Shown here one piece after another: positions 1 to 64,000 of a stretch of 64,000 nt of DNA (position 1 is its first letter; each line of letters starts with the position of its first letter). The stretch comes from an uncultured Bacilli bacterium (lineage in GTDB: Bacteria; Bacillota_I; Bacilli_A; RFN20; CAG-288). The translations under genes were made by a program, and so were the position numbers. Below the pieces are notes generated by a model that was not told the origin of the DNA, ran no database searches, and saw only the letters and a list, made by a program, of their open reading frames with translations. Where the stretch lies: NCBI GenBank assembly GCA_944372245.1, contig CALVYN010000002.1, forward strand, positions 4,065 through 68,064, given 5' to 3'.

Positions 1-1850
1 CCGACCAGAACGATGCGAGCGGATACTGGCACGACAGCATGGCCCTCCCCGAAGATGCGGTGGCGCAGAACGGCGATAGCCGCTATGGCTATCGTATGAT
101 CACCGTCTACCGCTCGATGTCCTATGAGCAGTTCAACACCATCGGACTGGCGCGGACCGCGTATCAGGATAAGGTAGGCTGGACTCTCGGTTTCTCGGGC
201 TGGACCGCCGATAAGGCGTCCGCGGTCAAAAATATTCAGGACCGCCAGGGCGACTTCAAGTACGTCGATGCCTTCAACTCTCTGACCCTGCTCGATCAGT
301 CCGATGCCGACGGATCTCAGGCTGGCGACCACAAGATCTATCTCTATCCCATCTATACCACTGGCAAGGACTACAACCAGTCCACGAGCACTCAGCAGCC
401 TCTGATTCAAATCAGTGATAGCCAAGATCCCGCTAGGGGGACTGGTGACACCTCGCAGGGTTCCCTCTTCTTCTCGCAGGAGGGATACGGTGATGGCTCT
501 TTCTACTACTACAACAATCTGACTGTCACGGCGGACGATATTGCTAAGGACCGATACAACCTATCTATTCACGCCATTTTTTACAAGGATCCTTTGTTAG
601 GAAATAGGTATTCCAGTGGTTGGGGTGAAAATGGTAAGTGGGTTCCCTATTCCGGCGAGCTGTTCCATCGAGCTGGAACCTACAATATCAAGGTTGTCCT
701 GTATAACTGGATCTTCAAGGATAGGGATAGAAGTTTTGATAACTATCCTAGCTATGTTCAGAGCAACCTCTATTCGGAGGCGCTGACCAAGAAGGGCGAT
801 GGTGTCGTCGTCAACTACTTCCCGTTCATCTACGTTGGAGATGAATACAACATTTGGAATAGAGAAGGTATCTCCCCCTTCGTCGCCTTCGTCTTCGTGG
901 AGAGAGTGTACGAGTTCCGCCTGCTCGGTGGACCGGCTGTCACCTTCAACTACGACGGCGATGGAATCCGTCACTTCTACGATGGAGACATCTACGCCAG
1001 CGGCTATAACCCTCCCGCTGATCAGGAGGGACAATTCGTCATCACCTACGGCTTGAACAACATCTACGTCGATGCCTCCGGCGGCACCTTCACCGATACC
1101 GCTATCGGCAATCCCGAGGGCGACCAGGATACCTATAACGCCAGGGGCACCTTCAAGACCAACGTCTTCACTATCGATGCGCAGAATCTGATCGAGACCA
1201 GCGCCGGCTTCTGGACCAACAAGTTCCTCCCCTTCACCGCGGAGGAGCTGGCCTCGATGGGACAGCTCGACGGCTGCGAGTATCACACCCTCTCCTCCAC
1301 AGCGACGCCGGATGAGCTCCTGCAGCTGGCTGAGCATCAGACCAGTGCGGACGACACCGACTGGGACTACACCCTCAGCTCGAACCTCGGCGACTACATG
1401 GCGGCCTACCGTCCGCTGTTCAAGATCACGCAGACGGGCTACTACAACTTCCGCATCTCGGTCACCTACGACGGCAACGGCGCCGGCGATGCCGACAGCG
1501 CTATCCTCAACTACGTCGAGAGCATCAAGATCGCCGTGGCCCCCATCCGCGAGGAGCACTTCATCAAGATCTTCCTCAACGACAGCTTCAACTCGCTCGC
1601 CAGCGGCCCCTTCATCGACCATGAGGGCGCTCTGCCCGGCGGGAATCAGATCCTCTACACCTACAGCTTCCAGGAGCTCGGTGGCGAGCTCTCCGCGAGC
1701 ACGGTTTTCACCTCGGCCGGCGGTTCCTCCCTCACCTTCGGCGAGATCCTCCAGCAGTATGACATCTACGATCACGTCACCGGCGAGCGGGTGACGCCGG
1801 GGATGACCCTCGATCGGAACTACGTGTTCTACACGCAGGCTAAGAACTGA
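1..1850 (+). CDS. Hypothetical Tyr/Asn/Asp/Gly-rich protein, probably secreted/surface; 5' end likely truncated by window edge (frame open back to position 3)
   Basis: ORF 39..1850 with no in-frame stop upstream to window start; repetitive beta-rich composition (YYYNNLTV, FNYDGDG, TYGLNNIYVD); no recognisable enzymatic motif; rho-independent terminator immediately downstream. Confidence 0.5.
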   Translation, partial: DQNDASGYWHDSMALPEDAVAQNGDSRYGYRMITVYRSMSYEQFNTIGLARTAYQDKVGWTLGFSGWTADKASAVKNIQDRQGDFKYVDAFNSLTLLDQSDADGSQAGDHKIYLYPIYTTGKDYNQSTSTQQPLIQISDSQDPARGTGDTSQGSLFFSQEGYGDGSFYYYNNLTVTADDIAKDRYNLSIHAIFYKDPLLGNRYSSGWGENGKWVPYSGELFHRAGTYNIKVVLYNWIFKDRDRSFDNYPSYVQSNLYSEALTKKGDGVVVNYFPFIYVGDEYNIWNREGISPFVAFVFVERVYEFRLLGGPAVTFNYDGDGIRHFYDGDIYASGYNPPADQEGQFVITYGLNNIYVDASGGTFTDTAIGNPEGDQDTYNARGTFKTNVFTIDAQNLIETSAGFWTNKFLPFTAEELASMGQLDGCEYHTLSSTATPDELLQLAEHQTSADDTDWDYTLSSNLGDYMAAYRPLFKITQTGYYNFRISVTYDGNGAGDADSAILNYVESIKIAVAPIREEHFIKIFLNDSFNSLASGPFIDHEGALPGGNQILYTYSFQELGGELSASTVFTSAGGSSLTFGEILQQYDIYDHVTGERVTPGMTLDRNYVFYTQAKN

Positions 1851-1853
1851 TCA

Positions 1854-1892
1854 AAAAAACGTGCCTAATAGCACGTTTTTTATTTAACAACT
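1854..1892 (+). terminator. Rho-independent terminator (aaaaacgtgc-ctaatag-cacgtttttt)
   Basis: Perfect 9-bp inverted repeat followed by T-run directly after stop codon of upstream ORF. Confidence 0.7.
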
Positions 1893-1935
1893 TATAGCAG
1901 AACTTGCAGTTTGGGCGTGTGTTTCCCCAGGGGAC

Positions 1936-3210
1936 TCACCTCTTCCTTTCATTCAGAACATATCTTGCTGTGGAATCGCCTCGCCCTGTGATCTGAGCCT
2001 TGATGCTGGGGATGGAGAGGGCCAGGCTCAGGATGGAGAAAGGAGTCCAGGTGATGCCGCTGACGTGGGGAAGGTCTATTGAATCCTCCGAGGAGAAGGG
2101 GGCTTGCTGCACGCGCAGAGTCAGTGCCTTCTCCGCCCGCGCCAGGTTGAGTTGATGCGCGGAGATGAAAGTATCGCTCCCATCGAAGATATAGCGTCTC
2201 TTGAGGGAGCGAATCAGATCGATGGTGGGGATGGGACGAGCTTTGAGCTGGCTCGTGAAATCCCTTAGCTCCGATAGAGTGAAGCGTTCGCGCCCCCGGA
2301 TGAAGATCTCAAGATAGGTGAGCCTTGTGCCATCGGAGGAGGGAGCGATGACATTGGCCCCGACGGAGTACTTGCCATCCAAGAGAGCAGATAGGAGGCT
2401 AGAGGCGGTGCTCTGGTTCAGCTTCAGCTCGGCGATGGAGGAAAGGGAAGCGAGGAGGGGCATCAGCTCCTCGACAGTGATGAAGCCATGCTTCTCCACC
2501 CGGGCTCCGATTGCTGTCAGGATCTTTTTCTCATCTTCAGCATCGAGATCTAAAGCTTTGAGAGCGATGAACTCGTCCCCTCCTAGACTTACTAGATCCT
2601 TGCGGGCGTAGATCCTCGCCAGCAGGACTCGGCGGTTGAGACCGGGATTGCGCTGGCAGAGTTCGCCGACGCTGATGCGGTCGGCGGTAGCCACGATAGT
2701 TTCCAGATCTTGATTCTCTCGAGGCTTCTCGCCCTGGATCTGAACGTAATCCCGGCCGGTGATGAATCCCTCTTTCAGATGCGGGTCCAGGGCTGATTTG
2801 AGAATGTAGCGATTGGCAAAAGGCTGGTTGAAAGACCTAGAAAGCTGGGAGAGGATCTCTCCGTATGAGATCTTGCCCCGCTGTCTGATCAGGTTCAGGC
2901 AGAAATCGAGCTCCTCCTGTGAAAGCTGAGGGATAGATAGAGGGCTCGAAAAGACGCCGCGGTCGATCGAGGCGAAACCCAGGCGGTGGAGGGCGTTAGC
3001 GAGGCTCTTGGGGTCGCTGAAGCAGAGGGGGTCACCAGTCTTTTCCCGGTAGAGCTTCAAACCCTCCTCGTCGGCTCTCAGCCCCTGGGGGAAGAGCGCA
3101 TCAAAGGTAGCGTAGGTCTCCTCGAGAGCCTGCGCTTTGGAGACTGAGATCCCCGCGAGGAGCTGGGTCTTCTCGGGCTTCTGCTCACCTGGCTGCTGTC
3201 TGTTCTTCAT
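1936..3210 (-). CDS. Hypothetical protein (424 aa), no recognisable motif; last gene of DUF368 operon
   Basis: Long ORF, overlaps upstream ORF by 26 nt (translational coupling); no homology recognised from sequence. Confidence 0.5.
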   Translation of the reverse strand: MKNRQQPGEQKPEKTQLLAGISVSKAQALEETYATFDALFPQGLRADEEGLKLYREKTGDPLCFSDPKSLANALHRLGFASIDRGVFSSPLSIPQLSQEELDFCLNLIRQRGKISYGEILSQLSRSFNQPFANRYILKSALDPHLKEGFITGRDYVQIQGEKPRENQDLETIVATADRISVGELCQRNPGLNRRVLLARIYARKDLVSLGGDEFIALKALDLDAEDEKKILTAIGARVEKHGFITVEELMPLLASLSSIAELKLNQSTASSLLSALLDGKYSVGANVIAPSSDGTRLTYLEIFIRGRERFTLSELRDFTSQLKARPIPTIDLIRSLKRRYIFDGSDTFISAHQLNLARAEKALTLRVQQAPFSSEDSIDLPHVSGITWTPFSILSLALSIPSIKAQITGRGDSTARYVLNERKR

Positions 3211-3832
3211 GGCTGTCCTCTTCCGCCTGCCTGAAGCAGACCTCGGCTAGGGTGCGCCGGAAGCGGCGCTGGAAGGCCTTGGACTCGGGTCGCTCGATGA
3301 AGTAGATGGTCACTGCCTCCCAGACGAAGACCCAGGCGGCGATATCGAGGACCTCCGAGATCGTGGACCAGGTCACGCTGTCGGCGGAGAGCCACTCCAG
3401 GCCGTTGCACAGGGCGTTGAAGATGAGGATCAGGATGCCGAAGACCAGGAGGGCCAGGGCGACGATGTTCTCCACCTTGGTGTGTCTGACGGAGATGTGC
3501 TCGGAGAGAAAGAGCGAGTCGACAAAGAACCTCTCGCACTCCTCTCCGGTGTGTCCCTGGAGGTCGCTGACGGCGATATCGAACTTGAGGCGATATCCGA
3601 ACGGGCGGTGCTTCGCCAGGCTCGAGATGGTCTCCAGAGCCTCCTGGCGCACCATGGGGGCGCCGCCCTCGCGGCAGCCCTGGGCGGTGAAGACATCCTC
3701 GAAGCGGTCAAAGCGCAGGTGGATGGTCATCAGCCGCGCGGTCTCATCCAGGTCGAAGCGATCCTTTAAGAGCGCTCTGACGCGCTCCCGCTCCTCGCTC
3801 TTTAAGAGCGATCTCTTACAGTCGAGCTTCAC
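3185..3832 (-). CDS. Hypothetical membrane protein (215 aa; soluble N-terminal domain, two C-terminal TM helices)
   Basis: Hydrophobic stretches IVALALLVFGILILIF and ISEVLDIAAWVFVWEAVTIYF; start overlaps stop of upstream DUF368 gene by 4 nt. Confidence 0.5.
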   Translation of the reverse strand: MKLDCKRSLLKSEERERVRALLKDRFDLDETARLMTIHLRFDRFEDVFTAQGCREGGAPMVRQEALETISSLAKHRPFGYRLKFDIAVSDLQGHTGEECERFFVDSLFLSEHISVRHTKVENIVALALLVFGILILIFNALCNGLEWLSADSVTWSTISEVLDIAAWVFVWEAVTIYFIERPESKAFQRRFRRTLAEVCFRQAEEDSHEEQTAAR

Positions 3833-5115
3833 CGCGCCGAGGTCTCCTTCAGGCTCTGGGCCCTCTTGGCCCTTCTAGACTCGAAGATGACCAGGGCCAG
3901 GGAGATGGCTAGACCGACGACTAGAAGGGCGGCACCGAGGCCCAGGTCCAGACCCATGGAGACGCTGGCTGAGGACATGCCGGTCTCGGCCCAGGCGGTG
4001 TAGGTGGCGAAGATCTCGGGGTTGTAGAACATGCAGATGATCGAGCCGATCGACAGGCCGACGATGGGGAAGAAGGTGGTCTGGCGGGCCTTTCTAAAGA
4101 GGGCGTTCATGATCTTGGAGATGACGAATAGGCCGACTAAAAAGCCCAGGGCGAGGCAGACGTAGACTAAGAGGACGGCGGGATTGCTCTTCCAGTAGGT
4201 GAGGCTGATGCTGTCGATCAGGGCGGTGAAGTAGCCGATCATCATCAGGAAGGAGGAGGCGGACAGGCCGGGGATGATCTGGGTGGCGGCCACGACGATG
4301 CCGGCCAGGAACATGCAGATGTACTCCCACCAGCTGATCTGGGCCAGCGGGTCGCCGGTCCCGCTCTCGATGATGTTGGTGCTCAGGACGGAGATGACGA
4401 TGGGAATGATGATACCCAGGCAAAGGAGGATGATCCTCAGCGGCGACTTCTTTGCCCCCTTGATCTCAGCATGGACCGAGGGGAAGGCGCCGATCATGAG
4501 GCCACCGAAGAGGCAGACGATGGCGAAGGGGATGTAATCGAGGGCGTATTTGACACCGAAGAAGCCCAAGATCACACCGACGATTGCACCGATGATGAGG
4601 GGAAGAAGCCAGAGAACCGCTCTCTTGAATCTCTTAAAGATTGAGGAGAGGGCCAGGATGATGCGGTCGTACAGCTTGAAGATGATGGAGATGGTCGCGC
4701 CCGAGATGCCGGGGACGATGACGGCCAGGCCGATGAAGAAGCCGTTCAGCGCGGTGAGGAGCCAGCTGCCGGTGGAGTGCTTGGCCAGCGCCTTGTCCTC
4801 CGGAGTCTCGAAGTCGTCGTCATCGATATCCCAGCTGCGCCGCTTCCGGGTTTTCTCTTCGGTCTGGCTGGTCTGGGCGGCCTCCTCCTTGGAGACGCTC
4901 TCTTCACAGGGAGGCAGGGCCGTCTCTAAAGCCGTGCGAGCCTCGTCGGGCTGAGTCTCCTCCTCAGGCGCTAGAGAGGTGATGTCGGCCAGGCTCTCAT
5001 CCAGCATCGCGGCGATCTGGGCCTCGTGGGATGCCCGATTAGCCGCCTTTTGGATGCGCCGCCGGCGCTGACGCTGCAGGGCTTCTTGCCCCGCACTAAA
5101 GGATCTGTCGCTCAT
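3829..5115 (-). CDS. DUF368 family polytopic membrane protein (candidate undecaprenyl-phosphate recycling transporter family) with about 110-aa charged N-terminal extension
   Basis: Repeated PG(I/L)S(G/A) motifs (VPGISGATISII, IPGLSASSFLMM) characteristic of DUF368; about 8 predicted TM segments. Confidence 0.6.
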   Translation of the reverse strand: MSDRSFSAGQEALQRQRRRRIQKAANRASHEAQIAAMLDESLADITSLAPEEETQPDEARTALETALPPCEESVSKEEAAQTSQTEEKTRKRRSWDIDDDDFETPEDKALAKHSTGSWLLTALNGFFIGLAVIVPGISGATISIIFKLYDRIILALSSIFKRFKRAVLWLLPLIIGAIVGVILGFFGVKYALDYIPFAIVCLFGGLMIGAFPSVHAEIKGAKKSPLRIILLCLGIIIPIVISVLSTNIIESGTGDPLAQISWWEYICMFLAGIVVAATQIIPGLSASSFLMMIGYFTALIDSISLTYWKSNPAVLLVYVCLALGFLVGLFVISKIMNALFRKARQTTFFPIVGLSIGSIICMFYNPEIFATYTAWAETGMSSASVSMGLDLGLGAALLVVGLAISLALVIFESRRAKRAQSLKETSAR

Positions 5116-5244
5116 GGGTCAGTGCTGCCTCCTTTGAGCGTGAGAGAGGTGCCGTTCAAACAGAGAGCAACCGCGCCCCTCAGCTCGTTCCAGCGGGTAA
5201 TATACTCTATATCTGCTAAAGATATTTTCTCAGGGAGGAAAGAC

Positions 5245-5901
5245 ATGGAATTCAGCTTCAGCGATATCGATTGGAGGTCGCTCCTCCTCAAGCGCTACCG
5301 CGGCTATGGCCTGGGCGAGAACGAGGTCATGGTCCTGCTGGTGGCCGACCAGATCCAGAAGATCGACCCCACGGCCCCGATCACCTCGGAGACCCTCTCC
5401 GGGTACATGACCATCACCAGCGAGGAGATCGACGCCTGCCTCGAGCGGCTGATGAACCGCAAGCTGATCGCCTACGTCATCGAGGGCACCGTGGCCAAGC
5501 TCTCCTTCGAGGGGCTGTTCAACAAGCTCTTCGCCGACCTGCAGAAGGACATCACGCTCAAGCGCGATGACGGAGGAAAGCGCCTCTCGGAGATCCACGC
5601 CTACCTCCTCCAGGAGCTCAACCGCCCCTCCTTCTCCCCCGTGGAGCAGGACAAGATCGCCGCCATGGTGAGCGAGGGCGCGACCATCAAGATGTTCCGC
5701 ACGGCGGTGAATAACATCCGCTCCAAGAGCAATCGGGTCACGATGACCCGCCTCTCCCAGGAGATTTTGCGCCTGGAGAAGGAGAGCGACTTCGACAAGG
5801 AGGGCTACACCGTCCGCAACGAGGTGGTCAGGGATACCCGCAAGCTCAATGAGACCCTGGCCCACGACTGGGTCAACGACGACTCCGACGACGAGGAGTA
5901 G
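5245..5901 (+). CDS. dnaD: DnaD-domain replication initiation/membrane attachment protein
   Basis: GGAGG RBS 8 nt before ATG at 5245; C-terminal DnaD-like (DDBH2) segment FSPVEQDKIAAMVSEG...ILRLEK; conserved Firmicutes synteny dnaD-nth. Confidence 0.6.
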   Translation: MEFSFSDIDWRSLLLKRYRGYGLGENEVMVLLVADQIQKIDPTAPITSETLSGYMTITSEEIDACLERLMNRKLIAYVIEGTVAKLSFEGLFNKLFADLQKDITLKRDDGGKRLSEIHAYLLQELNRPSFSPVEQDKIAAMVSEGATIKMFRTAVNNIRSKSNRVTMTRLSQEILRLEKESDFDKEGYTVRNEVVRDTRKLNETLAHDWVNDDSDDEE

Positions 5902-5906
5902 ATGCT

Positions 5907-6557
5907 TTGACCAACCGCGAGAAGGCTATTCTCATCAAGAGGTTTCTCGATGCCGAGTACGGCCAGGTCCAGACCTTTCTCCACTTTCAGAAGGACCAGC
6001 CCTGGCAGTTCCTCCTCTCTGTGATGCTCTCGGCCCAGGCGACCGACCGCTCGGTCAACCAGGTCACCCCGCATCTCTTTGCGGCCTATCCCACCCTGGA
6101 GGCACTGGCTCTAGCCGACCCTTTGGATGTCGAGAGGATCGTCCACTCGGTCGGCCTGGCGCCGACCAAGTCCAAGAACCTGGTGCGGACTGCAGAGATT
6201 CTCGTCTCCGAATACGGAGGTCAGATCCCCCGCGACCGCGAGAAGCTCACCGCCCTCCCGGGGGTGGGGTACAAGACGGCCGGCGTATTCCTCGGGGAGA
6301 TCTACGACTTTCCCTACATCCCAGTGGACACCCACGTGGAGCGGGTGGCTAGGACGCTGGGCTTGGTCCGAAAGGACCTGGATCGAGTCCAGATCGAGGC
6401 GAGCTTGGAGCGCTCCTTCAAGGGCTTGGGCGATCTCATCAACACCCACCGGCAGCTGATCCTCTTCGGGCGGACCTTCTGCCGGCCCGGGGTGACCAGG
6501 GAGCAGTGCTGGAGCTACATCCGAAGGAGACTAGAGGAAAAAGAGGCGGGCCGCTAG
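5907..6557 (+). CDS. nth: Endonuclease III (DNA-(apurinic/apyrimidinic site) lyase)
   Basis: HhH-GPD motif LPGVGYKTAGVFLGE, catalytic K/D region, C-terminal 4Cys cluster CRPGVTREQCWSY; TTG start per ORF track. Confidence 0.85.
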   Translation: MTNREKAILIKRFLDAEYGQVQTFLHFQKDQPWQFLLSVMLSAQATDRSVNQVTPHLFAAYPTLEALALADPLDVERIVHSVGLAPTKSKNLVRTAEILVSEYGGQIPRDREKLTALPGVGYKTAGVFLGEIYDFPYIPVDTHVERVARTLGLVRKDLDRVQIEASLERSFKGLGDLINTHRQLILFGRTFCRPGVTREQCWSYIRRRLEEKEAGR

Positions 6558-6570
6558 GCCCGTCTCTTTT

Positions 6571-7212
6571 CTATAATTCGGGGTTGCTAGGGTCGAAAGG
6601 TGTTTTGAAATACTCCTCGTCTATGGCCTTCAATATCTCGAGCCTGGGGGCGTAGCCCTGGGTGATGAGCCGGCCCTTCTCCTGGAACAGCTCGCGCTTG
6701 AAGCCCGAGCGGGAGCCCTGCTTGAGGGCCGAGTCGAGGATGTAGTGGGCATCCAGGAGGTAGACCTCCTGGCGCTTGGTGAAACAGACGAGGAAGAAGC
6801 CGATGCCGCCCAGCTTGAGCACCAGGTCGAGGTGGGTAAGCTGCTGGGGGCGGATGTTGGTGAGCTCCAGGGTGTCCTTGGAGCTCTCCTTGCACTCGAA
6901 GTCGATGTATCTTGAACGGTAGACTCCGACGAAGTCGGTGGTCGACTTCTCCGCGAAGAAGGACGAGGTGATGTGGCTGGGGTTCTGGGGGTCGACCTTG
7001 ACGATCCGGATCGGGGTCGGGCGTTTGTAGATTGCCGCCCAGCCCCGCTTTTGGAAGATCTGGCAGGAGGAGATGACATCGGACTCCAGCTGCATGCCCA
7101 TGTTGGCGCGGCCGCCGGCCCGGCGGCGCACCTGCTTTTCGCCCGTCTGCTGCTTGATCTGGCTGACCGCCTGGTTGAAGGTCTTGCCGTTTGGATACTT
7201 GATCTGACTCAT
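6571..7212 (-). CDS. recU: Holliday junction resolvase RecU
   Basis: Near full-length similarity to Bacillus RecU (IKYPNGKTF, KRPTPI, TDFVGVYRSRYIDFECKE, LGYAPR). Confidence 0.85.
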   Translation of the reverse strand: MSQIKYPNGKTFNQAVSQIKQQTGEKQVRRRAGGRANMGMQLESDVISSCQIFQKRGWAAIYKRPTPIRIVKVDPQNPSHITSSFFAEKSTTDFVGVYRSRYIDFECKESSKDTLELTNIRPQQLTHLDLVLKLGGIGFFLVCFTKRQEVYLLDAHYILDSALKQGSRSGFKRELFQEKGRLITQGYAPRLEILKAIDEEYFKTPFDPSNPEL

Positions 7213-7943
7213 CCGAAATAGTCCTCCAGATAGGCTTTGAAGGCCTTAGAGTCAATGGTCTCTCCGCGCTCCAGCCGCCTGATCAGAGGCTCGATGATGG
7301 CCCCGGTCTTCTTGGAGGTGGAGACGTTGCGCAGGAACCAGGACGAGAGGATGTCGGAGCGGGTGGAGACGGCCTTGAAGAGGTTCATCAGGTTCTCCGC
7401 ATCGTAGAGGGGGTCGTGGGCGTGCTTGAGGTCGCCGGCCTGGAAGATCTCTAGGAGCTTGGGCTGGGAGTAGGTGATGTGCTTGCCGTCGTAGACGAAG
7501 CGGGAGATGAACTCCTGCAGGTCGAACCAGTTCTTGCGGATGTGGTTGTAGAAGTTCATCGCCTTGCCGGTGGGGTCCTTGAGCGCGGAGACGCGCAGCA
7601 TGGCGATGTCCTGGTTGCCGAAGGTGATGTACCTCCGCTTGCCGCCGGGCACCTTGGTGACCTCGATCAGCTCTGCGACCGCCCTGTCGAAGGAGATGCC
7701 CTCCGTCGCCAGGGTCTGCTCGGTGATGCCGGTCAGGATGGTCACCACCTGGCCGACCCGGGTGTCGGTCTTGATGTAGCGCTTGAAGAACTTGACGGGA
7801 TGCCCCTTCAGAGGGAGGAGGTGCTGGTCGCACATGTAGGCGCAGGCGCCGATTGCGATGGTCTCATGGGAGAGCTGAGCGCCCTCCAGATCCATGAAGA
7901 CCAGCTCGCGGGCCGGTCCGATCTCATCTTCCAAAAGCTTCAT
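7209..7943 (-). CDS. DEDDh-family 3'-5' exonuclease (DnaQ/KapD-like)
   Basis: Exo I VFMDLEG, Exo II region ITFGNQDIAML, Exo III HDPLYDAENL (H-x4-D). Confidence 0.7.
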   Translation of the reverse strand: MKLLEDEIGPARELVFMDLEGAQLSHETIAIGACAYMCDQHLLPLKGHPVKFFKRYIKTDTRVGQVVTILTGITEQTLATEGISFDRAVAELIEVTKVPGGKRRYITFGNQDIAMLRVSALKDPTGKAMNFYNHIRKNWFDLQEFISRFVYDGKHITYSQPKLLEIFQAGDLKHAHDPLYDAENLMNLFKAVSTRSDILSSWFLRNVSTSKKTGAIIEPLIRRLERGETIDSKAFKAYLEDYFG

Positions 7944-8047
7944 CGACAGCCTCCATCGCCGGGCAGATATCTCATAAAAGAATATAGAGCGTGAGTATCC
8001 TCGCTCGCAAACTGCTATGATGAAAGCGGTTTAAGGAGGATGTTCAC

Positions 8048-8224
8048 ATGGAGAACAATAGCCGGGATCTCATCGATCTGGTCGGTATCCGCACCCCCGA
8101 TTACCTCGAGAGCGAGAGCGAGCGCCTCGCTCGCCGCGCGCGGTTGACACGGCAGGCGCGGGCCGGGGCGACGCACCTGGCCGAGATCGAGGCTCTGATC
8201 AAGGAGAGCATCGAGGAGGATTAG
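8048..8224 (+). CDS. Small hypothetical protein (58 aa)
   Basis: AAGGAGG RBS 8-9 nt upstream of ATG; extended -10 TGcTATGAT upstream; not in ORF track (below length cut-off); convergent with mnmG stop. Confidence 0.25.
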   Translation: MENNSRDLIDLVGIRTPDYLESESERLARRARLTRQARAGATHLAEIEALIKESIEED

Positions 8225-10095
8225 CTCCGCCAGATCTTGCGGGCGTAGAAGATCAGCAGGTCGATATCGGCCGGGTGGACGTTGACGATCCGCGAGGCCT
8301 CCCCCACCGTGCGGGGGCGGTAGCGGTTGAGCTTCTCCCGGCACTCGAGGGATAGTCCCTCGATTTTTTTGTAGTCGATATCATCGGGCAGCGGCAGGTC
8401 GTCGTAGGCTCTGGCCCGGGCCACCTCGCGCTGCTGGATGGCGATGTAGCCCTCGTACTTGACCTCGATCTCCACCTTGGAGGCCAGCTGGTCTCCGAGG
8501 TGGGGCAGGTCCGAGCACGCTTCGGACAAGCCTAGATATGTCACGCCCTTGCGCTTGAGCAGCTCCCGCATGGAGAGGCCGCCCTCGGGGCGGGGATAGC
8601 CCAGGCTCTCGATGTAGCTGGCCACCTTGGCGTTCAGGCCGACATGGGTCCTATTCAGAGCGGCCTCCGCTTCTGCGACGCGCCTCTTTCTCTCCAGGTA
8701 TGCGTCATAGCGCTCTTTTGAATTGAGTCCGAGTTGGTAACCTAATTCCATCAGCCTGTCGTCTGCATTGTCGGAGCGGGTCATCAGGCGGTATTCCGCC
8801 CGGGAGGAGAGGAGGCGATAGGGCTCGTCGGAGCCCTTGGTCACCAGGTCGTCGATCATCACGCCGATGTAGGCCTGGTCGCGGGTGAGGATGATTGAAT
8901 CCTCGCCTCTCAGGTAGCGGCCGGCGTTGATGCCAGCCATCAGGCCCAGGGCCGCGGCCTCCTCGTAGCCCGAGGTGCCGCAGATCTGCCCGGCGCAGAA
9001 CAGGCCGGGCACGGACCTGAGCATCAGGGCCGAGGTCAGCTGGAGGGGCTTGATCGCATCGTACTCGATGGCGTAGGCATACTTGAGAAATTCGGCGTGC
9101 TCAAAACCCGGAAGGGAGTGGACCATCGCCTCCTGGACATCCTTGGGCATCGAGGTGGAGAAGCCCTGAAGGTACATGGATTCGCCTCTCTCGGTCTCGG
9201 GCTCGACAAAGAGCATGTGGCGGGGATGGGAGGCGAAGCGGACGATCTTGTCCTCGATGGAGGGGCAGTAGCGGGGTCCGACTCCCTTGACCAGGCCGCC
9301 GTACATGGCCGAGTCTGTCAGGTGCTCGCGGATGATCTCGTGGGTCTTAGGGGTGGTGTAGGTCAGATAGCAGTCGACCTGCTGCTCGAAGGGTCGCATG
9401 CTGGTCGTGTCGTAGGAGAAGGCCCAAAAGCCCGGCGTGCCCCGCTGGACGCTGAGCTTGTCGAAGTCGATGCTGCTCCGCCTTATGCGGGGCGGGGTGC
9501 CGGTCTTGAGGCGAAAGAGGGCGACGCCCATCCGCTCCAGAGCGGCCGAGATGCCGTGGGAGGGCGGCTCGCCGTCGGGTCCGGCGGAGACGCTGGTGTG
9601 GCCCTGGAGGTTGACCGCCTCCATGTGGGTGCCGGTCGAGAGGACCACCGCCCGGGCGAGCACCCGCCTTCCGTCCTCTAGGACGACGCCCCCGATCCGG
9701 CCCGCCTCATCCTGGATGAGGTCGACCGCCTGGACCTGCATCATGGTCAGGTGCGGTGTGGCCTCCAGCACCTCTCTGACGGCGCCGGGATAGAGGCTCT
9801 TATCCACCTGGGCCCTGAGGGATTGGACGCCGGGGCCGCGGGAGGTGTTGAGCACCTTCATCTGGATGCAGCAGGCGTCGGCGATGCGGCCCTGGATGCC
9901 GCCCAGGGCGTCGATCTCGCGCACGACGATGCCCTTGGCCGAGCCGCCGATGGAGGGGTTGCAGGGCAGGTTGGCGATCCGGTCGAGGTTGAGGCAGACC
10001 AGGAGCGTGTCAAAGCCCTGGGCAGCGAGGGCGTGAGCCGCCTCGCTGCCGGCGTGACCACCTCCGACGACGACCGCATCGAACCTCAGATCCAT
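8221..10095 (-). CDS. mnmG: tRNA uridine 5-carboxymethylaminomethyl modification enzyme MnmG (GidA)
   Basis: FAD-binding N-terminus MDLRFDAVVVGGGHAGSEAA, full-length MnmG-like sequence; ORF-track start at 10380 is an upstream in-frame extension. Confidence 0.9.
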   Translation of the reverse strand: MDLRFDAVVVGGGHAGSEAAHALAAQGFDTLLVCLNLDRIANLPCNPSIGGSAKGIVVREIDALGGIQGRIADACCIQMKVLNTSRGPGVQSLRAQVDKSLYPGAVREVLEATPHLTMMQVQAVDLIQDEAGRIGGVVLEDGRRVLARAVVLSTGTHMEAVNLQGHTSVSAGPDGEPPSHGISAALERMGVALFRLKTGTPPRIRRSSIDFDKLSVQRGTPGFWAFSYDTTSMRPFEQQVDCYLTYTTPKTHEIIREHLTDSAMYGGLVKGVGPRYCPSIEDKIVRFASHPRHMLFVEPETERGESMYLQGFSTSMPKDVQEAMVHSLPGFEHAEFLKYAYAIEYDAIKPLQLTSALMLRSVPGLFCAGQICGTSGYEEAAALGLMAGINAGRYLRGEDSIILTRDQAYIGVMIDDLVTKGSDEPYRLLSSRAEYRLMTRSDNADDRLMELGYQLGLNSKERYDAYLERKRRVAEAEAALNRTHVGLNAKVASYIESLGYPRPEGGLSMRELLKRKGVTYLGLSEACSDLPHLGDQLASKVEIEVKYEGYIAIQQREVARARAYDDLPLPDDIDYKKIEGLSLECREKLNRYRPRTVGEASRIVNVHPADIDLLIFYARKIWRS

Positions 10096-10097
10096 AG

Positions 10098-11534
10098 TTA
10101 GCCGACGCTCCCGACCTTCGCCATGTCCAGATCGAGCAGGTGGGAGAGCTCGACGGAGTACTCCAGGGGGAGCTCCTTGGCGAAGGGCTCGATGAAGCCC
10201 ATGACGATGGTCTTGGTGGCCTGACCCTGGGAGAGGCCGCGGGACATCAGATAGAAGAGGTCGTCCTCGTTGATGCGGGACACGGTCGCCTCGTGCTCGA
10301 TGTAGGAACGGTCGTTGAGGCAGATGTTGTCCGGGATGGTGTCGGAGGCCGAGGCGTTGTCCAGAATCAGGGTGTCGCACTCCTCATGGGCGCGGGAGCC
10401 CACAGCGTTGGGGGCGATGCGGATCAGGCCGCGGAAGTTGGCGCGGCCGCCCTGCTTGACCACCGACTTGGAGATGGTGGTGGAGGAGGTGTCCTTTCCC
10501 AGGTGGATCATCTTGGCGCCGTTATCCTGGTACTGGTTGGCGCCGGCCACGGCGATGGAGATGCACGAGCCCTTGGCCCGGTCGCCCTTGAGGACGCAGC
10601 AGGGATACTTCATGTTCGTGCCCGAGCCGATATTGCCGTCGACCCACTCCATCAGGCCGTCGTCGTCGACCACGGCCCGCTGGGTCACCAGGTTGATGAT
10701 GTTGGTCGACCAGTTCTGGATGGTGGTGTAGCGGCACTTGGCGTTCTTGCCCACCACGATCTCGACCACGGCGGCGTGGAGGGAGTCCTTGGAGTAGACC
10801 GGTGCGGTGCAGCCCTCGACGAAGTGGAGCGAGGCATCGTCGTCGACGATGATGAGCGAGCGCTCGAACTGGCCTGTCAGGGCGTTGTTGATTCTGAAGT
10901 ACGACTGCAGGGGCTTTTCGACCTTGACACCCTTGGGGACGTAGATGAAGATGCCTCCGGACCACACCGCGGTATTCAGAGCCGCATACTTGTTGTCGTT
11001 GAAGGGGACCACGGTCCCGAAATACTTCTTGACCAGGTCGGGATAGCGGCGCAGAGCGGTGTCGGTATCGAGGAAGATCACGCCCTTGGACTCGACCTCC
11101 TCCAGCATGGAGGAGTAGACCGACTCGGATTCGTACTGGGTGTTCACGCCGGCGAGAAAGGCCCGCTCCTGCTCGGGGATGTGGAGCTTCTCAAAGGTGT
11201 TGCGGATGGTCTCGGGCACCTCGTCCCAGGTGTTGGAGACCTTCTCGGCGTAGCGGGTGAAGTAGTGGTACTCGTCGAAGTCGATAAAGCTCAGGTCGGG
11301 ACCGAAGCTCGGCTGGGGCCGCTCCTGGAAGTTCTTTAGGCCCTTGAGGCGGAGGTCGAGCATCCACTCGGGCTCGCCCTTGAGGGCGGAGATGCGGCGC
11401 ACCACGGCCTCGCTAAGGCCCGCCTCGGTCTCGATCAGGGGCTTGATGTCATCTTTGAACTCGTATTCGGCTCGGCGCTCCTCCGATCCCTCGGTGGGAT
11501 CGTAGAGGGCGTGGCTATCCTTGTCAGGCGTCAT
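10098..11534 (-). CDS. sufB: Fe-S cluster assembly protein SufB
   Basis: Full-length SufB similarity (about 478 aa); last gene of sufCDSUB operon. Confidence 0.9.
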   Translation of the reverse strand: MTPDKDSHALYDPTEGSEERRAEYEFKDDIKPLIETEAGLSEAVVRRISALKGEPEWMLDLRLKGLKNFQERPQPSFGPDLSFIDFDEYHYFTRYAEKVSNTWDEVPETIRNTFEKLHIPEQERAFLAGVNTQYESESVYSSMLEEVESKGVIFLDTDTALRRYPDLVKKYFGTVVPFNDNKYAALNTAVWSGGIFIYVPKGVKVEKPLQSYFRINNALTGQFERSLIIVDDDASLHFVEGCTAPVYSKDSLHAAVVEIVVGKNAKCRYTTIQNWSTNIINLVTQRAVVDDDGLMEWVDGNIGSGTNMKYPCCVLKGDRAKGSCISIAVAGANQYQDNGAKMIHLGKDTSSTTISKSVVKQGGRANFRGLIRIAPNAVGSRAHEECDTLILDNASASDTIPDNICLNDRSYIEHEATVSRINEDDLFYLMSRGLSQGQATKTIVMGFIEPFAKELPLEYSVELSHLLDLDMAKVGSVG

Positions 11535-11535
11535 G

Positions 11536-11970
11536 TCACTCTCCCTTCTTGAGGCAGCTCAGGATGCCTCGAAAACCGATGGTGGCGCAGCCGATGCGCG
11601 AGGGCTGGCGGCCGGTGTTGGCGAAGGCGACCGCTTCGCCCAGCGGGGCGGGATCGTACTCGCGCCCCTGGAGCATCGCGCAGTAGTCGCCATACAGGGC
11701 CTCGATCTGGTCCAGGCTCTTGCCCTTGACCAGCTCGGTGGCGATCGAGGTGGCGGCGGTGGAGATCACGCAGCAGGTCCCCTCCCAGCAGCAGTCTGCG
11801 ACCCGCCCCTGCTCGTCCAGGCGCACGCCGACGGTGATGTCGTCGATGCAGGAGGCCGAGTCCATGTGGGCGGAGAGCATGTCCCTCTCGGGCTGGCGGC
11901 GGTTCTCAGGGCTCTCGTAGTGGTCCATGATGATCTCGCGCATCATCTGCTGATCAAGCGAAATAGGCAT
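11536..11970 (-). CDS. sufU: Fe-S cluster assembly scaffold SufU (IscU/NifU-like)
   Basis: Conserved Cys-containing motifs (GDSASCIDDIT, CCWEGTCCVIS, GCATIGF); position between sufS and sufB typical of Gram-positive suf operon. Confidence 0.85.
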   Translation of the reverse strand: MPISLDQQMMREIIMDHYESPENRRQPERDMLSAHMDSASCIDDITVGVRLDEQGRVADCCWEGTCCVISTAATSIATELVKGKSLDQIEALYGDYCAMLQGREYDPAPLGEAVAFANTGRQPSRIGCATIGFRGILSCLKKGE

Positions 11971-13198
11971 CGAGGATATCCCCTCCCTTCACGATCGCCT
12001 CGGCTAGCTGCTCGGCGTCGTGGCGATCGGAGTAGACGCCGAATGAGGCCCGGACCGTGCCCGTCTTGGGAACCAGGGGCAGGATCTTGGCGCAGTGGAG
12101 ACCCGAGCGGACGCAGATCCCCTTGGAGTTTAAGAGCGTGCCCTCGTCCTGAGCCGGAACCCCGTCGACGATGAAGGTCAATATGCCGGTGGGCGAGTCG
12201 GGGTTTAGCACCCTCACGCCCGGAGCACCTTCGATCCTGGCGCGGGCGAGCTGTTTGAGCTGTCGCTCCCAGGCTCCGATGGCATCGGCCCCGATCTCTT
12301 CGACGAAGCGGCAGGCCTGAGCCAGGCCGGCCGCCCCGGCGATGTTCTGGGTCCCGGCCTCGAAGCGCAGGGGCAGGTCCTCCAGAGTGTAGTCTCCCGA
12401 CGGGTAGAAGCGGGCGTTCATCCCGCCTCCGACCGTGGGCGGGTCGAGCAGCTCGAGAGCCTGGCGCCGGCCATAGAGGACGCCGATACCCGTGGGGCCG
12501 TACATCTTGTGGCCGGAGAAGCAGAGGAAGTCGCAGCCGATCTCTTCCACCCTAGTGGTCTCGCAGGCGACCGACTGGGCCGCATCGACCAGGGAGAGGA
12601 TCCCCGCCTCGCGGGCCAGGGCGCAGAGGGCCCTGGCGTCGTTGACCGATCCGAGGACGTTTGTGATCCTGGCGAACGCCAGGATCTTCGTCTTCGGAGT
12701 CAGGACCCGGCGGACCGCCTCGGGGGTCAGTGAGCCCCGCTCATCTAAGTCGGCGAAGACCACCTTGGCCCCCCTGAGCCTGGCCAGGCGGAACCAGGGG
12801 AGGATGTTGGAGGCGTGCTCCGCCCGGTCGGTGATTATCTCGTCGCCGGGCTGGATCCAGCTAAAGAGGCCCTGAGCCACGCGGTTGATGGCCTCGGTGC
12901 AGCCCGAGGTGAAGCTGATCTCGTCGGCGCTGGCCGCTCCGATGAAGTCGGCCACCGTCTGGCGCGCCCTCTGATATCTGACATCGGCCTCGTGGCCCAG
13001 GTCGTAGTCGCCCCGGTGGGTGTTGGCGGTCCAGGTCTGATAGTAGGAATCCTGGGCGGCGATGACGCAGTCGGGCTTGAGGGCGGTCGCGGCGGTATCC
13101 AGGTAGCAGAACCGCTTCCCCTGCATGAGGGGGTTTTTCCTCAGCATGGGAAACTCGGTTCTGATCCGGGCGATGCGCTCATCATCCAGGGGCTTCAT
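11954..13198 (-). CDS. sufS: Cysteine desulfurase SufS (class V aminotransferase)
   Basis: PLP-lysine region FLCFSGHKMYGPTGIGVLYG, active-site Cys loop RSGLHCA; start at ATG 13198 (MKPLDD), ORF-track start is an upstream extension. Confidence 0.9.
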   Translation of the reverse strand: MKPLDDERIARIRTEFPMLRKNPLMQGKRFCYLDTAATALKPDCVIAAQDSYYQTWTANTHRGDYDLGHEADVRYQRARQTVADFIGAASADEISFTSGCTEAINRVAQGLFSWIQPGDEIITDRAEHASNILPWFRLARLRGAKVVFADLDERGSLTPEAVRRVLTPKTKILAFARITNVLGSVNDARALCALAREAGILSLVDAAQSVACETTRVEEIGCDFLCFSGHKMYGPTGIGVLYGRRQALELLDPPTVGGGMNARFYPSGDYTLEDLPLRFEAGTQNIAGAAGLAQACRFVEEIGADAIGAWERQLKQLARARIEGAPGVRVLNPDSPTGILTFIVDGVPAQDEGTLLNSKGICVRSGLHCAKILPLVPKTGTVRASFGVYSDRHDAEQLAEAIVKGGDILDAYFA

Positions 13199-13893
13199 AG
13201 CGCGCTCTCTAGGAGGGCCAGAGCCCTCGCTTGGACATCCCTGTCGGCGATCAGCTCGCAGGCGGGCTTGAGGTAGCCCACGGTGATCAGCCGCTCCGCC
13301 GCCTGGCGGGAGAGGCCGCGGGACATCAGGTAGAACATGTCGGTGTCGGGCACGCTGCCCATGCTGGCGCCGTGGGAGGCGTACACGTCCTCCTCGCTGA
13401 TGAGGAGGGAAGGCGAGGCGATGCACTTGGCCCGGCCCGAGAGGTTGACGATCTTCCCCTCCTGGCGGGTGTGGGTCTTGGCGGCGCCGCGGCGGATATC
13501 TGAGGAGCCGAGGAACTCCATCCTCGAGGTGTCGGAGCAGACGCCCCGCATCGAGGTGAGCGACTCGGAGCGCTTGCCGATGTGGATGACGTTGAAGGCG
13601 TAGACCTTGGTCTCGTTCCCCTCGTTGAGGGCGGCGATGTCGGCATCGAAGGAGGAGTCCTCCAGGCAGGTGACGGTCAGGTCCACCCGGCAGTCGAAGC
13701 GCCCCAGGTCCACCTCGACCAGGCGCAGGTGGGCGCCCTCCTCGAGGGTGATCTGGCCCGTGAGCTTGAGCGGAGCGGTGCGGTCGAGGTTGACCAGCTG
13801 GAGGTCGAGGCTCTCGCCGGCCGCTAGGGTGCGGGAGAGATCCAGATTGTCGACTTTGGAATCGACCAGGAGGATGCTATCCTGCGCCATCAC
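13195..13893 (-). CDS. sufD: SufD-like Fe-S assembly protein, unusually short (232 aa)
   Basis: C-terminal SufD core (GRAKCIASPSLLISEEDVYASHGASMGSVPDTDMFYLMSRGL) and operon position between sufC and sufS. Confidence 0.7.
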   Translation of the reverse strand: MMAQDSILLVDSKVDNLDLSRTLAAGESLDLQLVNLDRTAPLKLTGQITLEEGAHLRLVEVDLGRFDCRVDLTVTCLEDSSFDADIAALNEGNETKVYAFNVIHIGKRSESLTSMRGVCSDTSRMEFLGSSDIRRGAAKTHTRQEGKIVNLSGRAKCIASPSLLISEEDVYASHGASMGSVPDTDMFYLMSRGLSRQAAERLITVGYLKPACELIADRDVQARALALLESAL

Positions 13894-14705
13894 TTGCGCC
13901 CCCTCATGGCCGCGGCGAAGGGATCCTCGATCGTCTCCCGCTTCTCGCCCCGGGAGATGTCGATGCCGTACTCGTCGCGCAGGAAGCCGTAGCCCTCGGT
14001 GTCGACCCGCTGGATCAGCTCGGGGCCGCCGGTCAGGGCCACCCGGCCCTGGATGATGACCGCCGCCCGGGTGGGGTGGATCTCCTCGAAGAGGCGGGCG
14101 TAGTGGGAGACGATGATGAAGGTGGTGCCCTGCTGGCCGAGGGTGTTGATGTTCTCGCCCACGCTGCGGATGGCATCGACGTCCAGACCCGAGTCGATCT
14201 CGTCCAGCATCGCGACCCTGGGCTTTAGAAGGAGCATCTGGAGGACCTCGTTGCGCTTCTTCTCGCCGCCGGAGAAGCCCTCGTTGAGGTGGCGCTCCAT
14301 CATCTCCTCGGGCAGGCCGGCCGCGCGATAGGCCCCCTTGAGCTCGCTGTAGAACTCGGGCAGGGAGATGCGCTTCTCGCGGTGGGCGTTGATCGCCGCC
14401 TTGTAGAAGTCCATGGAGACCACGCCCTGGACCTCGGGGGGATTCTGGAAGCAGTAGAAGACGCCCAGCTTGGAGATCTCATCGGGGCCCAGGCCGACGA
14501 TCTCGGTGCCGTCGACTTTGATCGAGCCCTCGGTGATCTCGTAGCGGGGATTGCCCATGAGGCAGGAGAGCAGGGTCGACTTGCCGTGGCCGTTGGGGCC
14601 GAGGAGGCCGAAGACCTCGCCCTTTTCGATGTCCAGATCGACGCCTTTGAGGATCTCTCTACCCTCGGCGCTGGCATGCAGATTTCTGATGGTGATGAAC
14701 GACAT
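13890..14705 (-). CDS. sufC: Fe-S cluster assembly ATPase SufC
   Basis: Walker A GPNGHGKST, ABC signature LSGGEKKR, Walker B VAMLDEIDSGLD; start at MSFITIRNL. Confidence 0.9.
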   Translation of the reverse strand: MSFITIRNLHASAEGREILKGVDLDIEKGEVFGLLGPNGHGKSTLLSCLMGNPRYEITEGSIKVDGTEIVGLGPDEISKLGVFYCFQNPPEVQGVVSMDFYKAAINAHREKRISLPEFYSELKGAYRAAGLPEEMMERHLNEGFSGGEKKRNEVLQMLLLKPRVAMLDEIDSGLDVDAIRSVGENINTLGQQGTTFIIVSHYARLFEEIHPTRAAVIIQGRVALTGGPELIQRVDTEGYGFLRDEYGIDISRGEKRETIEDPFAAAMRGRK

Positions 14706-14799
14706 GGAAGACCTCCTATCGCGGCTCGCTCGAGCCTTGGCTATCGCATAGCCAAACAATCATAATGAACGCTCGCGCGCGTGCCAAACGACACGATAA

Positions 14800-14828
14800 C
14801 AAGAAAAAACCCGGCAGAGCCGGGCTTC
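14800..14828 (-). terminator. Rho-independent terminator downstream of tRNA-Leu (minus strand)
   Basis: cccggc-agag-ccggg hairpin followed by T-run on minus strand. Confidence 0.55.
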
Positions 14829-14836
14829 GTACTCGA

Positions 14837-14923
14837 TGGTGGGCTCGGAGAGACTTGAACTCTCACGGGTTTAACCCCATTAGAACCTGAATCTAACGTG
14901 TATACCAATTTCACCACGAGCCC
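14837..14923 (-). tRNA. tRNA-Leu (anticodon CAG), type II with long variable arm
   Basis: Reverse complement folds as cloverleaf: acceptor GGGCUCG/CGAGCCC, anticodon loop UUCAGGU, 3' CCA encoded. Confidence 0.8.
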
Positions 14924-15014
14924 AGATTCAAGGCGAAGGAAATCTTACACTTACCACCGAGACTTTTCAATAGCGACTCTAGAAGAATTTCACCTCCGGT
15001 CTATCTTCGGCCGG

Positions 15015-16781
15015 CTAGGCCTTGCCGAAGAGCTTGTTGAAGAAGTTGACGATCGAGTTCCAGATATCGATGAAGAACTGGAAGAAGGAGTTGGTCCGCT
15101 TGGGGGGATTGGGGTCCAGACCCAGCTGGCTCTGGGCGACGACCTTGAGGGTCACGCCCGCGTAGCGGGTCTGGCCGTCGGCCGTCTGCGCCCGGATGAC
15201 CAGGCGGTAGCTGCCCGGCGCATAGCTCCCGTCGATGGCCCCGCCCTGGATGATCTCCGCCCTGACGTAGTCCAGCCTCTCGAGGCTGTTCTCCGCGACC
15301 AGGCGGTCGACCACCTCCATCGGCGAGAGCTCGGAGCCCTCCATGACGGTCAGGGTCGAGCCGTAGACGAACCAGACGGGACCCTCCTGGTCCTCGACCT
15401 CGATGCGGATTTCCTTCTCCGTGCGGTTGCCGGCCGCATCGTAGGCTACGATGGTCGCGGTGTAGGTGCCCACCTTCACGGTGTTGGAACCCGAGTGGTA
15501 CTCGTCGTTCTCTAAGGAGACGTCGATATCCTCGCCGTCGATCTCGTCGACGATGGTGAACAGGTCGATCAGGCCCTCGCTGGTCAGGGGCGCGGTGACG
15601 GCGGTGGTGATGGTCGAGGGGCCGTCAATCTCGGGCTGGACGTCATCGTAGATGAGCACGGTGCCCTCCCACTCGGTGCGGTTGTAGCCGTCGCTGGCGG
15701 CGATCACCAGGGGAAAGGTGCCGATCTTGAAGGGCTCATAGCCCTCGATGGTGACCTCGGGAGCGATGCCGGGGCGCAGGTCGTCCACGACGGTCGCCAG
15801 GTCGGCGATGGCCGACTGGGCCTCCGCCAGGGTCCTGGCCCGGCTGTAGGGCAGCCTGACCATGTTGGCCTCATCGGCGGTGTCCACACCGATGGCGGGC
15901 GCCGAGAGGTCCTGATAGTGGATGGTGACGTTGATGTAGGTGGTGTTGTCCGAGTCGTCGGTCGCCTTGAACTTGACCGAGACGATATCGCCCACCTTGA
16001 AGCCGGCCAAGAGCTTCGCGGCGTAGTCCTCCAGGCTGGTGCCATCGGGCTGGGGATAGATCCAGCGCTCCTCGTATTCGTCGTAGGCGATCAGGCCGTT
16101 GAGGAGGTCGCTGGGTTCGACGGGTTCGATGGGCGAGGCGACGATCTCCACCTTGCCGTTCTCGCTCACCTGGTAGGTGTTCTCGATCTTGTCGACGTCG
16201 CCGGTGAAGGGGATGTATCCGCGATACGAGGGGCCCTTGTAGGCCGACATGCGCGAGAGGTAGGCGCCGGTACCGCCCAGGTCGATCGTGATGTCGACGT
16301 TGCCGCCCATCGTGTGGGGGACCTTGTAGATGAAGCCGTAGACGCCGTTCTCGTAGACGGCCTTTAGATTGCCAGTGGTGTCGGTCTGACCCGTCGAGCT
16401 GGGTGAGGCTCTGAACTCCAGGGACGCCGTCTCGCGGAAGCCCGCGTTGGTGTCGAAGGTGAAGGAGATGCGCATGGGGTTGGTGCTGGAGAGGGGATTG
16501 CCACCGAAGCAGAGGGCGAAGTTATAGACCTCGTTATAGCGCAGGCCGGAGAAGTGGGCGGTGATCTTCTGGCCGGTCTGGGTGGCGTAGCCACCGGCGA
16601 TGATGTTCTCGTAGTTTGTGGTGCCAAACGTGGCGCTGCCAGCCTTGGCGGCGACCACTCGGGCCGCGGGCCGATCCGCGCCCAGGGGCGCTCCGGCGCT
16701 GGCGGCCGGTCGGCCTGCGCCCCCGGCCAGGGCGGCCAGGGTCGCTAGACCCAGGCTGAGAATTTTCTTTTGAATTCGCAA
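15015..16781 (-). CDS. Secreted/cell-surface hypothetical protein (588 aa) with N-terminal signal peptide
   Basis: N-terminus MRIQKKILSLGLATLAALAGGAG...; beta-rich repetitive body; no catalytic motif recognised. Confidence 0.6.
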   Translation of the reverse strand: MRIQKKILSLGLATLAALAGGAGRPAASAGAPLGADRPAARVVAAKAGSATFGTTNYENIIAGGYATQTGQKITAHFSGLRYNEVYNFALCFGGNPLSSTNPMRISFTFDTNAGFRETASLEFRASPSSTGQTDTTGNLKAVYENGVYGFIYKVPHTMGGNVDITIDLGGTGAYLSRMSAYKGPSYRGYIPFTGDVDKIENTYQVSENGKVEIVASPIEPVEPSDLLNGLIAYDEYEERWIYPQPDGTSLEDYAAKLLAGFKVGDIVSVKFKATDDSDNTTYINVTIHYQDLSAPAIGVDTADEANMVRLPYSRARTLAEAQSAIADLATVVDDLRPGIAPEVTIEGYEPFKIGTFPLVIAASDGYNRTEWEGTVLIYDDVQPEIDGPSTITTAVTAPLTSEGLIDLFTIVDEIDGEDIDVSLENDEYHSGSNTVKVGTYTATIVAYDAAGNRTEKEIRIEVEDQEGPVWFVYGSTLTVMEGSELSPMEVVDRLVAENSLERLDYVRAEIIQGGAIDGSYAPGSYRLVIRAQTADGQTRYAGVTLKVVAQSQLGLDPNPPKRTNSFFQFFIDIWNSIVNFFNKLFGKA

Positions 16782-16864
16782 ATGCGATGCCTCCTTGTCT
16801 CGTGCATCTCTATCTGCGGATCGGCCATCTGCTGTGCAGATTCAAGTCTTTTGCTGACTTCTTT

Positions 16865-16898
16865 TGCTTAGGAGAAAGCGCTGGGCTGTGTATAATAT
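16865..16898 (+). promoter_or_regulatory. Putative sigma-A promoter for tRNA-Arg pair (TTGCTT ... gtgTATAAT)
   Basis: Perfect TATAAT 10 nt upstream of mature tRNA 5' end; GTGTATAAT also found upstream of tRNA-Ser. Confidence 0.5.
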
Positions 16899-16908
16899 CC
16901 CCCGCGAC

Positions 16909-16985
16909 GCTCCCGTAGCTCAGTTGGATAGAGCGACCGCCTCCTAAGCGGTAGGCCACAAGTTCGAATCTTGCCGGGAGCGCCA
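16909..16985 (+). tRNA. tRNA-Arg (anticodon CCU)
   Basis: Cloverleaf: acceptor GCUCCCG, anticodon loop CUCCUAA, T-loop UUCGAAU, encoded CCA. Confidence 0.85.
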
Positions 16986-16998
16986 TTTTTCTTATTAT

Positions 16999-17075
16999 GT
17001 GCCCGTAGCTCAGCTGAATAGAGCGCAAGACTCCGAATCTTGAGGCCGAGGGTTTGAGTCCCTTCGGGCACACCA
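16999..17075 (+). tRNA. tRNA-Arg (anticodon CCG)
   Basis: Cloverleaf: acceptor GUGCCCG, anticodon loop CUCCGAA, T-loop UUUGAGU, encoded CCA. Confidence 0.85.
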
Positions 17076-17097
17076 CCGCACGTAGAGGTGTGACTCG

Positions 17098-17382
17098 ATG
17101 ATCACAAAGTTTCTAGGCAAGATTGCGGATTTGCCCAAGGCCTGGGCGGCTGTCTATATCATCGGGTTGGTCCTTTGCTATATCGCAGGCATGGTGCTGG
17201 TCATCCTCGGCGTCACGCTCGTGGATGCCCCTCATCAGTTCATCGTCCCGGAGCTCTTCTGGCCCGGCATCGCCATCTGGGTGCCAACCTGCATCCTGAC
17301 GATCCTCACCTCCATCTCCTCCAACTTCAGCTCCGAGGTCAAGAAGGCCGAAGAGCACATCGACGCTATCACCCACCGCTAG
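17098..17382 (+). CDS. Small hypothetical membrane protein (94 aa, 2 TM)
   Basis: ORF with two hydrophobic helices; followed by strong terminator. Confidence 0.4.
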   Translation: MITKFLGKIADLPKAWAAVYIIGLVLCYIAGMVLVILGVTLVDAPHQFIVPELFWPGIAIWVPTCILTILTSISSNFSSEVKKAEEHIDAITHR

Positions 17383-17410
17383 AGAGCTGGCTCGTCCAGC
17401 TCTTTTTTGA
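17383..17410 (+). terminator. Rho-independent terminator (agagctgg-ctcgtc-cagctct + TTTTTT)
   Basis: Perfect stem and T6 immediately after stop codon. Confidence 0.7.
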
Positions 17411-17796
17411 CTGAATATCAAAGTCTTAAATACTGGTGTAGACAAAGGTGTCCGAAAAGTGAGAGCAATGAGCATCTTATTTATGTAGAAATAAAGCGTT
17501 TCTAATGAAAATTGTTTGGATTAAAGGAAGATACTTTTAGATGCTTTGCTAACTAAAGTTAGAGTGATTTGATTCAAGAAGCACTATTTATACAGCAGCA
17601 AAAATTATAAAAAAGGGACCCAGCGAGAGCTGAGTCCTGTCGTGCCTCAGGAAAAGGGGATCATCCCAAGGCGAGACTCCTCCAGTACCGCCATCGTGGT
17701 GAGCGGTCTTTCGGCATCCTGGTTAATTAAGATATGCAAACCGGCGTTATAGGTCAACTATTTTCTATACCTCTCACGTGGATATATATCTGCTGA

Positions 17797-17830
17797 AAAT
17801 AGAAAGGGCACCCGGCGCGGGGTGCCTATA
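17797..17830 (-). terminator. Rho-independent terminator on minus strand downstream of tRNA-Leu(UAG)
   Basis: ggcaccccgcgccgggtgcc hairpin followed by T-rich run when read on minus strand. Confidence 0.5.
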
Positions 17831-17875
17831 TCTCTTACCTCTCTCCGGGTCGAAGTCGAGGTAGACTTCTTCTCG

Positions 17876-17960
17876 TGGTGCCGCCGGAGGGGCTTGAACC
17901 CTCACGAGTTGCCTCACAGGATCCTAAGTCCTGCGTGTATGCCAATTTCACCACGGCGGC
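17876..17960 (-). tRNA. tRNA-Leu (anticodon UAG), type II
   Basis: Reverse complement: acceptor GCCGCCG/CGGCGGC, anticodon loop CUUAGGA, long variable arm, CCA encoded. Confidence 0.8.
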
Positions 17961-18011
17961 AGCGAATAGCTATTTTACAACGGTTTTAGCGTGTATAATC
18001 ACATACCGGTC

Positions 18012-18103
18012 TGGAGAAGTACCCAAGTGGTTGAAGGGACCGGTTTCGAAAACCGGAAGTAGGTGCAAGCCTAGCAGGGGTTCAAATCCCCTCTTCTCCG
18101 CCA
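18012..18103 (+). tRNA. tRNA-Ser (anticodon CGA), type II
   Basis: Acceptor GGAGAAG/CUUCUCC, anticodon loop UUCGAAA, long variable arm, T-loop UUCAAAU, CCA encoded; upstream TTTACA...gtgTATAAT promoter-like sequence. Confidence 0.85.
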
Positions 18104-18116
18104 TCGTGATCTCATC

Positions 18117-18155
18117 CGAACCCTCAGTGCCTGCCGCACGGGGTTCGTTTTTTTG
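18117..18155 (+). terminator. Rho-independent terminator after tRNA-Ser
   Basis: gaaccc...gggttc stem followed by TTTTTTT. Confidence 0.6.
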
Positions 18156-18447
18156 AGCTCGTATTTTCCAAAAATGGGAACTGATTGGTAAAGGATTATT
18201 GATAACTAGTTTTTTTACATGCATAGAATAGTGCTTGTGAAAGGAGAGGTTTGGCAGCGGAGAAAAAGAACATTTAAAGAAGCAGAGGCGAAGGAATGAT
18301 GACATTCCTCTGCGCAGCCACATCTCGATTTTACTGTCAAAATGACGTGAAACCATATGAATTCCAATCCTGTTTGGACGGAAGAGATGTAGTCATAACT
18401 TATTCAGATGTCGATGACAGGAAGCTAGTTAGGAACGGACAATATCT

Positions 18448-19569
18448 ATGAACATTTACAAAAAGGTTTTGCCTTCCAAAATCATTGATTTCAAGTATTG
18501 GAAGAGAAGAAGCGTCGCTGCACATGTGTGCTTATGCGTCTTTTTTACTCTGGTGATTGGAGGCGCTATCCTCGCTTCGGTCTACACGAGTCTAAATGAG
18601 GGTCAGGGAGATTCGAACACGGTAGTCATGTCTATCGCCCTGGATAGCCTACTTGTGTTTCTGCTGGCTGTCGCCCTGGCGTTTATCCTCGTTCATCTAT
18701 TCAAATTCAGCCTTTTTGCCAAGCTTGAAGAGGCGCTAAAGACCCCTCATAAAACTTTCCCCTGCTTGATCGATTCGAAGGAGAAGGTCTGGTATCTGAG
18801 CCCCGTCTCTCCCCGCAGAGTATCTAGGGTGATGCTCGAGCTCTCCGATGGATCCATCGTGGCTGCGGAGAATCCTATCGCTCATGAGAATGCGATAAAG
18901 GCGCTCGAGGGAAAGGTCATGACGGCTGTCGAGGTCGATGGTCGATATTTTCTGCTCTGCGATGAGTGGGATGAAGGCGAGGTTTCCTTTAAGCCTAAGG
19001 AAGATGCTAAATCCAGCTGGAGCGAAAGATTGGAGGAGTGCTCGATAGCCGGCAGTCAGTTGACTCCGAAGCTTCAGAGCTTGAAGAGCGAACTCTATGG
19101 CTACAGCAATCGCTCATTTACCTTCTGGCTCGTGATATCGATCGCTGCGTTCTTCATGCTAGCTTTCATCGGTTTCTTCGTCTCTGCAATCGTTCTCTTC
19201 GACAACGTGCTCTTTGGTTTTTTCGACTCTCTGATCTTCTTGGTGCTCGGGCTTTATGCCCTTCTTATCGGGTGGCCTCTGATTCGGGAGTACATCGAGT
19301 TTAGAAGGATACTTAAGAGACAGGGGCGATTCGTTGAGGGCCGCTTCAAGCAGGTCAGATTCGTCGAGAATCCGGGCAACTTCGTGCAGCGGGGAAGAGC
19401 TCAGAAAAAGTATTGGATCTCCGTGGAGGTCGAAGGGCTGGGGACTGTCAATCTGGATTCCTATATCCTGGAGGATGACGTTCAAAGGTATAGGAACTCT
19501 TACATCACGATTCTCTACTCGGATGGGAAGTTCTTCCCCCTCAACAGGACCAAGCCTATTGTTCAATAA
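18448..19569 (+). CDS. Hypothetical membrane protein (373 aa; TM helices near N-terminus and middle), lower-GC gene
   Basis: ORF with about 45% GC in a >60% GC genome; hydrophobic segments; no catalytic motif recognised. Confidence 0.55.
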   Translation: MNIYKKVLPSKIIDFKYWKRRSVAAHVCLCVFFTLVIGGAILASVYTSLNEGQGDSNTVVMSIALDSLLVFLLAVALAFILVHLFKFSLFAKLEEALKTPHKTFPCLIDSKEKVWYLSPVSPRRVSRVMLELSDGSIVAAENPIAHENAIKALEGKVMTAVEVDGRYFLLCDEWDEGEVSFKPKEDAKSSWSERLEECSIAGSQLTPKLQSLKSELYGYSNRSFTFWLVISIAAFFMLAFIGFFVSAIVLFDNVLFGFFDSLIFLVLGLYALLIGWPLIREYIEFRRILKRQGRFVEGRFKQVRFVENPGNFVQRGRAQKKYWISVEVEGLGTVNLDSYILEDDVQRYRNSYITILYSDGKFFPLNRTKPIVQ

Positions 19570-19921
19570 TTGATAGTTAAAAGGTGAATCCCGATCTTAG
19601 GCGAGGGAGTGGATTGCAATCGTTTTTAAGCACCTGCAAGGTCTCCTTCGAATGAGTGTGAGAAGCTTCTCGAGGCGAAGATATGGGATGGTAAACTTGA
19701 TAACGCAGAAATCAATATCTCGGGTTCATTTTCCCCAGATGACATTCCCACTCTCTCCAACTAGGAATTTTTCTACGCCAAAATTGTCGGATAACTCCGA
19801 CACCCTTCCTGTTATCTACTTGTGGGATATAATCCCAGTGACCCTCTTCGGGTCATATTTAGCGCCGCTGTCCGATGCTAGGGCGTGCACAAAAAGCCGA
19901 TCATCTTCACGGCGGTAGCTA

Positions 19922-19960
19922 TCACAGCGGAGCGCCTCGGATGCGCTCCGCTTTCCTTTG
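19922..19960 (+). terminator. Strong hairpin/terminator-like element (gcggagcgc-ctcggat-gcgctccgc + tttcctttg)
   Basis: Perfect 9-bp GC-rich stem followed by T-rich tract, in intergenic region upstream of ABC exporter. Confidence 0.45.
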
Positions 19961-20059
19961 TCCCGGAGAGTGGTTATGTCGGAAGAGAGGTCTTGAGAAG
20001 GAGTTGCCCCTTCTAGTCGATCTGCTCTCACAGATTGACTTTATCGGAGATAGCCAAAT

Positions 20060-21697
20060 ATGCGTCAGACATTTGAATTGATCTTACATCGAAAGAATAA
20101 ATGGCTTTCCTTTTCACTTATTCTCTTCTGTTTGGCTTCGACAGTCTGTTCTTCCTTCTATCCTCTTTCGTTAGGCTATATTGTTGATAATTTCGATTTC
20201 CTAGGAACGCAGGACCTTCTCATATGTGGGTTGATTTTCTTAATCTCAATCGTTTTGATTCTAACCTTTGATTTTTTTACTAAGCTATTTAGAGCAAAGC
20301 TCAAGATGATGGTTTTGACTGAAGTTCGAGAGACGTGTCTGGCCAATTTACTACAGCTGCCCTTTAGCGAATTCCACAGAAGATCCTTCGATTGGTATTC
20401 ATCCTTTTTGACAAACGATGTCGATGAGTTCTATTCGAGATACCTGGAGAATCTGATCTATGCAGCCCCCAAGGCATTTACCTTGACTGCCCTCTTTTCA
20501 ATCATGTTCTGGCAGAATTGGATCCTGGGTCTAATTATCCTTCTGGTGTCCTTCCTGACATGTCTACTGCCTCCTCTCACCGGAAAACGATTTGATAGAA
20601 AGCAGTCTAAGGTCATCGAGGGGAAGGCCGACTATTTGAAATGTGCTAATGAACTCATGCAGAGCCATGATCTAGTTCAGAGCAATAACTTCTCCCGCCT
20701 CTCTAATCTTCATAAAAGAAGGCTGATGAGAAGACAGTATCTGGAGTTTGAATTCGATAGATATGAGGCGAAAGTTCAAGTTATGGGGGGTGCGACGCTC
20801 TATATCGTTCAAGCGGTCGTATTCATTGCTGGTTTGGCACTGATCTTCACCGACCATTCAACAGTCGGTGAGTTTTCTGCCTCACTCCTCTTTACCGATC
20901 TTATCGCTGCTCAAGTCTCCGATCTGATCTATGACTTCTACGCATGCAAGGGAGGGAAAGCATACGCCATTAAGGTTTTGCGTTACTATTCCACTCCTTC
21001 CTTTTCAAGCGATAGAGAATGCCCCGAGGATTTCCATGCGATTGAACTGGTTGATCCAGTTTTTGAGATCGCCCCATCCAGAGAACTATCTGGTCAATCC
21101 TTTTCGATTAACAAGGGAGATAAGGTAGCAATTATCGGTGCCAATGGCGCTGGTAAAACCACCTTTCTTCGGCTTCTCTGTGGATTTGAAAGATGTACGA
21201 GTGGCAAGATTCTCTTAGATGGGGTTCCTATTGATAGTCTGGATCTCTCCTCTCTCTTGTCGATTGTTCCACAGACCTCATTTCTTTTTGAGGGTACGAT
21301 TAGGGAAAACATCTCGATGTTCTCTTCATTTTGGGATTGCACTGCTGATTGCTGGCTGAAAACTCTGGGCATCTATGATCGCGCTGACGAGAATGTCGGA
21401 AGAGATGGTTGCTTACTCTCCGGAGGCGAAAGAGCGAAGGTTTGCCTCCTTAGAGCGTTGTATCAAAAGAAGCAGATTCTCATCATGGATGAACCATTCG
21501 CATCGATAGATAGAGAAACTGAGGCTGAATTGCAAAGATTTCTCCTGGAGCAGGATATCACCCTACTTGAAGTGACTCACAATCGGAATGAATCCATCCT
21601 CTCTGGCTTCAACTGCATCATCAACATCGAAGATGGCAATATCTCAACTCCTATTTCTCCTGATGTTTATTTTAAAATTTGCAAAGATTCAGACTAA
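20060..21697 (+). CDS. ABC exporter, fused 6-TM permease + ATPase half-transporter (type I exporter), lower-GC gene
   Basis: N-terminal TM domain; Walker A GANGAGKTT, signature variant LSGGERAKV, Walker B ILIMDEPFASID; no N-terminal C39 peptidase domain. Confidence 0.8.
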   Translation: MRQTFELILHRKNKWLSFSLILFCLASTVCSSFYPLSLGYIVDNFDFLGTQDLLICGLIFLISIVLILTFDFFTKLFRAKLKMMVLTEVRETCLANLLQLPFSEFHRRSFDWYSSFLTNDVDEFYSRYLENLIYAAPKAFTLTALFSIMFWQNWILGLIILLVSFLTCLLPPLTGKRFDRKQSKVIEGKADYLKCANELMQSHDLVQSNNFSRLSNLHKRRLMRRQYLEFEFDRYEAKVQVMGGATLYIVQAVVFIAGLALIFTDHSTVGEFSASLLFTDLIAAQVSDLIYDFYACKGGKAYAIKVLRYYSTPSFSSDRECPEDFHAIELVDPVFEIAPSRELSGQSFSINKGDKVAIIGANGAGKTTFLRLLCGFERCTSGKILLDGVPIDSLDLSSLLSIVPQTSFLFEGTIRENISMFSSFWDCTADCWLKTLGIYDRADENVGRDGCLLSGGERAKVCLLRALYQKKQILIMDEPFASIDRETEAELQRFLLEQDITLLEVTHNRNESILSGFNCIINIEDGNISTPISPDVYFKICKDSD

Positions 21698-21886
21698 TAG
21701 ATTCATAAATCTGCTTAATCTCCGCTGAGAGAAGGGTCAAAAGGTAGCATGGAAGGTCTTCACAGGCAGAGTGTATTTCTTAGTGGACGGGGTTTCCTTC
21801 CGAATCGTCTTGAAGGAGAAAAAAGAACATTTTCAATCAGTGTTTGGAGTGTTCATGTTGTTGAAGAAGAGCTCTTGATGCTCTCG

Positions 21887-22894
21887 CTACTGGTAATCGA
21901 AGCGAATATTGCCATCCTCGAAGCTGACCGTGGCAGAGCCGCCAGTCATGATGGGGAGAGAGGGTGGCAGATGTCCCAGGTCGACATCCATCAATAGGGG
22001 AACGTTGAAGCTTTCGAGCATGTCGATTGCGGCTCGGTACTTGTCCACGCCACCGATATTCATGTCGTTGCACAGGTGGCGTCCGAGGATGAAGCCGGAC
22101 GCCCGCTCGAACCAGCCAGCCTCCCTCAGCTCGAACAGGGCGCGGCGGATTCCGAGAGGATTGAGGTCGCAGGCTTCGAGGAACCAGATGAAGCCTCCTT
22201 CATTAGTCTCGATGAAGCGACGCACACCATCGAAGCGCGTGCCGCAGATATTGACTAGGCAGTCCAGACAGCCGCCGAGCAGCGTTCCAGAGAAGGGGGC
22301 GGAGTATCCGTGGGCACGGATGATCTTCCTCTCGGTCAGGTTGAGGGGCGCTAGGGGATTCTCCGGGGTGACTAGACTGGTCAACTCCCAGGTGGGATAG
22401 CCGGCAAACTGTTTCTTTCCCTCTAGCATCTTGATGGCATCCAGACAATCCATCTTGAAGGGCGTGGAACAGAATTGAGGAGCACAGGGACCGTAGATGG
22501 TCTTCACACCGCACAGGGTGGTCAGGGTGAAAGTCAGGTTGGTGTTGTCAGAGAAACCCATGAACCACTTGGGAGGGAGGTGCGATAGACGGTCGAAATC
22601 GACGTGGGGAAGAATCTCGCACATCAGCTCTCCTCCGCCCACCGAGATGATCGCATCGGCATCGCTCTCGTAGGCGCGCATGAACTCCTCGGCCTGCTCG
22701 CGGGGCGAGGCGGAGGCGATGAGGCCATCATCCCTGAAGATGTTCGGGCCCTCGACGACCGTATAGCCGGCTTCCTTCAATAGTCTAATCGCCTCCTTCA
22801 GCCGGGTCAGGTAGGGCTCGCCGGCGCAGCCGCAGCTGGGGGCGACCAGAGCGATCTTGGCGCCCTTCTTGAGATATTCGGGTGTTCTCACCAT
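21887..22894 (-). CDS. Peptidase S66 family LD-carboxypeptidase (LdcA/MccF-like)
   Basis: Nucleophile motif MGFSDNTNLT (GxSDxT) and overall length/architecture of LD-carboxypeptidases. Confidence 0.7.
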   Translation of the reverse strand: MVRTPEYLKKGAKIALVAPSCGCAGEPYLTRLKEAIRLLKEAGYTVVEGPNIFRDDGLIASASPREQAEEFMRAYESDADAIISVGGGELMCEILPHVDFDRLSHLPPKWFMGFSDNTNLTFTLTTLCGVKTIYGPCAPQFCSTPFKMDCLDAIKMLEGKKQFAGYPTWELTSLVTPENPLAPLNLTERKIIRAHGYSAPFSGTLLGGCLDCLVNICGTRFDGVRRFIETNEGGFIWFLEACDLNPLGIRRALFELREAGWFERASGFILGRHLCNDMNIGGVDKYRAAIDMLESFNVPLLMDVDLGHLPPSLPIMTGGSATVSFEDGNIRFDYQ

Positions 22895-22953
22895 AAGAAA
22901 AAACTCCTCCTCGTCTTCGAGGAGAAGTATAGCAATCGCTGCTGGATAGAGGC

Positions 22954-23433
22954 TTACAGGTCCTCGGGGGCGGGAGGGGTGGGATGCGTCTTGAGGTAGA
23001 GCTCGCGGATCTCGTCCGGCATCTTGTCGGGGCTGATGGCATCGACCGCATCGGTCGAGCCCAGCTCGTCAGCCTTGGTGTAGTACCACTTCTTGAACTT
23101 GATCAGGTCGAGGGCATCCTCCAGCTGGACGATCTCCTCGCGGATGGCCTTCTCGCGCTCGATGAACATCTTCAGGCGCTTCTGGATGGTCGATGACCCC
23201 TGTCGGGTCCAGCGGATGAAGGCCTTGATGTCGATCAGCTGCATGCCGGTCTTCTTCAGGCACTCGATCAGGCGGATGTTGTTCAGGTCCCTCACGGTGA
23301 AGCGGCGGGTGCCCGAGGGCAGCCGTCCCAGGTCGGGGAACAGACCCTCCTTATCGTAGAAGCGCAGGGTGGGGATGCTCAGCCCCGTGATCTTCGAGAC
23401 CTCACCGATGCTGTATGTTCTCTCTTCTGCCAT
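22954..23433 (-). CDS. MerR-family transcriptional regulator
   Basis: N-terminal MerR HTH YSIGEVSKITGLSIPTLRFYDKEGL; coiled-coil effector region. Confidence 0.8.
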   Translation of the reverse strand: MAEERTYSIGEVSKITGLSIPTLRFYDKEGLFPDLGRLPSGTRRFTVRDLNNIRLIECLKKTGMQLIDIKAFIRWTRQGSSTIQKRLKMFIEREKAIREEIVQLEDALDLIKFKKWYYTKADELGSTDAVDAISPDKMPDEIRELYLKTHPTPPAPEDL

Positions 23434-23533
23434 GGTCTCTACCTCCTGTTGCTGGGTCTATTTATAGAGGTTGCAGAGCTGCCGATAAAGCTAAAGTATG
23501 CTTTATCCAGGCGGAAGAGGGCTATCTAACCTG

Positions 23534-23986
23534 CTATCGATCCATCTCGCTTTCTAGGAGGGCGATCTTCAGCTCGATGCCGGCGAGGGAATAGCCACCT
23601 GATCCCTGGCTGGCGACGACCCTGTGGCAGGGATAGAACAGAGGCAGGGGGTTGTGTGCCAGGGCGGAGGCCACCCCGCGGGGGCTGGTCCTGAGAGCTT
23701 TAGCCAGCTCACCATAGGTGATTGTTTTCCCTCGGGGAATCTCTCTATCCATGTACTCGAAGATTCTCGCCTGCAGCGGTGTTAACTGGCTGGAGTCACA
23801 GGGGTACTCGACCTTAGGAGTGCGTCCATCAATCGCATCTTGGAGGGCTCTCTCGAGGGAGGAATCCCGCTGGGTCAGGTCATCTTTGAGAGTCTGAATC
23901 CTTATGCAGACACCATCTTCTATCTGGGCCTCAACGGGGAAGACCCTGCCTTTGACTCTCAGGTCGATGCGTACGCGCAGAGCCAT
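23534..23986 (-). CDS. ogt: Methylated-DNA--protein-cysteine methyltransferase
   Basis: Active-site PCHRVV motif, HTH YGELA; typical length about 150 aa. Confidence 0.8.
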   Translation of the reverse strand: MALRVRIDLRVKGRVFPVEAQIEDGVCIRIQTLKDDLTQRDSSLERALQDAIDGRTPKVEYPCDSSQLTPLQARIFEYMDREIPRGKTITYGELAKALRTSPRGVASALAHNPLPLFYPCHRVVASQGSGGYSLAGIELKIALLESEMDR

Positions 23987-24639
23987 CTATAGCCCTCCAT
24001 TCTTCCTTGGTATCTGCCGTTACCAAGGAGATTATCAGAATCATAGGATATAAGAGGAAGAGATGTAGGATGAAAGGCAAAAGATAAAATAAAAATTTCA
24101 ATAAAGAAACTAGTGGTATAAAACTAGCATTTTCACAAAAAGAAAATGGATTGTATATTGAGATGAAGCATTCCTTCGGCATTTCTAATTGTGCTGCTGC
24201 TATAGGAGAAAAACTAACGAGATAGCTATTTGATGGTCAGCTCTATTTTGCATGAACGATTCAATTTGCTGTCCGTTTTGCGGGGACTTTAGCCCTTCTA
24301 GGCGAACATTAATCCAGTTGAGAGACGATTGCTGATCCTTCGAGAAAGGGCTGCTTCTGAACGATTTCTCACATGAATGAGAAATGTTTCATTTTCGATA
24401 TACTTCGACTTTCTAATATTAAAAGAAAGTTAATTTGTATTTCAGGAAGCGTTTTCAGGTCGGATAAATACAACTTTGAGGATACAAGTTATATCGGTTT
24501 GTTGATTTATCCGCTTTCTAATTGGGTTTTTGAGGGTTCCGGTCATTGGATTTCTCATCGATAAAATGTAAGAATATGCAAGTCCGAAGTTATCCTTATT
24601 TTTCATTTCTCCAAAATTCTTTAGCTCGAGGAGGTATGT

Positions 24640-25347
24640 GTGGCAAACAATAAGCACAGAAGCACCTGGATGATTGCGGGTGCAGTCGGAGCGGGCCTAG
24701 CCGTGGTCGGCGTCGGCCTCTGCTTCTTCTTCTTGGCCAACGGTGAGCTGGCCGATAGAAACGATGGCAACGTCAACGTCGATCCCGTAGAGGGTCCCTA
24801 TGGGACGCTCACCGCGACCATGGCGGATAGCTCCATCGCCCTGCTGGGCACCGGTGACAACAGCGGATACGTGGATATCGATGGCGTGGAAGACCTCAGG
24901 ACCAGCGTGGTCTTCAACCTCTCGGTCGCGCCCGCCTTCATCGATGAGAACCTCAACTCGACCATCCGGTTCGACATCACGCTCAAGAGCGCCCTCCCCA
25001 CCGTGGAGGCCGCAGGCGATCTGATTGGCCAGCGCGAGGGCGAGAGCTGGACCTACATCGAGTTTGAGCCGGTCAGCCTGACCATTGCGACCGACGACTT
25101 CGTCTACTCTTCCGAGACCGGGCGCTTCCTCTACGAGTCGCCCGAGGTCGGCTGCTCGTTCGTCTGGGGCAGCTTCTTCAACGGGATGAATCCCCAGCTG
25201 TACTACAACGGACTCTTCGCTGGCGAGTCGCCCGCCCTCGTGCCCAACCCCGATAACTTCCGTCTCGTCACCGATGAGCTCAATGCGATGGAGAAGGCGT
25301 TCGCGGGCTCGCAGATCGATCTGCAGCTGGCGCTGTCGACCCTCTAG
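24640..25347 (+). CDS. Secreted protein with N-terminal signal anchor; candidate SipW-cognate (TasA/camelysin-like architecture)
   Basis: N-terminal TM WMIAGAVGAGLAVVGVGLCFFFLANGELAD followed by beta-rich about 200-aa body; GTG start per ORF track; placed directly upstream of S26B signal peptidase gene. Confidence 0.5.
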   Translation: MANNKHRSTWMIAGAVGAGLAVVGVGLCFFFLANGELADRNDGNVNVDPVEGPYGTLTATMADSSIALLGTGDNSGYVDIDGVEDLRTSVVFNLSVAPAFIDENLNSTIRFDITLKSALPTVEAAGDLIGQREGESWTYIEFEPVSLTIATDDFVYSSETGRFLYESPEVGCSFVWGSFFNGMNPQLYYNGLFAGESPALVPNPDNFRLVTDELNAMEKAFAGSQIDLQLALSTL

Positions 25348-25359
25348 GAGGTATAGGAA

Positions 25360-26040
25360 ATGTCTAAGAGATTCACTCGGACCGGTCTGACCACCGGTCT
25401 GATCTGCACCGGCCTGGCCCTGGGCTGCGTGGGTGTCGGCGTGTCGGCTTGGCAGGTGGGCGATTACTTTGTCTCCCCCACCGATGTCGGTGGCATCACC
25501 GTCGGCGCGGAGGATGCTGAGGGCAACTTCCTCGAGATCGAGAGCGCCCGCGTGGTCGACGACCAGATCCGCTTCGGCACCAAGGTCAACGACCTGGGCG
25601 AGATCACCGCGAACGCGGATACCGAGGATCTGGACTCCTCGTTCACCTTCGACTTTGTCGCTGCGACCGGCGACCTGAGCGGCCTGTTCCTGTCGGTCAC
25701 CGGCACCTTCTCGGAAAACCTCGTCCAGGCGGCCGAGAAGGGCTATATCGTCCTGCCCTTCGAGCCCGGAACCAACTTCAACATTCTGAGCTTCGACAGC
25801 GAGGGCCAGGCCAGCCCCATCGACGGCGAGCACTACACCACCGCGCTCGAGGGTGAGACGGTGACCGTGACCATGAGCTTCGGCTGGGGCGCTAAGTTCG
25901 CCGGCCACAACCCCGTCGAGGATGAGATCTACTTCGGTCTCGATGGAGCGATCGACAGCTTCACCCAGGCCTACCTGGCGGTCGGCGAGCTCCACGATCT
26001 CGTGAGCGACGCCAGCATCCACCTGGAGATTGGAAGGTAG
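25360..26040 (+). CDS. Secreted protein paralogous in architecture to upstream gene; candidate SipW-cognate substrate
   Basis: N-terminal GLTTGLICTGLALGCVGVGVSAWQVGDYFVSPTD resembles SipW-cognate signal peptides (G-rich hydrophobic core then A-x-F/Y-x-x-D). Confidence 0.5.
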   Translation: MSKRFTRTGLTTGLICTGLALGCVGVGVSAWQVGDYFVSPTDVGGITVGAEDAEGNFLEIESARVVDDQIRFGTKVNDLGEITANADTEDLDSSFTFDFVAATGDLSGLFLSVTGTFSENLVQAAEKGYIVLPFEPGTNFNILSFDSEGQASPIDGEHYTTALEGETVTVTMSFGWGAKFAGHNPVEDEIYFGLDGAIDSFTQAYLAVGELHDLVSDASIHLEIGR

Positions 26041-26044
26041 CTTC

Positions 26045-26977
26045 ATGACCAACTCACAGATCATCATCACCTGCGTCGCGGCCTTCTGCCTCGTTGTGAT
26101 CTGCGCTCTCTTCACCGTCACGATCATCCGCTACAAGCGCGCGACCAGCGAGGCGATCACCAAGGGTGCGGACGATCCCGCCCTGGTGGCGAAGGCGCTG
26201 CGCCGCTCGAAGAAGCAGCGGATCGTCATCCGCGTGTTCTCCGCGCTGTGGAAGGCGCTGGTCGCCCTGATTCTGCTCGCGGCGATCTGCTTCATGGCCG
26301 CCTCGATCTACACCCGGGTCTCGGGCAACCGCTTCGCCTTTGGCGACCAGGCCTATCTGGTCATCTCCTCCGACTCCATGTCGAGCAAGAACCCCAACAA
26401 TACCTATCTGAGCGACGAGGAGCTCCAGTCCCAGTACGACCTGGACAATCAGTTCTCCGCCTACGACACCATCGGCATCCAGCAGTATGACTCGGCGGCC
26501 GATGTGAAGCTCTACGACGTCGTCGCCTACGAGGCGACCAGCGGCCAGACCGTCGTCCACCGCATCGTGGACACCGTCGAGGAGGACGGCCAGGTCGTGG
26601 GCTACATCACCCGCGGCGACACCAACAACATCGACGACACCGGCGTCTTCTATACCTCCTACCTCACCTACGATGACATCATCGGCTACTTCGACGGGAA
26701 GGTCATCCCCGTCCTTGGCTATCCCGTGGTCTTCCTCCAGTCCCCCGCCGGCATCATGACCCTGGTCGCCCTGGCCTACTGCTTCATCACCTACGACGTG
26801 GCCGCCAGCCGCCTGGACAAGAGCCGCAAGGCCCGCACCAGCTTCGTCCTGAGCGCTCTGCACATCACCCCCGAGCAGCTCAGGGACGGCAGCTATAACG
26901 ATCTCGAGTCCGTCGTCATCGACGGCCGCGAATACAGTTTCACCGGCGGTCAGCTGACGCCCCGGGAGGAGGCCTAG
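26045..26977 (+). CDS. sipW: Type I signal peptidase of the archaeal/ER (SipW/Sec11, S26B) type with extra N-terminal TM segments and C-terminal TM anchor
   Basis: Ser box VISSDSMS, His box TVVHRIV, and diagnostic RGDTNNIDD (GDNN box) which distinguishes SipW-type from bacterial P-type SPases; GGAAGG RBS before ATG 26045. Confidence 0.7.
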   Translation: MTNSQIIITCVAAFCLVVICALFTVTIIRYKRATSEAITKGADDPALVAKALRRSKKQRIVIRVFSALWKALVALILLAAICFMAASIYTRVSGNRFAFGDQAYLVISSDSMSSKNPNNTYLSDEELQSQYDLDNQFSAYDTIGIQQYDSAADVKLYDVVAYEATSGQTVVHRIVDTVEEDGQVVGYITRGDTNNIDDTGVFYTSYLTYDDIIGYFDGKVIPVLGYPVVFLQSPAGIMTLVALAYCFITYDVAASRLDKSRKARTSFVLSALHITPEQLRDGSYNDLESVVIDGREYSFTGGQLTPREEA

Positions 26978-26980
26978 TTC

Positions 26981-27745
26981 ATGGAGAACGCCAACGTCAC
27001 CCTCGAGAACACGCCCGCTCTCGCCATCAGCGAGCTGACCAAGGCCTACGGCAAGCAGGTCGTCATCCGCGACCTCAACCTGACCGTGGAGCGCGGTGAG
27101 GTCTTCGGCTTCATCGGCCGCAACGGCACCGGCAAGTCGACCACCATCGGCTGCATGGTCGGCCTCAAGCCCTTCAAGAAGGGTCGCATCCTTATCGGCG
27201 GCCACGACATCCAGCAGGACACCATCGAGGCCAAGAAGCTTCTGGGCTACGTGCCCAGCGAGCCGGCCTGCTACGAGATGATGACCGGCCGCGAGTTCCT
27301 CTCCTTCATCGCCTCGGCCTTCGGTCTGACCGCCGAGGCCTTCGACACCCGCATCCAGGAGCTGGTCGCGCGCTTCGACTTCAACCCCATCGATCTCGAC
27401 CGCCGCATCGGCCACTACTCCCTGGGTATGAAGCAGAAGATCTCGCTGATGTCCGCCCTGGTCCACGATCCCCTGCTCTGGGTCCTCGACGAGCCCACCA
27501 TCGGTCTGGACGCCCCCGCGACCGCCGAGCTGGCTCACACCCTGCGCCAGCAGGCCAAGGAGGGCCGCTCGGTCTTCATCACCTCCCACTCCATCGAGTT
27601 CGTCGCCCGCTGCTGCGACCGGGTCGCCATCCTGGCCCAGGAGAATGTGGCTCGCATCGTCGACCTGAGGGGCGGGGAGACCTTCGCCGATCTCAAGCTC
27701 GCCTACGACACCATCTGCCTGCATCATTCGGAGGCTCAGGCATGA
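26981..27745 (+). CDS. ABC transporter ATP-binding protein (ABC-2 type)
   Basis: Walker A GRNGTGKST, signature variant YSLGMKQK, Walker B LWVLDEPTIGLD, H-loop SHS. Confidence 0.85.
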   Translation: MENANVTLENTPALAISELTKAYGKQVVIRDLNLTVERGEVFGFIGRNGTGKSTTIGCMVGLKPFKKGRILIGGHDIQQDTIEAKKLLGYVPSEPACYEMMTGREFLSFIASAFGLTAEAFDTRIQELVARFDFNPIDLDRRIGHYSLGMKQKISLMSALVHDPLLWVLDEPTIGLDAPATAELAHTLRQQAKEGRSVFITSHSIEFVARCCDRVAILAQENVARIVDLRGGETFADLKLAYDTICLHHSEAQA

Positions 27746-29340
27746 GGGTGCTGGGACTGGTCAAGAAGGAGGTGGTCAGCCACTTCCGGCGCGTCGACGC
27801 GTCGGTGTGGACCACCTTCTCCAGCGCCGCGCTGACCGTCCTGGGGGCGGTCATCATCGCGGCTCTCATCGGCTACGTCACCTATACCGTCGACAGCAAG
27901 ATGCTCGAGGCGGCCTCCTCCTCGGCGCCCTACCTGATCGCGCTGTTCCTCTTCATCTTCGCCGCCTTCAACTGCGTGGACGGGGCGCTCAGGGCGCGGC
28001 GCACCTTCTATTCCGAGAGCGATCGCGAGATCGTGAACCCTCTGCCTTACAAGCCTTATGAGATAGTTCTCTCAAAGACCATCTTCCTCTGGCTCTACCA
28101 GATTGCTGAAGGCGCACTCCTGTCTCTGCCCGTGCTCCTGGTCTTCGGTATCAACCGCGACTACGGGGCGGGCTACTACGTCGTCTCCGTCATCTACTGC
28201 CTGGTGATCCCCACCATGGTGACCGGTGCGAGCCTCATCCTCTCCGTCGTCTTCCAGTGGGTCTACCGCTGGATGCGCGGGCACGACCTGATCCAGTTCC
28301 TGCTGGCGGCGGTCGTGGTCGTGGGCCTGTGCTTCATCTACGCCCTCTTCCTGCGCCTCTTCCTGGCCTCGCTCTCGCAGGAGAGCGACATCTCCGGCGC
28401 GCTGCCCGGCGCCTTCATGGAGAACCTGGAGCACATCACCTCCTTCATGCCTCCCGTCTACCACTTCATCGACCTGTGGATCAGCGGGGCGCACCAGTTC
28501 GTCAACATCATGGTGCTGCTCCTGTGCGGCCTGGCGCTGCCGGCGGGCGGATACTTCCTCTCCCTCTGGTACTACCAGAGGTGGGACCGCGGTCTGGGCA
28601 GCCGGATCAAGGCGAGAAGGAACCGCACCTATCCCGCCTTCACCAACCTGCTGCGCAAGGAGCTGATCCTCCTGTTCAAGGATTCGCCCTCGATCTTCTC
28701 CTACACCTCGCTGCTGATCATGATGCCCTTCCTGGGCTATGTGGTCATCTCCGCCTTCAACGCCATCCTGGGCACCAACATGTCGGTCGTCCTCAACTAC
28801 TATCCCCTGCTGACCGAGATCATCGATGTCGCTCTGATCCTCCTCTTCGTCTCGATCATCAACTCCTCCGCCTCCCTCTCGCTGACCCGCGAGGGCCGGG
28901 GCCTGGCGGTCTATAAGACCCTGCCCGTCTCCCCCTGGATGACCATCGCCTCGAAGATCAGCGTCCCCTCCGCCCTCTCGGCCTTCTCCCTGATCGTGAC
29001 CCTGGCCGTCCTGGGCGGTCTGGGCGAGCTCTCGGGCGCGAGCATCGGCGTCTGCCTGGGCGGCGGTCTCCTCCTGATCCTGGCCCAGAACTTCCTGGGC
29101 ATCGAGCTGGATGTCTACGACCGGGGCTACGGGCGCGTGCGCTTGTCGTTCCTGGCCTCGATCTGCTCGATCCTCATCCCTCTGGTGGCGAGCCTGGGTG
29201 GCTTCCTGGGCATCTTCCTGGGCTGGAGCACCGCGCTCATCTACGCCTTCATCTTCCTGGTCCTGGCCGCCTTCTCCGCCATCCCGCTGATCCTGACCTG
29301 CCGCCTCAGGAGGCTCTTTGTGAATATGGAGGCCATGTAG
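27742..29340 (+). CDS. Large polytopic ABC-2-type permease (532 aa, about 12 TM, internally duplicated)
   Basis: Start overlaps ATPase stop by 4 nt; highly hydrophobic throughout. Confidence 0.7.
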   Translation: MRVLGLVKKEVVSHFRRVDASVWTTFSSAALTVLGAVIIAALIGYVTYTVDSKMLEAASSSAPYLIALFLFIFAAFNCVDGALRARRTFYSESDREIVNPLPYKPYEIVLSKTIFLWLYQIAEGALLSLPVLLVFGINRDYGAGYYVVSVIYCLVIPTMVTGASLILSVVFQWVYRWMRGHDLIQFLLAAVVVVGLCFIYALFLRLFLASLSQESDISGALPGAFMENLEHITSFMPPVYHFIDLWISGAHQFVNIMVLLLCGLALPAGGYFLSLWYYQRWDRGLGSRIKARRNRTYPAFTNLLRKELILLFKDSPSIFSYTSLLIMMPFLGYVVISAFNAILGTNMSVVLNYYPLLTEIIDVALILLFVSIINSSASLSLTREGRGLAVYKTLPVSPWMTIASKISVPSALSAFSLIVTLAVLGGLGELSGASIGVCLGGGLLLILAQNFLGIELDVYDRGYGRVRLSFLASICSILIPLVASLGGFLGIFLGWSTALIYAFIFLVLAAFSAIPLILTCRLRRLFVNMEAM

Positions 29341-29341
29341 C

Positions 29342-31762
29342 ATGGGAAAGAAGAAGACTCTGATATTCCTGCTGATCGTGCCTCTCCTGGTGGCTCTGAT
29401 CTCCTATGTCGGCTACGTCGTGCTCCACCGCCAGATCCGCGTCGACCTGAGCGATATCCGCTGGAGCTACAGCCCCAACCAGGGCTTCCGCATCGGCGAT
29501 GACTACAGACTCGAGGCCGAGGGCGTCTACAACGAGGACCTGACCCTAGCCGAGGGCAACGAGCTCGTCTGGAGCCTTCCCGCCGACTGCGAGGATGCCA
29601 CCATCGAGCAGCGCGACGACGGCTACTACCTGATCCCCGAGACCGAGGGCTCGGCCGTGGTCACCTGCGCTAACGCCAAGGGCACCATCTCCAAGAGCTT
29701 CAACGCTGTCTTCTACGCCACCGGCGCCATCGTCATCAACCCCGTCAACAACGTCTCCGGCGCCTCGGTCGACGGCCAGCTGGACTACGGCCAGTACGAG
29801 TTCGCCTACCAGGGCAGCGGCGCCCCGACCAAGGTCGCCTCGACCCTCGAGCTGGACGTGTCGATCCTGGGCGACTTCGATAACCCCGCCATCGCCTTTG
29901 ACACCTCCGACAACCTCGCCTACGACGAGGAGACCGCGAGCCTGAAGGTCCTCGGCCCCGGCCTGGCGACGGTCTCTGCCCACCTGGTCGACTATCCCTC
30001 CATCGCCACCACCTACGAGTTCAACGTCGTCGAGGGCGGCGTGAACGTGCGGAGCTACACCGACCTGCTCTACTGCACCAACTGGGCTGAGACGCCCTGC
30101 CCCGCGGTCCTCCAGGTCAACCTGGGCTCCCTCAGGGACACCTACGTCCGCAACGAGGATGGTGCCTACTCCCAGGAGCTGATCTCCGAGAACACCGCCC
30201 TGTTTGGAAACTACGACTTCACCAGCCGGTCGTTCTCCTTCGAGGATGAGATTTACACCTTTGAGACGACCTACTTCACCGAGTTCATCGAGCAGTACAA
30301 CGCCGCCCGCCCCAACGGGGCCGTCCCCATCTCCACCGAGGTCCTGGCCGGCATCCACCTGCAGGCGGACCTCTACGGCAACGGCTTCTACATCAACATG
30401 AGCAACCTGGCCTACCCCAACCACGGCAAGGTGGATCAGGCGACCGGCAAGCTGACCCCGGGCGCGGAGGACCTCTTTCAGGGTCCCCTCCCCTTCATGG
30501 GTCTGGGCGACCTGGCCAACTACCCCATCGTCTCCGCCTACGGCCAGGACAACTGCGGCATCTACATCGACACGGATGGCGTGACCATCGACGATGTCAC
30601 CATCCGCAACGTCGACGATGTCGACAACCTCTACAACCTCACCTACACCGGCACGGTCCTGGATGTCGAGGCGAGGGATGTGACCGTCCAGAACTCGATT
30701 CTGGCTAACGGCAAGAACATCGTCCGCGCCTTCTCCGCCGACGGCTTGACCATCGACAACTGCACCCTCAGAAACGCGGCCGAGTTCCTCCTCCACGCCG
30801 GCTCCAACCGCGCCAACACCTACGACGACACCAAGACTTTCTCCTACTTCGACGGGAAGACCTCGACCGAAGTCAGCTTCGAGGACTTCTTCGAGGGGAC
30901 GGAGGGCGCCACCCTGGAATCCGCCTACAACAGCATCCTGCGTGGGACCATCAGCGACGTCGCCGGCATCAAGAGGTCGATGGAGTCGGTCCAGGAGGGC
31001 CTGGACAACACCGCCGGCATGATCGCAGCCGACGGGATGGTCAACTACGACGCCCACATCACCGTCAGGGATACCAGCTTCGACACCTCGGGCGTCTACT
31101 CGATCGCCCTGGACTCGGCCTTCAACGGCGGCTACCTCTACAACGGCGCCCCCTCCATGGTCCAGACGGTCTTCGATCAGTTCCAGGTCGACATCCTGCC
31201 CCCCGACCGGGTCGGACACACCTCCTACCCCGTCGAGCTCACCCTCGAGGGCGACACGAGGTTCTACGACTTCAAGGACATCGAGGAGGCGGATATCTCG
31301 ACCCTGATCGAGGAGAACATCACCGCCCTGCTCCAGCAGATCGGCATGCTCGACCCCTCGATCAGCGTCAACATCGACGACTACTTCCCCCTCAAGGACG
31401 TCATCCGCCAGCAGGCGTCCCAGCGCGGCCTGCTCTATCAGGCGGACGGCCACGACTACATCAACACCCAGGTCGCCTGGTACGGCGGCGGCGTCAACCT
31501 GTCCACCCTGGTGGACGAGAGGGAGTCGGTCCATCTCGACTCCTCCGAGGTCTACGATCTGGACTTCGTCACCGGGGCCCTGGAGTACGTCCCCGACCCC
31601 AGCATCGGCAGCCAGGCCGGCTCACTGATCCAGGTCCTGCAGCGCGCGGTGTTCATGGTCACCGGTGTCCACCCCTTCCGCACCATCACCAACGGCCCGG
31701 TGACTCCGGGTCAGGTCCCCCCGCTGTTCGGGGAGAGCGCCCCCGCTCCGTCGGGGCGCTAG
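29342..31762 (+). CDS. Membrane-anchored extracellular protein with right-handed parallel beta-helix repeats (pectin-lyase fold; candidate polysaccharide-active enzyme or adhesin)
   Basis: N-terminal signal anchor LIFLLIVPLLVALISYVGYVVL; repeats of the form VTIDDVTIRNV / VTVQNSILANGKNIVRAF / LTIDNCTLRNAAEF typical of PbH1 beta-helix turns. Confidence 0.6.
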   Translation: MGKKKTLIFLLIVPLLVALISYVGYVVLHRQIRVDLSDIRWSYSPNQGFRIGDDYRLEAEGVYNEDLTLAEGNELVWSLPADCEDATIEQRDDGYYLIPETEGSAVVTCANAKGTISKSFNAVFYATGAIVINPVNNVSGASVDGQLDYGQYEFAYQGSGAPTKVASTLELDVSILGDFDNPAIAFDTSDNLAYDEETASLKVLGPGLATVSAHLVDYPSIATTYEFNVVEGGVNVRSYTDLLYCTNWAETPCPAVLQVNLGSLRDTYVRNEDGAYSQELISENTALFGNYDFTSRSFSFEDEIYTFETTYFTEFIEQYNAARPNGAVPISTEVLAGIHLQADLYGNGFYINMSNLAYPNHGKVDQATGKLTPGAEDLFQGPLPFMGLGDLANYPIVSAYGQDNCGIYIDTDGVTIDDVTIRNVDDVDNLYNLTYTGTVLDVEARDVTVQNSILANGKNIVRAFSADGLTIDNCTLRNAAEFLLHAGSNRANTYDDTKTFSYFDGKTSTEVSFEDFFEGTEGATLESAYNSILRGTISDVAGIKRSMESVQEGLDNTAGMIAADGMVNYDAHITVRDTSFDTSGVYSIALDSAFNGGYLYNGAPSMVQTVFDQFQVDILPPDRVGHTSYPVELTLEGDTRFYDFKDIEEADISTLIEENITALLQQIGMLDPSISVNIDDYFPLKDVIRQQASQRGLLYQADGHDYINTQVAWYGGGVNLSTLVDERESVHLDSSEVYDLDFVTGALEYVPDPSIGSQAGSLIQVLQRAVFMVTGVHPFRTITNGPVTPGQVPPLFGESAPAPSGR

Positions 31763-31795
31763 TCGAGACGAAGCTCAAGAGATAAGGAGGCAGAT

Positions 31796-32524
31796 ATGGT
31801 TAAGATGAGAATGGCTCTGATCGTGGGGTTAGCCGCCCTGGCCATCGGCAGCGCGGGCACGGCCGCGTTCATCTTCGGCAGCCGCAAGGCCGTCCAGGGC
31901 AACGTGGGCTTCGATGCGGATTCGGGCAGCTACGACACCGACGTCCTGCGCCCGATCGGCCTGCCCGAGAGCGTGACCTACGTCGCGGATTCGGCCCGGG
32001 CCTCCACGGTCGCTGACGGCGGCTACGAGACTGTCGCCGACCTGAACCTGGGAGCGGACAGCCCCATCCCCGAGACCGACCAGTCCGCCTTCTTCGTGAA
32101 GGCGAGCTTCGGCTATGACCCGCAGAAGGCTTCCGCCTGGATCGAGAGGAACTGCCACACTTTCAGCTGGCTGTACGCCTCGCTGGTCCCCGCGGATGCT
32201 TCGGCGTTCGCAAAGAACTTCGCCAGCGCGGAGGCGGCGGCCTATCTGGTCTATACCGGCACCGAGGTCGCCCCGGCCTACGGCTCCGGTGTGGCGATTG
32301 CTCCGCTCGGTACGCTGACCGACGGCGATCGGACGGGTCTGGGTTTCGGCGAGGTGTTCTACGAGGGAACGGACCTCGCTCAGTTCTTCCAGCTGGGCAT
32401 CAGCGCGGATCAGAAGTTCGATCTGATCTTCGCCCTGCCTGTCGGCGAGGAGTTCAACCTCGAAGAGGTCAAGACGTTGGATTTCAGCATCGGTCTGAAT
32501 GTCAGGGAGGTGAAGTATGAATAA
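31796..32524 (+). CDS. Small secreted protein; candidate SipW-cognate substrate
   Basis: N-terminus MALIVGLAALAIGSAGTAAFIFGS resembles SipW-cognate signal (GT-A-x-F-x-F). Confidence 0.5.
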   Translation: MVKMRMALIVGLAALAIGSAGTAAFIFGSRKAVQGNVGFDADSGSYDTDVLRPIGLPESVTYVADSARASTVADGGYETVADLNLGADSPIPETDQSAFFVKASFGYDPQKASAWIERNCHTFSWLYASLVPADASAFAKNFASAEAAAYLVYTGTEVAPAYGSGVAIAPLGTLTDGDRTGLGFGEVFYEGTDLAQFFQLGISADQKFDLIFALPVGEEFNLEEVKTLDFSIGLNVREVKYE

Positions 32525-35500
32525 GAGGATTCTCATCAATTCGCTGGTCGGCGGCACCGTCGTGGCGGGCCTGTCCCTGCCCCTAGCGCACGCCAGCTTT
32601 TCATTTGCCGACTACGGCGTCCTGGAGGATGGCACCATCTCCTCGGTCGCTCCTGCAGAGGGCTACGACTACACCGTGACCTTCGCTGAGGGCAACGCGA
32701 CCTCCAGCGATTCGAAGACCACCACCCTGCCCGAGGCAATCGGCTTCCAGGAGGGGGCGGAGTTCACCCCGGAGGCCATCGAGACCACTCCCGCAAAAGA
32801 GGGTTATGCCTTCGATGGCTACTACACCGATGCCTCCTGCACCACGGCCTACAACTTCTACACCAGCGTCGATTCCGACATGACCCTGTACGTAGCCTTC
32901 ACTCCTCTGGACAGCTATTCCTATACCGATAGTTCCCAGAACGTCTTCACGGCCAGCAGCAGCCTAGATCTGAAGGAGGACACCGTCGATATCGGCGGGA
33001 TCAAGGTCTTCAAGTACAGCTCCTCGGCTAAGAATACCGGCGATGGCCAGTACACCCTGAACCTCGCCACCACCGCTCTGGACGACGGTGCGACCTACTC
33101 GCTGCAGGTCTATGGTAAAGATAAAGAAGGAAGGGGGGATGTTTGGAACTCTAGCGTCTTTCTGCCTAGCCAGAATGACGGACGGGTCATTCGCTCTAAC
33201 TCCAAGTTTTTTACCCTTGTCCTCCAGGATGATCTGGTCATCTCCAACGGGTCGACTCTCCAGATTGGCGGCTGTTCCTCCCTGGTCGGCAATGGTATCT
33301 ACTGCGATCTCGCTAGCGATAACTTCGCTCTGGATCTCAACGGACACAATCTGATCGTCGAGCCCGGTTCGAACCTTGAGTTATATGGCCTTCTGACCGA
33401 TTCCACCAAGAAAGGTATGGTCGTGGTCGATAGCGGCGCTTACATCAAGGTGAAGATGTCGGTCTACAACGGTGGAGGTTCGCAGCTGTTGACCGCCAGT
33501 TCCTACTATGTGAATCCCTTCCCCTTCTATGGCTTCCCTGCTCTGGATGCGAATATCCGCTTCTACGCCGGCGCGGAGATGACCGCAGTCATGTCGGCGG
33601 GAACCAGCAGCCAGGGTGTGGTGGTCGATGTGCCTTTCATCGGCAAACCCCTGCCTGCGGATTCGGATGAGACCGCAGCCATGCTGATCCTAGAGTCTAA
33701 AGATGCCAATTCCCCCGGGTACCTCGACTTCCGCCACAATATGATTCCTGCTCCCCGCGGAAGCTTGAATGCCTACCGGGTGTGGGACACCCAGTATCGC
33801 GAGTACTTCTCCTTCCACGACTGCCTCATGACACTCGGCTCGCTCGCAATGAAAGTATCAATGGCTTCGATCGACTCGGCCGAGTTCCTCTGGGAGCTGC
33901 CGGGCAACAGCGATATCACCCTGGATAACTGCGATCTCTACATCGACCACCAGTTCCAGCTCAATCCCGGTCTCAACTTCTATTCCGATAAGGATTCCAA
34001 CATCATCTTCCGCTGCAATTCTGTCGACCCCTGCGGCATCGTCGCTCCTTCCAAGCTCTTCTCCACGGCCGTGGCCGACAACATCTCCAACCTCGGCTCC
34101 ACCACCGCCGGTCACATCATGGCCGATCTCAGGGGCAAGGAGCAGTCGCTGATCACGGTCATGGGCGACATCAGGTTCGAGTATCCCGAGGGGAGTGCCA
34201 AGGTTGATCAGGTCACCTTCCTTGGAGGATATTTCAACCTGTCGGATCGGGCTCTCGCCTCCGTTCTCGCTGCGGCTGAGAAGGGGCAGGTCACGCTCAT
34301 GTCCAAGGGTCAGCTCGCCAACTTCCACTACGTCAACTCCTGGAGTAGCAGATGGGGTGTGGCCAGCTACTACGTCTATCCCCTCATCGCCAATGGCGTC
34401 GCCTACACCAATGACCATCTGGATGGCGGTCTCAAACCTTTGGATGGAAAGATCGGTTCGGGCATCTACACCGATGGGACGAATTACTATTCCTACTTCA
34501 ATGTGGATAACGAGCGCCCCGACGACTTCGGTGAGGGAAACTTCGAGCTCAGGAAGATCGACTACGATGCGACGACTCACTCCTACACCATCGCCGGCGA
34601 CGACAGCGGACAGAAGTATGCCTACTTCGCTGGTATCTCCGTCCCTGTCTATCTGTTCCAGAAGGATGGCAAGAGCTGGGTCACGATGTCCGATATGCTG
34701 ATAGACAGTGCGGCTTCGAGCTACGACTTTGTCATTACCTACGACGAGGCGAGCGGGGGCTATCTTCTGGCTAAGACACAGACCTACGATTCTGGCGTCG
34801 AAGATATTTCCATCGCTGTGACTCTCAAAGCGGGTAACAACTGTGCAGCGGTGGCTGACGTTCAGCTGACCGAAAAGATCGGTGCCACTTTGAACCTGAC
34901 CCAACTGGCTTCTAAGTATGGTTTCACAACCACTAGTTCTGAGGCTAAGAACAATTTTGAGGTCGAGGTTACTGGCGGCGAGACGACGTCTATCAGTGAG
35001 ACAACTCTCGTGATCGACCTCAATCTCGGTCTGGAGATTCTGGAGAGCAAGAGCATCACCATCACCTTCAATTATGGTGGCAGCTCTGGCGGCGGAGGCG
35101 ATGGCTGCATCTTTGCGGATGCTCCTGTCCTGATGGCCGACGGCTCGACCAAGCGGGCCGATGAGGTCAAGGTCGGCGATATCGCTCTGGCCTGGGACTT
35201 CGAGACGGGCCGGGTTAAGGCGAACCGCGTCTTCTTCTACGAGATGTACGAGCAGGACATCTTCGCTGTGTGGATCCAGCTGGCGAACGGCGAGGAGCTG
35301 CGCATCGCCTGCCCTCACGCGCTCTTCGACTACAGCGAGCGAAAGTTCTTCACCGTCACCACCGAGAACTACACCTCGATCGTCGGCCGCGAGATCGCCA
35401 TCTTCAACGGCGTGGACAGCGGCCTGTCCTCCACTAGGATCGTCTCGGTCAGGGGACACCGGGAAAGGCGTGTCGTTGGAAACATCGAGACCGCACACAC

Positions 35501-35777
35501 TCTGAACTTCTTCTGCGGTGGGGCGCTCAACGCCGATGCTGTCTACGTGGCTAAGTTGCCCTTCGAGGTCGGTGCGGACTTTGCCTACGACCGGAAGGAT
35601 GTGGCCGAGAGCATCAGCAGGTACGGCCTGACCAAGTACGAGGTGTTCAAGGACTACATGAATTTCGATAACTTCGACTGTCTCAACGGCCAGTACGTCT
35701 CCATCTGTATCGGTAAAGGGCTCTTTACGCTCGACTACCTGTTTGAGATTGCCAAGTACTATCTTGGCGGCAAGTAG
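32517..35777 (+). CDS. Giant secreted protein (1086 aa) with C-terminal Gly/Ser linker, Hint/intein-like autoprocessing domain and about 85-aa C-terminal tail
   Basis: N-terminal signal LVGGTVVAGLSLPLAHASFSFADYG; C-terminus GGSSGGGGDG-CIFADAPVLMADGS...VKVGDIAL (Hint block A starting with Cys) ... RRVVGNIETAHTLNFF (TxxH / intein block F-like). Confidence 0.65.
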   Translation: MNKRILINSLVGGTVVAGLSLPLAHASFSFADYGVLEDGTISSVAPAEGYDYTVTFAEGNATSSDSKTTTLPEAIGFQEGAEFTPEAIETTPAKEGYAFDGYYTDASCTTAYNFYTSVDSDMTLYVAFTPLDSYSYTDSSQNVFTASSSLDLKEDTVDIGGIKVFKYSSSAKNTGDGQYTLNLATTALDDGATYSLQVYGKDKEGRGDVWNSSVFLPSQNDGRVIRSNSKFFTLVLQDDLVISNGSTLQIGGCSSLVGNGIYCDLASDNFALDLNGHNLIVEPGSNLELYGLLTDSTKKGMVVVDSGAYIKVKMSVYNGGGSQLLTASSYYVNPFPFYGFPALDANIRFYAGAEMTAVMSAGTSSQGVVVDVPFIGKPLPADSDETAAMLILESKDANSPGYLDFRHNMIPAPRGSLNAYRVWDTQYREYFSFHDCLMTLGSLAMKVSMASIDSAEFLWELPGNSDITLDNCDLYIDHQFQLNPGLNFYSDKDSNIIFRCNSVDPCGIVAPSKLFSTAVADNISNLGSTTAGHIMADLRGKEQSLITVMGDIRFEYPEGSAKVDQVTFLGGYFNLSDRALASVLAAAEKGQVTLMSKGQLANFHYVNSWSSRWGVASYYVYPLIANGVAYTNDHLDGGLKPLDGKIGSGIYTDGTNYYSYFNVDNERPDDFGEGNFELRKIDYDATTHSYTIAGDDSGQKYAYFAGISVPVYLFQKDGKSWVTMSDMLIDSAASSYDFVITYDEASGGYLLAKTQTYDSGVEDISIAVTLKAGNNCAAVADVQLTEKIGATLNLTQLASKYGFTTTSSEAKNNFEVEVTGGETTSISETTLVIDLNLGLEILESKSITITFNYGGSSGGGGDGCIFADAPVLMADGSTKRADEVKVGDIALAWDFETGRVKANRVFFYEMYEQDIFAVWIQLANGEELRIACPHALFDYSERKFFTVTTENYTSIVGREIAIFNGVDSGLSSTRIVSVRGHRERRVVGNIETAHTLNFFCGGALNADAVYVAKLPFEVGADFAYDRKDVAESISRYGLTKYEVFKDYMNFDNFDCLNGQYVSICIGKGLFTLDYLFEIAKYYLGGK

Positions 35778-35855
35778 ATAACCTAGCTCGTTTCGCGGTC
35801 CGATGACCGCTTCTCTTCATGTAGAATTTTCTGCTGCACGCATCTGGAGGTCATC

Positions 35856-36680
35856 ATGTCATACAGCGAGAGAATCCCCCTGAGGGGAACTAGGAACACC
35901 CGCGATCTAGGAGGCTATATCGGCCTGGAGGGAAAGAAGGTGAAGACGGGGCTCATCTACCGCTCCGACTCCCTCTCCTTCCTCGAGGAGGACGATGTCG
36001 CCTTTCTAGCGGAGCAGCTCCAGCTCCGCTATGACATCGACCTCAGGAGCGAGCAGGAGACCGAGGAGAAGCCCGACGTGGCCATCCCCGGCTGCCGCCT
36101 GGTTCTCATCCCCATCACCTCCAAGATTCTCATGGGTTCGACCGTGCAGCCTCCCGCCTTTGCCAAGAATGACCCTGAGATCAGCTGGCACTATCGCCGC
36201 CTCTACTCCCTCCATCCCGACGGCGATGCCATCGAGGGGATGAAGAACCTCTATCTGCACTACGTGGAGATGGAGTCCAATCGGTGTGCCTACACCGAGT
36301 TCCTCAACCTGGTGGCAGATGCCGAGGGTCCTCTGATCTTCCACTGCGCCGACGGCAAGGACCGCACCGGCATGGCGGCGGCTTACATCCTCTCCATCCT
36401 CGGCGTCGATCGAGAGACAATCCTGGATGACTACGAGGCCAGCGCGGGTTACCTGGTGGGAAAGTGCCAGGAGCGGGCCGAGAAGCTCAGGGCGGCCGGC
36501 ATCGCCGACGAGCGGCTGATTCGGAACATGTGCCTGCTAGCCAGCGTCAAGCGCTGCTGGCTGGAGGCAGCCCTGGAGCGGATCGACAACGCCTACGGCG
36601 GAATGGACCGCTACCTGACTGAGATTCTCCACATCGATGAGGGTGTCAAACAGCGGATTCGCCAGAAGTATCTCGACTGA
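35856..36680 (+). CDS. Protein-tyrosine phosphatase (CX5R, Y_phosphatase3-like family)
   Basis: Active-site HCADGKDRTG (C-x5-R P-loop). Confidence 0.75.
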   Translation: MSYSERIPLRGTRNTRDLGGYIGLEGKKVKTGLIYRSDSLSFLEEDDVAFLAEQLQLRYDIDLRSEQETEEKPDVAIPGCRLVLIPITSKILMGSTVQPPAFAKNDPEISWHYRRLYSLHPDGDAIEGMKNLYLHYVEMESNRCAYTEFLNLVADAEGPLIFHCADGKDRTGMAAAYILSILGVDRETILDDYEASAGYLVGKCQERAEKLRAAGIADERLIRNMCLLASVKRCWLEAALERIDNAYGGMDRYLTEILHIDEGVKQRIRQKYLD

Positions 36681-36726
36681 GACTAAAGCTATATATATAA
36701 ATTATCTCTCTGAGCCTATTAGCCTA

Positions 36727-36766
36727 AGCAACCTTTACCTGAAAAGCAAAGGTTGCTTATTTTTAT
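36727..36766 (+). terminator. Rho-independent terminator (aagcaaccttt ... aaaggttgctt + attttta)
   Basis: 11-bp inverted repeat followed by T-rich run after phosphatase gene. Confidence 0.65.
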
Positions 36767-36829
36767 TCGAAAGAAATGCAATCTTGCCAATAAAATATGA
36801 AGCTGAACTGTATAAGGGGTGGAGGCAGA

Positions 36830-37348
36830 ATGTCCAGCGATGAGATACTGAGTGCTCTGCGCGCCATGAAGAGCGGTGATATGGACGGCTTCGAGCCGTT
36901 CTACGAGCAGACCAAGCGCATGGTCTTCTTCGCAGCCAAGGCGGTCCTGAAGGACAACGCCCGCTCCGAGGATGTCATGCAGGATGTCTATATCCGTTTC
37001 CTGGAGATGCTCGACCGCATCGAGGAGGACCGCGGGGTCGTCGGTCTGCTGGTCAAGATGGCGCGCAATCTCGCTCTCAATATCCTCGAGCGCGAGCAGC
37101 GCTCCGTCGAGCTGGACGAGAACCTCCACGGGTCCATCTCCGCGACTGACAATCTGGGTTCCGACCTCTTTGAGCGCATGCGCAAGCTCCTGGATGACGA
37201 TGAGTACGAAATCGTGATCCTGCACGTCGTGGATGAGCTCAAGCACCGGGAGATTGCCGAGATGATGTCGCTTCCGCTGGGGACTGTGACCTGGAAGTAC
37301 AACCGTGCCATCGCCAAGCTGCAGAAAGGATTGGGTGATCTGAGATGA
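36830..37348 (+). CDS. ECF-family RNA polymerase sigma factor (sigma-70 regions 2 and 4)
   Basis: Region 2 DVMQDVYIRFLE, region 4 HTH REIAEMMSLPLGTVTWKYNRAIAKLQ; start at MSSDE. Confidence 0.8.
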   Translation: MSSDEILSALRAMKSGDMDGFEPFYEQTKRMVFFAAKAVLKDNARSEDVMQDVYIRFLEMLDRIEEDRGVVGLLVKMARNLALNILEREQRSVELDENLHGSISATDNLGSDLFERMRKLLDDDEYEIVILHVVDELKHREIAEMMSLPLGTVTWKYNRAIAKLQKGLGDLR

Positions 37349-38394
37349 ACGAGAACGACATCGAAAGGCTCATCCGCGAGGAGAGTCAGCGGGTGGAGAT
37401 CAAGACCACCGCCGCCTCGATCCTCGAGCGCTACCGCATCGAGGAGAAGGTGAAGAAGACGTCGAAGAAACCCTGGTATCGTCGCCCCTCCTTCATGGTG
37501 GGCGCCCCGGCTTTCGGCATCGTGGCGGTTCTCTCCATCGGTCTCGGCACCTATTTCGGCCTCGGCGCGGGCGGAGGCGGCCAACCCTCGGTCGGCAGCA
37601 GCGGAGGCGGCCAGGTCGTGATTCCTCTGGGCGACACCAGGATTCAGGCGGCCTCCTATGAGGTTCTAGCCGGCATGAGCTTCATCGGCTCAACGGGCAG
37701 CGATACTCAGGCCGCAGCTGTCAGGCGTGCCCGGCAGGTCAGCGAGACGCAGTTTGAGCAGATCTGTGCCGCCTTCGATAGCCACTACGGGATGATTGCC
37801 ACCTTGGAGTCCTACTCCGCTAGCGGCTTCGTCTACACCCCTATCGCTTCCGACGACCCCTCGATGCCCTACTGCATCCAGATCGCCGACTTCAAGTTCT
37901 ACTACGATGCACCGCTGCAGGACGAGGATGAGACGCTGATCCAGGGCTACACCACCACTCTGGATGGCCAGCGCCTGCAGACTGTCCGCATCGAGAGCGA
38001 GCAGGAGTATGAGCCCGGCGAGAGTGAGAGCGAGATCGAGGTCACGCTGATCAGCGCCGACGGAACCTCGGTGACCATCGCTCAGACCAACGAGAGCGAG
38101 GGCAGCGAGTCCGAGGATGAGTTCTCCCTCATCCAGCGCGATGCCCGCGGCCGCGAGCTGACCGAGATTAGCTTCCAGCTGGAGAGCGAGCACGGCCAGA
38201 CCGAGAAGACCTTCGACATCGAGGTGTCCGAAGGGCGAGAGCTCGAGTGGTCCTACACCATCTTCGATGAGACTTCCACGAGCATGAAGCTCGCCTTCGA
38301 GGGCGAGGATGGGGAGATCTCCTATCGCAATCCTATCCTGGTCGAGCTCGACCCTCGGGTCTACACCTATGGCGAGCTGGAGTATCGGCCCTAG
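37345..38394 (+). CDS. Putative membrane-anchored anti-sigma factor (single TM, acidic Glu-rich extracytoplasmic domain)
   Basis: 4-nt overlap with sigma-factor stop; TM AFGIVAVLSIGLGTYFGL; no enzymatic motif. Confidence 0.5.
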   Translation: MNENDIERLIREESQRVEIKTTAASILERYRIEEKVKKTSKKPWYRRPSFMVGAPAFGIVAVLSIGLGTYFGLGAGGGGQPSVGSSGGGQVVIPLGDTRIQAASYEVLAGMSFIGSTGSDTQAAAVRRARQVSETQFEQICAAFDSHYGMIATLESYSASGFVYTPIASDDPSMPYCIQIADFKFYYDAPLQDEDETLIQGYTTTLDGQRLQTVRIESEQEYEPGESESEIEVTLISADGTSVTIAQTNESEGSESEDEFSLIQRDARGRELTEISFQLESEHGQTEKTFDIEVSEGRELEWSYTIFDETSTSMKLAFEGEDGEISYRNPILVELDPRVYTYGELEYRP

Positions 38395-38439
38395 ATAGCT
38401 TGAGAGGCTACAGCGGAGTTTGGGCTCTCTGCCCGAAGT

Positions 38440-39130
38440 CTGTTGCAGCCTTTTTAAGTGGAGATTCAGAAACTGAGTCACAGAAGTAGGTGTGCAGATA
38501 GTAGAAAATTAGTATTTTCATAATTCGATGTTTTGAACTCTTAAAATGAGCCCAAAACGTTCTGAAAGATGTCGTTTACCTGTGTAGATTGTCAGTTTGA
38601 GTCTCGTGGCCCTAGGTGTGTATTGTAAGAAACTGAGTTTCAGCCCATTTTTCAGGTGTGTAGATAGTATTTGGACATATTCAAAGTGTGCAGATAGTAG
38701 CAAATTAGTATTTTCAAGAGCAAAATTTTTGATATTCAAAGACGGCCTTTTCGTGGCTTAAACTGATTAAAAACATCTCATTTACCTGTGTAGATTGTTG
38801 ATTTTCAGCCCCGATTTTCTCGGGTGTGTATTGTAAGCGGCAGAGGGGCCCAGGTGTGCAGATAGTATTTGGGCATATTCGAGGTGTGCAGATAGTATGA
38901 AATTAGTATTTGGTTTCTCTAAAAAATACACTTTTGACACAGGCTTTCCCTGGAGTCGAGTGCACAGTTTAAGTGAGTCTTTCGTGGGTTTTCTTCTATA
39001 TAGATAGAAGTAGCGAGTCCATTCGATTTCAGAGGCTTAGAACAAGTCCGAAAAAAATTTTTAAATTCACCAATAAACTCACCTGCTGGTCGGTATATAG
39101 GGTGCAGGCAGGAAGAAAGACCTGCAAGAG
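38440..39130. repeat. Non-coding tandem repeat array: about 200-bp unit x about 2.3 copies containing 9 copies of motif GTGTG(C/T)A(G/T)AT(A/T)GT(A/C)
   Basis: Motif copies begin at 38490, 38582, 38616, 38656, 38686, 38788, 38824, 38854, 38884; shared blocks attagtatttt and tcatttacctgtgtagattgt repeated in register. Confidence 0.75.
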
Positions 39131-39151
39131 AGAAACAAGGAGCATCAAGAT

Positions 39152-40027
39152 ATGAGAAACAAGATCATCGCCGCCATCGCCCTGCTGGGCACCACCCTGT
39201 CCCTGGCCAGCTGCAAGGGAACCGGAAGCAACCCTAACAGCTCTGGCACCAACGGTGACCTGACCGCTCAGGCCGAGTCTCAGGTCGCTTTCCAGATGGT
39301 GACCGCCTCCTCCCTCCTCCCCAGCCTCGGCATCGTCAATCGCGCCATCGACCCCGCCCACCAGAATATCCTCGACCGCGCTGAGCAGATCGAGCTGTTC
39401 TTCCTCAACACCGCCGACTCCATCAAGGTGACCGCTCAGGCTTCCGACCGCCCCGAGTACGAGCACATGGAGGTCGTCACCTACCTCGACGATGTGGATG
39501 AGACCAGTCGGATGACCTTCTACTACAACTCCTTCAACCACACCGAGCACGACGACTGGGACGAGATGGAGTCCGAATCCTTCATGAATGGCATCGTCCT
39601 CGTCGGTGACCAGGAGCTCCCCTTCATCGCGGAGAGCGAGTCCGAGAGCGAGGGCTGGGACGAGGAGGAGTCTTCTCTCGAGGTGAAGATCTTCACCGGC
39701 GAGACCCGCCGCAGCTTCGTCTCCGCCAAGCGCGAGATCGAGATAGAGGACTTCGAGCGCGAGGAGAGCTATGTCTACACCGCGGTGGAGAATGGCCGCG
39801 TGGTGGAGTCCTACGAGCTGGAGCGGGAGAATGACGACGGAGCCGAAGAGACCGAGATCAACATCGTCGAGAACGGTCAGATCTATGCGGTCAAGTTCCT
39901 CACCCGCCGCGGCGTCACCTACATCCAGATCGCCTCGCGCGGCCCTCAGGGTCGCGACTGGGCCACCTACGAGCGGGTGGAGAACGCCGACGGCACCTAC
40001 ACCTACAACCAGGTCCAGACCTGGTAG
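39152..40027 (+). CDS. Lipoprotein with acidic Glu-rich domain
   Basis: Lipobox LSLASC (Cys20) after signal peptide; C-terminal composition resembles extracytoplasmic domain of the neighbouring anti-sigma factor. Confidence 0.6.
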   Translation: MRNKIIAAIALLGTTLSLASCKGTGSNPNSSGTNGDLTAQAESQVAFQMVTASSLLPSLGIVNRAIDPAHQNILDRAEQIELFFLNTADSIKVTAQASDRPEYEHMEVVTYLDDVDETSRMTFYYNSFNHTEHDDWDEMESESFMNGIVLVGDQELPFIAESESESEGWDEEESSLEVKIFTGETRRSFVSAKREIEIEDFEREESYVYTAVENGRVVESYELERENDDGAEETEINIVENGQIYAVKFLTRRGVTYIQIASRGPQGRDWATYERVENADGTYTYNQVQTW

Positions 40028-40146
40028 TAGAGCAGATCAATCAGTTTTCAACCGATAGCGAAAGATAGGAGAGGGTTGCCCTCTCCTATCTTTGATGTCC
40101 ACGTAAATCTGATACCCTTTTAGGCCGAGGATAGGAGGCTGGGCGG

Positions 40147-40854
40147 ATGGGTAAGATACTGAAGAATGTCACGGGAGGGAGCAGCGATTTCTTTCGGCAG
40201 CTCCTCGATCCGGAGGATGACAACATCCTGACTCTGATGGATGAGGATGGAAACCCTGCTCGCTTCGAGCAGATCTTCATCACCAGCGGCACGACCCTGC
40301 CGGGATGGCGCGAGCTGGGAATCAAGCCCGGCTGGCTTTATGTCGTCGTCCATCCCCTGGATGAGGAGAGCTGCTCGGACAATCAGGCCTTCGTCCTGCG
40401 GGTCTCTAGAGATCCCGACGGCCAGGACCGCGAGGCCTATGAGGACAACCCTGCCATCATCGAGAAGATCACCGAGCGCTATCTCGCCGCCCTCACGGGT
40501 GCGAGCGTCGAGACCGCCGCCGATGAGCCCTCGCTGAGGGAGATCGTGACCGATATGGATAATCTCCTCCCCGTTCGTCTGAAGGACCAGGATGGGAACG
40601 ACCTGTTCTTCGAGCAGCTCGCCGTCATCCCCGGCGATGAGATCTCCGACTTCGAGAGCCTGGGCATCGATCCCGATGACCTCTATCTGGTCCTCAAATC
40701 CCTCCGGCCCATCGAGCAGGCGGAGAATGCCGACGGCTGCCTCATCTATCGCCTCGAGGGCGACGACAACCTCTCGCTGGAGGAAGACGTGGAGAGGGTT
40801 CAGGCGGTGTATAGCAAATATCTTTTGATGGTCGCTCAGGCGGCTAGCGAGTAG
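40147..40854 (+). CDS. Tandem DUF1292 domain protein
   Basis: Two copies of the DUF1292-like pattern (ILTLMDEDGNPARFEQIFIT...YVVV and LLPVRLKDQDGNDLFFEQLAVI...LYLVLK). Confidence 0.55.
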   Translation: MGKILKNVTGGSSDFFRQLLDPEDDNILTLMDEDGNPARFEQIFITSGTTLPGWRELGIKPGWLYVVVHPLDEESCSDNQAFVLRVSRDPDGQDREAYEDNPAIIEKITERYLAALTGASVETAADEPSLREIVTDMDNLLPVRLKDQDGNDLFFEQLAVIPGDEISDFESLGIDPDDLYLVLKSLRPIEQAENADGCLIYRLEGDDNLSLEEDVERVQAVYSKYLLMVAQAASE

Positions 40855-41506
40855 CGCCGTAGGTGGCGAAGTACTGCTCGATCGCCCTCAGCTGCTCAGC
40901 GGTCAGCACGTCGGGGCGCAACTCTCTCAGATAGGCGACCGCCTCGGGCAGGGAGACGATGGCAAAGCCGGTGATATCGTTTTTCTCGCTGAGCTCAGCC
41001 AAGGCCGAGAGGTCGGAGTCCAGACCCTTCTCAGATCGATTTAGAGCCGCTTCGATGCCGACGATGGTGCAGCCGGTCTGGCGCAGGGCATCGATGCTGC
41101 CCTGGGCGGAGATGCCGGAGGTCACCACATCATCCAGGATGAGGACCCGCTCGCTGGCCTCGATCTTGTGGCCCAGGAAGATGCCCTTATCACCGTGGTC
41201 CTTCTCCTCCTTGCGCATGGAGGAGTAGGCCAGGTCCTGGCCCGTCAGGCGGGAATACTCCATCACGGTGCCAGCCGCCAGGGGGATGCCCTTGTAGGCC
41301 GGGCCGAAGATGGTGTCGACCTTCAGATCCTGGTGGATCAGGGCTCTCGCGTAGAACTCGCACAGGCGGGCGAGGGAGCGGCCGGTATTGAAGGAGCCGG
41401 CGTTGAAGAAGAAGGGCGAGCGCCGGCCCGACTTGAGGGTGAAATCTCCGAACTTCAGCGCGCCGATCTCCAGGGCGAAATCGACGAAATCACACTTGAA
41501 CTGTTC
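40844..41506 (-). CDS. pyrE: Orotate phosphoribosyltransferase
   Basis: PRPP-binding motif VLILDDVVTSGIS; start at MEQFKC; end of pyr operon. Confidence 0.85.
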   Translation of the reverse strand, partial: EQFKCDFVDFALEIGALKFGDFTLKSGRRSPFFFNAGSFNTGRSLARLCEFYARALIHQDLKVDTIFGPAYKGIPLAAGTVMEYSRLTGQDLAYSSMRKEEKDHGDKGIFLGHKIEASERVLILDDVVTSGISAQGSIDALRQTGCTIVGIEAALNRSEKGLDSDLSALAELSEKNDITGFAIVSLPEAVAYLRELRPDVLTAEQLRAIEQYFATYGATR

Positions 41507-41510
41507 CATG

Positions 41511-42215
41511 CTATTCCTCCATCTCTCGCTCCGCCTCAGCATAGGCCGCCAACGGATCGGCGGCGCTGGTGATCGAGCGGCCGACGACGATCATGTCGGC
41601 CCCCTGCGCTTTGGCAAAGCCCGGGGTTGCGACCCGCTTCTGGTCGCCCTTGGCGTCGGTGGCAAAGCGGATGCCCGGGGTCACCGCCAGGAAGTCAGAA
41701 CCGCCAGCCCGTTTGACCGCGCCGGCCTCGTAGGGGGAGCAGACGCAGCCATCCAGGCCACAATCCTTGGCGAGCCTAGCGAGATGTTCCACCTCGACGA
41801 GGGGTGAAACACCGATATTTAATTCCTCTCTCAGCGCCTTCTCATCCAGCGAGGTCAGGACGGTCACACCGAGGCAGAGGGGCCGGGCCTTACCCTTGGA
41901 ACCCTCCGCCAGACCCTCGATGGCGGCCCGCATCATGGCCGAGCCGCCCAGGCACATCAGGTCGACCATGTCGGCCCCGTAGCCGGCCAGGTCGCGCATG
42001 GCGCCCTTGACTGTGTTGGGGATGTCGTTGACCTTCAGGTCGAGGAAGACCCGATGGCCCAGAGCCTTGATCTGGCTGACGATGTCCGGACCGGCGGCAT
42101 AGAAGAGCTCCATGCCGACCTTGGCCCAGATGGGGTGCGTGAACTGCTTGAGGAAATCCAGCGCCTTCTGGCCGCTGGGGAAATCGAGTGCGACGATGGT
42201 GCGCGTATCAATCAT
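41511..42215 (-). CDS. pyrF: Orotidine 5'-phosphate decarboxylase
   Basis: IVALDFP and FLDLKVNDIPNTV catalytic motifs. Confidence 0.85.
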   Translation of the reverse strand: MIDTRTIVALDFPSGQKALDFLKQFTHPIWAKVGMELFYAAGPDIVSQIKALGHRVFLDLKVNDIPNTVKGAMRDLAGYGADMVDLMCLGGSAMMRAAIEGLAEGSKGKARPLCLGVTVLTSLDEKALREELNIGVSPLVEVEHLARLAKDCGLDGCVCSPYEAGAVKRAGGSDFLAVTPGIRFATDAKGDQKRVATPGFAKAQGADMIVVGRSITSAADPLAAYAEAEREMEE

Positions 42216-43125
42216 GTCTGTGAACCCTCCCGATGATATCTTGAATCCTCTCTACTCTCAGCTTGGCTAGAAGCGCCTCGAGATCTCTGTGGATCTTCAT
42301 GAAGACCTCGGGCTGCCTCAGCGCGGCCGCTCCGATCTGGACGGCGCTGGCTCCCGCCATCATCATCTCGACCACGTCGCGGGCGCTGGCGATGCCGCCC
42401 ACGCCCACCACGGGGATGCTGACGGCCTGGCTGACCAAGAAGACGTTCTTGACCGCCATGGGGAAGACCGCGGGGCCGGAGAAGCCGCCGATGCACTTGG
42501 CCATGACCGGCCGGCCTCTAGCGATGTCGATCCGCATGCCCGTATAGGTGTTGCAGCAGACCAGGCCATCGGCGCCGCAGTCCTGGGCCGTCCGGGCGAT
42601 CAGGGCGATGTCGGCCACCTCGGGCTTTAGCTTGACCAGGAGCGGACGCCTGGTCAGACCTCTGACCTGGCTCATGATCGTCCGGATGCCCTCCGGGGTC
42701 GAGGCCAGAGCCAGACCGTGGTCGCCGACGTTGGGGCAGGAGAGGTTCAGCTCGTACATGTCAAAGCCCCCGTGAGCCTCCGCGATGCGGATGCAGGAAG
42801 CGTACTCCTCGGGCGAAAAGCCGGCGATGGACAGGATGATGGGGAGATTCCTCCCCTGAAGATTATCCAGTTCCTCCGCCATGACCCGCTCGATGCCGGG
42901 GTTGGCCAAACCGATGCTGTTCAGCATGCCGGCAGGGGTCTCAGCAACCCTGCAACCCTCGTTTCCATCGCGAGGATGGAGCGTGGCGGATTTGGTGACG
43001 AAAGCGCCGAGACATCTGCTGTCGACCACCTGGAAAAACTCCTGGCCATAGCCCGCACAACCTGAGGCGGTCAATAGGGGTGAGGACAGCTTCAGACCGC
43101 AGAGTTCCGTCGTCAGATCGCTCAT
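42208..43125 (-). CDS. pyrD: Dihydroorotate dehydrogenase, catalytic subunit (class 1B)
   Basis: Full-length similarity, LLTASGCAGYG N-terminal motif; paired with pyrK. Confidence 0.9.
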   Translation of the reverse strand: MSDLTTELCGLKLSSPLLTASGCAGYGQEFFQVVDSRCLGAFVTKSATLHPRDGNEGCRVAETPAGMLNSIGLANPGIERVMAEELDNLQGRNLPIILSIAGFSPEEYASCIRIAEAHGGFDMYELNLSCPNVGDHGLALASTPEGIRTIMSQVRGLTRRPLLVKLKPEVADIALIARTAQDCGADGLVCCNTYTGMRIDIARGRPVMAKCIGGFSGPAVFPMAVKNVFLVSQAVSIPVVGVGGIASARDVVEMMMAGASAVQIGAAALRQPEVFMKIHRDLEALLAKLRVERIQDIIGRVHRHD

Positions 43126-43865
43126 TTCAGCTCCACCTCCTCAGCGTCGAACACGGGGCCATCCTCGCAGATTTTGAGGGTGCCCCTCCCCTCGGGTCGG
43201 TCTACCCGGCAGGCGTTGCACACGCCCCAGCCGCAGCCCATGTGGCTCTCTAAGGAGACATAGACCCTAGCGAACTTTCCCTTGACTGCCTGCAATAGCG
43301 GCTGGGGTCCGCAGGCGAAGGCGGTCCAGCCGGAGGGAACCTCGGCGGTGGCCGCCGCGACGGGATTGCCCCGATAGCCGAGGCTTCCGTCCATGGTGCA
43401 GATGGTGGTCTCCACCCCGGCGCGCTCGAACTCCTCCCTGAGGATCACATCCGCAGCCCGATTGAAGCCGAGGAAGGCGCGGACCGGCCCGCTGTGATCC
43501 TCTAGCTGGCTGGCGACCGCCAGAAGGGGGGCGACGCCGACCCCACCGCCGATCAGGACCAGAGGGCCCTCCACCGCAGGAAAGCCCCGACCCAGCGGGC
43601 CGCGCAGCATCAGGGGCGTGTGGGGTTCGAGGCCCGCGAGGATCTCGGTGCCCTCGCCGACCCTCTGGATGGCGAAGGTTATCCGCCTCCCCTCGCAGGA
43701 TATCGGGGCGAAGGGCCTGAGGAGGAAGTGGCCGGGGACCTCGACCATCATGAACTGGCCGGGCTGGACGCTCACCGGCTGGTCGGTCTCCATCTCGAGG
43801 GTGAAGACTGTCGTCGTGAGGGGCTCGACCCTGAGCACCCGGCTCGTTAGGAGGCGGTTGTTCAT
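43122..43865 (-). CDS. pyrK: Dihydroorotate dehydrogenase electron-transfer subunit
   Basis: FAD/NAD-binding fold and C-terminal 2Fe-2S Cys cluster CGWGVCNACRV. Confidence 0.85.
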   Translation of the reverse strand: MNNRLLTSRVLRVEPLTTTVFTLEMETDQPVSVQPGQFMMVEVPGHFLLRPFAPISCEGRRITFAIQRVGEGTEILAGLEPHTPLMLRGPLGRGFPAVEGPLVLIGGGVGVAPLLAVASQLEDHSGPVRAFLGFNRAADVILREEFERAGVETTICTMDGSLGYRGNPVAAATAEVPSGWTAFACGPQPLLQAVKGKFARVYVSLESHMGCGWGVCNACRVDRPEGRGTLKICEDGPVFDAEEVELK

Positions 43866-46800
43866 GCTTCCCTCCTCTCGCCCAGGGGCCGGACGATGAA
43901 GCTCTTGTCCCTCAGAACCTCCAAGAGGGCGGAGGCCGTATCCAGGCAGGTCATGCAGAAGACGCCGTTCTCCCAGGCTACGCGGCGGATGAGGAAGCCA
44001 TCCAGAGAGGCGCGGCGGTCCTGGAAGGGCTGGGTGTTGATGACGAAGGTGACCTTGGAGGAGCGAAGCAGCTCCAAGCAGTCGGGATAGCCCTGGTTCT
44101 TCGGGTCGCCGACCTTGGAGGAGTAGAAGACGTTGATGCCGTTCTCTCTGAGGAAGTCGGCGGTGCCGGGGGTGGCGTAGATGCCATAGCCCATGTTGTA
44201 GAAGCCCTGGGCGATTGGGAGCATCTCGTCCTTGTCCTCGTCGGCGACGGTGAAGAGGACGTTGCCGGTGAAGGGGACCTTCACGCCCATGCCCATCAGA
44301 GCCTTGCGCAGGGCCTTGGCGAAGGTCTCATCCGCACCGAAGCTCTCGCCGGTCGACTTCATCTCGGGGGAGAGGGTGGTGTCGACCGAGCGGAGCTTGC
44401 TGAAGGAGAAGACCGGGCACTTGACCGAGATCCAGCCCGGGGTGACCGGGGCCAGACCCGGCGTCAGGCCCTGGTCCTTCAAGGATTCGCCCATCATGCA
44501 GCGGGTCGCGATCTCGCACATGGGGATGTCGGTGACCTTGGAGAGGAAGGGGACGGTGCGCGAGGAGCGGGGGTTGACCTCGAGGATGTAGACCTCACCC
44601 TCGTGGGAGACGTCGAACTGGATGTTGAACAGGCCGACGATGCGCATGCTCCTGCCGATGGCGGTCGCATACTCGACGATCCTGTCGGTCACCGCCTTCG
44701 ATAGGCCCAGAGGGGGATAGATCGAGATCGAGTCGCCCGAGTGGATGCCGGCCCGCTCGACCTGTGACATGATGCCGGGAATCAGGACGTCCTGGCCGTC
44801 GGAGATGGCGTCAATCTCCACCTCGCGGCCCTGGATGTACTGGTCGATGAGGATGGGGGAGTCGTGGGTAATCTCTCTGACCGCCGTGGTGGCGTACTGG
44901 CGCAGCTGCTCGTCGTTTCTCACCACCTGCATGGCTCTGCCGCCCAGGACGTAGGAGGGGCGGACGATGACGGGGTAGCCGATGCGGTGGGCGATGGCGA
45001 TGGCCTCCTCGGGGGTGAAGGCGGTGTCGCCCTCGGGCCGGGGCATGCCCATGCGCTCCATCAGCGCCTCGAAGCGGGCGCGGTCCTCGGCATCGTCGAT
45101 GCCGTCCATGTCGGTGCCGAGGATCTTTATGCCCCGCTCGACCAGGGCCCGGGCGAGGTTGATGGCGGTCTGGCCGCCGAACTGGACCACCACGCCCAGA
45201 GGCTTCTCAAACTCGATGACGTTGAGCACGCTCTCCAGGTCCAGAGGCTCGAAGTAGAGGCGGTCGGCCACCGTGAAGTCGGTGGAGACGGTCTCGGGAT
45301 TGTTGTTGATGCAGATGGCGGTGTAGCCTAGCTCCTTCAGGGCGCTCACGCAGTGGACGGTGGCAAAGTCGAACTCGACGCCCTGGCCGATGCGGATGGG
45401 GCCCGAGCCGATGACTAGGACCTTCTTCCCCCTGGCCGGCTCGATCTCGTTTCTGCCGCAGGCGGTCGCGTAGAAGTAGGGAGTCAGCGAGGTGAACTCG
45501 CCGGCGCAGGTGTCGACCATCTTGAAGGCGGGGACGATCCCGTTTTCCCGCTCCAGGTGGCGGACCTGGTCGAAGCTGTGGTGGGTCAGGCGGGCGATCT
45601 GGCTGTCTGCAAAGCCCATCCTCTTAGCTTTACTTAGAAGTTGGATATCCTCAGGATTGTTCTTCAGCTCGGACTCCATGCGGACGATATTCTCGATCGC
45701 ATCGAGGAAGAACATATCGATCCCGGTCCGCTCGTGGACTGCGGTCTCATCGTAGCCGCGGCGGAAGAGCTCGGCGATGACCCAGAGGCGGCGGTCGTCC
45801 TTCTCGTCCATCCTAGCCAGCAGTTGGCCGATGGAGAGATTTGCCAGGGAGGCATCCTCCAGGCTGTCGCACTTGTTCTCCAGGGAGCGGATGGCCTTGT
45901 TGAGGCTCTCCTCGAGGGTGCGGCCCAGGGCCATGGTCTCGCCGGTGGCCTTCATCTGGGTGCCGAGGCGCCGGTCGGCGTCCTCGAACTTGTCGAAGGG
46001 GAAGCGGGGGAACTTGGTGACCACGTAGTCGATCGCCGCCTCGAAGTCGGCCGAGGTCGAACCGGTGACCGGATTGACGATCTCGTCCAGGTTCAGCCCG
46101 ACCGCCAGCTTGGCGGAGATGCGGGCGATGGGATAGCCGGTCGCCTTGGAGGCTAGGGCGGAGGAGCGGGAGACGCGAGGGTTGACCTCGATGACGCAGT
46201 ACTCGAAGCTCTGGGGATTCAGAGCCAGCTGGACGTTGCAGCCACCGCAGATGCCGAGCGCTCGGATGATCCTCAGGGAGACGTCGCGCAGGAGCTGATT
46301 CTCCCGGTCGGTCAGCGTCTGCAGCGGGGCGACGACGACCGAGTCGCCGGTGTGGATGCCGACGGGGTCGACGTTTTCCATGGCGCACACGACGATGGCG
46401 TTGTCCCTCTGGTCGCGCATGACCTCGTACTCGATCTCCTTCCAGCCGGTCAGGCTCCGCTCGACCAGACAGCGGTGGACGGGGGAGACGGAGAGACCCG
46501 ACTCGGCGATATCCCTGAGCTCCTCGGGGTCCTTGGCGAAGCCGCCGCCGGTGCCACCCAGGGTGTAGAAGGGGCGCACGACCACGGGATAGCCGATATC
46601 CTGGGCCGCCGCCAGGGCCTGCTCGACGGTGCTGACCTCCTCGCTGGGAGCCACTGGCTCGCCCAGGCGGGCCATCAGCTCCTTGAAGCGCTCGCGGTCG
46701 GAGGCCTTGTCGATGGCATCCATGTCGGTGCCGATGACCTTGACCCCGTACTTATCCAGGATCCCCTCCTTGGCTAGAGCCACGGTCAGGTTGAGGCCGA

Positions 46801-47080
46801 TCTGGCCGCCGAGGGTGCCCAGGATCGCATCGGGGCGCTCGCGGTAGATGATGCGCTCCGCGCTCTCGGTATCCAGAGGCTCCATGTAGACCGCATCGGC
46901 GATCTTGGCGTCGGTCATGATGGTCGCAGGGTTGGGGTTGACCAGAACGACCTGATAGCCCTCCTCCCTCAGGGCCTGGCAGGCCTGGGTGCCGGCGTAG
47001 TCGAACTCGGCCGCCTGGCCGATGACGATCGGGCCGGACCCGATGACCATGATCTTCTTGATCTCGCTATTCTTAGGCAT
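43862..47080 (-). CDS. carB: Carbamoyl-phosphate synthase large subunit
   Basis: 1072 aa, duplicated ATP-grasp domains, MGS-like C-terminus. Confidence 0.95.
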   Translation of the reverse strand: MPKNSEIKKIMVIGSGPIVIGQAAEFDYAGTQACQALREEGYQVVLVNPNPATIMTDAKIADAVYMEPLDTESAERIIYRERPDAILGTLGGQIGLNLTVALAKEGILDKYGVKVIGTDMDAIDKASDRERFKELMARLGEPVAPSEEVSTVEQALAAAQDIGYPVVVRPFYTLGGTGGGFAKDPEELRDIAESGLSVSPVHRCLVERSLTGWKEIEYEVMRDQRDNAIVVCAMENVDPVGIHTGDSVVVAPLQTLTDRENQLLRDVSLRIIRALGICGGCNVQLALNPQSFEYCVIEVNPRVSRSSALASKATGYPIARISAKLAVGLNLDEIVNPVTGSTSADFEAAIDYVVTKFPRFPFDKFEDADRRLGTQMKATGETMALGRTLEESLNKAIRSLENKCDSLEDASLANLSIGQLLARMDEKDDRRLWVIAELFRRGYDETAVHERTGIDMFFLDAIENIVRMESELKNNPEDIQLLSKAKRMGFADSQIARLTHHSFDQVRHLERENGIVPAFKMVDTCAGEFTSLTPYFYATACGRNEIEPARGKKVLVIGSGPIRIGQGVEFDFATVHCVSALKELGYTAICINNNPETVSTDFTVADRLYFEPLDLESVLNVIEFEKPLGVVVQFGGQTAINLARALVERGIKILGTDMDGIDDAEDRARFEALMERMGMPRPEGDTAFTPEEAIAIAHRIGYPVIVRPSYVLGGRAMQVVRNDEQLRQYATTAVREITHDSPILIDQYIQGREVEIDAISDGQDVLIPGIMSQVERAGIHSGDSISIYPPLGLSKAVTDRIVEYATAIGRSMRIVGLFNIQFDVSHEGEVYILEVNPRSSRTVPFLSKVTDIPMCEIATRCMMGESLKDQGLTPGLAPVTPGWISVKCPVFSFSKLRSVDTTLSPEMKSTGESFGADETFAKALRKALMGMGVKVPFTGNVLFTVADEDKDEMLPIAQGFYNMGYGIYATPGTADFLRENGINVFYSSKVGDPKNQGYPDCLELLRSSKVTFVINTQPFQDRRASLDGFLIRRVAWENGVFCMTCLDTASALLEVLRDKSFIVRPLGERREA

Positions 47081-48164
47081 TCTCCCAACCCTCCTTGCCG
47101 CAGACCATGTCCAGGAAGCGGCCGAACAGATAGGACTCGTCGTGGGGGCCAGCCGCCGCCTCGGGGTGGAACTGGACCGCGAAGGCCCTCTTACCCCTCA
47201 GGCGGATGCCCTCGACGGAGCCGTCGTTGAGGTTGATGTGGGTGACCTCCAGGCCGGTGCCGGCCAGGCTCTGCTCGTCCACCGCGAAGTTGTGGTTCTG
47301 CGAGGTGATGTCGATGCGGCCGGTCGCCAGGTCTCTCACCGGCTGGTTGGCGCCGCGGTGACCGAACTTCAGCTTGTAGGTTCTAGCTCCCTGCGAGAGC
47401 GCCAGCAGCTGCTGGCCCATGCACACGCCCATGGTGGGCAAACCGGCCTCGATCAGCTGGGCGATGTTGGCGCTGACCTGGGGGATGGAGGCGGGATCGC
47501 CGGGACCGTTGGAGATGAATAGGCCCTCGGGGTGGGCGGCTAAAATCGTGGAGGCTGGGGTGTCATAGGGGTAGACGGTCAGGGCGAAGCCGCGCTTGGT
47601 CAGACACTCGATGATGGATAGCTTGCAGCCCATATCCAATAGAGCGATTCGCGGCCCATCGGACGGGATGGAATATACCCGCGGGGTGGAGACCCTCGCG
47701 ATCTGGTCGGTGGGATAGCGGTAGGCACGCAGGCGCGCCAGCTGGCTGTCCACGTCGATCTCCCCGTCGATGATCAGACCGCGCATCGTGCCCTTGGTGC
47801 GGATGAGGAGAGCGAGGGCTCTGGTGTCCACGCCTTCGATGCCGGGGATGCCGCTGGCTCTGAGCCAGTCGGAGAGGCCGATGTAGGAGCGCCAGTTGGA
47901 GGGGCGGGGGCAGCAGGAGGAGACGATCACGCCATCCAGGTGGATGCCCAGGCTCTCGCTGTCGCGGGCGTTGATGCCGTAGTTGCCGATCAGGGGATTG
48001 GTGAAGGCCACCGCCTGACCCTTGTATGAGGGGTCGGTGATGATCTCCTGATAGCCCGTCATCGCCGTGTTGAAGACGACCTCGGTCAGGACGTCGGCCC
48101 TCTCCGAGCCGATGGCCTCGCCGACGAACAGCGAGCCATCCTCAAGCAGCAGATTTCTCTTCAT
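47073..48164 (-). CDS. carA: Carbamoyl-phosphate synthase small (glutaminase) subunit
   Basis: GATase1 catalytic Cys motif GVCMGQQ, His/Glu near C-terminus. Confidence 0.9.
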   Translation of the reverse strand: MKRNLLLEDGSLFVGEAIGSERADVLTEVVFNTAMTGYQEIITDPSYKGQAVAFTNPLIGNYGINARDSESLGIHLDGVIVSSCCPRPSNWRSYIGLSDWLRASGIPGIEGVDTRALALLIRTKGTMRGLIIDGEIDVDSQLARLRAYRYPTDQIARVSTPRVYSIPSDGPRIALLDMGCKLSIIECLTKRGFALTVYPYDTPASTILAAHPEGLFISNGPGDPASIPQVSANIAQLIEAGLPTMGVCMGQQLLALSQGARTYKLKFGHRGANQPVRDLATGRIDITSQNHNFAVDEQSLAGTGLEVTHINLNDGSVEGIRLRGKRAFAVQFHPEAAAGPHDESYLFGRFLDMVCGKEGWENA

Positions 48165-49444
48165 CCTCTCCTCCTCTCGTAGACGGTCCGGCCGCGGCTG
48201 ATGGTCTGTGTGCAGCTGAGGCTCACCGTCTCCCCCGCGTAGGGGGTGTTGCGACCCTTCGACTCGAACCTCTCGGGGTCGATGGTGAACGACCCCCGTT
48301 CGAAGATGGCCAGGTCGGCGGGACAGCCCGGCTCGAGCCGGCCGATCCGCCCCAGGTTGAACCTCTCCGCCGGCTTAGACGACATCAGCTCGATCAGCTG
48401 GTTCAGGCTCAGCCGCTTCTCCCTCTCGACCAGCCGGGTGTAGAGAATGGGGAACGAGGTCTCGGAGGAGACGATGCCGTTAGGCGCCTCGGGCAGGGGC
48501 TTAGCCTTCTCCTGGACCGTGTGGGGCGCGTGGTCGGAGGCGATGAAGTCGATGGTGCCATCCAGCAGGGCGGCGATGACCGCCTGGCGGTCGGCCTCGG
48601 ACTTCAGCGGCGGGTTCATCTTGTCGTTGCTATCCTTGAAGTCCCACTCCGTCAGGGTCAGGTGGTGGCAGGAAGCCTCGGCGGTGATCCTGGCTCCAGC
48701 CTTTTTAGCATCTCTTATATATTTGACTGAATCGGCGGCGGACACGTGGCAGATGTGGACTCGGGCGGGAATCCTCCTAGCCAGGTCGCAGACCATCTTT
48801 ACATAGGCGCTCTCATCCGCGTCGGGCACCTGGTCGGTGTAGCCCAGCTGCCTGGAGCGCTCGCCCTCGAACATGAAGGCGCCCGCCGGGCGCAGGCTCA
48901 GGAGCTCGCAGTGGAAGCAGAGGATCACATCCAGCTCGGCGGCCGCCCGGAGGGCTCGCTCCAGGATCCTCTCATCCTGGATGCCCCTCCCGCCGTCGTC
49001 GGAGAAGAGCCTTATGCCCCAGCGCTCCCTGAGGGCTCTGAAGTCGACCAGCTCCTCTCCCCTCTCCCCCTTGGTGATGCAGGCGTAGGGCAGGGCGGGG
49101 ATGACGGCTTCGTCCTTCAGGCGCTGAAGGTAGGGGCCGACGGTGTCCGCATCGTCGGGGAAGGGGTTGAGGTTGGGCATGGCGCAGACGGTGGTGAAAC
49201 CGCCCGCGGCCGCCGCTCTCGTGCCCGTGACGATCGTCTCCTTGGCGGTGAAGCCGGGGTCGCGCAGGTGGACGTGGACATCGACCAGACCGGGGACGAC
49301 CAGGCCGCCCCGGGCGTCGATGACCTCCGCCTCGGGAGCCTCGATGTGGGGCCCGACAGCCAGGATCTTCTCCTCAGAAAAAAGAACTTCCCCCCTATAT
49401 TGGTCACCGCGACCGGGGAGAAGTGCATTCACGATCTTTCTCAT
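48161..49444 (-). CDS. pyrC: Dihydroorotase
   Basis: Metal-binding DVHVHLRDPG motif, amidohydrolase fold. Confidence 0.9.
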   Translation of the reverse strand: MRKIVNALLPGRGDQYRGEVLFSEEKILAVGPHIEAPEAEVIDARGGLVVPGLVDVHVHLRDPGFTAKETIVTGTRAAAAGGFTTVCAMPNLNPFPDDADTVGPYLQRLKDEAVIPALPYACITKGERGEELVDFRALRERWGIRLFSDDGGRGIQDERILERALRAAAELDVILCFHCELLSLRPAGAFMFEGERSRQLGYTDQVPDADESAYVKMVCDLARRIPARVHICHVSAADSVKYIRDAKKAGARITAEASCHHLTLTEWDFKDSNDKMNPPLKSEADRQAVIAALLDGTIDFIASDHAPHTVQEKAKPLPEAPNGIVSSETSFPILYTRLVEREKRLSLNQLIELMSSKPAERFNLGRIGRLEPGCPADLAIFERGSFTIDPERFESKGRNTPYAGETVSLSCTQTISRGRTVYERRRG

Positions 49445-49448
49445 GGAA

Positions 49449-50345
49449 CTATTCCTCTCTGAACGGCAAAAGGTTGAAGGCTCGCTTGATCACGGCCTTC
49501 CGGACATACGTGCCATTCTCCATCTGCTTGAAGATGCGCGAGCGGGGGCACTCCACCAGCTCGCTGTCGATCTCCAGCCCGCGGTTGATGGGGGCGGGGT
49601 GCAGGATGATGCAGCCGGGCTTGAGCGACTGCGCTCTAGCGGCGGTCAGGCCATAGCGCTGGTGATACTCCTCGCGGGTGATCGACATCCCCTCTTTGAG
49701 CCTCTCGAATTGGATGCGCAGAGTCATGACGACATCCGCGCCCTCGATCGCCTCATCGACCGAAGTGAAGGGGAAACCCTCCCGGGCGAATTCCTCCGGG
49801 CCGGCGCAGACGACTCTCGCCCCGAGGGCGGTCAGGGCCTGATAGTCGGAGTTGGCTACGCGGGAGTGGGCGATGTCGCCGATGATGGCGACCTTGAGGC
49901 CCTCGAAGGTGGCAAACTCCTCCTGGATCGTCATCAGGTCCAGCAGGCACTGGGTTGGATGGCTGCCGGCGCCATCGCCGGCGTTGATGACGGGAATCCT
50001 CAGGTCGGCGATCTCGTCGTAGTAGCGCTCCTGGGGTGAGCGGATGACCAGCAGGTCGTAGCCGAGCGCTTGAAAGGTGAGGCAGGTGTCGCGGAAGCTC
50101 TCGCCCTTCTGGGTCGAGCCGGTCAGGGGCGTGTAGTCCTCCGCCTTCAAACCCAGGCCCAGCTCGGCGGCGGCAAAGGAGTAGTGGGTCCGGGTCGAGG
50201 GCTCAAAAAAAAGATTGGCGACGAGCCCCGGATGGGGTAGCTGCCAATCTCTTTTGGAAGCGGAAAAATCATGTGCATCCGACAGGATATCGAGGATGTC
50301 CTGCCGGGAGAGCTGACTGATGTCCAACAGTGATCTCTCGTTCAT
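49449..50345 (-). CDS. pyrB: Aspartate carbamoyltransferase catalytic subunit
   Basis: STRTR carbamoyl-phosphate motif (FFEPSTRTHYSF), HPTQ and LHPAP motifs; start at MNERSLL, ORF-track start is an upstream extension. Confidence 0.9.
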   Translation of the reverse strand: MNERSLLDISQLSRQDILDILSDAHDFSASKRDWQLPHPGLVANLFFEPSTRTHYSFAAAELGLGLKAEDYTPLTGSTQKGESFRDTCLTFQALGYDLLVIRSPQERYYDEIADLRIPVINAGDGAGSHPTQCLLDLMTIQEEFATFEGLKVAIIGDIAHSRVANSDYQALTALGARVVCAGPEEFAREGFPFTSVDEAIEGADVVMTLRIQFERLKEGMSITREEYHQRYGLTAARAQSLKPGCIILHPAPINRGLEIDSELVECPRSRIFKQMENGTYVRKAVIKRAFNLLPFREE

Positions 50346-50559
50346 TCCGCTCACCTTTCGGGCGGTGATAATAACACATTTCGACAGCTCGACAATTCTG
50401 TAAGCGTTATATCCGAGGGAGGATGTTGGGAAAGAATTTCTTTCACCTTTCACATCGTGGCTCACCTAGAGCCTCCTTCGGCGATCGGGCTCGAGTTCGG
50501 TTGTGGTTTTGCTGCCGTATCCATAGGTTTAATATTTAATTCGATAGGAGGTCCTGATC

Positions 50560-51675
50560 ATGGGTGTTGAACAGGAGAATAGGAAGAAGCTGGGCTTTGG
50601 TCTGATGCGCCTGCCCAAGAGGGATGGGGTGATCGACTATGAGCAGGTGAACGCGATGGTCGACGCCTTCTTAGCGGACGGCTACACCTACTTCGACACC
50701 GCCTATGTCTACGAGGGTTCGGAGGAGGCCTTCAGGCGCTGCATCGCCACCCGCCATCCTCGCGACTCCTACACCGTCGCCAACAAGCTGCCGGAGTGGA
50801 AGCTGTCCGAGACGGTTAGCTGTGACGACCTGCTCAACGAGTCGCTGCGCCGCTGCGGTCTGGACTACTTCGACTTCTACCTGATCCACTCCCTGGAGGA
50901 GGACCACATGGAGATGTGCGACCGCTGGGACTGCTTTTCCTTCATGAAGAGGGCCAAGGCCGACGGGCGCGTCCGCCACATCGGCTTCTCCTTCCACGGC
51001 ACCCCCGCCCTGCTGGAGAAGCTTCTCAGCGAGCATCCCGAGGTCGAGTTCGTCCAGCTCCAGATCAACTACCTGGACTGGGACGACCCCAAGATCGCCG
51101 CGGGCGAGTGCTATCGCATCGCCAGGGCCCACAACGTGCCCATCGTCGTGATGGAGCCGGTCAAGGGCGGCACTTTGGCCAACCTCACCCCCGAGCAGAA
51201 GCAGGTGTTCGACTCCTTCGAGGAGGCGGGCAGCCCCGCCTCGCTGGCCGTGCGCTACGCGGGCAACCTCCCCGGCGTCTTCACCGTCCTCTCGGGCATG
51301 TCCAACCTCGAGCAGGTGCAGGACAACCTGAAGACCTACGATGACCTCAAGCCCCTGACCGCGCGCGAGAGCGTGCTCCTGGGCCGCCTGGTCTCCCTCT
51401 TTAGGGGCACCCGCTCGATCGGCTGTACCGCCTGCCGCTACTGCACCGAGGGCTGCCCCATGGGCATCAGGATTCCCGACATCTTCGCCATCTACAACAG
51501 ATATCTCTACGACGGCGATCTGGCCGCAGCCAGACAGAGGTATGAGGCTCTGATCGACGAGGGCTCCAGCCGCGCTTCCGACTGCATCGCCTGCGGCCAG
51601 TGCGAGGGTGTCTGCCCCCAGCACCTGCCCATCATCGAACTCCTGCGCGAGGTGGCCGAGAAGATCGAGAGCTAG
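50560..51675 (+). CDS. Aldo/keto reductase family oxidoreductase with C-terminal 2x[4Fe-4S] ferredoxin-like domain
   Basis: AKR N-terminal YFDTAYVYEGSEE; C-terminal Cys clusters CTACRYCTEGCP and CIACGQCEGVCP. Confidence 0.8.
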   Translation: MGVEQENRKKLGFGLMRLPKRDGVIDYEQVNAMVDAFLADGYTYFDTAYVYEGSEEAFRRCIATRHPRDSYTVANKLPEWKLSETVSCDDLLNESLRRCGLDYFDFYLIHSLEEDHMEMCDRWDCFSFMKRAKADGRVRHIGFSFHGTPALLEKLLSEHPEVEFVQLQINYLDWDDPKIAAGECYRIARAHNVPIVVMEPVKGGTLANLTPEQKQVFDSFEEAGSPASLAVRYAGNLPGVFTVLSGMSNLEQVQDNLKTYDDLKPLTARESVLLGRLVSLFRGTRSIGCTACRYCTEGCPMGIRIPDIFAIYNRYLYDGDLAAARQRYEALIDEGSSRASDCIACGQCEGVCPQHLPIIELLREVAEKIES

Positions 51676-51822
51676 CTTATTAGCTGTTTCCCAGGTTTGG
51701 GCGCAGTGTGGATGAGCATCCTCATAGGAGGGAGCTCATCTTTATTTTTATCTCGCATAATCTTTGTGAAGATTAGTCTAGAATCTCTGCTGATTCGATC
51801 GCGAGGGAGGAACTCACGCACT

Positions 51823-53193
51823 ATGAATCACGATCAGAAAGATCAGGACGAGTCCGCACCGAGTCGAACGGACACGCCTGAAATTCAGCCCGGCGGGGAG
51901 GGTATTCCCCCTTCAGCAAAGGGCCCCAAGAGCCTGATGAGCCGCTTCAGGACGTGGTACTACAACCGTCACACCTTCGCCCTGGAGCCCGATGAGCCCC
52001 AGGAGCAGCCCAAGCGCAACGCTCGCTTCTTCAAGCGGGTCGGCGGCCGTCCGGTCCTGGGTCCGGTCAAGCTGAAGCTGGTCAGAGCCAGGCGCGGGGT
52101 GAAGGACTTCTTCCTGGACCATCCGCGGACCAACTTCTGCTCCGAGCAGCTCGTGCTCCTGGTGCTGGAGCTGGTCTCAGCCTTCATCTTCGCCTACGGC
52201 TTCCGCGCCTTCATCGCCCCCTCGCGCGTGCCCTGGAATGTCATCGAGGAGCAGGGTCTACAGTTGATCAAGGATAATCCGCTGTTTAACTTCGATCAGG
52301 CTCAATACGAGGCCCTGGACCTCGCGACGGCCGCCAGCCTGGTCAACCCCAGCCACCTGGTCTCGGGCGGCGCCTCGGGTATAGGTCAGGTCCTCACCAG
52401 GATCGTGCTGCTGTGCGGGGTGACGAGCATCCCGAGCCAGACCCTGCAATCCCTCTTCTACTTCGTCGTCAACCTGCCCATCATCATCCTGGGCTTCCTC
52501 AAGGTCGGCAAGAAGTTCACCTTCTACAGCCTGGTGAACGTCATCCTGACCTCGATCCTCATCGATGCAATCCCCCAGAGCTGGTGCGAGCTGATCAACA
52601 TCTACGACGACAACCTCGCCCGCGCCCTGGCCGGCGGTCTGACCACCGGCGTCTCCTCGGGCTTGGCCCTGAGGATCGGCACCTCGACCGGCGGCGTGGA
52701 TATCATCTCCCTGTACGTGGCTGAGAAGAAGGGCACGACGGTCGGCAAGTACTCCCTGATCATGAACACCTGCACCGTCATCACCTACACCGTGCTCTGC
52801 TTCTTCCACGCGCCGGCCGATGGCGGCGTGGACGCCTTCGAAAACGGCGCCACCCAGCTGACCATGTCGCTGTACACCATCATCTACTTCTTCACCCAGA
52901 CCATAATCGTTGACAGCCTGAACACGAAGAACAAGAAGACGGAGCTCCAGGTCTTCACCACATCCAAGGTGATGAACAGGGTCTTAGTCCACGGCTTCCC
53001 TCACGCCTGCACGATCCAGGAGGGCCGCGGAGGCTACTCCGGCGCTCCGCTCAACGTCATCTACATCGTCGTCTCGCACTCCGAGGTCAAGAAGGCCATC
53101 CGGATCATGCATCAGGTCGACCCCTCCTGCTTCATCTCGGTCCTCTCCACCAAGCAGGTCTACGGCAAGTTCTATACCAAACCCATCGATTGA
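51823..53193 (+). CDS. YitT-family membrane protein (DUF161 + C-terminal DUF2179)
   Basis: Polytopic TM core, C-terminal soluble domain NVIYIVVSHSEVKKAIRIMHQVDPSCFISV; long low-complexity N-terminus, start at MNHDQ. Confidence 0.6.
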   Translation: MNHDQKDQDESAPSRTDTPEIQPGGEGIPPSAKGPKSLMSRFRTWYYNRHTFALEPDEPQEQPKRNARFFKRVGGRPVLGPVKLKLVRARRGVKDFFLDHPRTNFCSEQLVLLVLELVSAFIFAYGFRAFIAPSRVPWNVIEEQGLQLIKDNPLFNFDQAQYEALDLATAASLVNPSHLVSGGASGIGQVLTRIVLLCGVTSIPSQTLQSLFYFVVNLPIIILGFLKVGKKFTFYSLVNVILTSILIDAIPQSWCELINIYDDNLARALAGGLTTGVSSGLALRIGTSTGGVDIISLYVAEKKGTTVGKYSLIMNTCTVITYTVLCFFHAPADGGVDAFENGATQLTMSLYTIIYFFTQTIIVDSLNTKNKKTELQVFTTSKVMNRVLVHGFPHACTIQEGRGGYSGAPLNVIYIVVSHSEVKKAIRIMHQVDPSCFISVLSTKQVYGKFYTKPID

Positions 53194-53273
53194 GCCCTCT
53201 AGATGGAGAGACAGGCGCTAAAATCTATTGAAGCGCCTGTTTTTTGTTGCGCTCGATTTTTGGAGGACATACC

Positions 53274-54947
53274 ATGGCCCACACCCTGCAAGAGCTCGCC
53301 GATCTGATCTTTCCCCAGGTGAGCGAGACCGTCGCCGACCTGGAGGCGCGCTATCCGCGCCGCCAGCTGCCCGAAGGGGCGATGGTGACCCGCTTCGCCC
53401 CCTCGCCCACCGGCTTTCTCCACACCGGCTCCCTCTTCACCGCCCTGGTGGCCTACACCGTGGCCAAGCGGACCGGCGGCGTGTACTTCTTCCGTCTGGA
53501 GGATACCGACCAGAAGCGCGAGGTGGCCGGCACCGGCGACCAGCTGGTCGACCAGCTGGCCTGGTTCGGCGTCGTCCAGGATGAGGGCTACATGGGCGCC
53601 GACCGCCCCGAGAAGGGCGCGTATGGCCCCTATGTCCAGTCCAAGCGCCAGGCCATCTACGACGTGGTGATCAAGCACCTGATCCTGGCCGGTCGCGCCT
53701 ATCCCTGCTTCTGCTCCAAGCATGATCTGGACGAGCTGCGCGCGGTCCAGGAGGCCAACAAGGTCGTGCCGGGATACTACGGCAGCTACGCCCGCTGCCG
53801 CAAGCTGAGCCTGACCGAGCAGCTGCGCCGCATCCGCGCCGGCGAGCCCTACGTCATCCGCTTCCGCTCCGAGGGAGACGTGAATCGAACCTTCGTGATT
53901 CGCGACCTCGTCCGCGGCGCCCTGACGCTGCCCGAGAACGATCAGGACATCGTCATCCGCAAGTCCGACGGCCTGCCCACCTATCATTTTGCCCACCTGG
54001 TCGATGATCATTTCATGGGAACCAACTGCGTGACCAGAGGTGAGGAGTGGCTTTCCTCCCTCCCCATCCACGCCGAGTTGTTCAAGGCCATGGGCTGGGA
54101 GGCGCCCCAGTACGCCCACCTGCCCGTGATCATGGTCAACGATGCCGAGACAGGCAACAAGCGCAAGCTGTCCAAGCGCAAGGACCGCGAGGCGGCCGTC
54201 TCCTACTTCATCGAGCAGGGCTACCCCAAGGAGGGCATCATCCGCTACCTCCTGACCATCGCCAACTCCAACTTCGAGGAGTGGATGCGGGCCAACCCCA
54301 GAGCCGACGTCTCCGAGTTCCCCTTCTCCTTCAGCAAGATGAGCCGCGACGGCGCCCTCTTCGACCTGCCCAAGCTCAACGACATCTCCCAGAACTATCT
54401 GGCCTACATGAGCGCTCGCGACATCGCCCGGGCGGCGAACGAGTGGGCGGTGCGTTTCTGCCCCGAGCTGGCGGCCTTCATCGCGGCCGATCCGGAGCGC
54501 TTCGAGGCCATCATGAACATCGAGAGGGACCAGCCCAAGCCCCGCAAGGACTACGTCAAGTACTCCGACATCTACCCCAAGGTCGCCTTCTTCGACCCCG
54601 CGGTCTACGACCGGGTCGAGAACCTGCCCTTCGACGAGAAGGTCAGCCCCGCCGACCGCAGAGCCATCCTGGAGGGCTTTGCCCAGGATATGGGTCTGGA
54701 GCGGACCGCGGACACCTGGTTCGGCCTGGTCAAGGACCTGGGCGCGCGCCTGGGCTTCGCTCCCTCGATGAAGGAGTACAAGGCTGACCCCTCCGCCTTC
54801 AAGGGCTTCTCGGGCGATGTGGCTTCGGTCATCCGCGTGGCGGTGACCGGCTCCCGCAACTCGCCCAGCCTCTATCACGTGCTGAAGATCCTCGGCGCGG
54901 ACGAGATCCGTCGCCGCGTGAACCGGGTGCTGGCCACCCTCAGGTAG
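53274..54947 (+). CDS. gltX: Glutamate--tRNA ligase (class I), long form (557 aa)
   Basis: HIGH-type motif SPTGFLHTGS, RLEDTD (GluRS-type rather than GlnRS DDTNP), KMSKS-type KLSKRK. Confidence 0.8.
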   Translation: MAHTLQELADLIFPQVSETVADLEARYPRRQLPEGAMVTRFAPSPTGFLHTGSLFTALVAYTVAKRTGGVYFFRLEDTDQKREVAGTGDQLVDQLAWFGVVQDEGYMGADRPEKGAYGPYVQSKRQAIYDVVIKHLILAGRAYPCFCSKHDLDELRAVQEANKVVPGYYGSYARCRKLSLTEQLRRIRAGEPYVIRFRSEGDVNRTFVIRDLVRGALTLPENDQDIVIRKSDGLPTYHFAHLVDDHFMGTNCVTRGEEWLSSLPIHAELFKAMGWEAPQYAHLPVIMVNDAETGNKRKLSKRKDREAAVSYFIEQGYPKEGIIRYLLTIANSNFEEWMRANPRADVSEFPFSFSKMSRDGALFDLPKLNDISQNYLAYMSARDIARAANEWAVRFCPELAAFIAADPERFEAIMNIERDQPKPRKDYVKYSDIYPKVAFFDPAVYDRVENLPFDEKVSPADRRAILEGFAQDMGLERTADTWFGLVKDLGARLGFAPSMKEYKADPSAFKGFSGDVASVIRVAVTGSRNSPSLYHVLKILGADEIRRRVNRVLATLR

Positions 54948-54950
54948 GCC

Positions 54951-56132
54951 ATGCGCATCGGGCTCTTCACCGACACCTATCTCCCCGACATCAACGGGGT
55001 CGCCACGGCCGTCGACACCCTCGCGCGCGAGCTGCGCCAGCTCGGGCACGAGGTCTTTGTCGTAACCACCAATCTGGCCGGGCACAGCCGCATCGAGCGG
55101 GAGGGCAACCTGATCAGGATTCCCGGAATCGTCCTGAAGAGCCTCTACTCCTACCGCGTCTCCTCGCCCATCTCGCCCCGCAACTTCGACGTGCTCAAGG
55201 ATGTGCCCCTGGACCTGATCCACATCCACACCGAGTATGGGATCGGCTACTTCGGGCGCATCCTGGCCTGGATCAGAGACATCCCCCTGGTGTACACCTA
55301 CCACAGCATGTACAAGGATTTCACCTACCTGATCTCCCACGGCAACAGGGTGGTCGATGCGGCGGTGGGCAAGTTCTTCTCCGTCTTCTCCCGCCGCTGG
55401 GCCGAGGCCCCGGCCGAATTCACCACCCCCTCGGAGAAGACCGCCAAAGCCCTCAGGTCCTACGGCATCGAGCGCTACATCTCGGTGATTCCTAACGGCG
55501 TGGATCTCTCGGAGTACGCTCCGACTCCGGAGATTATCGAGCAGGCAGAAAAGATTAAGAAAGGATTAGGCTTAGAAGGAAAGACAATCCTCTCCGTCGT
55601 CGGCAGAGTGGGGCAGGAGAAGGGCATCGATTTCCTTCTGGAGTGCCTCAGGCGCTACATCGATGAGACCGGTGATGAGAACGTCAGGATACTTATAGTT
55701 GGCGACGGTCCCTATCTGACCCAGGTCCACGAGAGGGTGAAGGATCTGTGGCTGGAGAACTATGCCGTCTTTGCTGGGCGGGTCCCCCACGACCACATCC
55801 CCGCCTACTACGCCCTCTCCACCGCCCTTCTGACCGGCTCCAAGTCGGAGACGCAGGGACTGACGGTCAACGAGGCCATGGCGGCTCGCTGCCCGGTCTT
55901 GGCGCGCCACGACGCCAGCTTCCAGGCGGTCGAGGACGGGGTGACCGGCTTCTTCTTCTCCGATGCCGACACCTTCACCTCGCGCCTGACCCGCCTGTTG
56001 CATATGGATGCGAAGGAGCGCGAGCGCATGCTCGATACCGCTCAGGAGCGCAACCGCGAGCGCTTCTCGCCCGCCCGTTTCGCTGAGGAGATGCTCAAGG
56101 TCTATGCCCGTGCAATCAGAAAATACTGGTAA
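54951..56132 (+). CDS. GT4-family glycosyltransferase (candidate glycolipid synthase)
   Basis: GT-B fold; N-terminus MRIGLFTDTYLPDINGVA, C-terminal E-x7-E region. Confidence 0.8.
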   Translation: MRIGLFTDTYLPDINGVATAVDTLARELRQLGHEVFVVTTNLAGHSRIEREGNLIRIPGIVLKSLYSYRVSSPISPRNFDVLKDVPLDLIHIHTEYGIGYFGRILAWIRDIPLVYTYHSMYKDFTYLISHGNRVVDAAVGKFFSVFSRRWAEAPAEFTTPSEKTAKALRSYGIERYISVIPNGVDLSEYAPTPEIIEQAEKIKKGLGLEGKTILSVVGRVGQEKGIDFLLECLRRYIDETGDENVRILIVGDGPYLTQVHERVKDLWLENYAVFAGRVPHDHIPAYYALSTALLTGSKSETQGLTVNEAMAARCPVLARHDASFQAVEDGVTGFFFSDADTFTSRLTRLLHMDAKERERMLDTAQERNRERFSPARFAEEMLKVYARAIRKYW

Positions 56133-56934
56133 GGTTGTAATCCTTAAACTCGAGGCGAAGAAGCGCTGCTATTCCTGCCTCTTAAAGGGGGCTGAGAAAC
56201 CCGTCGACCTGTCGGTGGAGACCGTCAGCGAGTTCTCCCTCTGCCAGGGCAAGGAGCTGACAAGGGCAAGGTGGGCCCAGATCCTGGCTTTCGAGCGCCG
56301 CCAGGGGGCTATCGCCAAGGCTCGGAATGCTCTAGCCCGGCGTCCGCTCTCCCGCTCCGAGGTGCGAGCCAAGCTCAAGGATCTCTCGCCCTTAGAGATC
56401 GAGAAAGCCCTGGACCAGCTGGAGGATGAGGGCCTCATCGACGACAGGGCTCTGGCTGACGAGCTGGCTCAGGAGTATGCCGCCAAGGGTCTGGCCGGGT
56501 CGGCGATTGTCGTCCGGCTGGTCAAGAGGGGCATCAGCAGCAATCTGGCCCGTCAGGTTCTCCCTGAGTCCGAACCCAGCGAGGAGGTCGCCTATCAGGC
56601 TGTGGCCAGAGCTCTGGGCAGCGCCCGCAGCCTCTCCCGCCGCCTGGCCCAGCGCAAGGCCTACGCCCAGTTTGCCGCGCGCGGTTTCGACTCCTCTGCC
56701 TGCCACCGCCTGTCCGAGCGCCTGGTCGGTGAGGCTTTCGGTGCGGATAGCGAGCGTGAGAGGGTGGCGATGTTGGATAATCTAAGAGCGTGTGTGCGCC
56801 AGATGCCCAGACGTCCGGACGAGACCCTAGAGAGCTATCGCACCAGGCTGTATCGCCGCCTGGTCAGCCGAGGTTTCACCCCGAGCGAGGTCATCGACGC
56901 GCTAGATAAGGAGCTATGCGATGAAGCAGATTAA
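56104..56934 (+). CDS. recX: Recombination regulator RecX (start uncertain; overlaps 3' end of glycosyltransferase gene)
   Basis: Three-repeat helical RecX pattern (RPLSRSEVRAKL, ALDQLEDEGLIDDRALADELA, QFAARGFDSSACHRL); candidate starts ATG 56104 or GTG 56110. Confidence 0.6.
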   Translation: MPVQSENTGKVVILKLEAKKRCYSCLLKGAEKPVDLSVETVSEFSLCQGKELTRARWAQILAFERRQGAIAKARNALARRPLSRSEVRAKLKDLSPLEIEKALDQLEDEGLIDDRALADELAQEYAAKGLAGSAIVVRLVKRGISSNLARQVLPESEPSEEVAYQAVARALGSARSLSRRLAQRKAYAQFAARGFDSSACHRLSERLVGEAFGADSERERVAMLDNLRACVRQMPRRPDETLESYRTRLYRRLVSRGFTPSEVIDALDKELCDEAD

Positions 56935-57922
56935 GGATCTTCAAGGCGAGGACGCGGTCGGTCGCATCAGACAGCCCTTCCTCATCAAGTCGTGCGAGGA
57001 GGGAGCGACCAACACTTCGGGTGCCCTCTATCTCAATATCACCCTGGCGGATGCCACCGGCACCATGGAGGCTCGCAAGTGGGATATGAAGAAGGGCGAC
57101 CGCGAGATCTTCGTCCCCAACACCGTGGTCGAGATCGACGGGAGCATCATCAACTACCGCGGCAAGAACCAGATCAAGATCAACAGCGGCACCAAGCTCG
57201 ACCAGTCGACCATCGACCGCTCGCTCTACGTGCCCCACGCCCCGGTGTCCGTCCCCGACATGAAGGGCGAGCTGAGGGACCTGGTCAACTCCATCCAGGA
57301 CGAGCAGATCCGCGAGCTGACCCAGGCCATCATCAACGACACCTGGCCGCAGTACTCGACCCACCCGGCTGCGGTGACCGTCCACCAGGCCTACGAGAGC
57401 GGATTGCTCTTCCACAGCATCAGCGTCTGCAAGGTCGCCCTGGCCATCGCCGACCTGTACCCTGGCACCTTCCACCGCGACTATCTGATCTGCGGCTGCC
57501 TGCTCCACGATATCGGCAAGACCTGGGAGCTCTCTGGCCCCGTCTCCACCAAGTACACCCGCATCGGCAAGCTGGAGGGCCACATCAACATCGGAGCCAT
57601 CCTGATCAACAACAAGTGCCACGAGCTGGGTCTGGACGAGGAGAAGACCGAGCTTCTGACCCACATCCTCTTCTCTCACCACGGCCTGCCCGAGTACGGC
57701 TCGCCGGTCGTGCCCAAGACCGCCGATGCCTTCCTGGTCCACCTGGCGGACGACTGCGACGCCAAGGTCAACGTCATCCAAAACTATCTGAAGACCGTCC
57801 GGCCCGGCGAGTTCACCGCCAGGATCCCCTGGATGGACAACATCGAGCTCTACCGCCCCACCTTCGACCGCGACGATGGCGCTCCCGAGCCTCTGGAAGT
57901 CCCTGAGAAGGCCCAGAAGTAA
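56921..57922 (+). CDS. yhaM: 3'-5' exoribonuclease YhaM (OB-fold + HD domain)
   Basis: N-terminal OB fold, HD motifs HSISVCKVA and LLHDIGK, length about 330 aa. Confidence 0.8.
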   Translation: MKQIKDLQGEDAVGRIRQPFLIKSCEEGATNTSGALYLNITLADATGTMEARKWDMKKGDREIFVPNTVVEIDGSIINYRGKNQIKINSGTKLDQSTIDRSLYVPHAPVSVPDMKGELRDLVNSIQDEQIRELTQAIINDTWPQYSTHPAAVTVHQAYESGLLFHSISVCKVALAIADLYPGTFHRDYLICGCLLHDIGKTWELSGPVSTKYTRIGKLEGHINIGAILINNKCHELGLDEEKTELLTHILFSHHGLPEYGSPVVPKTADAFLVHLADDCDAKVNVIQNYLKTVRPGEFTARIPWMDNIELYRPTFDRDDGAPEPLEVPEKAQK

Positions 57923-58026
57923 CACCTCTCATCCCGGCTTTTATATCTTTGAATCCCGAGCTTTTCGCTTGGGGTCAAGACGGGACGATTCAAGCTATAG
58001 GTGTCACGTAGAAAGGACGATGAAAA

Positions 58027-58911
58027 ATGTCTAATACGGAAGTAAAAACCTATACAGGCAAAAACAAGTTGAAAGTTCGTCGGGCCATCCTCTCCACCGT
58101 GTTGTGCGCCGTGTTTGTCGCTCTGGCGGTGGCTCTGGAGATGCTGGTCAAGAGCCTCCCCCACATCGAGCTGCCCCAGGGCGGCACCATCTCTCTGACC
58201 TGCCTCCCTCTGATGCTCTCCGCCCTCACCCTGGGTCCGGCCTGGGGCGTGGCCGGCGGCGCCCTCTATGGCGTCTACAACTTCCTCCTCGACGGCTACA
58301 GCTTCTCCTGGGGCTCCTTCCTGTTCGACTATGTGGTCGCCTTCGCCCTGATCGGCCTGGCCGGCCTCTTCTATCGCCCCTTCCTCAGGGGGCGGGCCTG
58401 GGCCTTCTTCGCCGGAGCGATCCTCGGCATGGTCGGGCGCTACCTCTCCCACTGCCTCTCGGGTGCCGTCTTCTTCGCTGACTATGCCCCAGAGGGGGTA
58501 TCGCCGATCCTCTACTCCTTCGTCCTGTACAACGCCCCCTACTGCTTCGGCAGCCTGGCTCTGGACCTGGTCATCGGCGGCTTGATCCTCGTGCCCTACC
58601 AGCGCCTGCTCTCCCTCTCGGGCCTCGACCCCCTCTTCCTCCCGCTGAAGGTCCATCGCCATCTGGGCTGTGAGGCCCAGGCGCTTTTAGCCCTGGCTGG
58701 GGGCGATGCCGCCGCGCTCGGACGGGCCCTCGGTGGCTGCCTCGCCTCCGGCTTGAGCCTGGATGGCGCCAGAGCCCTCCTGGACGCGGCAGCTGGCTCA
58801 CCCAGCTCCGAGAGCCTGGTGGCTGTCGATCAGCTCCTGGTCCGCGGGCGGCGAGATCTGACCCCCGGCGAGGTCAGTCAGGCCCTGCGGGCAGCCACCC
58901 CGCGTGCATGA
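58027..58911 (+). CDS. Polytopic membrane protein, candidate ECF-transporter S component with Ala-rich C-terminal extension
   Basis: Six hydrophobic helices in first about 200 aa; no ATPase adjacent; assignment tentative. Confidence 0.4.
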   Translation: MSNTEVKTYTGKNKLKVRRAILSTVLCAVFVALAVALEMLVKSLPHIELPQGGTISLTCLPLMLSALTLGPAWGVAGGALYGVYNFLLDGYSFSWGSFLFDYVVAFALIGLAGLFYRPFLRGRAWAFFAGAILGMVGRYLSHCLSGAVFFADYAPEGVSPILYSFVLYNAPYCFGSLALDLVIGGLILVPYQRLLSLSGLDPLFLPLKVHRHLGCEAQALLALAGGDAAALGRALGGCLASGLSLDGARALLDAAAGSPSSESLVAVDQLLVRGRRDLTPGEVSQALRAATPRA

Positions 58912-58988
58912 TTAGTGCTGATTTAATTTTGTTTATATATATAATTCCCACGCCTAATTAGATGCTTGAGAGAAAGCGAGGTTTTACC

Positions 58989-60233
58989 ATGAGTCAAGAA
59001 CAAGAGATCCGGCCCTCGGACCGGGAACCCTCCCACTGGTACCAGGGAGCGCTGATTCACGCGGCCCCGGTCGATATGGAGCAGGGCGAGTATCATCCTC
59101 AGTCCACCAAGACGGCGACGGCGACCTTTAAGCCTGTGCCCGCGCTGCCCGAGGGCAAGTCGCTGGCTCGCATCGTCGAGGATGCCCGCCTCAAGTTCCG
59201 CGAGTCCAACCGGGGGCTGCGGATCGCCAACTACGTCTTGATCGGCGTGATGGTCGCCCTGGTCGTGGCCACCATCGTCGTGGCTCTGGTCGCCTCCGCC
59301 ACCTCGGCCAGCTGGGGCAACTATGTGACCTGGCCCCTGTTCGCTTTAGTCATCGTGGCCTTCGTCGCCATCATGATCCTCTCCTCGGTCTCCAAGAAGC
59401 ACAGCCAGGCCAAGCTGGCCACCTATCTGGAGAATTGGTGCGCCGATATGGCTGGCGCTGCCTACCTCGATGTCGAGGGCGTTGAGAATGTCCAGTACGC
59501 CATCGATGGCCACGTGCGCGACGCCGACCTGATCAACACCCACTACTGGGCCGTCATCAACGCCATCGACTCCCGCAACCGCATCCTCTTCACCTTCGAT
59601 GGCGTCTCCGCCGCCGACACCGAGGTCATCGTCGAGTGCCCGCCCTACACCAGCTTCGCTGCCGACATCGAGGAGCTCAAGGAGCTGACCGCCCCCGCTG
59701 CCGCCTCCGACCGCGACCCCTCCTACTGGTATGCCATGGCCGACAACGGTGCGCCCGCCCGCGAGTCGACCGATCCCACCAAGTCCAGCGCCGGCCGCAG
59801 CGCCTCCATAGGCGCCTTCGGCAAGTTCCTGACCTTCGACGTGCGCGCCACCGGCTCGGTCATCGTCGTGCGCCAGGCTGCCGACACCTATCTGCCCACC
59901 CACCTCAAGGACTACACCTACATGCCCGATGTGGCGGCTCAGCTGGGTGAGGACTTCATCGTCTGGGGCTCCTCTCGCGAGTTCGTCCGGTCGGTCCTGA
60001 CCGAGAAGGTCATCGCCGAGCTCAAAGCCCTCGAGCGCAACGACGTGCTCCTGGACTGGTTCCTCTCCTTCAACAACCACGGTCTCTATCTGATGCTGAA
60101 CTTCTCCGACGACGTGATGGAGCTGCCCTTCAAGGGCACGCCCAAGCAGGCCCGCCTGCGCTGCTACCCCGATGCGGTCGAGCACGGCCTGGCGGCGGTG
60201 CGCACCATCGTCGACGAAAAGCTCGGCCAATAG
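58989..60233 (+). CDS. Hypothetical membrane protein (2 TM, large soluble C-terminal domain)
   Basis: TM pair IANYVLIGVMVALVVATIVVALV / WPLFALVIVAFVAIMIL; alternative upstream ATG at 58962. Confidence 0.5.
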   Translation: MSQEQEIRPSDREPSHWYQGALIHAAPVDMEQGEYHPQSTKTATATFKPVPALPEGKSLARIVEDARLKFRESNRGLRIANYVLIGVMVALVVATIVVALVASATSASWGNYVTWPLFALVIVAFVAIMILSSVSKKHSQAKLATYLENWCADMAGAAYLDVEGVENVQYAIDGHVRDADLINTHYWAVINAIDSRNRILFTFDGVSAADTEVIVECPPYTSFAADIEELKELTAPAAASDRDPSYWYAMADNGAPARESTDPTKSSAGRSASIGAFGKFLTFDVRATGSVIVVRQAADTYLPTHLKDYTYMPDVAAQLGEDFIVWGSSREFVRSVLTEKVIAELKALERNDVLLDWFLSFNNHGLYLMLNFSDDVMELPFKGTPKQARLRCYPDAVEHGLAAVRTIVDEKLGQ

Positions 60234-60242
60234 GAGGCGACC

Positions 60243-60695
60243 ATGTCCTTCGATGATCTCATCGGGGAGTACGACCTGCCCCGCGCCGAGGATACCCAGG
60301 CGCTGGGCTTTAGAATCGGCAGGAGCCTGAAGGGCGGGGAGGTCATCATCTGCCACGCCCCGATGGGCGCGGGCAAGACCTGCCTGGCCCAGGGCATCGC
60401 CAAGGGTCTGGGGGTGAACCGCGTGGTCAACTCCCCCACCTTCAACATGATCAAGGTCTACCGCGGTGACCCCTTGATCTTCTATCACGTCGACGCCTAC
60501 CGCCTCGAGGATGCCAAGGAAAACCGCGATATTGGCCTCTGGGACTTCCTCACGGACGAGGAGGGGGTGACCTACATCGAGTGGCCCGAGTATGTGATGT
60601 CCGACCTCAAAGGGGTCGGGACCATGCTGCAGGTGGAGCTCTCCATCTGCCCCGACGGGTCCAGAAAGGCGAGAATCAGCTGTGTCCGAGAATAG
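60243..60695 (+). CDS. tsaE: tRNA threonylcarbamoyladenosine biosynthesis ATPase TsaE
   Basis: Walker A APMGAGKT, conserved NSPTF motif. Confidence 0.85.
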   Translation: MSFDDLIGEYDLPRAEDTQALGFRIGRSLKGGEVIICHAPMGAGKTCLAQGIAKGLGVNRVVNSPTFNMIKVYRGDPLIFYHVDAYRLEDAKENRDIGLWDFLTDEEGVTYIEWPEYVMSDLKGVGTMLQVELSICPDGSRKARISCVRE

Positions 60696-61293
60696 TGTTT
60701 TAAGGTTGTACTGCGACGCCTCGGAGCGCCGCTTCAGCGCGGTGGCGACCCTGGGTGACCAGCGCGTCAGCGGGGAGATTGCCAGCCCCAAGCGCACGAT
60801 GGAGGACATGTTCCCCCTGATCGTCTCCCTGCTGGAAAAGCTCGAGCGCAAGCTGGCGGACGTGGACGAGATCTACGTCACCACCGGCCCCGGCGCCAAT
60901 ACCGGCCTCAGGATGGCCATCACCTTCGCCCGCGTGCTGTTCGCCCTCAAGCCTCAGCTGGCCGTCTACGGCGCCTCCACCGAGGACGTCCTGAGAGCCG
61001 GTGCGGGCCTGGATGATGCGGTCACCCTGATCTCCGACCGCCACCGGGCATTGTTCTACGCCGTCTTCAAGGGCGGTGTGAAGGTGGCCTACGGCCGGGC
61101 GGAGACACCCGACCAGCTGCCCGAGCCGACCCTGCCTAGAGTGGCTGCCAGGGAGGACGAGGGCGCTCTGGCGGCCGTGCCCGAAGCCCGGGCTGTCTCC
61201 ATTCTGGAGGCGCTGCCCCACGCTGAGGCCTATCGCTGCTACACCCCTGACGAGGTGGACAAGCTGGTGCCCATCTACTCGGAGAAGGTATGA
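60682..61293 (+). CDS. tsaB: tRNA t6A biosynthesis protein TsaB
   Basis: YeaZ-like fold VTTGPGANTGLRMAITFARVL; operon position between tsaE and rimI. Confidence 0.8.
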   Translation: MSENSVLRLYCDASERRFSAVATLGDQRVSGEIASPKRTMEDMFPLIVSLLEKLERKLADVDEIYVTTGPGANTGLRMAITFARVLFALKPQLAVYGASTEDVLRAGAGLDDAVTLISDRHRALFYAVFKGGVKVAYGRAETPDQLPEPTLPRVAAREDEGALAAVPEARAVSILEALPHAEAYRCYTPDEVDKLVPIYSEKV

Positions 61294-61718
61294 CCATCGC
61301 GGAGATCTCCCTCGAGGATGCGGCCGACATCCTCGCCCTGGAGAAGGAGCGAATCGGCGACAGCCTCGGCCCGGATGAGGTCGCTCAGTCGGTATTGGAG
61401 CAGGATTACATCTCTCTTGTCGCTAAGGAGGATGGAAAGCTCGTCGGCTACGTCCTAGCCTCGGTCTCCGTCCCGGAGGGCGAGATCTACTCCATCGCGG
61501 TCAAACAGGATCAGGAGGGCCACGGCATCGGCCACCAGCTGCTTGAGGCGGCCCTGGCCAAGCTCAGAGAGCGGGGCGTCAGCCGCGTCCTGCTGGAGGT
61601 GGAGGACGGCAACGAGAGAGCCTACAACCTCTATCTGAGGGCTGGCTTTCAAGAGTATCGCAGGCGGCCTAACTACTACGGTTCCAAGGACGCTATCTGC
61701 ATGGAAAAGAGGATCTGA
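61290..61718 (+). CDS. rimI: Ribosomal-protein-alanine N-acetyltransferase (GNAT)
   Basis: GNAT motif A QEGHGIGHQLLEAAL; operon context. Confidence 0.8.
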   Translation: MTIAEISLEDAADILALEKERIGDSLGPDEVAQSVLEQDYISLVAKEDGKLVGYVLASVSVPEGEIYSIAVKQDQEGHGIGHQLLEAALAKLRERGVSRVLLEVEDGNERAYNLYLRAGFQEYRRRPNYYGSKDAICMEKRI

Positions 61719-61720
61719 CA

Positions 61721-62788
61721 ATGTCTGAAAGAAGGTGCATTCTCGCGATCGAGTCCAGCTGCGACGAGACCGCCGCGGCCGTCTTGGACGGCGACCAGCT
61801 CAAGTCCAACATCATCTCCACCCAGATCAAGGAGCATCAGAAGTACGGCGGAGTCTACCCCGAGCTCGCCTCCCGCCTCCACCTGCAGAACGTCGCCTCC
61901 GTGGTCTTCATGGCTCTGGAGAAGGCGGGGGTCAAGCCCGCGGAGCTGACCCACGTGGCCGTGACCGCCGGCCCCGGTCTGCCCGGGGCGCTCCAGGTGG
62001 GTGTGGTGGCCGCTAAGACCATCGCCGCCTTCCTGGATATCCCCCTGATCGGCGTCCACCACCTGGCGGGTCACATCTACGCCAACGAGTACGCTGGCGA
62101 CTTCCACTTCCCCGCCATCGCCTGCCTGGCCTCCGGCGGCAACTCCGAGATCATCCTGATGCGCAAGCACCTGGACTTCTCCATCGTCGGCCAGACCCTC
62201 GACGACGCCATCGGCGAGGCCTTCGACAAGGTGGCACGCGAGATCGGCTTGCCCTATCCCGGCGGTGTCTACATCGACCGCCTGGTCAAGTCCAACCCCC
62301 AGGTGGCCCCCTTCCCCCTGCCCAAGCCCAAGGTGGCCGGCTACAACCTCTCCTACTCTGGCCTGAAGTCTCACATCATCCGCATGGTCGAGAGGGAGAG
62401 GGCCGCCAGCGGCGGCCAGCTGAGCGAGCAGCGGGTCGTGGAGTATGCCGTCAGTGTCGAGCGGGCCTTCGTCGACCAGTTCATCGACAAGGCCATCAGG
62501 GCGGCGGAGGACTTCCAGGCCAAGCAGATCGTCATCGGCGGTGGCGTCTCGGCCAACTCCTACCTGCGCGCCCGGGTCCAGGCCCTCACCGACCGCTTCG
62601 AGGTGCTGATCCCGCCCATGTGGTGCACCACCGACAACGCCTCGATGATCGCCAAGGCGGCCTCGCACCTGATCGACGCCGGCTACGGCTCGGACCTGTC
62701 CCTGCCCACCGACCCCGGCATGGACCTGGACGGCTTCCCCTTCTCGGGGGAGTTCCCCGGAACCTACCCCCTGGCGGATAGGCGCTAG
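61721..62788 (+). CDS. tsaD: tRNA N6-adenosine threonylcarbamoyltransferase TsaD
   Basis: N-terminus ILAIESSCDETAAAV, metal-binding HHLAGH motif. Confidence 0.9.
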   Translation: MSERRCILAIESSCDETAAAVLDGDQLKSNIISTQIKEHQKYGGVYPELASRLHLQNVASVVFMALEKAGVKPAELTHVAVTAGPGLPGALQVGVVAAKTIAAFLDIPLIGVHHLAGHIYANEYAGDFHFPAIACLASGGNSEIILMRKHLDFSIVGQTLDDAIGEAFDKVAREIGLPYPGGVYIDRLVKSNPQVAPFPLPKPKVAGYNLSYSGLKSHIIRMVERERAASGGQLSEQRVVEYAVSVERAFVDQFIDKAIRAAEDFQAKQIVIGGGVSANSYLRARVQALTDRFEVLIPPMWCTTDNASMIAKAASHLIDAGYGSDLSLPTDPGMDLDGFPFSGEFPGTYPLADRR

Positions 62789-62850
62789 TGTAGAATCTAT
62801 CCTCGTTAGAATAGAGAAGACTTTTAATAAAAAAATTGGAGGAACGCAGA

Positions 62851-64000
62851 ATGATCAAGACTGTCAAAGAGCTCTTTGCGAGCGAGGCGGCGAGCCTGGC
62901 CGGTCAGACCGTGACCGTCAGGGGACTGGTCAAGTCCAATCGCGGCAACAAGGCCGTGGGTTTCCTCCAGGTGAATGACGGCTCCTGCTTCGGTTCGGCC
63001 CAGGTGGTCTATGACCCCGTGGCCGACGAGGCGGCCACCCACCTGCGCATGGGTGCGCAGGTCATCTGCGAGGGCGAGTTCGTCCTCACCCCGGAGAACA
63101 AGCAGCCCTTCGAGATCAGGGCGACCTCGATCGTGGTGGCCGGCGACATCGCCGAGGACTACCCCCTCCAGAAGAAGAAGACCTCCTACGAGTACCTCAG
63201 GACCCTTCCCCACCTGCGCCAGCGCACCAACACCTTCGGGGCGGTGTTCCGCGTCCGCTCGGAGCTGTCCTACGCCATCCACGAGTACTTCCACGAGCAC
63301 GGCTTCTTCTATATCCACACCCCGATCTTCACCGGCAACGACTGTGAGGGTGCCGGCCAGACTTTCGTCGCAACCCCGGATCTGAAGAAGCCCGACGACT
63401 TCTTCGGCCACCGCGCGACCCTGACCGTCTCCGGCCAGCTCCACGTCGAGCCCTTCGCCCTGACCTATCAGAAGGTCTACACCTTCGGCCCCGCCTTCCG
63501 CGCCGAGAAGTCCAACACCCCCAGGCACGCGGCGGAGTTCTGGATGATCGAGCCCGAGGTCGCCTACTGCGACCTCAACGGCGACATGGACCTGATGGAG
63601 GACTTCCTCAAGACCATCGTCAGCCGGGTGGTCCAGCGCTGCCCCCAGGATTTTGAGTTCTTCAAGACCTGGGTCAACAAGGATGTCGACGCGCGTCTGA
63701 AGGAGATGCTCGAAAAGCCCTTCAAGCGAGTGGACTACACCGAGGGCATCGATATCCTTCTCAAGGCGAAAGCGGAGGGACACAAGTTTGCCAACCCCGA
63801 TATCTATTGGGGATTGGACCTAATGAGCGAGCACGAGCGCTTCCTGACTGAAAAGCACTTCGGCTGCCCGATCTTCCTCAAGAACTACCCCAAGGAGATC
63901 AAGGCCTTCTACATGAAGCAGAACGACGACGGCAAGACCGTCGGCGCGGTCGATTTGCTTTTCCCCGACGTCGGCGAGCTGTGCGGCGGGTCCCAGAGAG
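62851..64000 (+). CDS. asnS: Asparagine--tRNA ligase (class IIb), 3' end truncated by window edge
   Basis: GGAGG RBS before ATG 62851; motif 2 region FGPAFRAEKSNTPRHAAEFWMIEPE; ORF open to end of window. Confidence 0.8.
   Translation, partial: MIKTVKELFASEAASLAGQTVTVRGLVKSNRGNKAVGFLQVNDGSCFGSAQVVYDPVADEAATHLRMGAQVICEGEFVLTPENKQPFEIRATSIVVAGDIAEDYPLQKKKTSYEYLRTLPHLRQRTNTFGAVFRVRSELSYAIHEYFHEHGFFYIHTPIFTGNDCEGAGQTFVATPDLKKPDDFFGHRATLTVSGQLHVEPFALTYQKVYTFGPAFRAEKSNTPRHAAEFWMIEPEVAYCDLNGDMDLMEDFLKTIVSRVVQRCPQDFEFFKTWVNKDVDARLKEMLEKPFKRVDYTEGIDILLKAKAEGHKFANPDIYWGLDLMSEHERFLTEKHFGCPIFLKNYPKEIKAFYMKQNDDGKTVGAVDLLFPDVGELCGGSQR

What the first reader, a model, noticed from the sequence alone, without database searches (positions are those of the whole stretch)
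17400..24640. Lower-GC stretch adjacent to a tRNA cluster encoding membrane protein, ABC exporter, MccF-like LD-carboxypeptidase, MerR regulator and Ogt
Immediately after tRNA-Leu(UAG)/tRNA-Ser(CGA) the sequence becomes visibly AT-richer. This covers 17400-18450, 19570-20060 and 24000-24640, which are almost devoid of GC, and the genes at 18448 and 20060, which are roughly 42-46% GC against over 60% in flanking housekeeping genes. tRNA genes are classic integration sites. The cargo reads like a resistance/immunity module. There is a half-size ABC exporter with a deviant LSGGERAKV signature. There is an S66 LD-carboxypeptidase with the GFSDNT nucleophile motif; that family includes MccF, which detoxifies microcin-C-like aminoacyl-nucleotide antibiotics. 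There are also a MerR regulator and an O6-alkylguanine transferase. No integrase, transposase or flanking direct repeat is visible. This points to an old or degraded island, or to a non-integrative acquisition.
Basis: partly seen in the sequence, partly recalled or inferred. Interest (0 to 1): 0.55.

Follow-up and report, generated by a model that had tools for sequence, protein, structure and literature searches.

The report
Decayed peptide-antibiotic islet, strain-variable
The low-GC patch is the leftover of a small foreign gene cluster for a modified secreted peptide: this strain keeps only the export pump, sister strains have the whole cluster or none of it, and the neighbouring peptidase, regulator and DNA-repair genes are ordinary resident genes.

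Summary
The compositional anomaly is real but narrower than described. Only two genes are true outliers: the ABC exporter at 20060-21697 (GC3 0.47, z -7.7) and an ORFan membrane gene at 18448-19569 (GC3 0.63, z -4.6). S66 and MerR are native-like and Ogt is mildly atypical. The "GC-devoid" spacers are 36-48% GC, which is ordinary for intergenic DNA here.

Conspecific metagenome contigs (about 98% identical in the flanks) show four structural versions of the locus. One has precursor peptide, radical-SAM/SPASM maturase and this ABC exporter as an operon. The window type keeps the exporter plus only the last 37 codons of the maturase (19962-20081). Two other types lack the exporter. All versions keep the five tRNAs and S66-MerR-Ogt.

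Eight independent loci pair a maturase homologue with an exporter carrying the same LSGGExxK[IV]C signature. Seven of them also show a short upstream ORF ending CxxRTQR, and three sit among mobility or plasmid-type genes.

So this is a degraded, strain-variable RiPP islet of about 2.2 kb (19696-21876), not a 7-kb resistance island. No integrase or att repeat was found, and the variable segment starts 1.6 kb from tRNA-Ser. The MccF-immunity reading is unsupported.

The parts
17876..17960 (-). tRNA-Leu(UAG). It lies inside the AT-rich spacer and is conserved in all structural variants that reach it.
18013..18103 (+). tRNA-Ser(CGA). No copy of its 3' end occurs elsewhere in the window, and it is conserved in variants V2-V4.
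18448..19569 (+). ORFan gene for a 373-aa protein with two predicted transmembrane hairpins, each followed by a beta-rich stretch. GC3 is 0.63. It has no homologue among 1.84 billion representative proteins. It is cut after codon 97 in variant V4. pN/pS is 0.48 against L069.
19696..21876 (+). Strain-variable segment, the remnant of the islet. In variant V3 (L069) it is replaced by 205 unrelated bases that carry a bidirectional terminator.
18738..21867 (.). The 3130 bases missing in variant V4 (L067, L070, L071, L074). The breakpoints lie at an imperfect 13-nt repeat, TTGAAGAnGnGCT. The right breakpoint is 9 nt inside the islet end, so V4 derives from an islet-bearing ancestor.
19926..19952 (+). 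Strong terminator-like hairpin (10 pairs, 8 G-C) followed by a T-rich tail. It ends 10 nt before the deletion junction.
19962..20081 (+). 3' remnant of the radical-SAM/SPASM maturase gene: the last 37 codons and the stop, overlapping the ABC start codon. It is nearly identical to the L045 copy (99.4% over 157 nt, L045 2644-2800). Everything upstream of 19962 is unrelated to L045.
20060..21697 (+). Intact half-size ABC exporter (545 aa) with the family signature LSGGERAKVC. It is 26-34% identical to the exporters that follow homologous maturases in seven other loci. dN/dS is 0.12 against the L045 allele.
21887..22894 (-). S66 serine peptidase (335 aa), a resident gene present in all variants. 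The Ser/Glu/His triad aligns with that of MccF.
22954..23433 (-). MerR-family regulator (159 aa). The best NCBIfam match is NmlR, below its cut-off. Codon usage is native and a terminator lies at 22928-22903.
23534..23986 (-). O6-alkylguanine-DNA methyltransferase (150 aa) with the PCHR active site. It is mildly AT-shifted (GC3 0.68).
23987..24639 (.). A 653-nt spacer of 36% GC between divergent genes. It is conserved in the sister strains and is not part of the variable segment.

Best explanation
The low-GC stretch is a small, horizontally acquired and now decaying islet. It once carried a three-gene operon for a ribosomally made, radical-SAM-modified peptide (RiPP).

The intact operon (strain L045) contains:
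- a 34-residue precursor ending CPTRTQRI;
- a hairpin;
- a radical-SAM/SPASM maturase;
- a dedicated ABC exporter that overlaps the maturase by 22 nt.

In that version the maturase would modify the conserved C-terminal CxxRTQR motif, probably through a thioether link from the Cys, and the exporter would secrete the product. The chemistry and the export are inferred.

In the window strain a deletion or replacement removed the precursor and all but the last 37 codons of the maturase. A terminator hairpin now sits directly upstream of the still-intact exporter, so this strain cannot make the peptide. The exporter is either a recent relic or is retained for export or self-protection; which of these holds is not shown. 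Other strains have lost the exporter too. The ORFan membrane gene between tRNA-Ser and the islet is also atypical and dispensable.

S66 peptidase, MerR and Ogt are resident chromosomal genes that merely abut the islet.
For: Composition:
- Only the ABC gene and the 373-aa gene are strong outliers in GC3 and codon usage. Tetranucleotide usage recovers at 21 kb.

Remnant of the maturase:
- L045 is 97.9% identical to the window from 19962 rightwards and unrelated to its left.
- L045 encodes a 441-aa radical-SAM/SPASM protein whose last 37 residues are the window ORF tail PGEWLCRKRG...VRHLN.
- That protein has full-length matches to RiPP maturase models (CefB 7.5e-41, geopeptide, TIGR04463) and to the solved structure 5wgg (Radical SAM domain protein; from my own knowledge this is the sactisynthase CteB).
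- The window junction is 100% identical in two other samples, L002/L053 and L003, so it is not an assembly chimera.

A conserved module:
- Eight independent loci carry a maturase homologue followed by an ABC exporter 26-34% identical to the window's. E-values are 1e-63 to 1e-99, and all carry LSGGExxK[IV]C.
- Seven of the eight have a 25-34-residue upstream ORF ending CxxRTQR.

Mobility:
- Some of these modules sit beside a T4SS coupling protein and toxin-antitoxin genes (L063).
- Others sit beside Mob_Pre, ParB and a serine recombinase (L065; the recombinase also in L066), or beside PemK (L057). The host DNA of these loci is 32-48% GC.

Strain variability:
- L069 lacks 19696-21876.
- L067, L070, L071 and L074 lack 18738-21867.
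- All of these keep the five tRNAs. Every contig that extends far enough keeps S66-MerR-Ogt (L067, L071, L074); L069 and L070 end inside S66.

Age of the acquisition:
- The exporter's dS (0.045) matches that of its neighbours and its dN/dS is 0.12. It was therefore already present in the common ancestor of the window and L045 strains.
Against: - The left end of the intact version is unknown, because the L045 contig ends 1.27 kb upstream of the precursor. The order of events is therefore inferred, including whether L069 represents the pre-insertion state.
- No integrase, att repeat or other mobility gene is present at this locus, so the route of entry is unknown.
- The maturase (GC3 0.25) and the exporter (GC3 0.48) differ in composition within one operon. 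This could mean separate histories, although the same trend is seen in the other modules.
- The peptide, its modification and the exporter's substrate are untested.
- A dN/dS of 0.12 does not show that the exporter is still under selection since the deletion.
Confidence: 0.82

Rival explanations
1. A single 7-kb tRNA-integrated island (17400-24640) carries a resistance or immunity cargo made of the ABC exporter, an MccF-like S66 peptidase, MerR and Ogt.
For: - The stretch lies next to tRNAs and has a lower overall GC.
- S66 is nearer to MccF-type than to LdcA-type solved structures (3e-19 against 1e-9).
- Ogt is mildly atypical (GC3 z -3.6).
Against: - S66-MerR-Ogt are kept in every structural variant, while the exporter comes and goes.
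- MerR and S66 have native-like codon usage, and tetranucleotide usage is normal at 21-24 kb.
- S66 has hundreds of 50-65% homologues in MAGs labelled Bacilli, Enteromonas or Erysipelotrichaceae, and in the closest ones it is not next to MerR, Ogt or an ABC exporter.
- The exporter belongs to a RiPP operon.
- There is no att repeat and no integrase.
Confidence: 0.05
2. The orphan exporter is kept on purpose. Non-producer strains retain it as self-protection against the peptide made by co-resident producer strains, giving a producer/'cheater' polymorphism.
For: - The ORF is intact with all ATPase motifs, and dN/dS is 0.12.
- The exporter-only arrangement occurs in three samples.
- Five contigs from other samples break exactly at the junction, as expected if two variants co-occur in a sample.
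Against: - At least five samples hold strains that lost the exporter altogether.
- A strong terminator sits directly upstream, and no promoter-like site lies in the 98 nt before the start codon.
- The dN/dS value integrates time before the deletion.
- No activity of the peptide is known.
Confidence: 0.2
3. There was no horizontal transfer. The two low-GC genes are native, fast-evolving or weakly expressed membrane-protein genes whose composition simply drifts.
For: - Both encode hydrophobic proteins.
- The 373-aa gene has no homologues anywhere, and its GC3 still exceeds its GC1 and GC2.
Against: - The synonymous-site composition is 4.6-7.7 sd away from that of 48 other genes of the window.
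- The genes show presence/absence among strains that are 98% identical.
- The exporter's only relatives are partners of the same maturase family in loci whose DNA is 23-50% GC overall, some of them beside mobility or plasmid-type genes.
Confidence: 0.04

Closest known systems
Minimal radical-SAM RiPP operons of the streptide type (strA-strB-strC; PMC9389541)
   Same: The order is short precursor, then SPASM-type radical-SAM enzyme, then transporter. One homologous locus (L054) has an adjacent HTH_3/TPR regulator. The clusters have a patchy, strain-level distribution.
   Different: The precursor motif is C-terminal CxxRTQR rather than KxxxW. The exporter has no peptidase domain. The maturase is far below every curated NCBIfam cut-off (best 140 bits against 600). 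In the window itself only the exporter and 37 codons of the enzyme survive.
Sactipeptide synthase CteB (PDB 5wgg) and NCBIfam RiPP maturases CefB, geopeptide and TIGR04463
   Same: The CxxxCxxC radical-SAM core and the C-terminal SPASM cysteines are conserved. The substrate is a Cys-bearing short peptide.
   Different: The match to 5wgg covers only the radical-SAM core (query residues 89-235). Precursors here have one or two Cys, not a Cys-rich repeat. The cross-link type is unknown.
Streptosactin exporter GggC and NHLP-type bacteriocin ABC exporters (NCBIfam NF050039, TIGR03796)
   Same: Full-length alignment as a half-size ABC exporter linked to a RiPP operon.
   Different: Scores are 120-130 bits against cut-offs of 750-850. 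The signature is LSGGExxK[IV]C instead of LSGGQ. There is no C39 peptidase domain.
MccF, the microcin C7 self-immunity serine peptidase (PDB 3tla, 3gjz)
   Same: S66 fold family. The Ser (GFSDNT), Glu and His of the triad align. MccF-type structures are the best solved relatives.
   Different: The matches are weak (about 70 bits). None of the flanking genes scanned matched a microcin-C-type biosynthesis family. The gene is resident and lineage-typical. By my own counting in the alignment, the position I equate with MccF Trp186 is Thr, but the residue numbering is uncertain.
tRNA-associated genomic islands
   Same: Atypical composition, proximity to tRNA genes and variable presence among strains.
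   Different: No integrase and no direct repeat of the tRNA 3' end. The variable segment starts 1.6 kb from the tRNA. The size is only about 2-3 kb.

Membership tests
Integrase-type tRNA-linked genomic island | Composition deviates from that of the host | tested here: met
   The ABC gene and the 373-aa gene lie at z -4.6 to -7.7 in GC3 and codon usage. The tetranucleotide minimum falls at 16.5-22 kb. S66 and MerR do not deviate.
Integrase-type tRNA-linked genomic island | Present in some strains of the species and absent in others | tested here: met
   19696-21876 is absent in L069. 18738-21867 is absent in L067, L070, L071 and L074. The flanks are about 98% identical.
Integrase-type tRNA-linked genomic island | Integrase or recombinase gene at one end | tested here: not met
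   No such domain is found in any ORF between 17000 and 25400. Homologous modules elsewhere do sit next to a serine recombinase or Mob genes.
Integrase-type tRNA-linked genomic island | Direct repeat of the tRNA 3' end (attL/attR) bounding the island | tested here: not met
   The tRNA-Ser 3' 25-mer occurs once even with 3 mismatches allowed. No flanking direct repeat of 14 nt or more is present. The variable segment starts at 19696, not at the tRNA.
Radical-SAM RiPP biosynthetic cluster (precursor, rSAM/SPASM maturase, transporter) | Radical-SAM/SPASM maturase gene | tested here: not met
   In the window only the last 37 codons remain (19962-20081). The gene is complete in L045 (441 aa, CxxxCxxC plus SPASM cysteines).
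Radical-SAM RiPP biosynthetic cluster (precursor, rSAM/SPASM maturase, transporter) | Short precursor ORF with a conserved motif directly upstream of the maturase | tested here: not met
   No C..RTQ ORF is found in the window. One is present in L045 and six other modules: L054, L057, L063, L065, L077 and L101.
Radical-SAM RiPP biosynthetic cluster (precursor, rSAM/SPASM maturase, transporter) | Dedicated transporter co-inherited with the maturase | tested here: met
   The window ABC is 98.7% identical to the exporter of the L045 operon. It is 26-34% identical (E 1e-63 to 1e-99) to the exporters that follow maturase homologues in seven other loci, with a shared LSGGExxK[IV]C signature.
Radical-SAM RiPP biosynthetic cluster (precursor, rSAM/SPASM maturase, transporter) | A modified peptide product exists | not testable with these tools
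   This needs expression and mass spectrometry.
MccF (microcin C immunity peptidase) | S66 fold with the Ser-His-Glu triad | tested here: met
   Peptidase_S66 N- and C-terminal domains match at 8.8e-29 and 9.4e-22. GFSDNT, FLEA and GHLPP align to the MccF triad positions.
MccF (microcin C immunity peptidase) | Closer to MccF than to LdcA | tested here: inconclusive
   Best solved structures are MccF or MccF-like at 3e-19 to 1e-16. LdcA-type structures score 1e-9 to 5e-4. The NCBIfam LdcA model gives 55 bits against a cut-off of 378. All matches are weak.
MccF (microcin C immunity peptidase) | Linked to a microcin-C-type (mccABCDE) cluster or a demonstrated aminoacyl-nucleotide substrate | tested here: not met
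   None of the flanking ORFs scanned matched a microcin-C-type biosynthesis family. Relatives at 62% identity lie among unrelated genes (PDT, DAHP synthase). The substrate cannot be tested here.
Ogt/MGMT | Score above the curated cut-off and the PCHR active site | tested here: met
   TIGR00589 gives 71.2 bits against a cut-off of 46.4. The sequence FYPCHRVV is present.
NmlR-type MerR regulator | Score above the equivalog cut-off | tested here: not met
   NF041849 gives 66 bits against 175. Only the general MerR HTH domains pass.

The most novel reading that the evidence does not exclude
The CxxRTQR-precursor / rSAM-SPASM / LSGGE-exporter module is an undescribed family of radical-SAM peptides carried by mobile elements of gut Firmicutes. 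It would have its own cross-link chemistry. This species would then show a live producer / exporter-only / null polymorphism, in which the retained exporter protects non-producers.
Probability: 0.2. Interest if true: 0.55.

Novelty: new member of a known kind. Interest (0 to 1): 0.33.

Why it matters
For genome annotation, an 'orphan multidrug-type ABC exporter' in a low-GC patch can be the last surviving gene of a peptide natural-product operon. Here, comparing strains showed this where single-genome composition could not.

For natural-product mining, the sister loci define a compact three-gene module: a 25-34-residue precursor ending CxxRTQR, a SPASM maturase and a signature-variant exporter. 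No NCBIfam model passes its curated cut-off for either protein, none matched the three precursors tested, and no paper in the searchable library mentions the motif together with radical SAM. The module is small enough for direct heterologous expression.

For population biology, four structural states of one 3-kb locus within about 98%-identical strains give a clean case of gain and stepwise loss of a secreted-peptide locus.

The S66, MerR and Ogt genes are ordinary.

Tried and rejected
- Rfam over the whole window and, at E up to 1, over 17-25 kb found only the five tRNAs. Nothing was found in L045 1-3000.
- A search for att-like copies of the tRNA-Ser 3' end and for flanking direct or inverted repeats gave nothing convincing. 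The 22-nt inverted repeat 21621/21906 reflects a shared 'EDGNI' peptide and is probably chance.
- A genome-contig scan with SufC found only distant relatives (at most 76% identity), too far for synteny. Their DNA beyond the tRNA-Arg pair is also AT-rich, with unrelated genes.
- The word-indexed protein search made the exporter look like an orphan, with a next-best hit at 24%. This is a prefilter artefact, because direct comparison with maturase-linked exporters gives 26-34% identity.
- The 373-aa protein has no Pfam, NCBIfam or PADLOC family and no homologue in 1.84 billion representatives. The two weak hits are repeat proteins. Its AlphaFold model has pLDDT 49, so no fold search was run.
- PADLOC returned only generic P-loop and MerR-HTH matches to 'mads' components, which I do not take as a defence system.
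- L045 1-1300, upstream of the precursor, has no Pfam family (NCBIfam gave only a negligible TraP match, E 0.0098, 15 bits against a cut-off of 177), no plasmid match and no similarity to the window.
- An exact look-up of the 94-aa protein returned nothing.
- The metagenome scan with the maturase profile added only three or four true family members. The rest are other SPASM families, some with a related CxxRSQRC precursor.
- An assembly chimera was considered and rejected, because the junction is identical in three samples.

Full report
**1. The observation**

The window averages 60% GC, and its genes have GC3 of 0.8-0.93. Between 17 and 22 kb, 1-kb windows fall to 43-50% GC, with a further dip at 24-25 kb.

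ARAGORN and Rfam agree on five tRNAs:
- Leu-CAG at 14837-14923
- Arg-CCT at 16909-16985
- Arg-CCG at 16999-17075
- Leu-UAG at 17876-17960
- Ser-CGA at 18013-18103

- a 373-aa membrane protein with no family
- a 545-aa ABC_membrane + ABC_tran exporter with the signature LSGGERAKV
- a 335-aa S66 peptidase (GFSDNT)
- a 159-aa MerR regulator
- a 150-aa Ogt (PCHR motif, above the TIGR00589 cut-off)

I tested the deviation gene by gene against 48 other genes of the window. Their mean GC3 is 0.861 with sd 0.051.

| Gene | GC3 | GC3 z | Codon-usage z |
|---|---|---|---|
| ABC exporter | 0.467 | -7.7 | -7.5 |
| 373-aa gene | 0.626 | -4.6 | -4.7 |
| Ogt | 0.675 | -3.6 | -3.0 |
| S66 | 0.756 | -2.0 | -1.7 |
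| MerR | 0.894 | +0.6 | +1.0 |

- The S66 value is matched by several unrelated genes of the window.
- GC-normalised tetranucleotide usage has its lowest correlation with the window average at 16.5-22 kb. It is normal over 21-24 kb.
- The spacers called 'almost devoid of GC' are 36-48% GC. Other spacers of the window span 31-59%.
- Those spacers are unremarkable in composition, though unusually long and frequent here.

There is a real anomaly, but it concerns two genes rather than five.

**2. What the exporter belongs to**

- An exact-protein look-up found the exporter on contigs from several samples. These are all metagenome assemblies. The window is 99.96% identical to ENA scaffold ONAT22-1_468 and 100% identical to contigs from two other samples.
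- A 99%-identical allele lies on L045. There it is immediately preceded, with a 22-nt overlap, by a 441-aa radical-SAM protein.
- L045 is 97.9% identical to the window from window position 19962 rightwards, through S66, MerR, Ogt and beyond. It is unrelated to the window to the left of that point.
- The last 37 residues of the L045 enzyme (PGEWLCRKRGLEKELPLLVDLLSQIDFIGDSQICVRHLN) are encoded in the window at 19962-20081. The window therefore holds the truncated 3' end of that gene.
- The junction is base-for-base identical in two independent samples, L002 and L003. This rules out a chimeric assembly.
- Immediately left of the junction sits a strong terminator-like hairpin at 19926-19952.

**3. 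The operon in the sister strain**

- The L045 enzyme has the CxxxCxxC motif and C-terminal SPASM cysteines.
- It aligns over its full length to RiPP maturase models: CefB at 7.5e-41, the geopeptide maturase at 2e-35 and TIGR04463 at 4.7e-34. All are far below the curated cut-offs.
- Its best solved relative is PDB 5wgg (Radical SAM domain protein) at 1.8e-17. From my own knowledge this is the sactisynthase CteB.
- Sixty-six bases upstream, behind a GGGAGGTGA ribosome-binding site, lies a 34-codon ORF (MNLKTSNIFKRTFIAKGSFDFDYGNKCPTRTQRI). It is followed by a hairpin.

**4. A conserved module**

- The maturase has homologues at 30-39% identity, and none of them carries a name in the source databases.
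- In every homologous locus I could fetch, the maturase is followed by a 523-525-aa ABC exporter.
- Across the eight loci L045, L054, L057, L063, L065, L077, L078 and L101, that exporter is 26-34% identical to the window's exporter. E-values run from 1e-63 to 1e-99, and all carry LSGGExxK[IV]C.
- In seven of the eight loci a 25-34-residue ORF directly upstream ends in CxxRTQR. The eighth contig starts too close to the enzyme to tell.
- More distant maturases (27-32% identity) have precursors with CxxRSQRC and lack this exporter.
- Several modules sit among mobility or plasmid-type genes: a T4SS coupling protein and toxin-antitoxin genes (L063), Mob_Pre, ParB and a serine recombinase (L065; the recombinase also in L066), and PemK (L057). 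One locus (L054) has an HTH_3/TPR regulator. These loci have 32-50% GC.
- No NCBIfam model matches the three precursors tested.
- No paper in the searchable library holds RTQR or RSQR together with 'radical SAM'.
- A review of radical-SAM RiPPs lists no such motif (PMC9389541).

**5. Strain variation at the locus**

Contigs that encode an identical SufC gave the left flank in other strains. Alignment to the window shows four structural states among strains that are 97.8-98.8% identical in the flanks.

| Variant | Contigs | Structure |
|---|---|---|
| V1 | L045 | Full operon; left end not assembled |
| V2 | window, L001, L002/L053, L003 | tRNA-Ser, 373-aa gene, spacer, maturase stub, exporter, S66 |
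| V3 | L069 | Identical to the window up to 19695, then 205 unrelated bases with a bidirectional terminator, then window 21877 onwards; no exporter |
| V4 | L067, L070, L071, L074 | Window up to 18737 (codon 97 of the 373-aa gene) joined to 21868 |

- V4 is a 3130-nt deletion at an imperfect 13-nt repeat.
- V4 keeps 9 nt of the islet's right end, so it descends from an islet-bearing genome.
- V3 and V4 both keep all five tRNAs.
- Every contig that extends far enough keeps S66-MerR-Ogt (L045, L046, L047, L048, L067, L071, L074); L069 and L070 end inside S66.
- Five contigs from further samples break exactly at 19963. This fits co-occurring variants within a sample, which is an inference.

**6. 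Age and selection**

- Between the window and L045, the exporter has 16 synonymous and 7 non-synonymous differences, giving dS 0.045 and dN/dS 0.12.
- Its neighbours have dS 0.02-0.13 and dN/dS 0.08-0.26.
- The exporter was therefore already in the common ancestor of these strains and has been inherited with its flanks. This says nothing about selection since the deletion.
- The 373-aa gene has pN/pS 0.48 against L069. It has no homologue among 1.84 billion representative proteins and is truncated in V4. It is a dispensable ORFan.
- Its AlphaFold model is unreliable (pLDDT 49).

**7. S66, MerR and Ogt**

- The best solved relatives of S66 are MccF and MccF-like proteins (3e-19 to 1e-16). LdcA-type structures are weaker (1e-9 to 5e-4), and the LdcA equivalog scores 55 bits against a cut-off of 378.
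- The catalytic Ser, Glu and His of S66 align with those of MccF.
- S66 has thousands of homologues, with a smooth series at 50-65% identity. Where the sources name them, they come from Bacilli, Enteromonas and Erysipelotrichaceae MAGs.
- This is the same broad group as the closest SufC relatives.
- In the nearest relatives (62% identity), S66 lies among unrelated genes, with no MerR, Ogt or ABC exporter nearby.
- None of the flanking genes scanned matched a microcin-C-type biosynthesis family.
- MerR is closest to NmlR but below its cut-off. A terminator separates it from S66.
- These three genes are resident chromosomal genes. Nothing links them functionally to the exporter.

**8. Verdict**

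The foreign part is a remnant of about 2.2 kb (19696-21876) of a radical-SAM RiPP operon. A separately atypical ORFan gene lies to its left.

Shown:
- the composition outliers
- the maturase stub
- the conserved module
- the four structural variants

Inferred:
- the order of events
- the thioether-type chemistry
- the present role, if any, of the exporter

The case is a new member of a known kind, namely a strain-variable peptide natural-product islet in decay. The module it derives from appears undescribed and would be easy to test, but it is not itself intact in this window.

Noticed in passing
window 15015-16781 (about 16553-16690); L075, L072, L073: There is a second structural polymorphism. 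In L075 homology to the window stops at about 16553, inside the 588-aa surface-protein gene. The four tRNAs are missing and are replaced by other genes, including a Fer4_12/radical-SAM activase-like 191-aa protein. Two other contigs end at 16664-16686.
   Followed up: partly
window 21887-22894: The S66 gene is 3-5 times more polymorphic between strains (pS 0.086-0.10, 96% nucleotide identity) than the adjacent MerR and Ogt genes (pS 0-0.018).
   Followed up: partly
window 23534-23986: Ogt shows 0-1 synonymous against 2-5 non-synonymous differences between strains, and its GC3 is 0.68 (z -3.6). The counts are small, but this is unusual for a repair gene.
   Followed up: no
window 23987-24639 and 38395-39151: Two long AT-rich spacers (653 nt at 36% GC; 757 nt at 40% GC) have no convincing ORF and no Rfam match. 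The first is conserved at about 97% in sister strains.
   Followed up: no
window 32517-35777: A 1086-aa protein carries a Listeria-Bacteroides repeat and a Hint module. Its GC3 is lowered (0.75, z -2.1).
   Followed up: no
window 39-3210: Two family-less genes (603 aa and 424 aa) have lowered GC3 (0.76 and 0.71, z -1.9 and -3.0). This may be another atypical patch at the window edge.
   Followed up: no
window 17383-17875: A 493-nt spacer downstream of tRNA-Leu(UAG) carries two minus-strand terminator-like hairpins (17826-17807 and 17637-17616). This leaves room for a small untranslated transcript between them.
   Followed up: no
L079, L080, L081, L083/L084 (metagenome loci): More distant SPASM maturases (27-32% identity) are preceded by short ORFs with a related motif, G-C-x-x-R-S-Q-R-C (or CKCSGQRM). 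They lack the LSGGE exporter. This hints at a wider CxxR[ST]QR precursor superfamily.
   Followed up: partly
L004 1-5000 (uncultured Bacillales MAG, SufC 76%): In this distant relative the DNA beyond the tRNA-Leu / tRNA-Arg pair next to the suf operon is also AT-rich (32-43% against 51-58%). It carries unrelated genes (a 587-aa surface-type protein and a 135-aa ORF I did not scan), so this neighbourhood may be variable across the lineage.
   Followed up: partly
window 21621-21642 / 21906-21927: A 22-nt inverted repeat (86% match) corresponds to a shared 'EDGNI' near the C-termini of the convergent ABC and S66 genes. It is probably chance.
   Followed up: no

Follow-up and report, generated by a model that had tools for sequence, protein, structure and literature searches.

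The carrier gene and its surroundings

The forward strand of the window, by which we mean the whole 64,000-nucleotide stretch of DNA that was analysed, contains a gene for a secreted protein of 1086 aa (32517..35777, stop codon 35775-35777, from the list of open reading frames). By inspection of the sequence, its N-terminus is a predicted signal peptide, MNKRILINSLVGGTVVAGLSLPLAHA, followed by SFSF (32517..32594, + strand), with a hydrophobic core (Kyte-Doolittle hydropathy 1.91) and an A-x-A motif, and the probable cleavage site lies before SFSF. Residues 52-125 (32670..32891, + strand) form a Listeria-Bacteroides repeat (Flg_new, Pfam PF09479; E 1.7e-8, 34.9 bits against a cut-off of 27). 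The Pfam search found no family match for passenger residues 126-853, and in a word-index homology search all matches to the whole protein other than itself arose through the Flg_new repeat alone. The passenger leads into a flexible linker, GGSSGGGGDG (residues 854-863; 35076..35105, + strand), which ends in Gly863 at position -1 of a predicted scissile bond. Behind the linker lies a C-terminal module made up of a Hint domain and a helical domain. An identical copy of the protein occurs in NCBI and ENA metagenome assemblies, the MAG assembly GCA_949294285.1 contains it, and its 90% cluster holds 15 sequences. No paralogue was found in the window.

The carrier gene is part of a co-directional gene string. 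The same string includes genes for small secreted proteins (24640..26040), a SipW/archaeal-type signal peptidase I (26030..26977, + strand), an ABC transporter (26981..29340), an 806-aa beta-helix-like protein (29342..31762) and a 242-aa protein (31796..32524). The signal peptidase gene scored 54.1 bits against TIGR02228 (cut-off 51.85) and matched the SipW model at E 2.8e-15. The gene downstream of the carrier encodes a Y_phosphatase3 protein, and an earlier, preliminary description of this DNA had rightly noted that no immunity-like gene follows.

Among 79 other loci, none of the window's neighbour genes recurred next to the module beyond SipW, in 2 of the 79, and Y_phosphatase3, in one locus and the closest orthologue. 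A fixed operon partner was therefore rejected. Any link between the SipW-type gene string and the module is circumstantial. SipW-type/TasA-like secreted proteins make up roughly a quarter of the genes immediately downstream of module loci. A few family members carry an Ig-like repeat from these neighbours fused directly behind the module.

The Hint domain and its conserved residues

Protein splicing and hedgehog lipidation both rely on the chemistry of Hint domains, whose main known forms in bacteria are inteins, bacterial intein-like (BIL) domains and pre-toxin processing modules. We confirm that residues 864-1086 include a genuine Hint (hedgehog/intein) fold of the bacterial intein-like kind. 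The Hint domain spans residues 864-1007 (35106..35537, + strand) and starts with Cys864 and block A (CIFADAPVLMADG). A Cys nucleophile with block A behind the GGSSGGGGDG linker had been proposed from the sequence, and this was borne out: CIFADAPVLMADGSTKRADEVKVGDIAL comes after Cys864, and C864 is kept in 148 of 149 aligned family sequences, always as the first position of the domain. The module start given at that time, 35105, falls in the correct region but is off by one base: this nucleotide still closes the Gly863 codon, and Cys864 is encoded by nucleotides 35106-35108.

The remaining blocks had to be reassigned. Block B is IACPHALFD (residues 930-938, with His934 and Asp938; 35304..35330, + strand), identified by alignment to BIL2 and hedgehog. 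It lies about 70 aa downstream of Cys864 and had previously been missed. IACPHALFD aligns with BIL2 'CTVNHRFYD', so that His934 corresponds to BIL2 His69, and with hedgehog 'TPAH'. The preliminary description had instead likened RRVVGNIETAHTLNFF, about 130 aa after the Cys, to block B/F with a TxxH motif; this stretch is block F and not a TxxH block B, and TAHTLNFF in it, starting at residue 992, aligns with 'NNHNFFANG' of intein/BIL block F. The equivalent of blocks F and G together is GNIETAHTLNFFCGGALNA (residues 988-1006; 35478..35534, + strand), aligned with BIL2 'IYHIQVENNHNFFANGVLAHA'. CGGALNAD, which starts at residue 1000 and had been taken as the beginning of a tail of about 85 aa, is block G, and the Hint domain extends to about residue 1007. 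A terminal His-Asn with a following nucleophile is absent at block G in the window protein and in the family columns, as had been observed for this protein.

Profile comparisons upheld the proposed Hint or BIL-type autoprocessing domain at the C-terminus of a secreted protein. The window protein itself remains below the Pfam Hint cut-off (24.5 against 29.7 bits, E 2.4e-5), whereas 22 of 27 family members match PF01079 (best 1.8e-9). A family profile matches the solved Hint domain of BIL2 at E 2e-12, with all four blocks (A, B, F, G) lining up, which agrees with the suggested alignment to BIL and intein blocks, and hhalign gives a probability of 92% (E 6.7e-7) for the family against hedgehog HhC. 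The BIL2 match required the family profile, as a PDB sequence search with the single sequence returned no significant match. The Hint fold also appears in an AlphaFold2 model of the module (pLDDT 89.6), in line with the structure prediction proposed as a check. Of the features of the Hint superfamily, the module has the horseshoe of the beta-fold, the block A nucleophile at position 1 and the block B His. Alignment to solved Hint structures and the known Hint topology would bring Cys864 and His934 into juxtaposition.

Conservation was assessed in the 149 aligned sequences. The residue at -1 is small in most members (G 63, S 44, T 11, P 8, A 5), and the positions upstream of it are rich in S, T and G. 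Almost no variation occurs at D875, G876 and G898. At position 934, 113 sequences (76%) have H and 35 (23%) have Q; F937 is found in 134 and D938 in 130. The Thr of the block B TxxH motif is missing family-wide, with I, V or A in its place. Within block F, position 992 is T or S in 145 sequences and Asn997 is kept in 131; His994 is not conserved (H in 11). Across blocks F and G the conserved positions are T992, A993, N997, G1002 and L1004. Family columns 1004-1007 read L, T/S, V/L/I and T/P/A, and the block G consensus ends L-[TS]-x; at position 1005, 130 sequences have T or S and the window protein has N. The window copy further diverges from the consensus at Ala869 (Thr), Gly988 (Tyr) and Ser1032 (Asp).

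Non-catalytic Hint-like folds exist, for example AXH. A catalytically dead fold with a structural, binding or anchoring role only, and no cleavage, would agree with the missing block B Thr, with the Gln that replaces His in 35 members, with the sub-threshold Pfam score of the window copy and with the presence of AXH among the weak matches. We nevertheless consider a dead fold unlikely. The near-constant Cys1 follows a small residue and a flexible S/T/G linker, a pattern that makes little sense unless chemistry takes place at that bond, and the block B His, present in three quarters of the members, occupies the alignment position of the catalytic His in BIL2 and hedgehog. Absence of the block B Thr, together with Gln in 23% of the members, suggests that catalysis may be slow, or lost in some members.

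Distribution of the module and its C-terminal tail

An exhaustive phmmer search with residues 853-1086, in which matches were counted as cluster representatives, returned 2229 matches at E<=1e-3 and 1337 representatives at E<=1e-10; the family comprises at least 1337 clusters at 50% identity. A word-index homology search with the 234-aa C-terminus gave no match, and the family is visible only by exhaustive HMMER. No model in Pfam or NCBIfam spans the two-part unit, all source names seen were 'hypothetical protein', and we found no description of a Firmicutes C-terminal Hint-plus-helical-domain module in the full-text literature outside subscription journals. At least 471 loci in species-representative genomes carry the module. 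The carriers are mostly MAGs of uncultured gut and rumen Clostridia and Bacilli, in a taxon list that is biased toward the 'DIEKYGLY' subfamily by the 7-sequence subfamily used for the genome scan.

The passengers of family members are large, non-conserved, hypervariable secreted proteins, and a crude hydropathy screen detected a signal- or anchor-like hydrophobic N-terminus in 98 of 150 members, about two thirds. Counted over the best 150 matches listed and the members of the query's own cluster, the module lies no more than 17 aa from the C-terminus in all but 6 full-length (>180-residue) matches. It is also C-terminal in most of 87 genomic ORFs. Well over a thousand giant secreted proteins from uncultured gut bacteria, all of them unannotated, terminate in this two-part Hint-helical module.

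No plasmid match to the module was found and the sole phage match is a terminase intein, and a mobile-element origin was rejected on these grounds. That phage match, and weak matches of family members to the Intein_splicing (7 of 27) and intein_Nterm (10 of 27) models, would fit a true but degenerate intein, or a mobile intein remnant in a host gene. Such an origin is extremely improbable considering that the module has no C-extein, His-Asn, +1 nucleophile or homing endonuclease, and that it ends hypervariable secreted proteins rather than lying inside a conserved enzyme.

The helical C-terminal domain, or tail, begins directly after block G and comprises residues 1008-1086, 79 aa up to the stop codon (35538..35774, + strand). 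All of the best 150 of the 2229 phmmer matches cover the whole 225-aa unit of Hint domain and tail, so that the two are co-conserved in 150 of 150, and the tail was never seen without a Hint domain in the sampled loci. Both parts were modelled together as one confident unit (pTM 0.86). The tail is acidic and soluble, with a median net charge of -9, and matches no toxin family in Pfam and no fold in the PDB. A reading as a membrane anchor or as an SRR-like region was rejected because of this charge and because the tail has no hydrophobic segment. In the Hint fold the N- and C-termini are adjacent. From this topology and the alignment to solved structures, the tail is predicted to adjoin the scissile bond and active site. 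As it starts at the Hint C-terminus, beside that bond, it most likely gates the thioester or selects its acceptor.

The preliminary description had treated the C-terminal tail as cargo that is released or re-ligated, by comparison with polymorphic toxins and some surface proteins, and had suggested a releasable peptide or an anchoring element rather than a classic toxin. In many polymorphic toxins a Hint domain does lie ahead of the toxin domain at the C-terminus (PMC3482391), 3 of 27 family members show weak PT-HINT matches, and an atypical route allows C-terminal cleavage in B-type BIL domains (PMC7765530). A PT-HINT or A-type BIL cassette, in which the Hint domain frees the tail of about 80 aa as a toxin or peptide, could also be read from two strain alleles in which the C-terminal 150 aa are replaced. 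The replacement, however, starts inside the Hint domain, and the incoming segment is a homologous version of the same module. Among the best 150 matches the tail is one conserved domain and not a polymorphic set or a variable toxin, block G does not end in Asn and no nucleophile follows it, and the proposed search of toxin families had no hit in Pfam. Likewise, the downstream gene belongs to a tyrosine-phosphatase family rather than encoding an immunity protein, and neighbours vary across loci. Release of the tail as cargo is thus very unlikely, and the toxin framing was abandoned.

Proposed self-cleavage and comparison with known systems

We propose that residues 864-1086 are a two-part C-terminal autoprocessing module, the Hint domain (864-1007) plus a family-specific helical domain (1008-1086), which likely cuts itself off its passenger through a Cys864 thioester. 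After Sec export the module would fold, and Cys864 would attack the Gly863 carbonyl in an N-to-S acyl shift to give the thioester, which water or an acceptor nucleophile would then resolve. This would leave two products, the passenger (about residues 27-863) with Gly863 as its last residue, and the detached module of about 25 kDa. Considering that the tail is conserved with the Hint domain, forms one modelled unit with it and has no Asn or nucleophile at the junction, the break is expected between Gly863 and Cys864, hedgehog-style, with release of the 863-residue passenger.

More tentatively, the Cys864 thioester might be passed to a specific acceptor chosen by the helical tail, which would make the module a bacterial counterpart of the hedgehog 'Hog' domain (a Hint domain plus a sterol/adduct-recognition region, SRR) in function as well as architecture. 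We regard this as possible but well short of probable. It is supported circumstantially by the transfer to lysine in BIL2, the closest solved relative, and by the SipW-type/TasA-like downstream genes, the Ig-like fusions and the SipW-type peptidase in the window's gene string. The thioester could be resolved by a lysine of an Ig-like partner protein or of a SipW-dependent fibre, or by a group belonging to the cell wall or a glycopolymer.

If the module does no more than cleave itself, it defines a step by which the largest surface proteins of little-studied gut bacteria commonly mature, and the module should be annotated accordingly. Should the tail steer the thioester to an acceptor, the outcome would be a new mechanism of covalent surface attachment, and the module would be of biotechnological interest as a compact ligation tag that needs no other component. 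True acceptor transfer would mean that giant surface proteins in gut Firmicutes are attached covalently without sortase and without ATP.

Among known systems, PT-HINT proteins (PF07591) likewise are large secreted proteins with a Hint domain close to their C-terminus, and the family profile reaches them at E ~1e-9. They differ in that a variable toxin follows, whereas here there is one conserved domain and no immunity gene. BIL domains occur in non-conserved, variable secreted or surface proteins of bacteria and autocleave rather than splice; those of the A-type (e.g. C. thermocellum, PDB 2LWY) are defined by a conserved C-terminal His-Asn (PMC7765530). This pair is absent from columns 1004-1007 of our family, and A-type identity was rejected. 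B-type BIL domains (Pfam Hint_2, PF13403), like the module, lack the C-terminal intein motif; Hint_2 matches 5 of 27 members weakly (best E 0.0018) and does not match the window protein. Descriptions of the two types mention neither an obligatory, conserved helical domain at the C-terminus nor a strict restriction to the end of the protein.

The closest solved relative is the BIL2 domain of Tetrahymena thermophila BUBL (PDB 6TMM/6Y75). Its thioester conjugates the N-terminal domain to lysines (PMC8616854), handing the upstream domain to a nucleophile without classical splicing. Unlike the module, BIL2 keeps the C-terminal His-Asn, is eukaryotic and cytoplasmic, lies between ubiquitin-like domains and has no helical C-terminal domain.

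[quoted passage not shown] Sequence similarity between hedgehog and the module does not extend beyond the first, N-terminal half of the Hint domain. Asp46, the general base that activates the sterol in hedgehog, falls in an unconserved, gapped loop and has no conserved equivalent here. The additional region of Hog shares neither sequence nor fold with the tail, and the SRR is hydrophobic and membrane-associating whereas the tail is acidic and soluble. The hosts here are bacteria, and a sterol acceptor is not implied. What the two systems share is their architecture and, on the proposed mechanism, their logic. Hog (e.g. PDB 1AT0) is the end of a secreted protein with a C-terminal Hint domain followed by a conserved region of about 70-80 aa, a scissile bond between a small residue and Cys, and none of the C-terminal splicing residues of inteins. 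The same order is found here, with a linker ending in G863, then C864, the Hint domain and a 79-aa domain that runs to the stop codon (cf. PMC2362128).

Assignment of the C-terminal module to the Hint superfamily

The 1086-aa secreted protein is encoded at 32517..35777 on the + strand, as given in the ORF list, with its stop codon at 35775-35777. Its N-terminus resembles a Sec signal peptide in sequence appearance and hydropathy (putatively MNKRILINSLVGGTVVAGLSLPLAHA before SFSF). It is followed by a Flg_new (Listeria-Bacteroides) repeat at residues 52-125 (PF09479, E 1.7e-8), while residues 126-853 had no family match. The linker GGSSGGGGDG (residues 854-863) leads to the nucleophile Cys864, whose codon starts at nt 35106, and the peptides IACPHALF, TAHTLNFF and CGGALNAD start at residues 930, 992 and 1000. 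These positions were re-derived from the ORF, and the coordinates and peptides in the preliminary description are therefore right. A long antisense ORF (33858..35498) overlaps the gene and is the usual by-product of ~58% G+C. Metagenome scaffolds and the MAG GCA_949294285.1 also carry this protein; no second module copy was found in the window.

Searched with the window protein alone, the Pfam Hint model scored 24.5 bits (cut-off 29.7, E 2.4e-5) and matched through its N-terminal half only. A word-index homology search and a single-sequence PDB search both returned no match. When residues 853-1086 were searched exhaustively with HMMER, 2229 representatives scored E<=1e-3, of which 1337 reached E<=1e-10. 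The 150 matches listed all aligned over approximately the full 225 aa, and the nearest relatives shared 45% and 42% identity across the module. PF01079 matched 22 of 27 sampled members (best 1.8e-9), more than Hom_end_hint, Intein_splicing, Hint_2, PT-HINT or Vint did. The family profile covered the entire Hint length of BIL2, a solved intein-like domain from Tetrahymena (E 2e-12), and also matched hedgehog (E ~5e-5). In hhalign, it aligned to Drosophila Hh-C with a probability of 92% (E 6.7e-7). An AlphaFold2 model built from 31 sequences (pLDDT 89.6, pTM 0.86) was beta-rich at 864-1006 and had four helices within 1026-1084. Pfam searches and structure prediction thus yielded both HMM matches and a Hint fold, so the Hint assignment made in the preliminary description stands, and the module belongs to the Hint superfamily. 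That description was correct in outline but misread two details, the TxxH motif and the start of the tail.

Both become apparent in the 149-sequence family alignment (window protein numbering). The nucleophile Cys864 is present in 148 members, preceded at 863 by G (63), S (44), T (11), P (8) or A (5). Block A (864-876) reads C-x-x-x-[GD]-T-L-I-x-[LM]-A-D-G, with D875 in 139 and G876 in 145 sequences, and G898 is invariant (149/149). The block B consensus, [IV]-x-x-H-x-F-F-D, has F937 in 134 members, D938 in 130, and either His (113) or Gln (35) at 934. It aligned with 'TVNHRFYD' of BIL2, where His69 is the proposed proton shuttle of the N-S acyl shift (PMC8616854); the canonical TxxH Thr position is I, V or A across the family. 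TAHTLNFF, previously taken for TxxH, is instead block F, and its His994 is unconserved (H in 11/149). Blocks F and G together follow Y-S-I-x-T-A-x-x-x-N-x-F-A-x-G-L-L-[TS] (992 T/S in 145 members, N997 in 131, G1002 in 104, L1004 in 132, 1005 T/S in 130) and aligned with BIL2 'IYHIQVENNHNFFANGVLAH(N)'. From this alignment, the Hint domain is predicted to end at about residue 1007, which puts the earlier tail start at CGGALNAD seven residues too early. The alignment also confirmed that a terminal His-Asn and nucleophile are missing, leaving nothing to splice onto.

Column 911 is His in 68 of the 149 members ('NHG' motif) and Tyr in the window copy. It pairs in the profile alignment with BIL2 His48, a zinc-binding residue according to the BIL2 structure paper. 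Metal regulation is possible in part of the family.

The helical tail and putative autocleavage

The tail (1008-1086) is conserved on par with the Hint domain. Among its conserved positions are F1016, Y1024-D1025, [D]1032, Y1036-G1037-L1038, Y1041, F1053, N1057, Y1060, K1067-G1068 and T1071. No Pfam or NCBIfam model covers it, and no PDB sequence relative was found. Tails have a median length of 81 aa, a net charge of -9 and 19% aromatic residues, and contain no TM-like stretch. None occurred without a Hint domain in the sampled loci, which had been picked via the module itself. These features identify the tail as a conserved subdomain of the module, as opposed to a toxin, a membrane anchor or polymorphic cargo. 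The preliminary description envisaged a cut separating Hint domain and tail, which is given very little credence.

The strain alleles P0012 and P0015, members of the same sequence cluster, differ from the window protein by 47 and 48 substitutions from residue 853 on, against only ~17 before it. All of the former except A890V fall in 939-1085 (window 35331..35774), which takes in the tail and the latter half of the Hint domain. This concentration points to replacement of the module end by a homologous variant via recombination or gene conversion.

From the fold, catalytic-type residues, position and conservation observed for the module, we infer a series of cleavage steps based on known Hint chemistry (PMC7765530, PMC8616854). 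Cys864 would carry out an N-to-S acyl shift at the Gly863-Cys864 bond. As the module lacks both Asn and a C-extein, its thioester could be resolved only by an external nucleophile. This would separate the 223-aa module from a passenger that ends at Gly863. By analogy, we consider such N-terminal autocleavage probable. A non-catalytic domain is unlikely, with the nucleophile kept in all but one member, although the exchange of the block B His for Gln in some would fit it. The termini of the Hint fold are adjacent, which would place the start of the tail at the active site. This geometry, the shared conservation of tail and Hint domain and their confident modelling as one unit suggest a role for the tail in gating hydrolysis or selecting the acceptor. 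The hedgehog sterol-recognition region (SRR) plays this role for cholesterol (PMC2362128, PMC7765530), as do the BIL2 flanking domains for lysine (PMC8616854). That the thioester is passed to a specific acceptor, and not to water, is possible but less likely than not.

Host proteins and gene neighborhoods

The module ended <=17 aa from the C-terminus in all but six full-length matches (>180 residues; top matches plus members of the query's own cluster), and likewise in most of 87 ORFs from 79 genomic loci, where host proteins ranged from 800 to >2300 aa. Several loci carried a tandem pair of module-bearing genes. Family proteins were named only 'hypothetical protein' in their sources, and the rare Pfam matches in passengers were to Flg_new. 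A crude hydropathy screen found a hydrophobic signal- or anchor-like N-terminus in 98 of 150, about two thirds. Some N-termini were SipW-type ('GTLAWFTD') and some resembled type IV pilins.

Pilin-like N-termini ('KGFTTVELVIVIAVIAILA') occur in the members P0070 and P0080 and in some neighbor genes (L036 1542.., L069 7074..), while many other module proteins or neighbors have in common a hydrophobic stretch with [AS]-[AST]-W at its end. Judging from sequence, these may form a distinct class of export or processing signals. P0041 (3496 aa) has two complete modules in one ORF, at residues 330-552 and 1770-2001, and further passenger-like sequence comes after each. Either its own Hint domains cut this protein into pieces, as in a polyprotein, or the ORF is a fusion produced by gene calling or assembly.

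A genome scan, whose profile of the 7-sequence 'DIEKYGLY' subfamily biases the taxa towards that subfamily, confirmed at least 471 loci. Nearly all of those listed belonged to MAGs from the gut or rumen, assigned to Clostridia (Oscillospiraceae, Faecousia, Acutalibacteraceae, Christensenella, Lachnospiraceae) and Bacilli (Acholeplasmatales, Coproplasma, Scatosoma). There was no match in plasmids, and the sole phage match was a terminase intein.

In the window, the Hint gene is the last of a co-directional (+) gene string. This comprises two small secreted proteins (24640..25347 and 25360..26040) with SipW-signal-like N-termini ('VSAWQVGD', 'GTAAFIFG'), a SipW/archaeal-type signal peptidase I (26030..26977; TIGR02228, 54.1 bits, cut-off 51.85), an ABC ATPase and permease (26981..29340), an 806-aa beta-helix-like protein (29342..31762) and a 242-aa protein (31796..32524). 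In appearance, the string is a locus devoted to some secreted matrix or fibre structure. Directly downstream of the Hint gene lies a Y_phosphatase3 tyrosine-phosphatase-family gene (35856..36680), then an ECF-type sigma factor (36797..37348) overlapped by a 349-aa membrane anti-sigma-like gene (37345..38394). The earlier observation that no immunity gene follows was thus borne out. Y_phosphatase3 is also downstream in the closest orthologue, P0025. None of the window neighbors is conserved beside the module at other loci, which argues against an obligatory partner. An LD-carboxypeptidase gene in the window makes it probable that the organism is walled. The stretch at ~18000..22000 has a G+C of 0.44-0.48, versus ~0.62 elsewhere, and may be horizontally acquired; it contains a 373-aa ORF without family match and a fused ABC exporter (20060..21697; ABC_membrane + ABC_tran).

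Across loci, the gene next downstream of a module-bearing gene encoded a protein with a SipW-type/TasA-like N-terminus in roughly 11 of 46 cases. In rare members, the ORF continues past the module with an acidic linker and then one to four Ig-like repeats with the motif 'GTASTGYAKITVDG..YYT.QI..GESF..VESFWG' (L048 676..5616, L053 3241..7977; P0102, P0140, P0169). Elsewhere, the repeats are encoded by separate genes directly downstream of other module-bearing genes (L011 6759..8060, L014 3691..4836, L019 6810..7571, L052 6789..7379), several with SipW-type signals ('TWAWF[ST]'). This pattern hints at a functional link between module and repeats.

Comparison with known Hint families

An intein was ruled out as there is no C-extein, His-Asn or conserved host, and an A-type BIL domain because His-Asn is absent. 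A PT-HINT cassette was rejected since the C-terminal domain is conserved and no immunity gene is present. The motif pattern is similar to that of B-type BIL domains, but the Hint_2 model was barely touched. Proteobacteria and myxobacteria were already noted by Bürglin to have other divergent Hint families at protein C-termini (PMC2362128), so the general idea is not new. We found no descriptions of the conserved helical add-on, family size or host range in the literature searched, where they appear to be undescribed. The significance of the module would be wider if its thioester serves covalent attachment. The module matches the architecture of the hedgehog Hog domain (Hint plus SRR), but differs in having an unrelated extra region and no sterol-activating residue. 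By analogy, it may function in the manner of a Hog domain, although it is not one itself.

Follow-up and report, generated by a model that had tools for sequence, protein, structure and literature searches.

The 757 nt between a putative anti-sigma factor gene and a lipoprotein gene hold a non-coding higher-order direct-repeat array, which is known from one species only. The array is composed of a unit of about 197 nt which is present 2.3 times, with periods of 196 and 198 nt. Our tentative reading is that the array is a set of DNA recognition sites for a putative sequence-specific protein, in which the conserved blocks are, or formerly were, under selection. A functionless variable-number repeat is nearly as likely, and both readings are discussed below together with several less probable ones. 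All coordinates refer to the window, i.e., the whole stretch of 64,000 nucleotides (64 kb) which was analysed.

Location and architecture of the array

The gap runs from the stop codon of the anti-sigma gene (38394) to the ATG of the lipoprotein gene (39152), and its measured length agrees with the original prediction, which had put it at about 750 bp. Its GC content is about 40% vs. about 60% in the flanks and about 60% in the genome; other intergenic regions of the same genome are likewise AT-rich. The neighbourhood is of the housekeeping type, with genes and an operon for pyrimidine biosynthesis, ABC transporters and a large surface protein. A Pfam scan of 30 ORFs (18448-43865 and 50560-62788) found Flg_new repeats, a weak DUF1292 match and pyrimidine genes of the PyrK/PyrD-B type, and gave no rep, par, integrase, transposase, cas or regulator genes. 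This Pfam content suggests a Clostridia-like organism, in agreement with a canonical extended -10 promoter in front of a tRNA gene and with the single, distant relative among species-representative genomes, which is an uncultured Clostridia bacterium. The 349-aa membrane protein encoded beside the ECF sigma factor has a short N-terminal region, one hydrophobic helix and an acidic external domain; it has no Pfam match, and that it is an anti-sigma factor is plausible. The terminator which follows its gene has a folding energy of -37.4 kcal/mol (z = -5.97), and none of 200 shuffles folds equally well. It should be noted that the sigma gene could also start further upstream, from an open ATG at 36797. 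The features of the region are as follows.

36787..36814, + strand: ECF-type promoter of the sigma gene, CCAATAAA-N15-GTATA; 43 nt upstream of the sigma gene start, outside the array
36830..37348, + strand: ECF sigma factor gene; 172 aa as called, Pfam Sigma70_r2 and r4_2; gene call in L001
37345..38394, + strand: putative anti-sigma factor gene, coding for a 349-aa single-pass membrane protein; its start overlaps the sigma stop
38398..38459, + strand: intrinsic terminator of the sigma/anti-sigma operon; long hairpin overlapping a U run
38456..38930, + strand: the whole repeat array (left edge, unit 1, unit 2 and partial unit 3); about 475 nt of the 757-nt gap
38490..38685, + strand: unit 1 (blocks A1, B1, C1, D1); missing in strains L003 and L087
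38490..38503, + strand: core A1, GTGTGCAGATAGTA; exact
38580..38593, + strand: core B1, CTGTGTAGATTGTC; 2 mismatches
38616..38627, + strand: core C1, GTGTGTATTGTA; short variant
38656..38669, + strand: core D1, GTGTGTAGATAGTA; exact
38686..38883, + strand: unit 2 (blocks A2, B2, C2, D2); from seed-based repeats and alignment
38686..38699, + strand: core A2, GTGTGCAGATAGTA; exact
38786..38799, + strand: core B2, CTGTGTAGATTGTT; 2 mismatches
38824..38835, + strand: core C2, GTGTGTATTGTA; short variant
38854..38867, + strand: core D2, GTGTGCAGATAGTA; exact
38884..38914, + strand: partial unit 3, which is the A3 block only, GTGTGCAGATAGTATGAAATTAGTATTTGGT; 84% identical to A1
38884..38897, + strand: core A3, GTGTGCAGATAGTA; exact
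38931..39050, + strand: non-repeated tail of the species-specific stretch; without counterpart in L012 and L013
38996..39009, + strand: decayed tenth core, CTATATAGATAGAA, within the non-repeated tail
39070..39097, + strand: ECF-type promoter of the lipoprotein gene, CCAATAAA-N15-GTATA; 82 nt upstream of the ATG, downstream of the array
39152..40027, + strand: lipoprotein gene; 291 aa, signal peptide, lipobox LASC, near-orphan family

The periodicity is far beyond chance. Exact 10-mers common within the gap form about 75 pairs in total, which concentrate at lags of 196, 198, 206, 208, 394 and 30 nt, and about 0.3 such pairs are expected in a random sequence of this length. The two full units and the partial third one correspond well to the unit of about 200 bp, repeated about 2.3 times, which had been described originally; the repeats are real, but the length of about 700 bp given for the array is too high, since the repeated part covers 38456-38930 only. 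With an overall identity of only 62%, the units are too diverged for Tandem Repeats Finder, which misses the array; it was recovered by seed-based repeat finding followed by alignment. All six reading frames of the array contain stops throughout or small ORFs coding for repeat-derived nonsense peptides. The original description of the array as non-coding and tandem is upheld.

Four types of blocks, A, B, C and D, make up the conserved part of the array, and each block contains one core, (G/C)TGTGYAGATWGTA, always on the same strand. Block A is GTGTGCAGATAGTAGmAAATTAGTATTTTCA (31 nt), block B is TTTACCTGTGTAGATTGT, block C is GGTGTGTATTGTAAG and block D is CAGGTGTGYAGATAGTATTTGGrCATATTCrAr. The sequences AATTAGTATTTTCA and TTTACCTGTGTAGATTGT, which had been pointed out as common to the units, do occur in both full units. 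There are nine cores, of which five are exact, two have 2 mismatches (CTGTGTAGATTGT) and two are the shortened GTGTGTATTGTA without AGA. The original count of nine motif copies is thus right only when the degenerate ones are included, and a tenth, decayed copy has to be added; the statement that each unit carries the motif three times is wrong, as a full unit has four cores, one in each block. The cores sit in DNA of 36-43% GC and are irregularly spaced, at distances of 30, 36-40 and 90-100 nt.

The core is highly specific for the array. With the pattern GTGTGYAGATWGTA and at most 2 mismatches the 64 kb gave 7 matches, every one of them within the array and on the + strand, vs. a mean of 0.28 matches in shuffles. 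No other copy of the 14-nt core is present in the remaining window, half-motifs of the core are also essentially confined to the array within the window, and no other k-mers of at least 13 nt are common to the array and the rest of the window.

Variation between units and between strains

Unit 1 and unit 2 are 62% identical overall, with a strongly bimodal distribution of this identity. The four block types stand out as runs of 18, 15, 15, 15 and 13 identical columns, and the segments between the blocks are unalignable and of unequal length. The alignment contains 76 identical columns in runs of at least 12, a value reached by 0 of 10,000 permutations. The conservation is specific for the block type, A being conserved with A, B with B, C with C and D with D. 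Judged from the alignment, such a bimodal identity cannot have resulted from uniform neutral divergence of a duplicated unit. Because the blocks are near-identical and the spacers have diverged beyond alignment, we take the blocks to be under selection, now or formerly.

Selection has a serious competitor in concerted evolution, brought about by recombination at the cores. The context TGAkTTTCAGCCC...ATTTT is found upstream of core D in unit 1 and upstream of core C in unit 2, and the context GGCCCTAG / GGGCCCAG has the reverse arrangement (upstream of C in unit 1 and of D in unit 2). Such a swap is a sign of recombination at the cores, a process by which they could become homogenised in the absence of selection. 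Moreover, L091 differs from the other strains in that A1 and D1 have swapped their C/T states. Together, the swapped contexts and the exchanged Y states suggest an exchange between copies. Tracts of 15-18 nt which are kept according to block type are not the usual outcome of gene conversion.

The same architecture, with a gap of 755-757 nt, is found in six independent assemblies (the window, L004, L005, L006, L091 and L095), and is therefore not an assembly artefact. The gap is 560 nt in L003 and L087; exactly unit 1 is missing, and the junction lies inside the 31-nt A block, which in most strains is identical between A1 and A2. Unit 1 was apparently lost by homologous recombination between the A1 and A2 blocks, and the suggestion that the array could be a substrate for recombination has thus found support in these two sister strains. 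They are near-identical, with 2 differences in 2,441 coding positions. A collapse of the repeat during assembly is an unlikely source of the one-unit form, because about 150 nt of unit-1-specific sequence are absent and the repeat is shorter than the final k-mers typically used in assembly. Strains of one species hence carry either 2.3 or 1.3 units, and a single clade, that of the near-identical L003 and L087, is fixed for the one-unit form.

Point differences are also found. The A1 core of L095 is doubly mutated to GTATTC..., and A1 of L091 has T at the Y position. Among the eight full assemblies 28 of 475 sites in the whole array are variable (5.9%), compared with 35 of 815 sites (4.3%) at third codon positions in the three genes which flank it. 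The cores have 4 variable sites in 122 (3.3%) vs. 24 in 353 (6.8%) in the array outside the cores, a difference which is not significant in these eight full-length assemblies (Fisher p = 0.19). An earlier indication of core constraint within the species (2/122 vs. 25/353, p = 0.023) was lost when L095 was added and the set restricted to full-length assemblies. Within the species the array evolves at a roughly neutral rate.

Promoters, related operons and tests for RNA

The motif CCAATAAA-N15-GTATA has exactly two matches in the 64-kb window, at 36787 in front of the sigma gene and at 39070 in front of the lipoprotein gene, where the chance expectation is 0.00. The motif was defined on six promoters from three species, as it is also found directly upstream of both the sigma genes and the lipoprotein homologues in L012 and L013. 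The gene order sigma, anti-sigma and lipoprotein homologue is common to this species, L012 and L013; the two distant anti-sigma homologues are 50-52% identical and lie next to the sigma gene, and the lipoprotein homologues are 44-45% identical. From these promoter sequences we conclude that the lipoprotein gene belongs to the ECF sigma regulon by means of its own promoter, which follows the last full core at a distance of about 175 nt.

The repeat array itself does not contain the motif. Since the motif precedes the sigma gene too, we conclude that the 14-nt core is not the ECF promoter. An array which binds the adjacent ECF sigma factor, as had been suggested originally, or which serves as a decoy for it, has only proximity in its favour, and the decayed tenth copy CTATATAGATAG resembles the promoter -10 region GTATATAG, but with a promoter motif derived from three species and not present in any of the repeats we find it hardly credible.

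The distance between the anti-sigma and lipoprotein genes is 101 nt in L012 and 127 nt in L013, and the 14-nt core was not found in either locus. We conclude that a stretch of about 600 nt (roughly 38456-39050) is specific to the lineage of this species; a gain of this stretch is more parsimonious than a loss in the relatives.

The original prediction also held that the two full units carry different, perfectly palindromic hairpins at equivalent positions, as a sign of compensatory conservation. The palindromes exist, but their positions are not equivalent: GAAACT-G-AGTTTC is located at 38629-38641, between cores C1 and D1, and CCCGA-TTTTC-TCGGG at 38810-38824, between B2 and C2. Both are disrupted in other strains. 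The first is broken in L091 (38637 G>A and 38641 C>A), and the second has 38813 G>A in six of the eight assemblies. RNAalifold on nine unit copies (208 columns) gave -12.2 kcal/mol with a covariation term of -1.9, and no conserved consensus fold across the unit copies. These results speak against compensatory conservation.

The suggestion of a tandemly duplicated small-RNA gene fared no better. Local fold z-scores in the array are between -1.5 and +0.8; the whole region of 495 nt folds mildly better than shuffles on the + strand (z = -2.17), and the minus strand does not. Searches against Rfam 15 gave nothing in the region at the gathering score and nothing credible at E up to 10, the best sub-threshold match being on the minus strand with 20.6 bits vs. 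a cut-off of 65.9. Promoter prediction over 38300-39250 gave no sigma-70-type promoter on the + or the minus strand; elsewhere the organism uses canonical promoters, as seen from a canonical extended -10 upstream of a tRNA gene. One weak terminator-like hairpin with a T-rich tail is present in unit 2; it is not conserved and has no counterpart in unit 1.

A small-RNA reading would make the units tandem sibling sRNA genes, or the array one long RNA in which nine 14-nt sites act as a sponge for a protein or a complementary RNA. That all cores are on one strand, that the + strand is rich in G and U and folds mildly better than shuffles over 495 nt, that blocks alternate with free segments as in sibling sRNA families, and that unit 2 contains a terminator-like hairpin followed by a T-rich tail would all fit with this. 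However, a common orientation is automatic under tandem duplication, the hairpin of unit 2 is weakened in six of eight strains, and no complementary target was found within the 64 kb. As neither strand has a sigma-70-type promoter, the array contains no ECF-type one, Rfam gave no match, local z-scores are near 0 and the consensus fold is negligible, we consider the small-RNA reading quite unlikely.

Known systems, alternative readings and searches in other genomes

The motif pair was not found in 185,579 species-representative genomes (the GTDB set, in which this species is not represented) or in viral contigs, and phage and plasmid records have no similarity to the region. Among contigs of JGI metagenomes, in which this species is likewise not represented, the motif pair is found at 72 loci. 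All of these are satellites of short period and unrelated to the array; in many the period is a multiple of 11 nt, and by contig names only we take them to be of eukaryotic type and mostly from termite and marine samples. A BLAST of the array against the 72 loci gave nothing real. A literature search for the motif returned unrelated primers only. To our knowledge, and judged by eye against consensus sequences, the core has no convincing resemblance to the DnaA box, the sites of CRP/FNR, WalR, PhoP, Spo0A, CodY or TnrA, or the ARG box, nor do we know of a convincing resemblance to VirR sites, Bacillus Ter/RTP, or the promoters of sigma-54, sporulation sigmas and the TcdR type.

Several known systems share some of the properties of the array. 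Intergenic VNTR or minisatellite loci, of the kind that MLVA typing relies on, likewise have non-coding units arranged head to tail, differ by whole units between strains and break assemblies; head-to-tail repetition and a unit number which varies among strains are both found here. Units of a typical VNTR are uniformly similar, whereas here they are 62% identical and composed of near-perfect blocks and unalignable segments. The array is best filed as a new example of bacterial intergenic variable-number repeats with an unusually block-conserved architecture. The iterons of plasmid Rep proteins and the centromeres parC of R1 and sopC of F resemble it in having same-orientation 14-nt copies clustered in AT-rich non-coding DNA. 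The clustered AT-rich direct repeats are indeed present, but their spacing is irregular and not helically phased, there is no adjacent rep or par gene, and the context is chromosomal and housekeeping, not that of a plasmid or phage.

Sibling sRNAs such as OmrA/OmrB, PrrF1/PrrF2, LhrC1-5 and AbcR1/2 consist of tandem units in which conserved blocks are separated by free sequence, and the sponge RNAs CsrB/RsmZ and CrcZ have several copies of a short motif, irregularly spaced on one strand. Unlike these, the array has no promoter, conserved terminator or conserved structure that we could find, and a promoter and terminator for each unit, typical of sibling sRNAs, were not found among the sigma-70-type and ECF-type promoters and terminator-like sites predicted; its motif of 14 nt is also much longer than the GGA-type or CA-type protein-binding motifs of sponge RNAs. 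Conserved repeats which alternate with unrelated segments are reminiscent of CRISPR, where one uniform repeat of 23-50 nt is used. Here there are four repeat types of 15-33 nt, intervening segments of 13-64 nt and no cas gene in the ORFs scanned, in line with the earlier judgement that the array is not CRISPR-like, and the sole foreign match of a segment is a 20-nt k-mer in a low-GC ligase gene on a chimeric scaffold. Simple-sequence phase variation depends on units of 1-9 nt near a promoter or in coding DNA, and the present unit is about 197 nt long and lies at least 175 nt upstream of the promoter. Of dispersed copies, such as BOX or REP/BIME elements have, the 64-kb window contains none outside the array.

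On the reading we tentatively favour, blocks A-D are candidate recognition sites, under selection presently or in the past; an array for an unseen regulator, which had been among the original suggestions, may thus be present. Since no promoter, terminator or conserved fold was found, the sites would most likely be read on double-stranded DNA by a putative sequence-specific protein. The array might then be an iteron-like or operator-like platform 175-615 nt upstream of the transcription start of the lipoprotein gene, and could modulate or insulate the lipoprotein promoter. The sites would be redundant in appearance, because the loss of four cores is tolerated in one clade. The specificity of the core, the bimodal and block-type conservation, the position between terminator and promoter, the lineage specificity, the failure of the RNA readings and the variation in unit number are in favour of recognition sites. 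Against them are the lack of a candidate gene for the binding protein among the 30 ORFs scanned, the irregular spacing, the distance of the array from the promoter, and the near-neutral polymorphism with cores that are not significantly protected. Also the doubly mutated A1 in one strain, the missing unit 1 in one clade, and the absence of the motif from relatives and from every collection searched speak against them. A more far-reaching version, which we consider unlikely, is that the cores together with their type-specific tails are candidate recognition sites of a new kind, forming a platform that titrates or positions a regulator, or a sponge RNA transcribed from a non-canonical promoter, and that the number of units tunes the dose.

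The nearly as likely functionless variable-number repeat would have started from a seed of about 35-40 nt, which was amplified stepwise and then as a unit of about 197 nt in a dispensable spacer; the similarity of the blocks would come from short-tract gene conversion or unequal exchange and not from selection. Such an origin agrees with the occurrence in one species and the absence in relatives, with the different unit numbers of strains, and with a polymorphism at or above the synonymous level in which the cores are not significantly protected. It agrees as well with the swapped upstream contexts of C and D, with the exchanged Y states of A1 and D1 in L091, and with the lack of a detectable promoter, RNA structure or associated gene. 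What it explains less well is that blocks of 15-18 nt (C and B) show 100% identity from one unit to the other whereas the sequences beside them cannot be aligned, and that conservation follows the block type and is not homogenised over the nine cores. Conversion tracts that short and precise are unusual, and pure rearrangement leaves the unique sequences between the blocks without an obvious source. A relic of a lost mobile or replicating element, i.e., origin iterons, a partition centromere, arm-type sites of an integrase or a multi-site transposon end, would account for 14-nt repeats of the same orientation clustered in AT-rich DNA within a genome of 60% GC, for the resemblance of the region to an insertion relative to the relatives, and for recombination at the repeats. 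We find it very unlikely, as other intergenic regions are AT-rich too, rep, par, integrase and transposase genes were not found in the 30 ORFs, the context is housekeeping, phage, plasmid and viral contigs have no similarity, and neither terminal inverted repeats nor a target duplication were seen when the ends of the array were read.

Should the blocks prove to be genuine recognition sites, a cis-regulatory or decoy array would have newly arisen between the operon of an ECF sigma factor and the lipoprotein gene which is its target, and a dosage effect could be tested directly on the alleles with one and two units that occur naturally. Even if the array is functionless, it offers a marker for strain typing in an uncultured species, and it illustrates in detail how bacterial higher-order repeats are built up by nested duplication together with recombination at short cores. 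In both cases the importance is local, confined to a single species with no homologues elsewhere in the searches.

The locus breaks contigs in public short-read metagenome assemblies. Scaffold L010 joins unit 2 to DNA of 25% GC, with an HhH ORF in frame across the junction, and was considered as a case of spacer capture. The foreign DNA derives from another organism, from the C-terminal part of a ligase-like gene with HhH and BRCT domains; because the exact 20-mer GAGCAAAATTTTTGATATTC is the only sequence it has in common with the array, L010 is a chimeric assembly and spacer capture was rejected. L094 is probably a second chimera at the same 20-mer. The array thus accounts both for the contig breaks and for the chimeric scaffold L010 at this locus.

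Promoter-like motif and hairpin of the sigma module

In three species, the ECF sigma gene and the lipoprotein gene each have a promoter-like motif, CCAA(T/C)AAA-N15/16-GTAT(A/T), upstream; the loci are the window, L012 and L013, the latter two being from other species with the same gene order but without the array. A short hairpin lies closely 3' of the predicted transcription start of the lipoprotein gene in all three; the stem sequences differ, and in each case the hairpin is preceded by a conserved GGTGCA.

Promoter-like motifs (ECF sigma gene; lipoprotein gene; forward strand in the window) and hairpins
Window: motifs 36787-36814 and 39070-39097
Window: hairpin 39103-39126, stem TGCAGG/CCTGCA
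L012: motifs about 7433-7460 and 9058-9085
L012: hairpin about 9097-9116, stem GGAGG/CCTCC
L013: motifs about 113-140 and 1749-1776
L013: hairpin about 1782-1800, stem CAAGC/GCTTG

The presence of the motif at both genes defines a small, putatively autoregulated regulon of the sigma/anti-sigma/lipoprotein module, which is otherwise uncharacterised. The hairpin following GGTGCA may be a conserved 5'-UTR element, for which the alignment-based test is weak.

The tRNA pair at 16909-17072 is preceded by a canonical extended -10 promoter, TTGCTT-N19-TGTATAAT (16866-16897), which shows that the organism uses standard sigma-A promoters.

Anti-sigma protein and lipoprotein

ESE repeats are abundant in the lipoprotein (39152-40027) and in the anti-sigma protein's external domain (gene 37345-38394), and both sequences are strongly acidic. 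A colinear alignment of the two gives 23% identity, a non-significant match (E = 2.7). The lipoprotein profile matches an ORF in the distant locus L014 (5848-7065), immediately 3' of a sigma gene. The two proteins may be distant paralogues.

A chimeric and a probably chimeric scaffold at the array

The public scaffold L010 (1-145) is chimeric, and the join falls at the 20-mer GAGCAAAATTTTTGATATTC (window 38718-38737), which occurs both in the array and in a ligase-like gene (C-terminal HhH/BRCT part) of an organism with roughly 25-30% GC. L094 (250-370) is probably a second chimera, with other DNA attached at the same 20-mer. Several Logan and ENA contigs have their ends within the array.

Other genes and gaps

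The gene 3' of the lipoprotein gene (40147-40854; counterparts at 3994-4821 in L004, a same-species assembly, and 1458-2285 in comparison locus L007) is called as 275 or 235 aa depending on the strain. Since the 275-aa form runs into the convergent phosphoribosyltransferase gene, the strains probably differ by a frameshift or in a stop codon.

A predicted surface protein of 1086 aa (32517-35777) carries the Listeria-Bacteroides repeat (Flg_new). It also matches the Hint module, but weakly: the E-value is 2e-4, which does not reach the Pfam cut-off. No sequence is common to the array and the second long inter-ORF gap (23987-24696), which measures 710 nt between ORFs passing the GC3 filter and has 38% GC.
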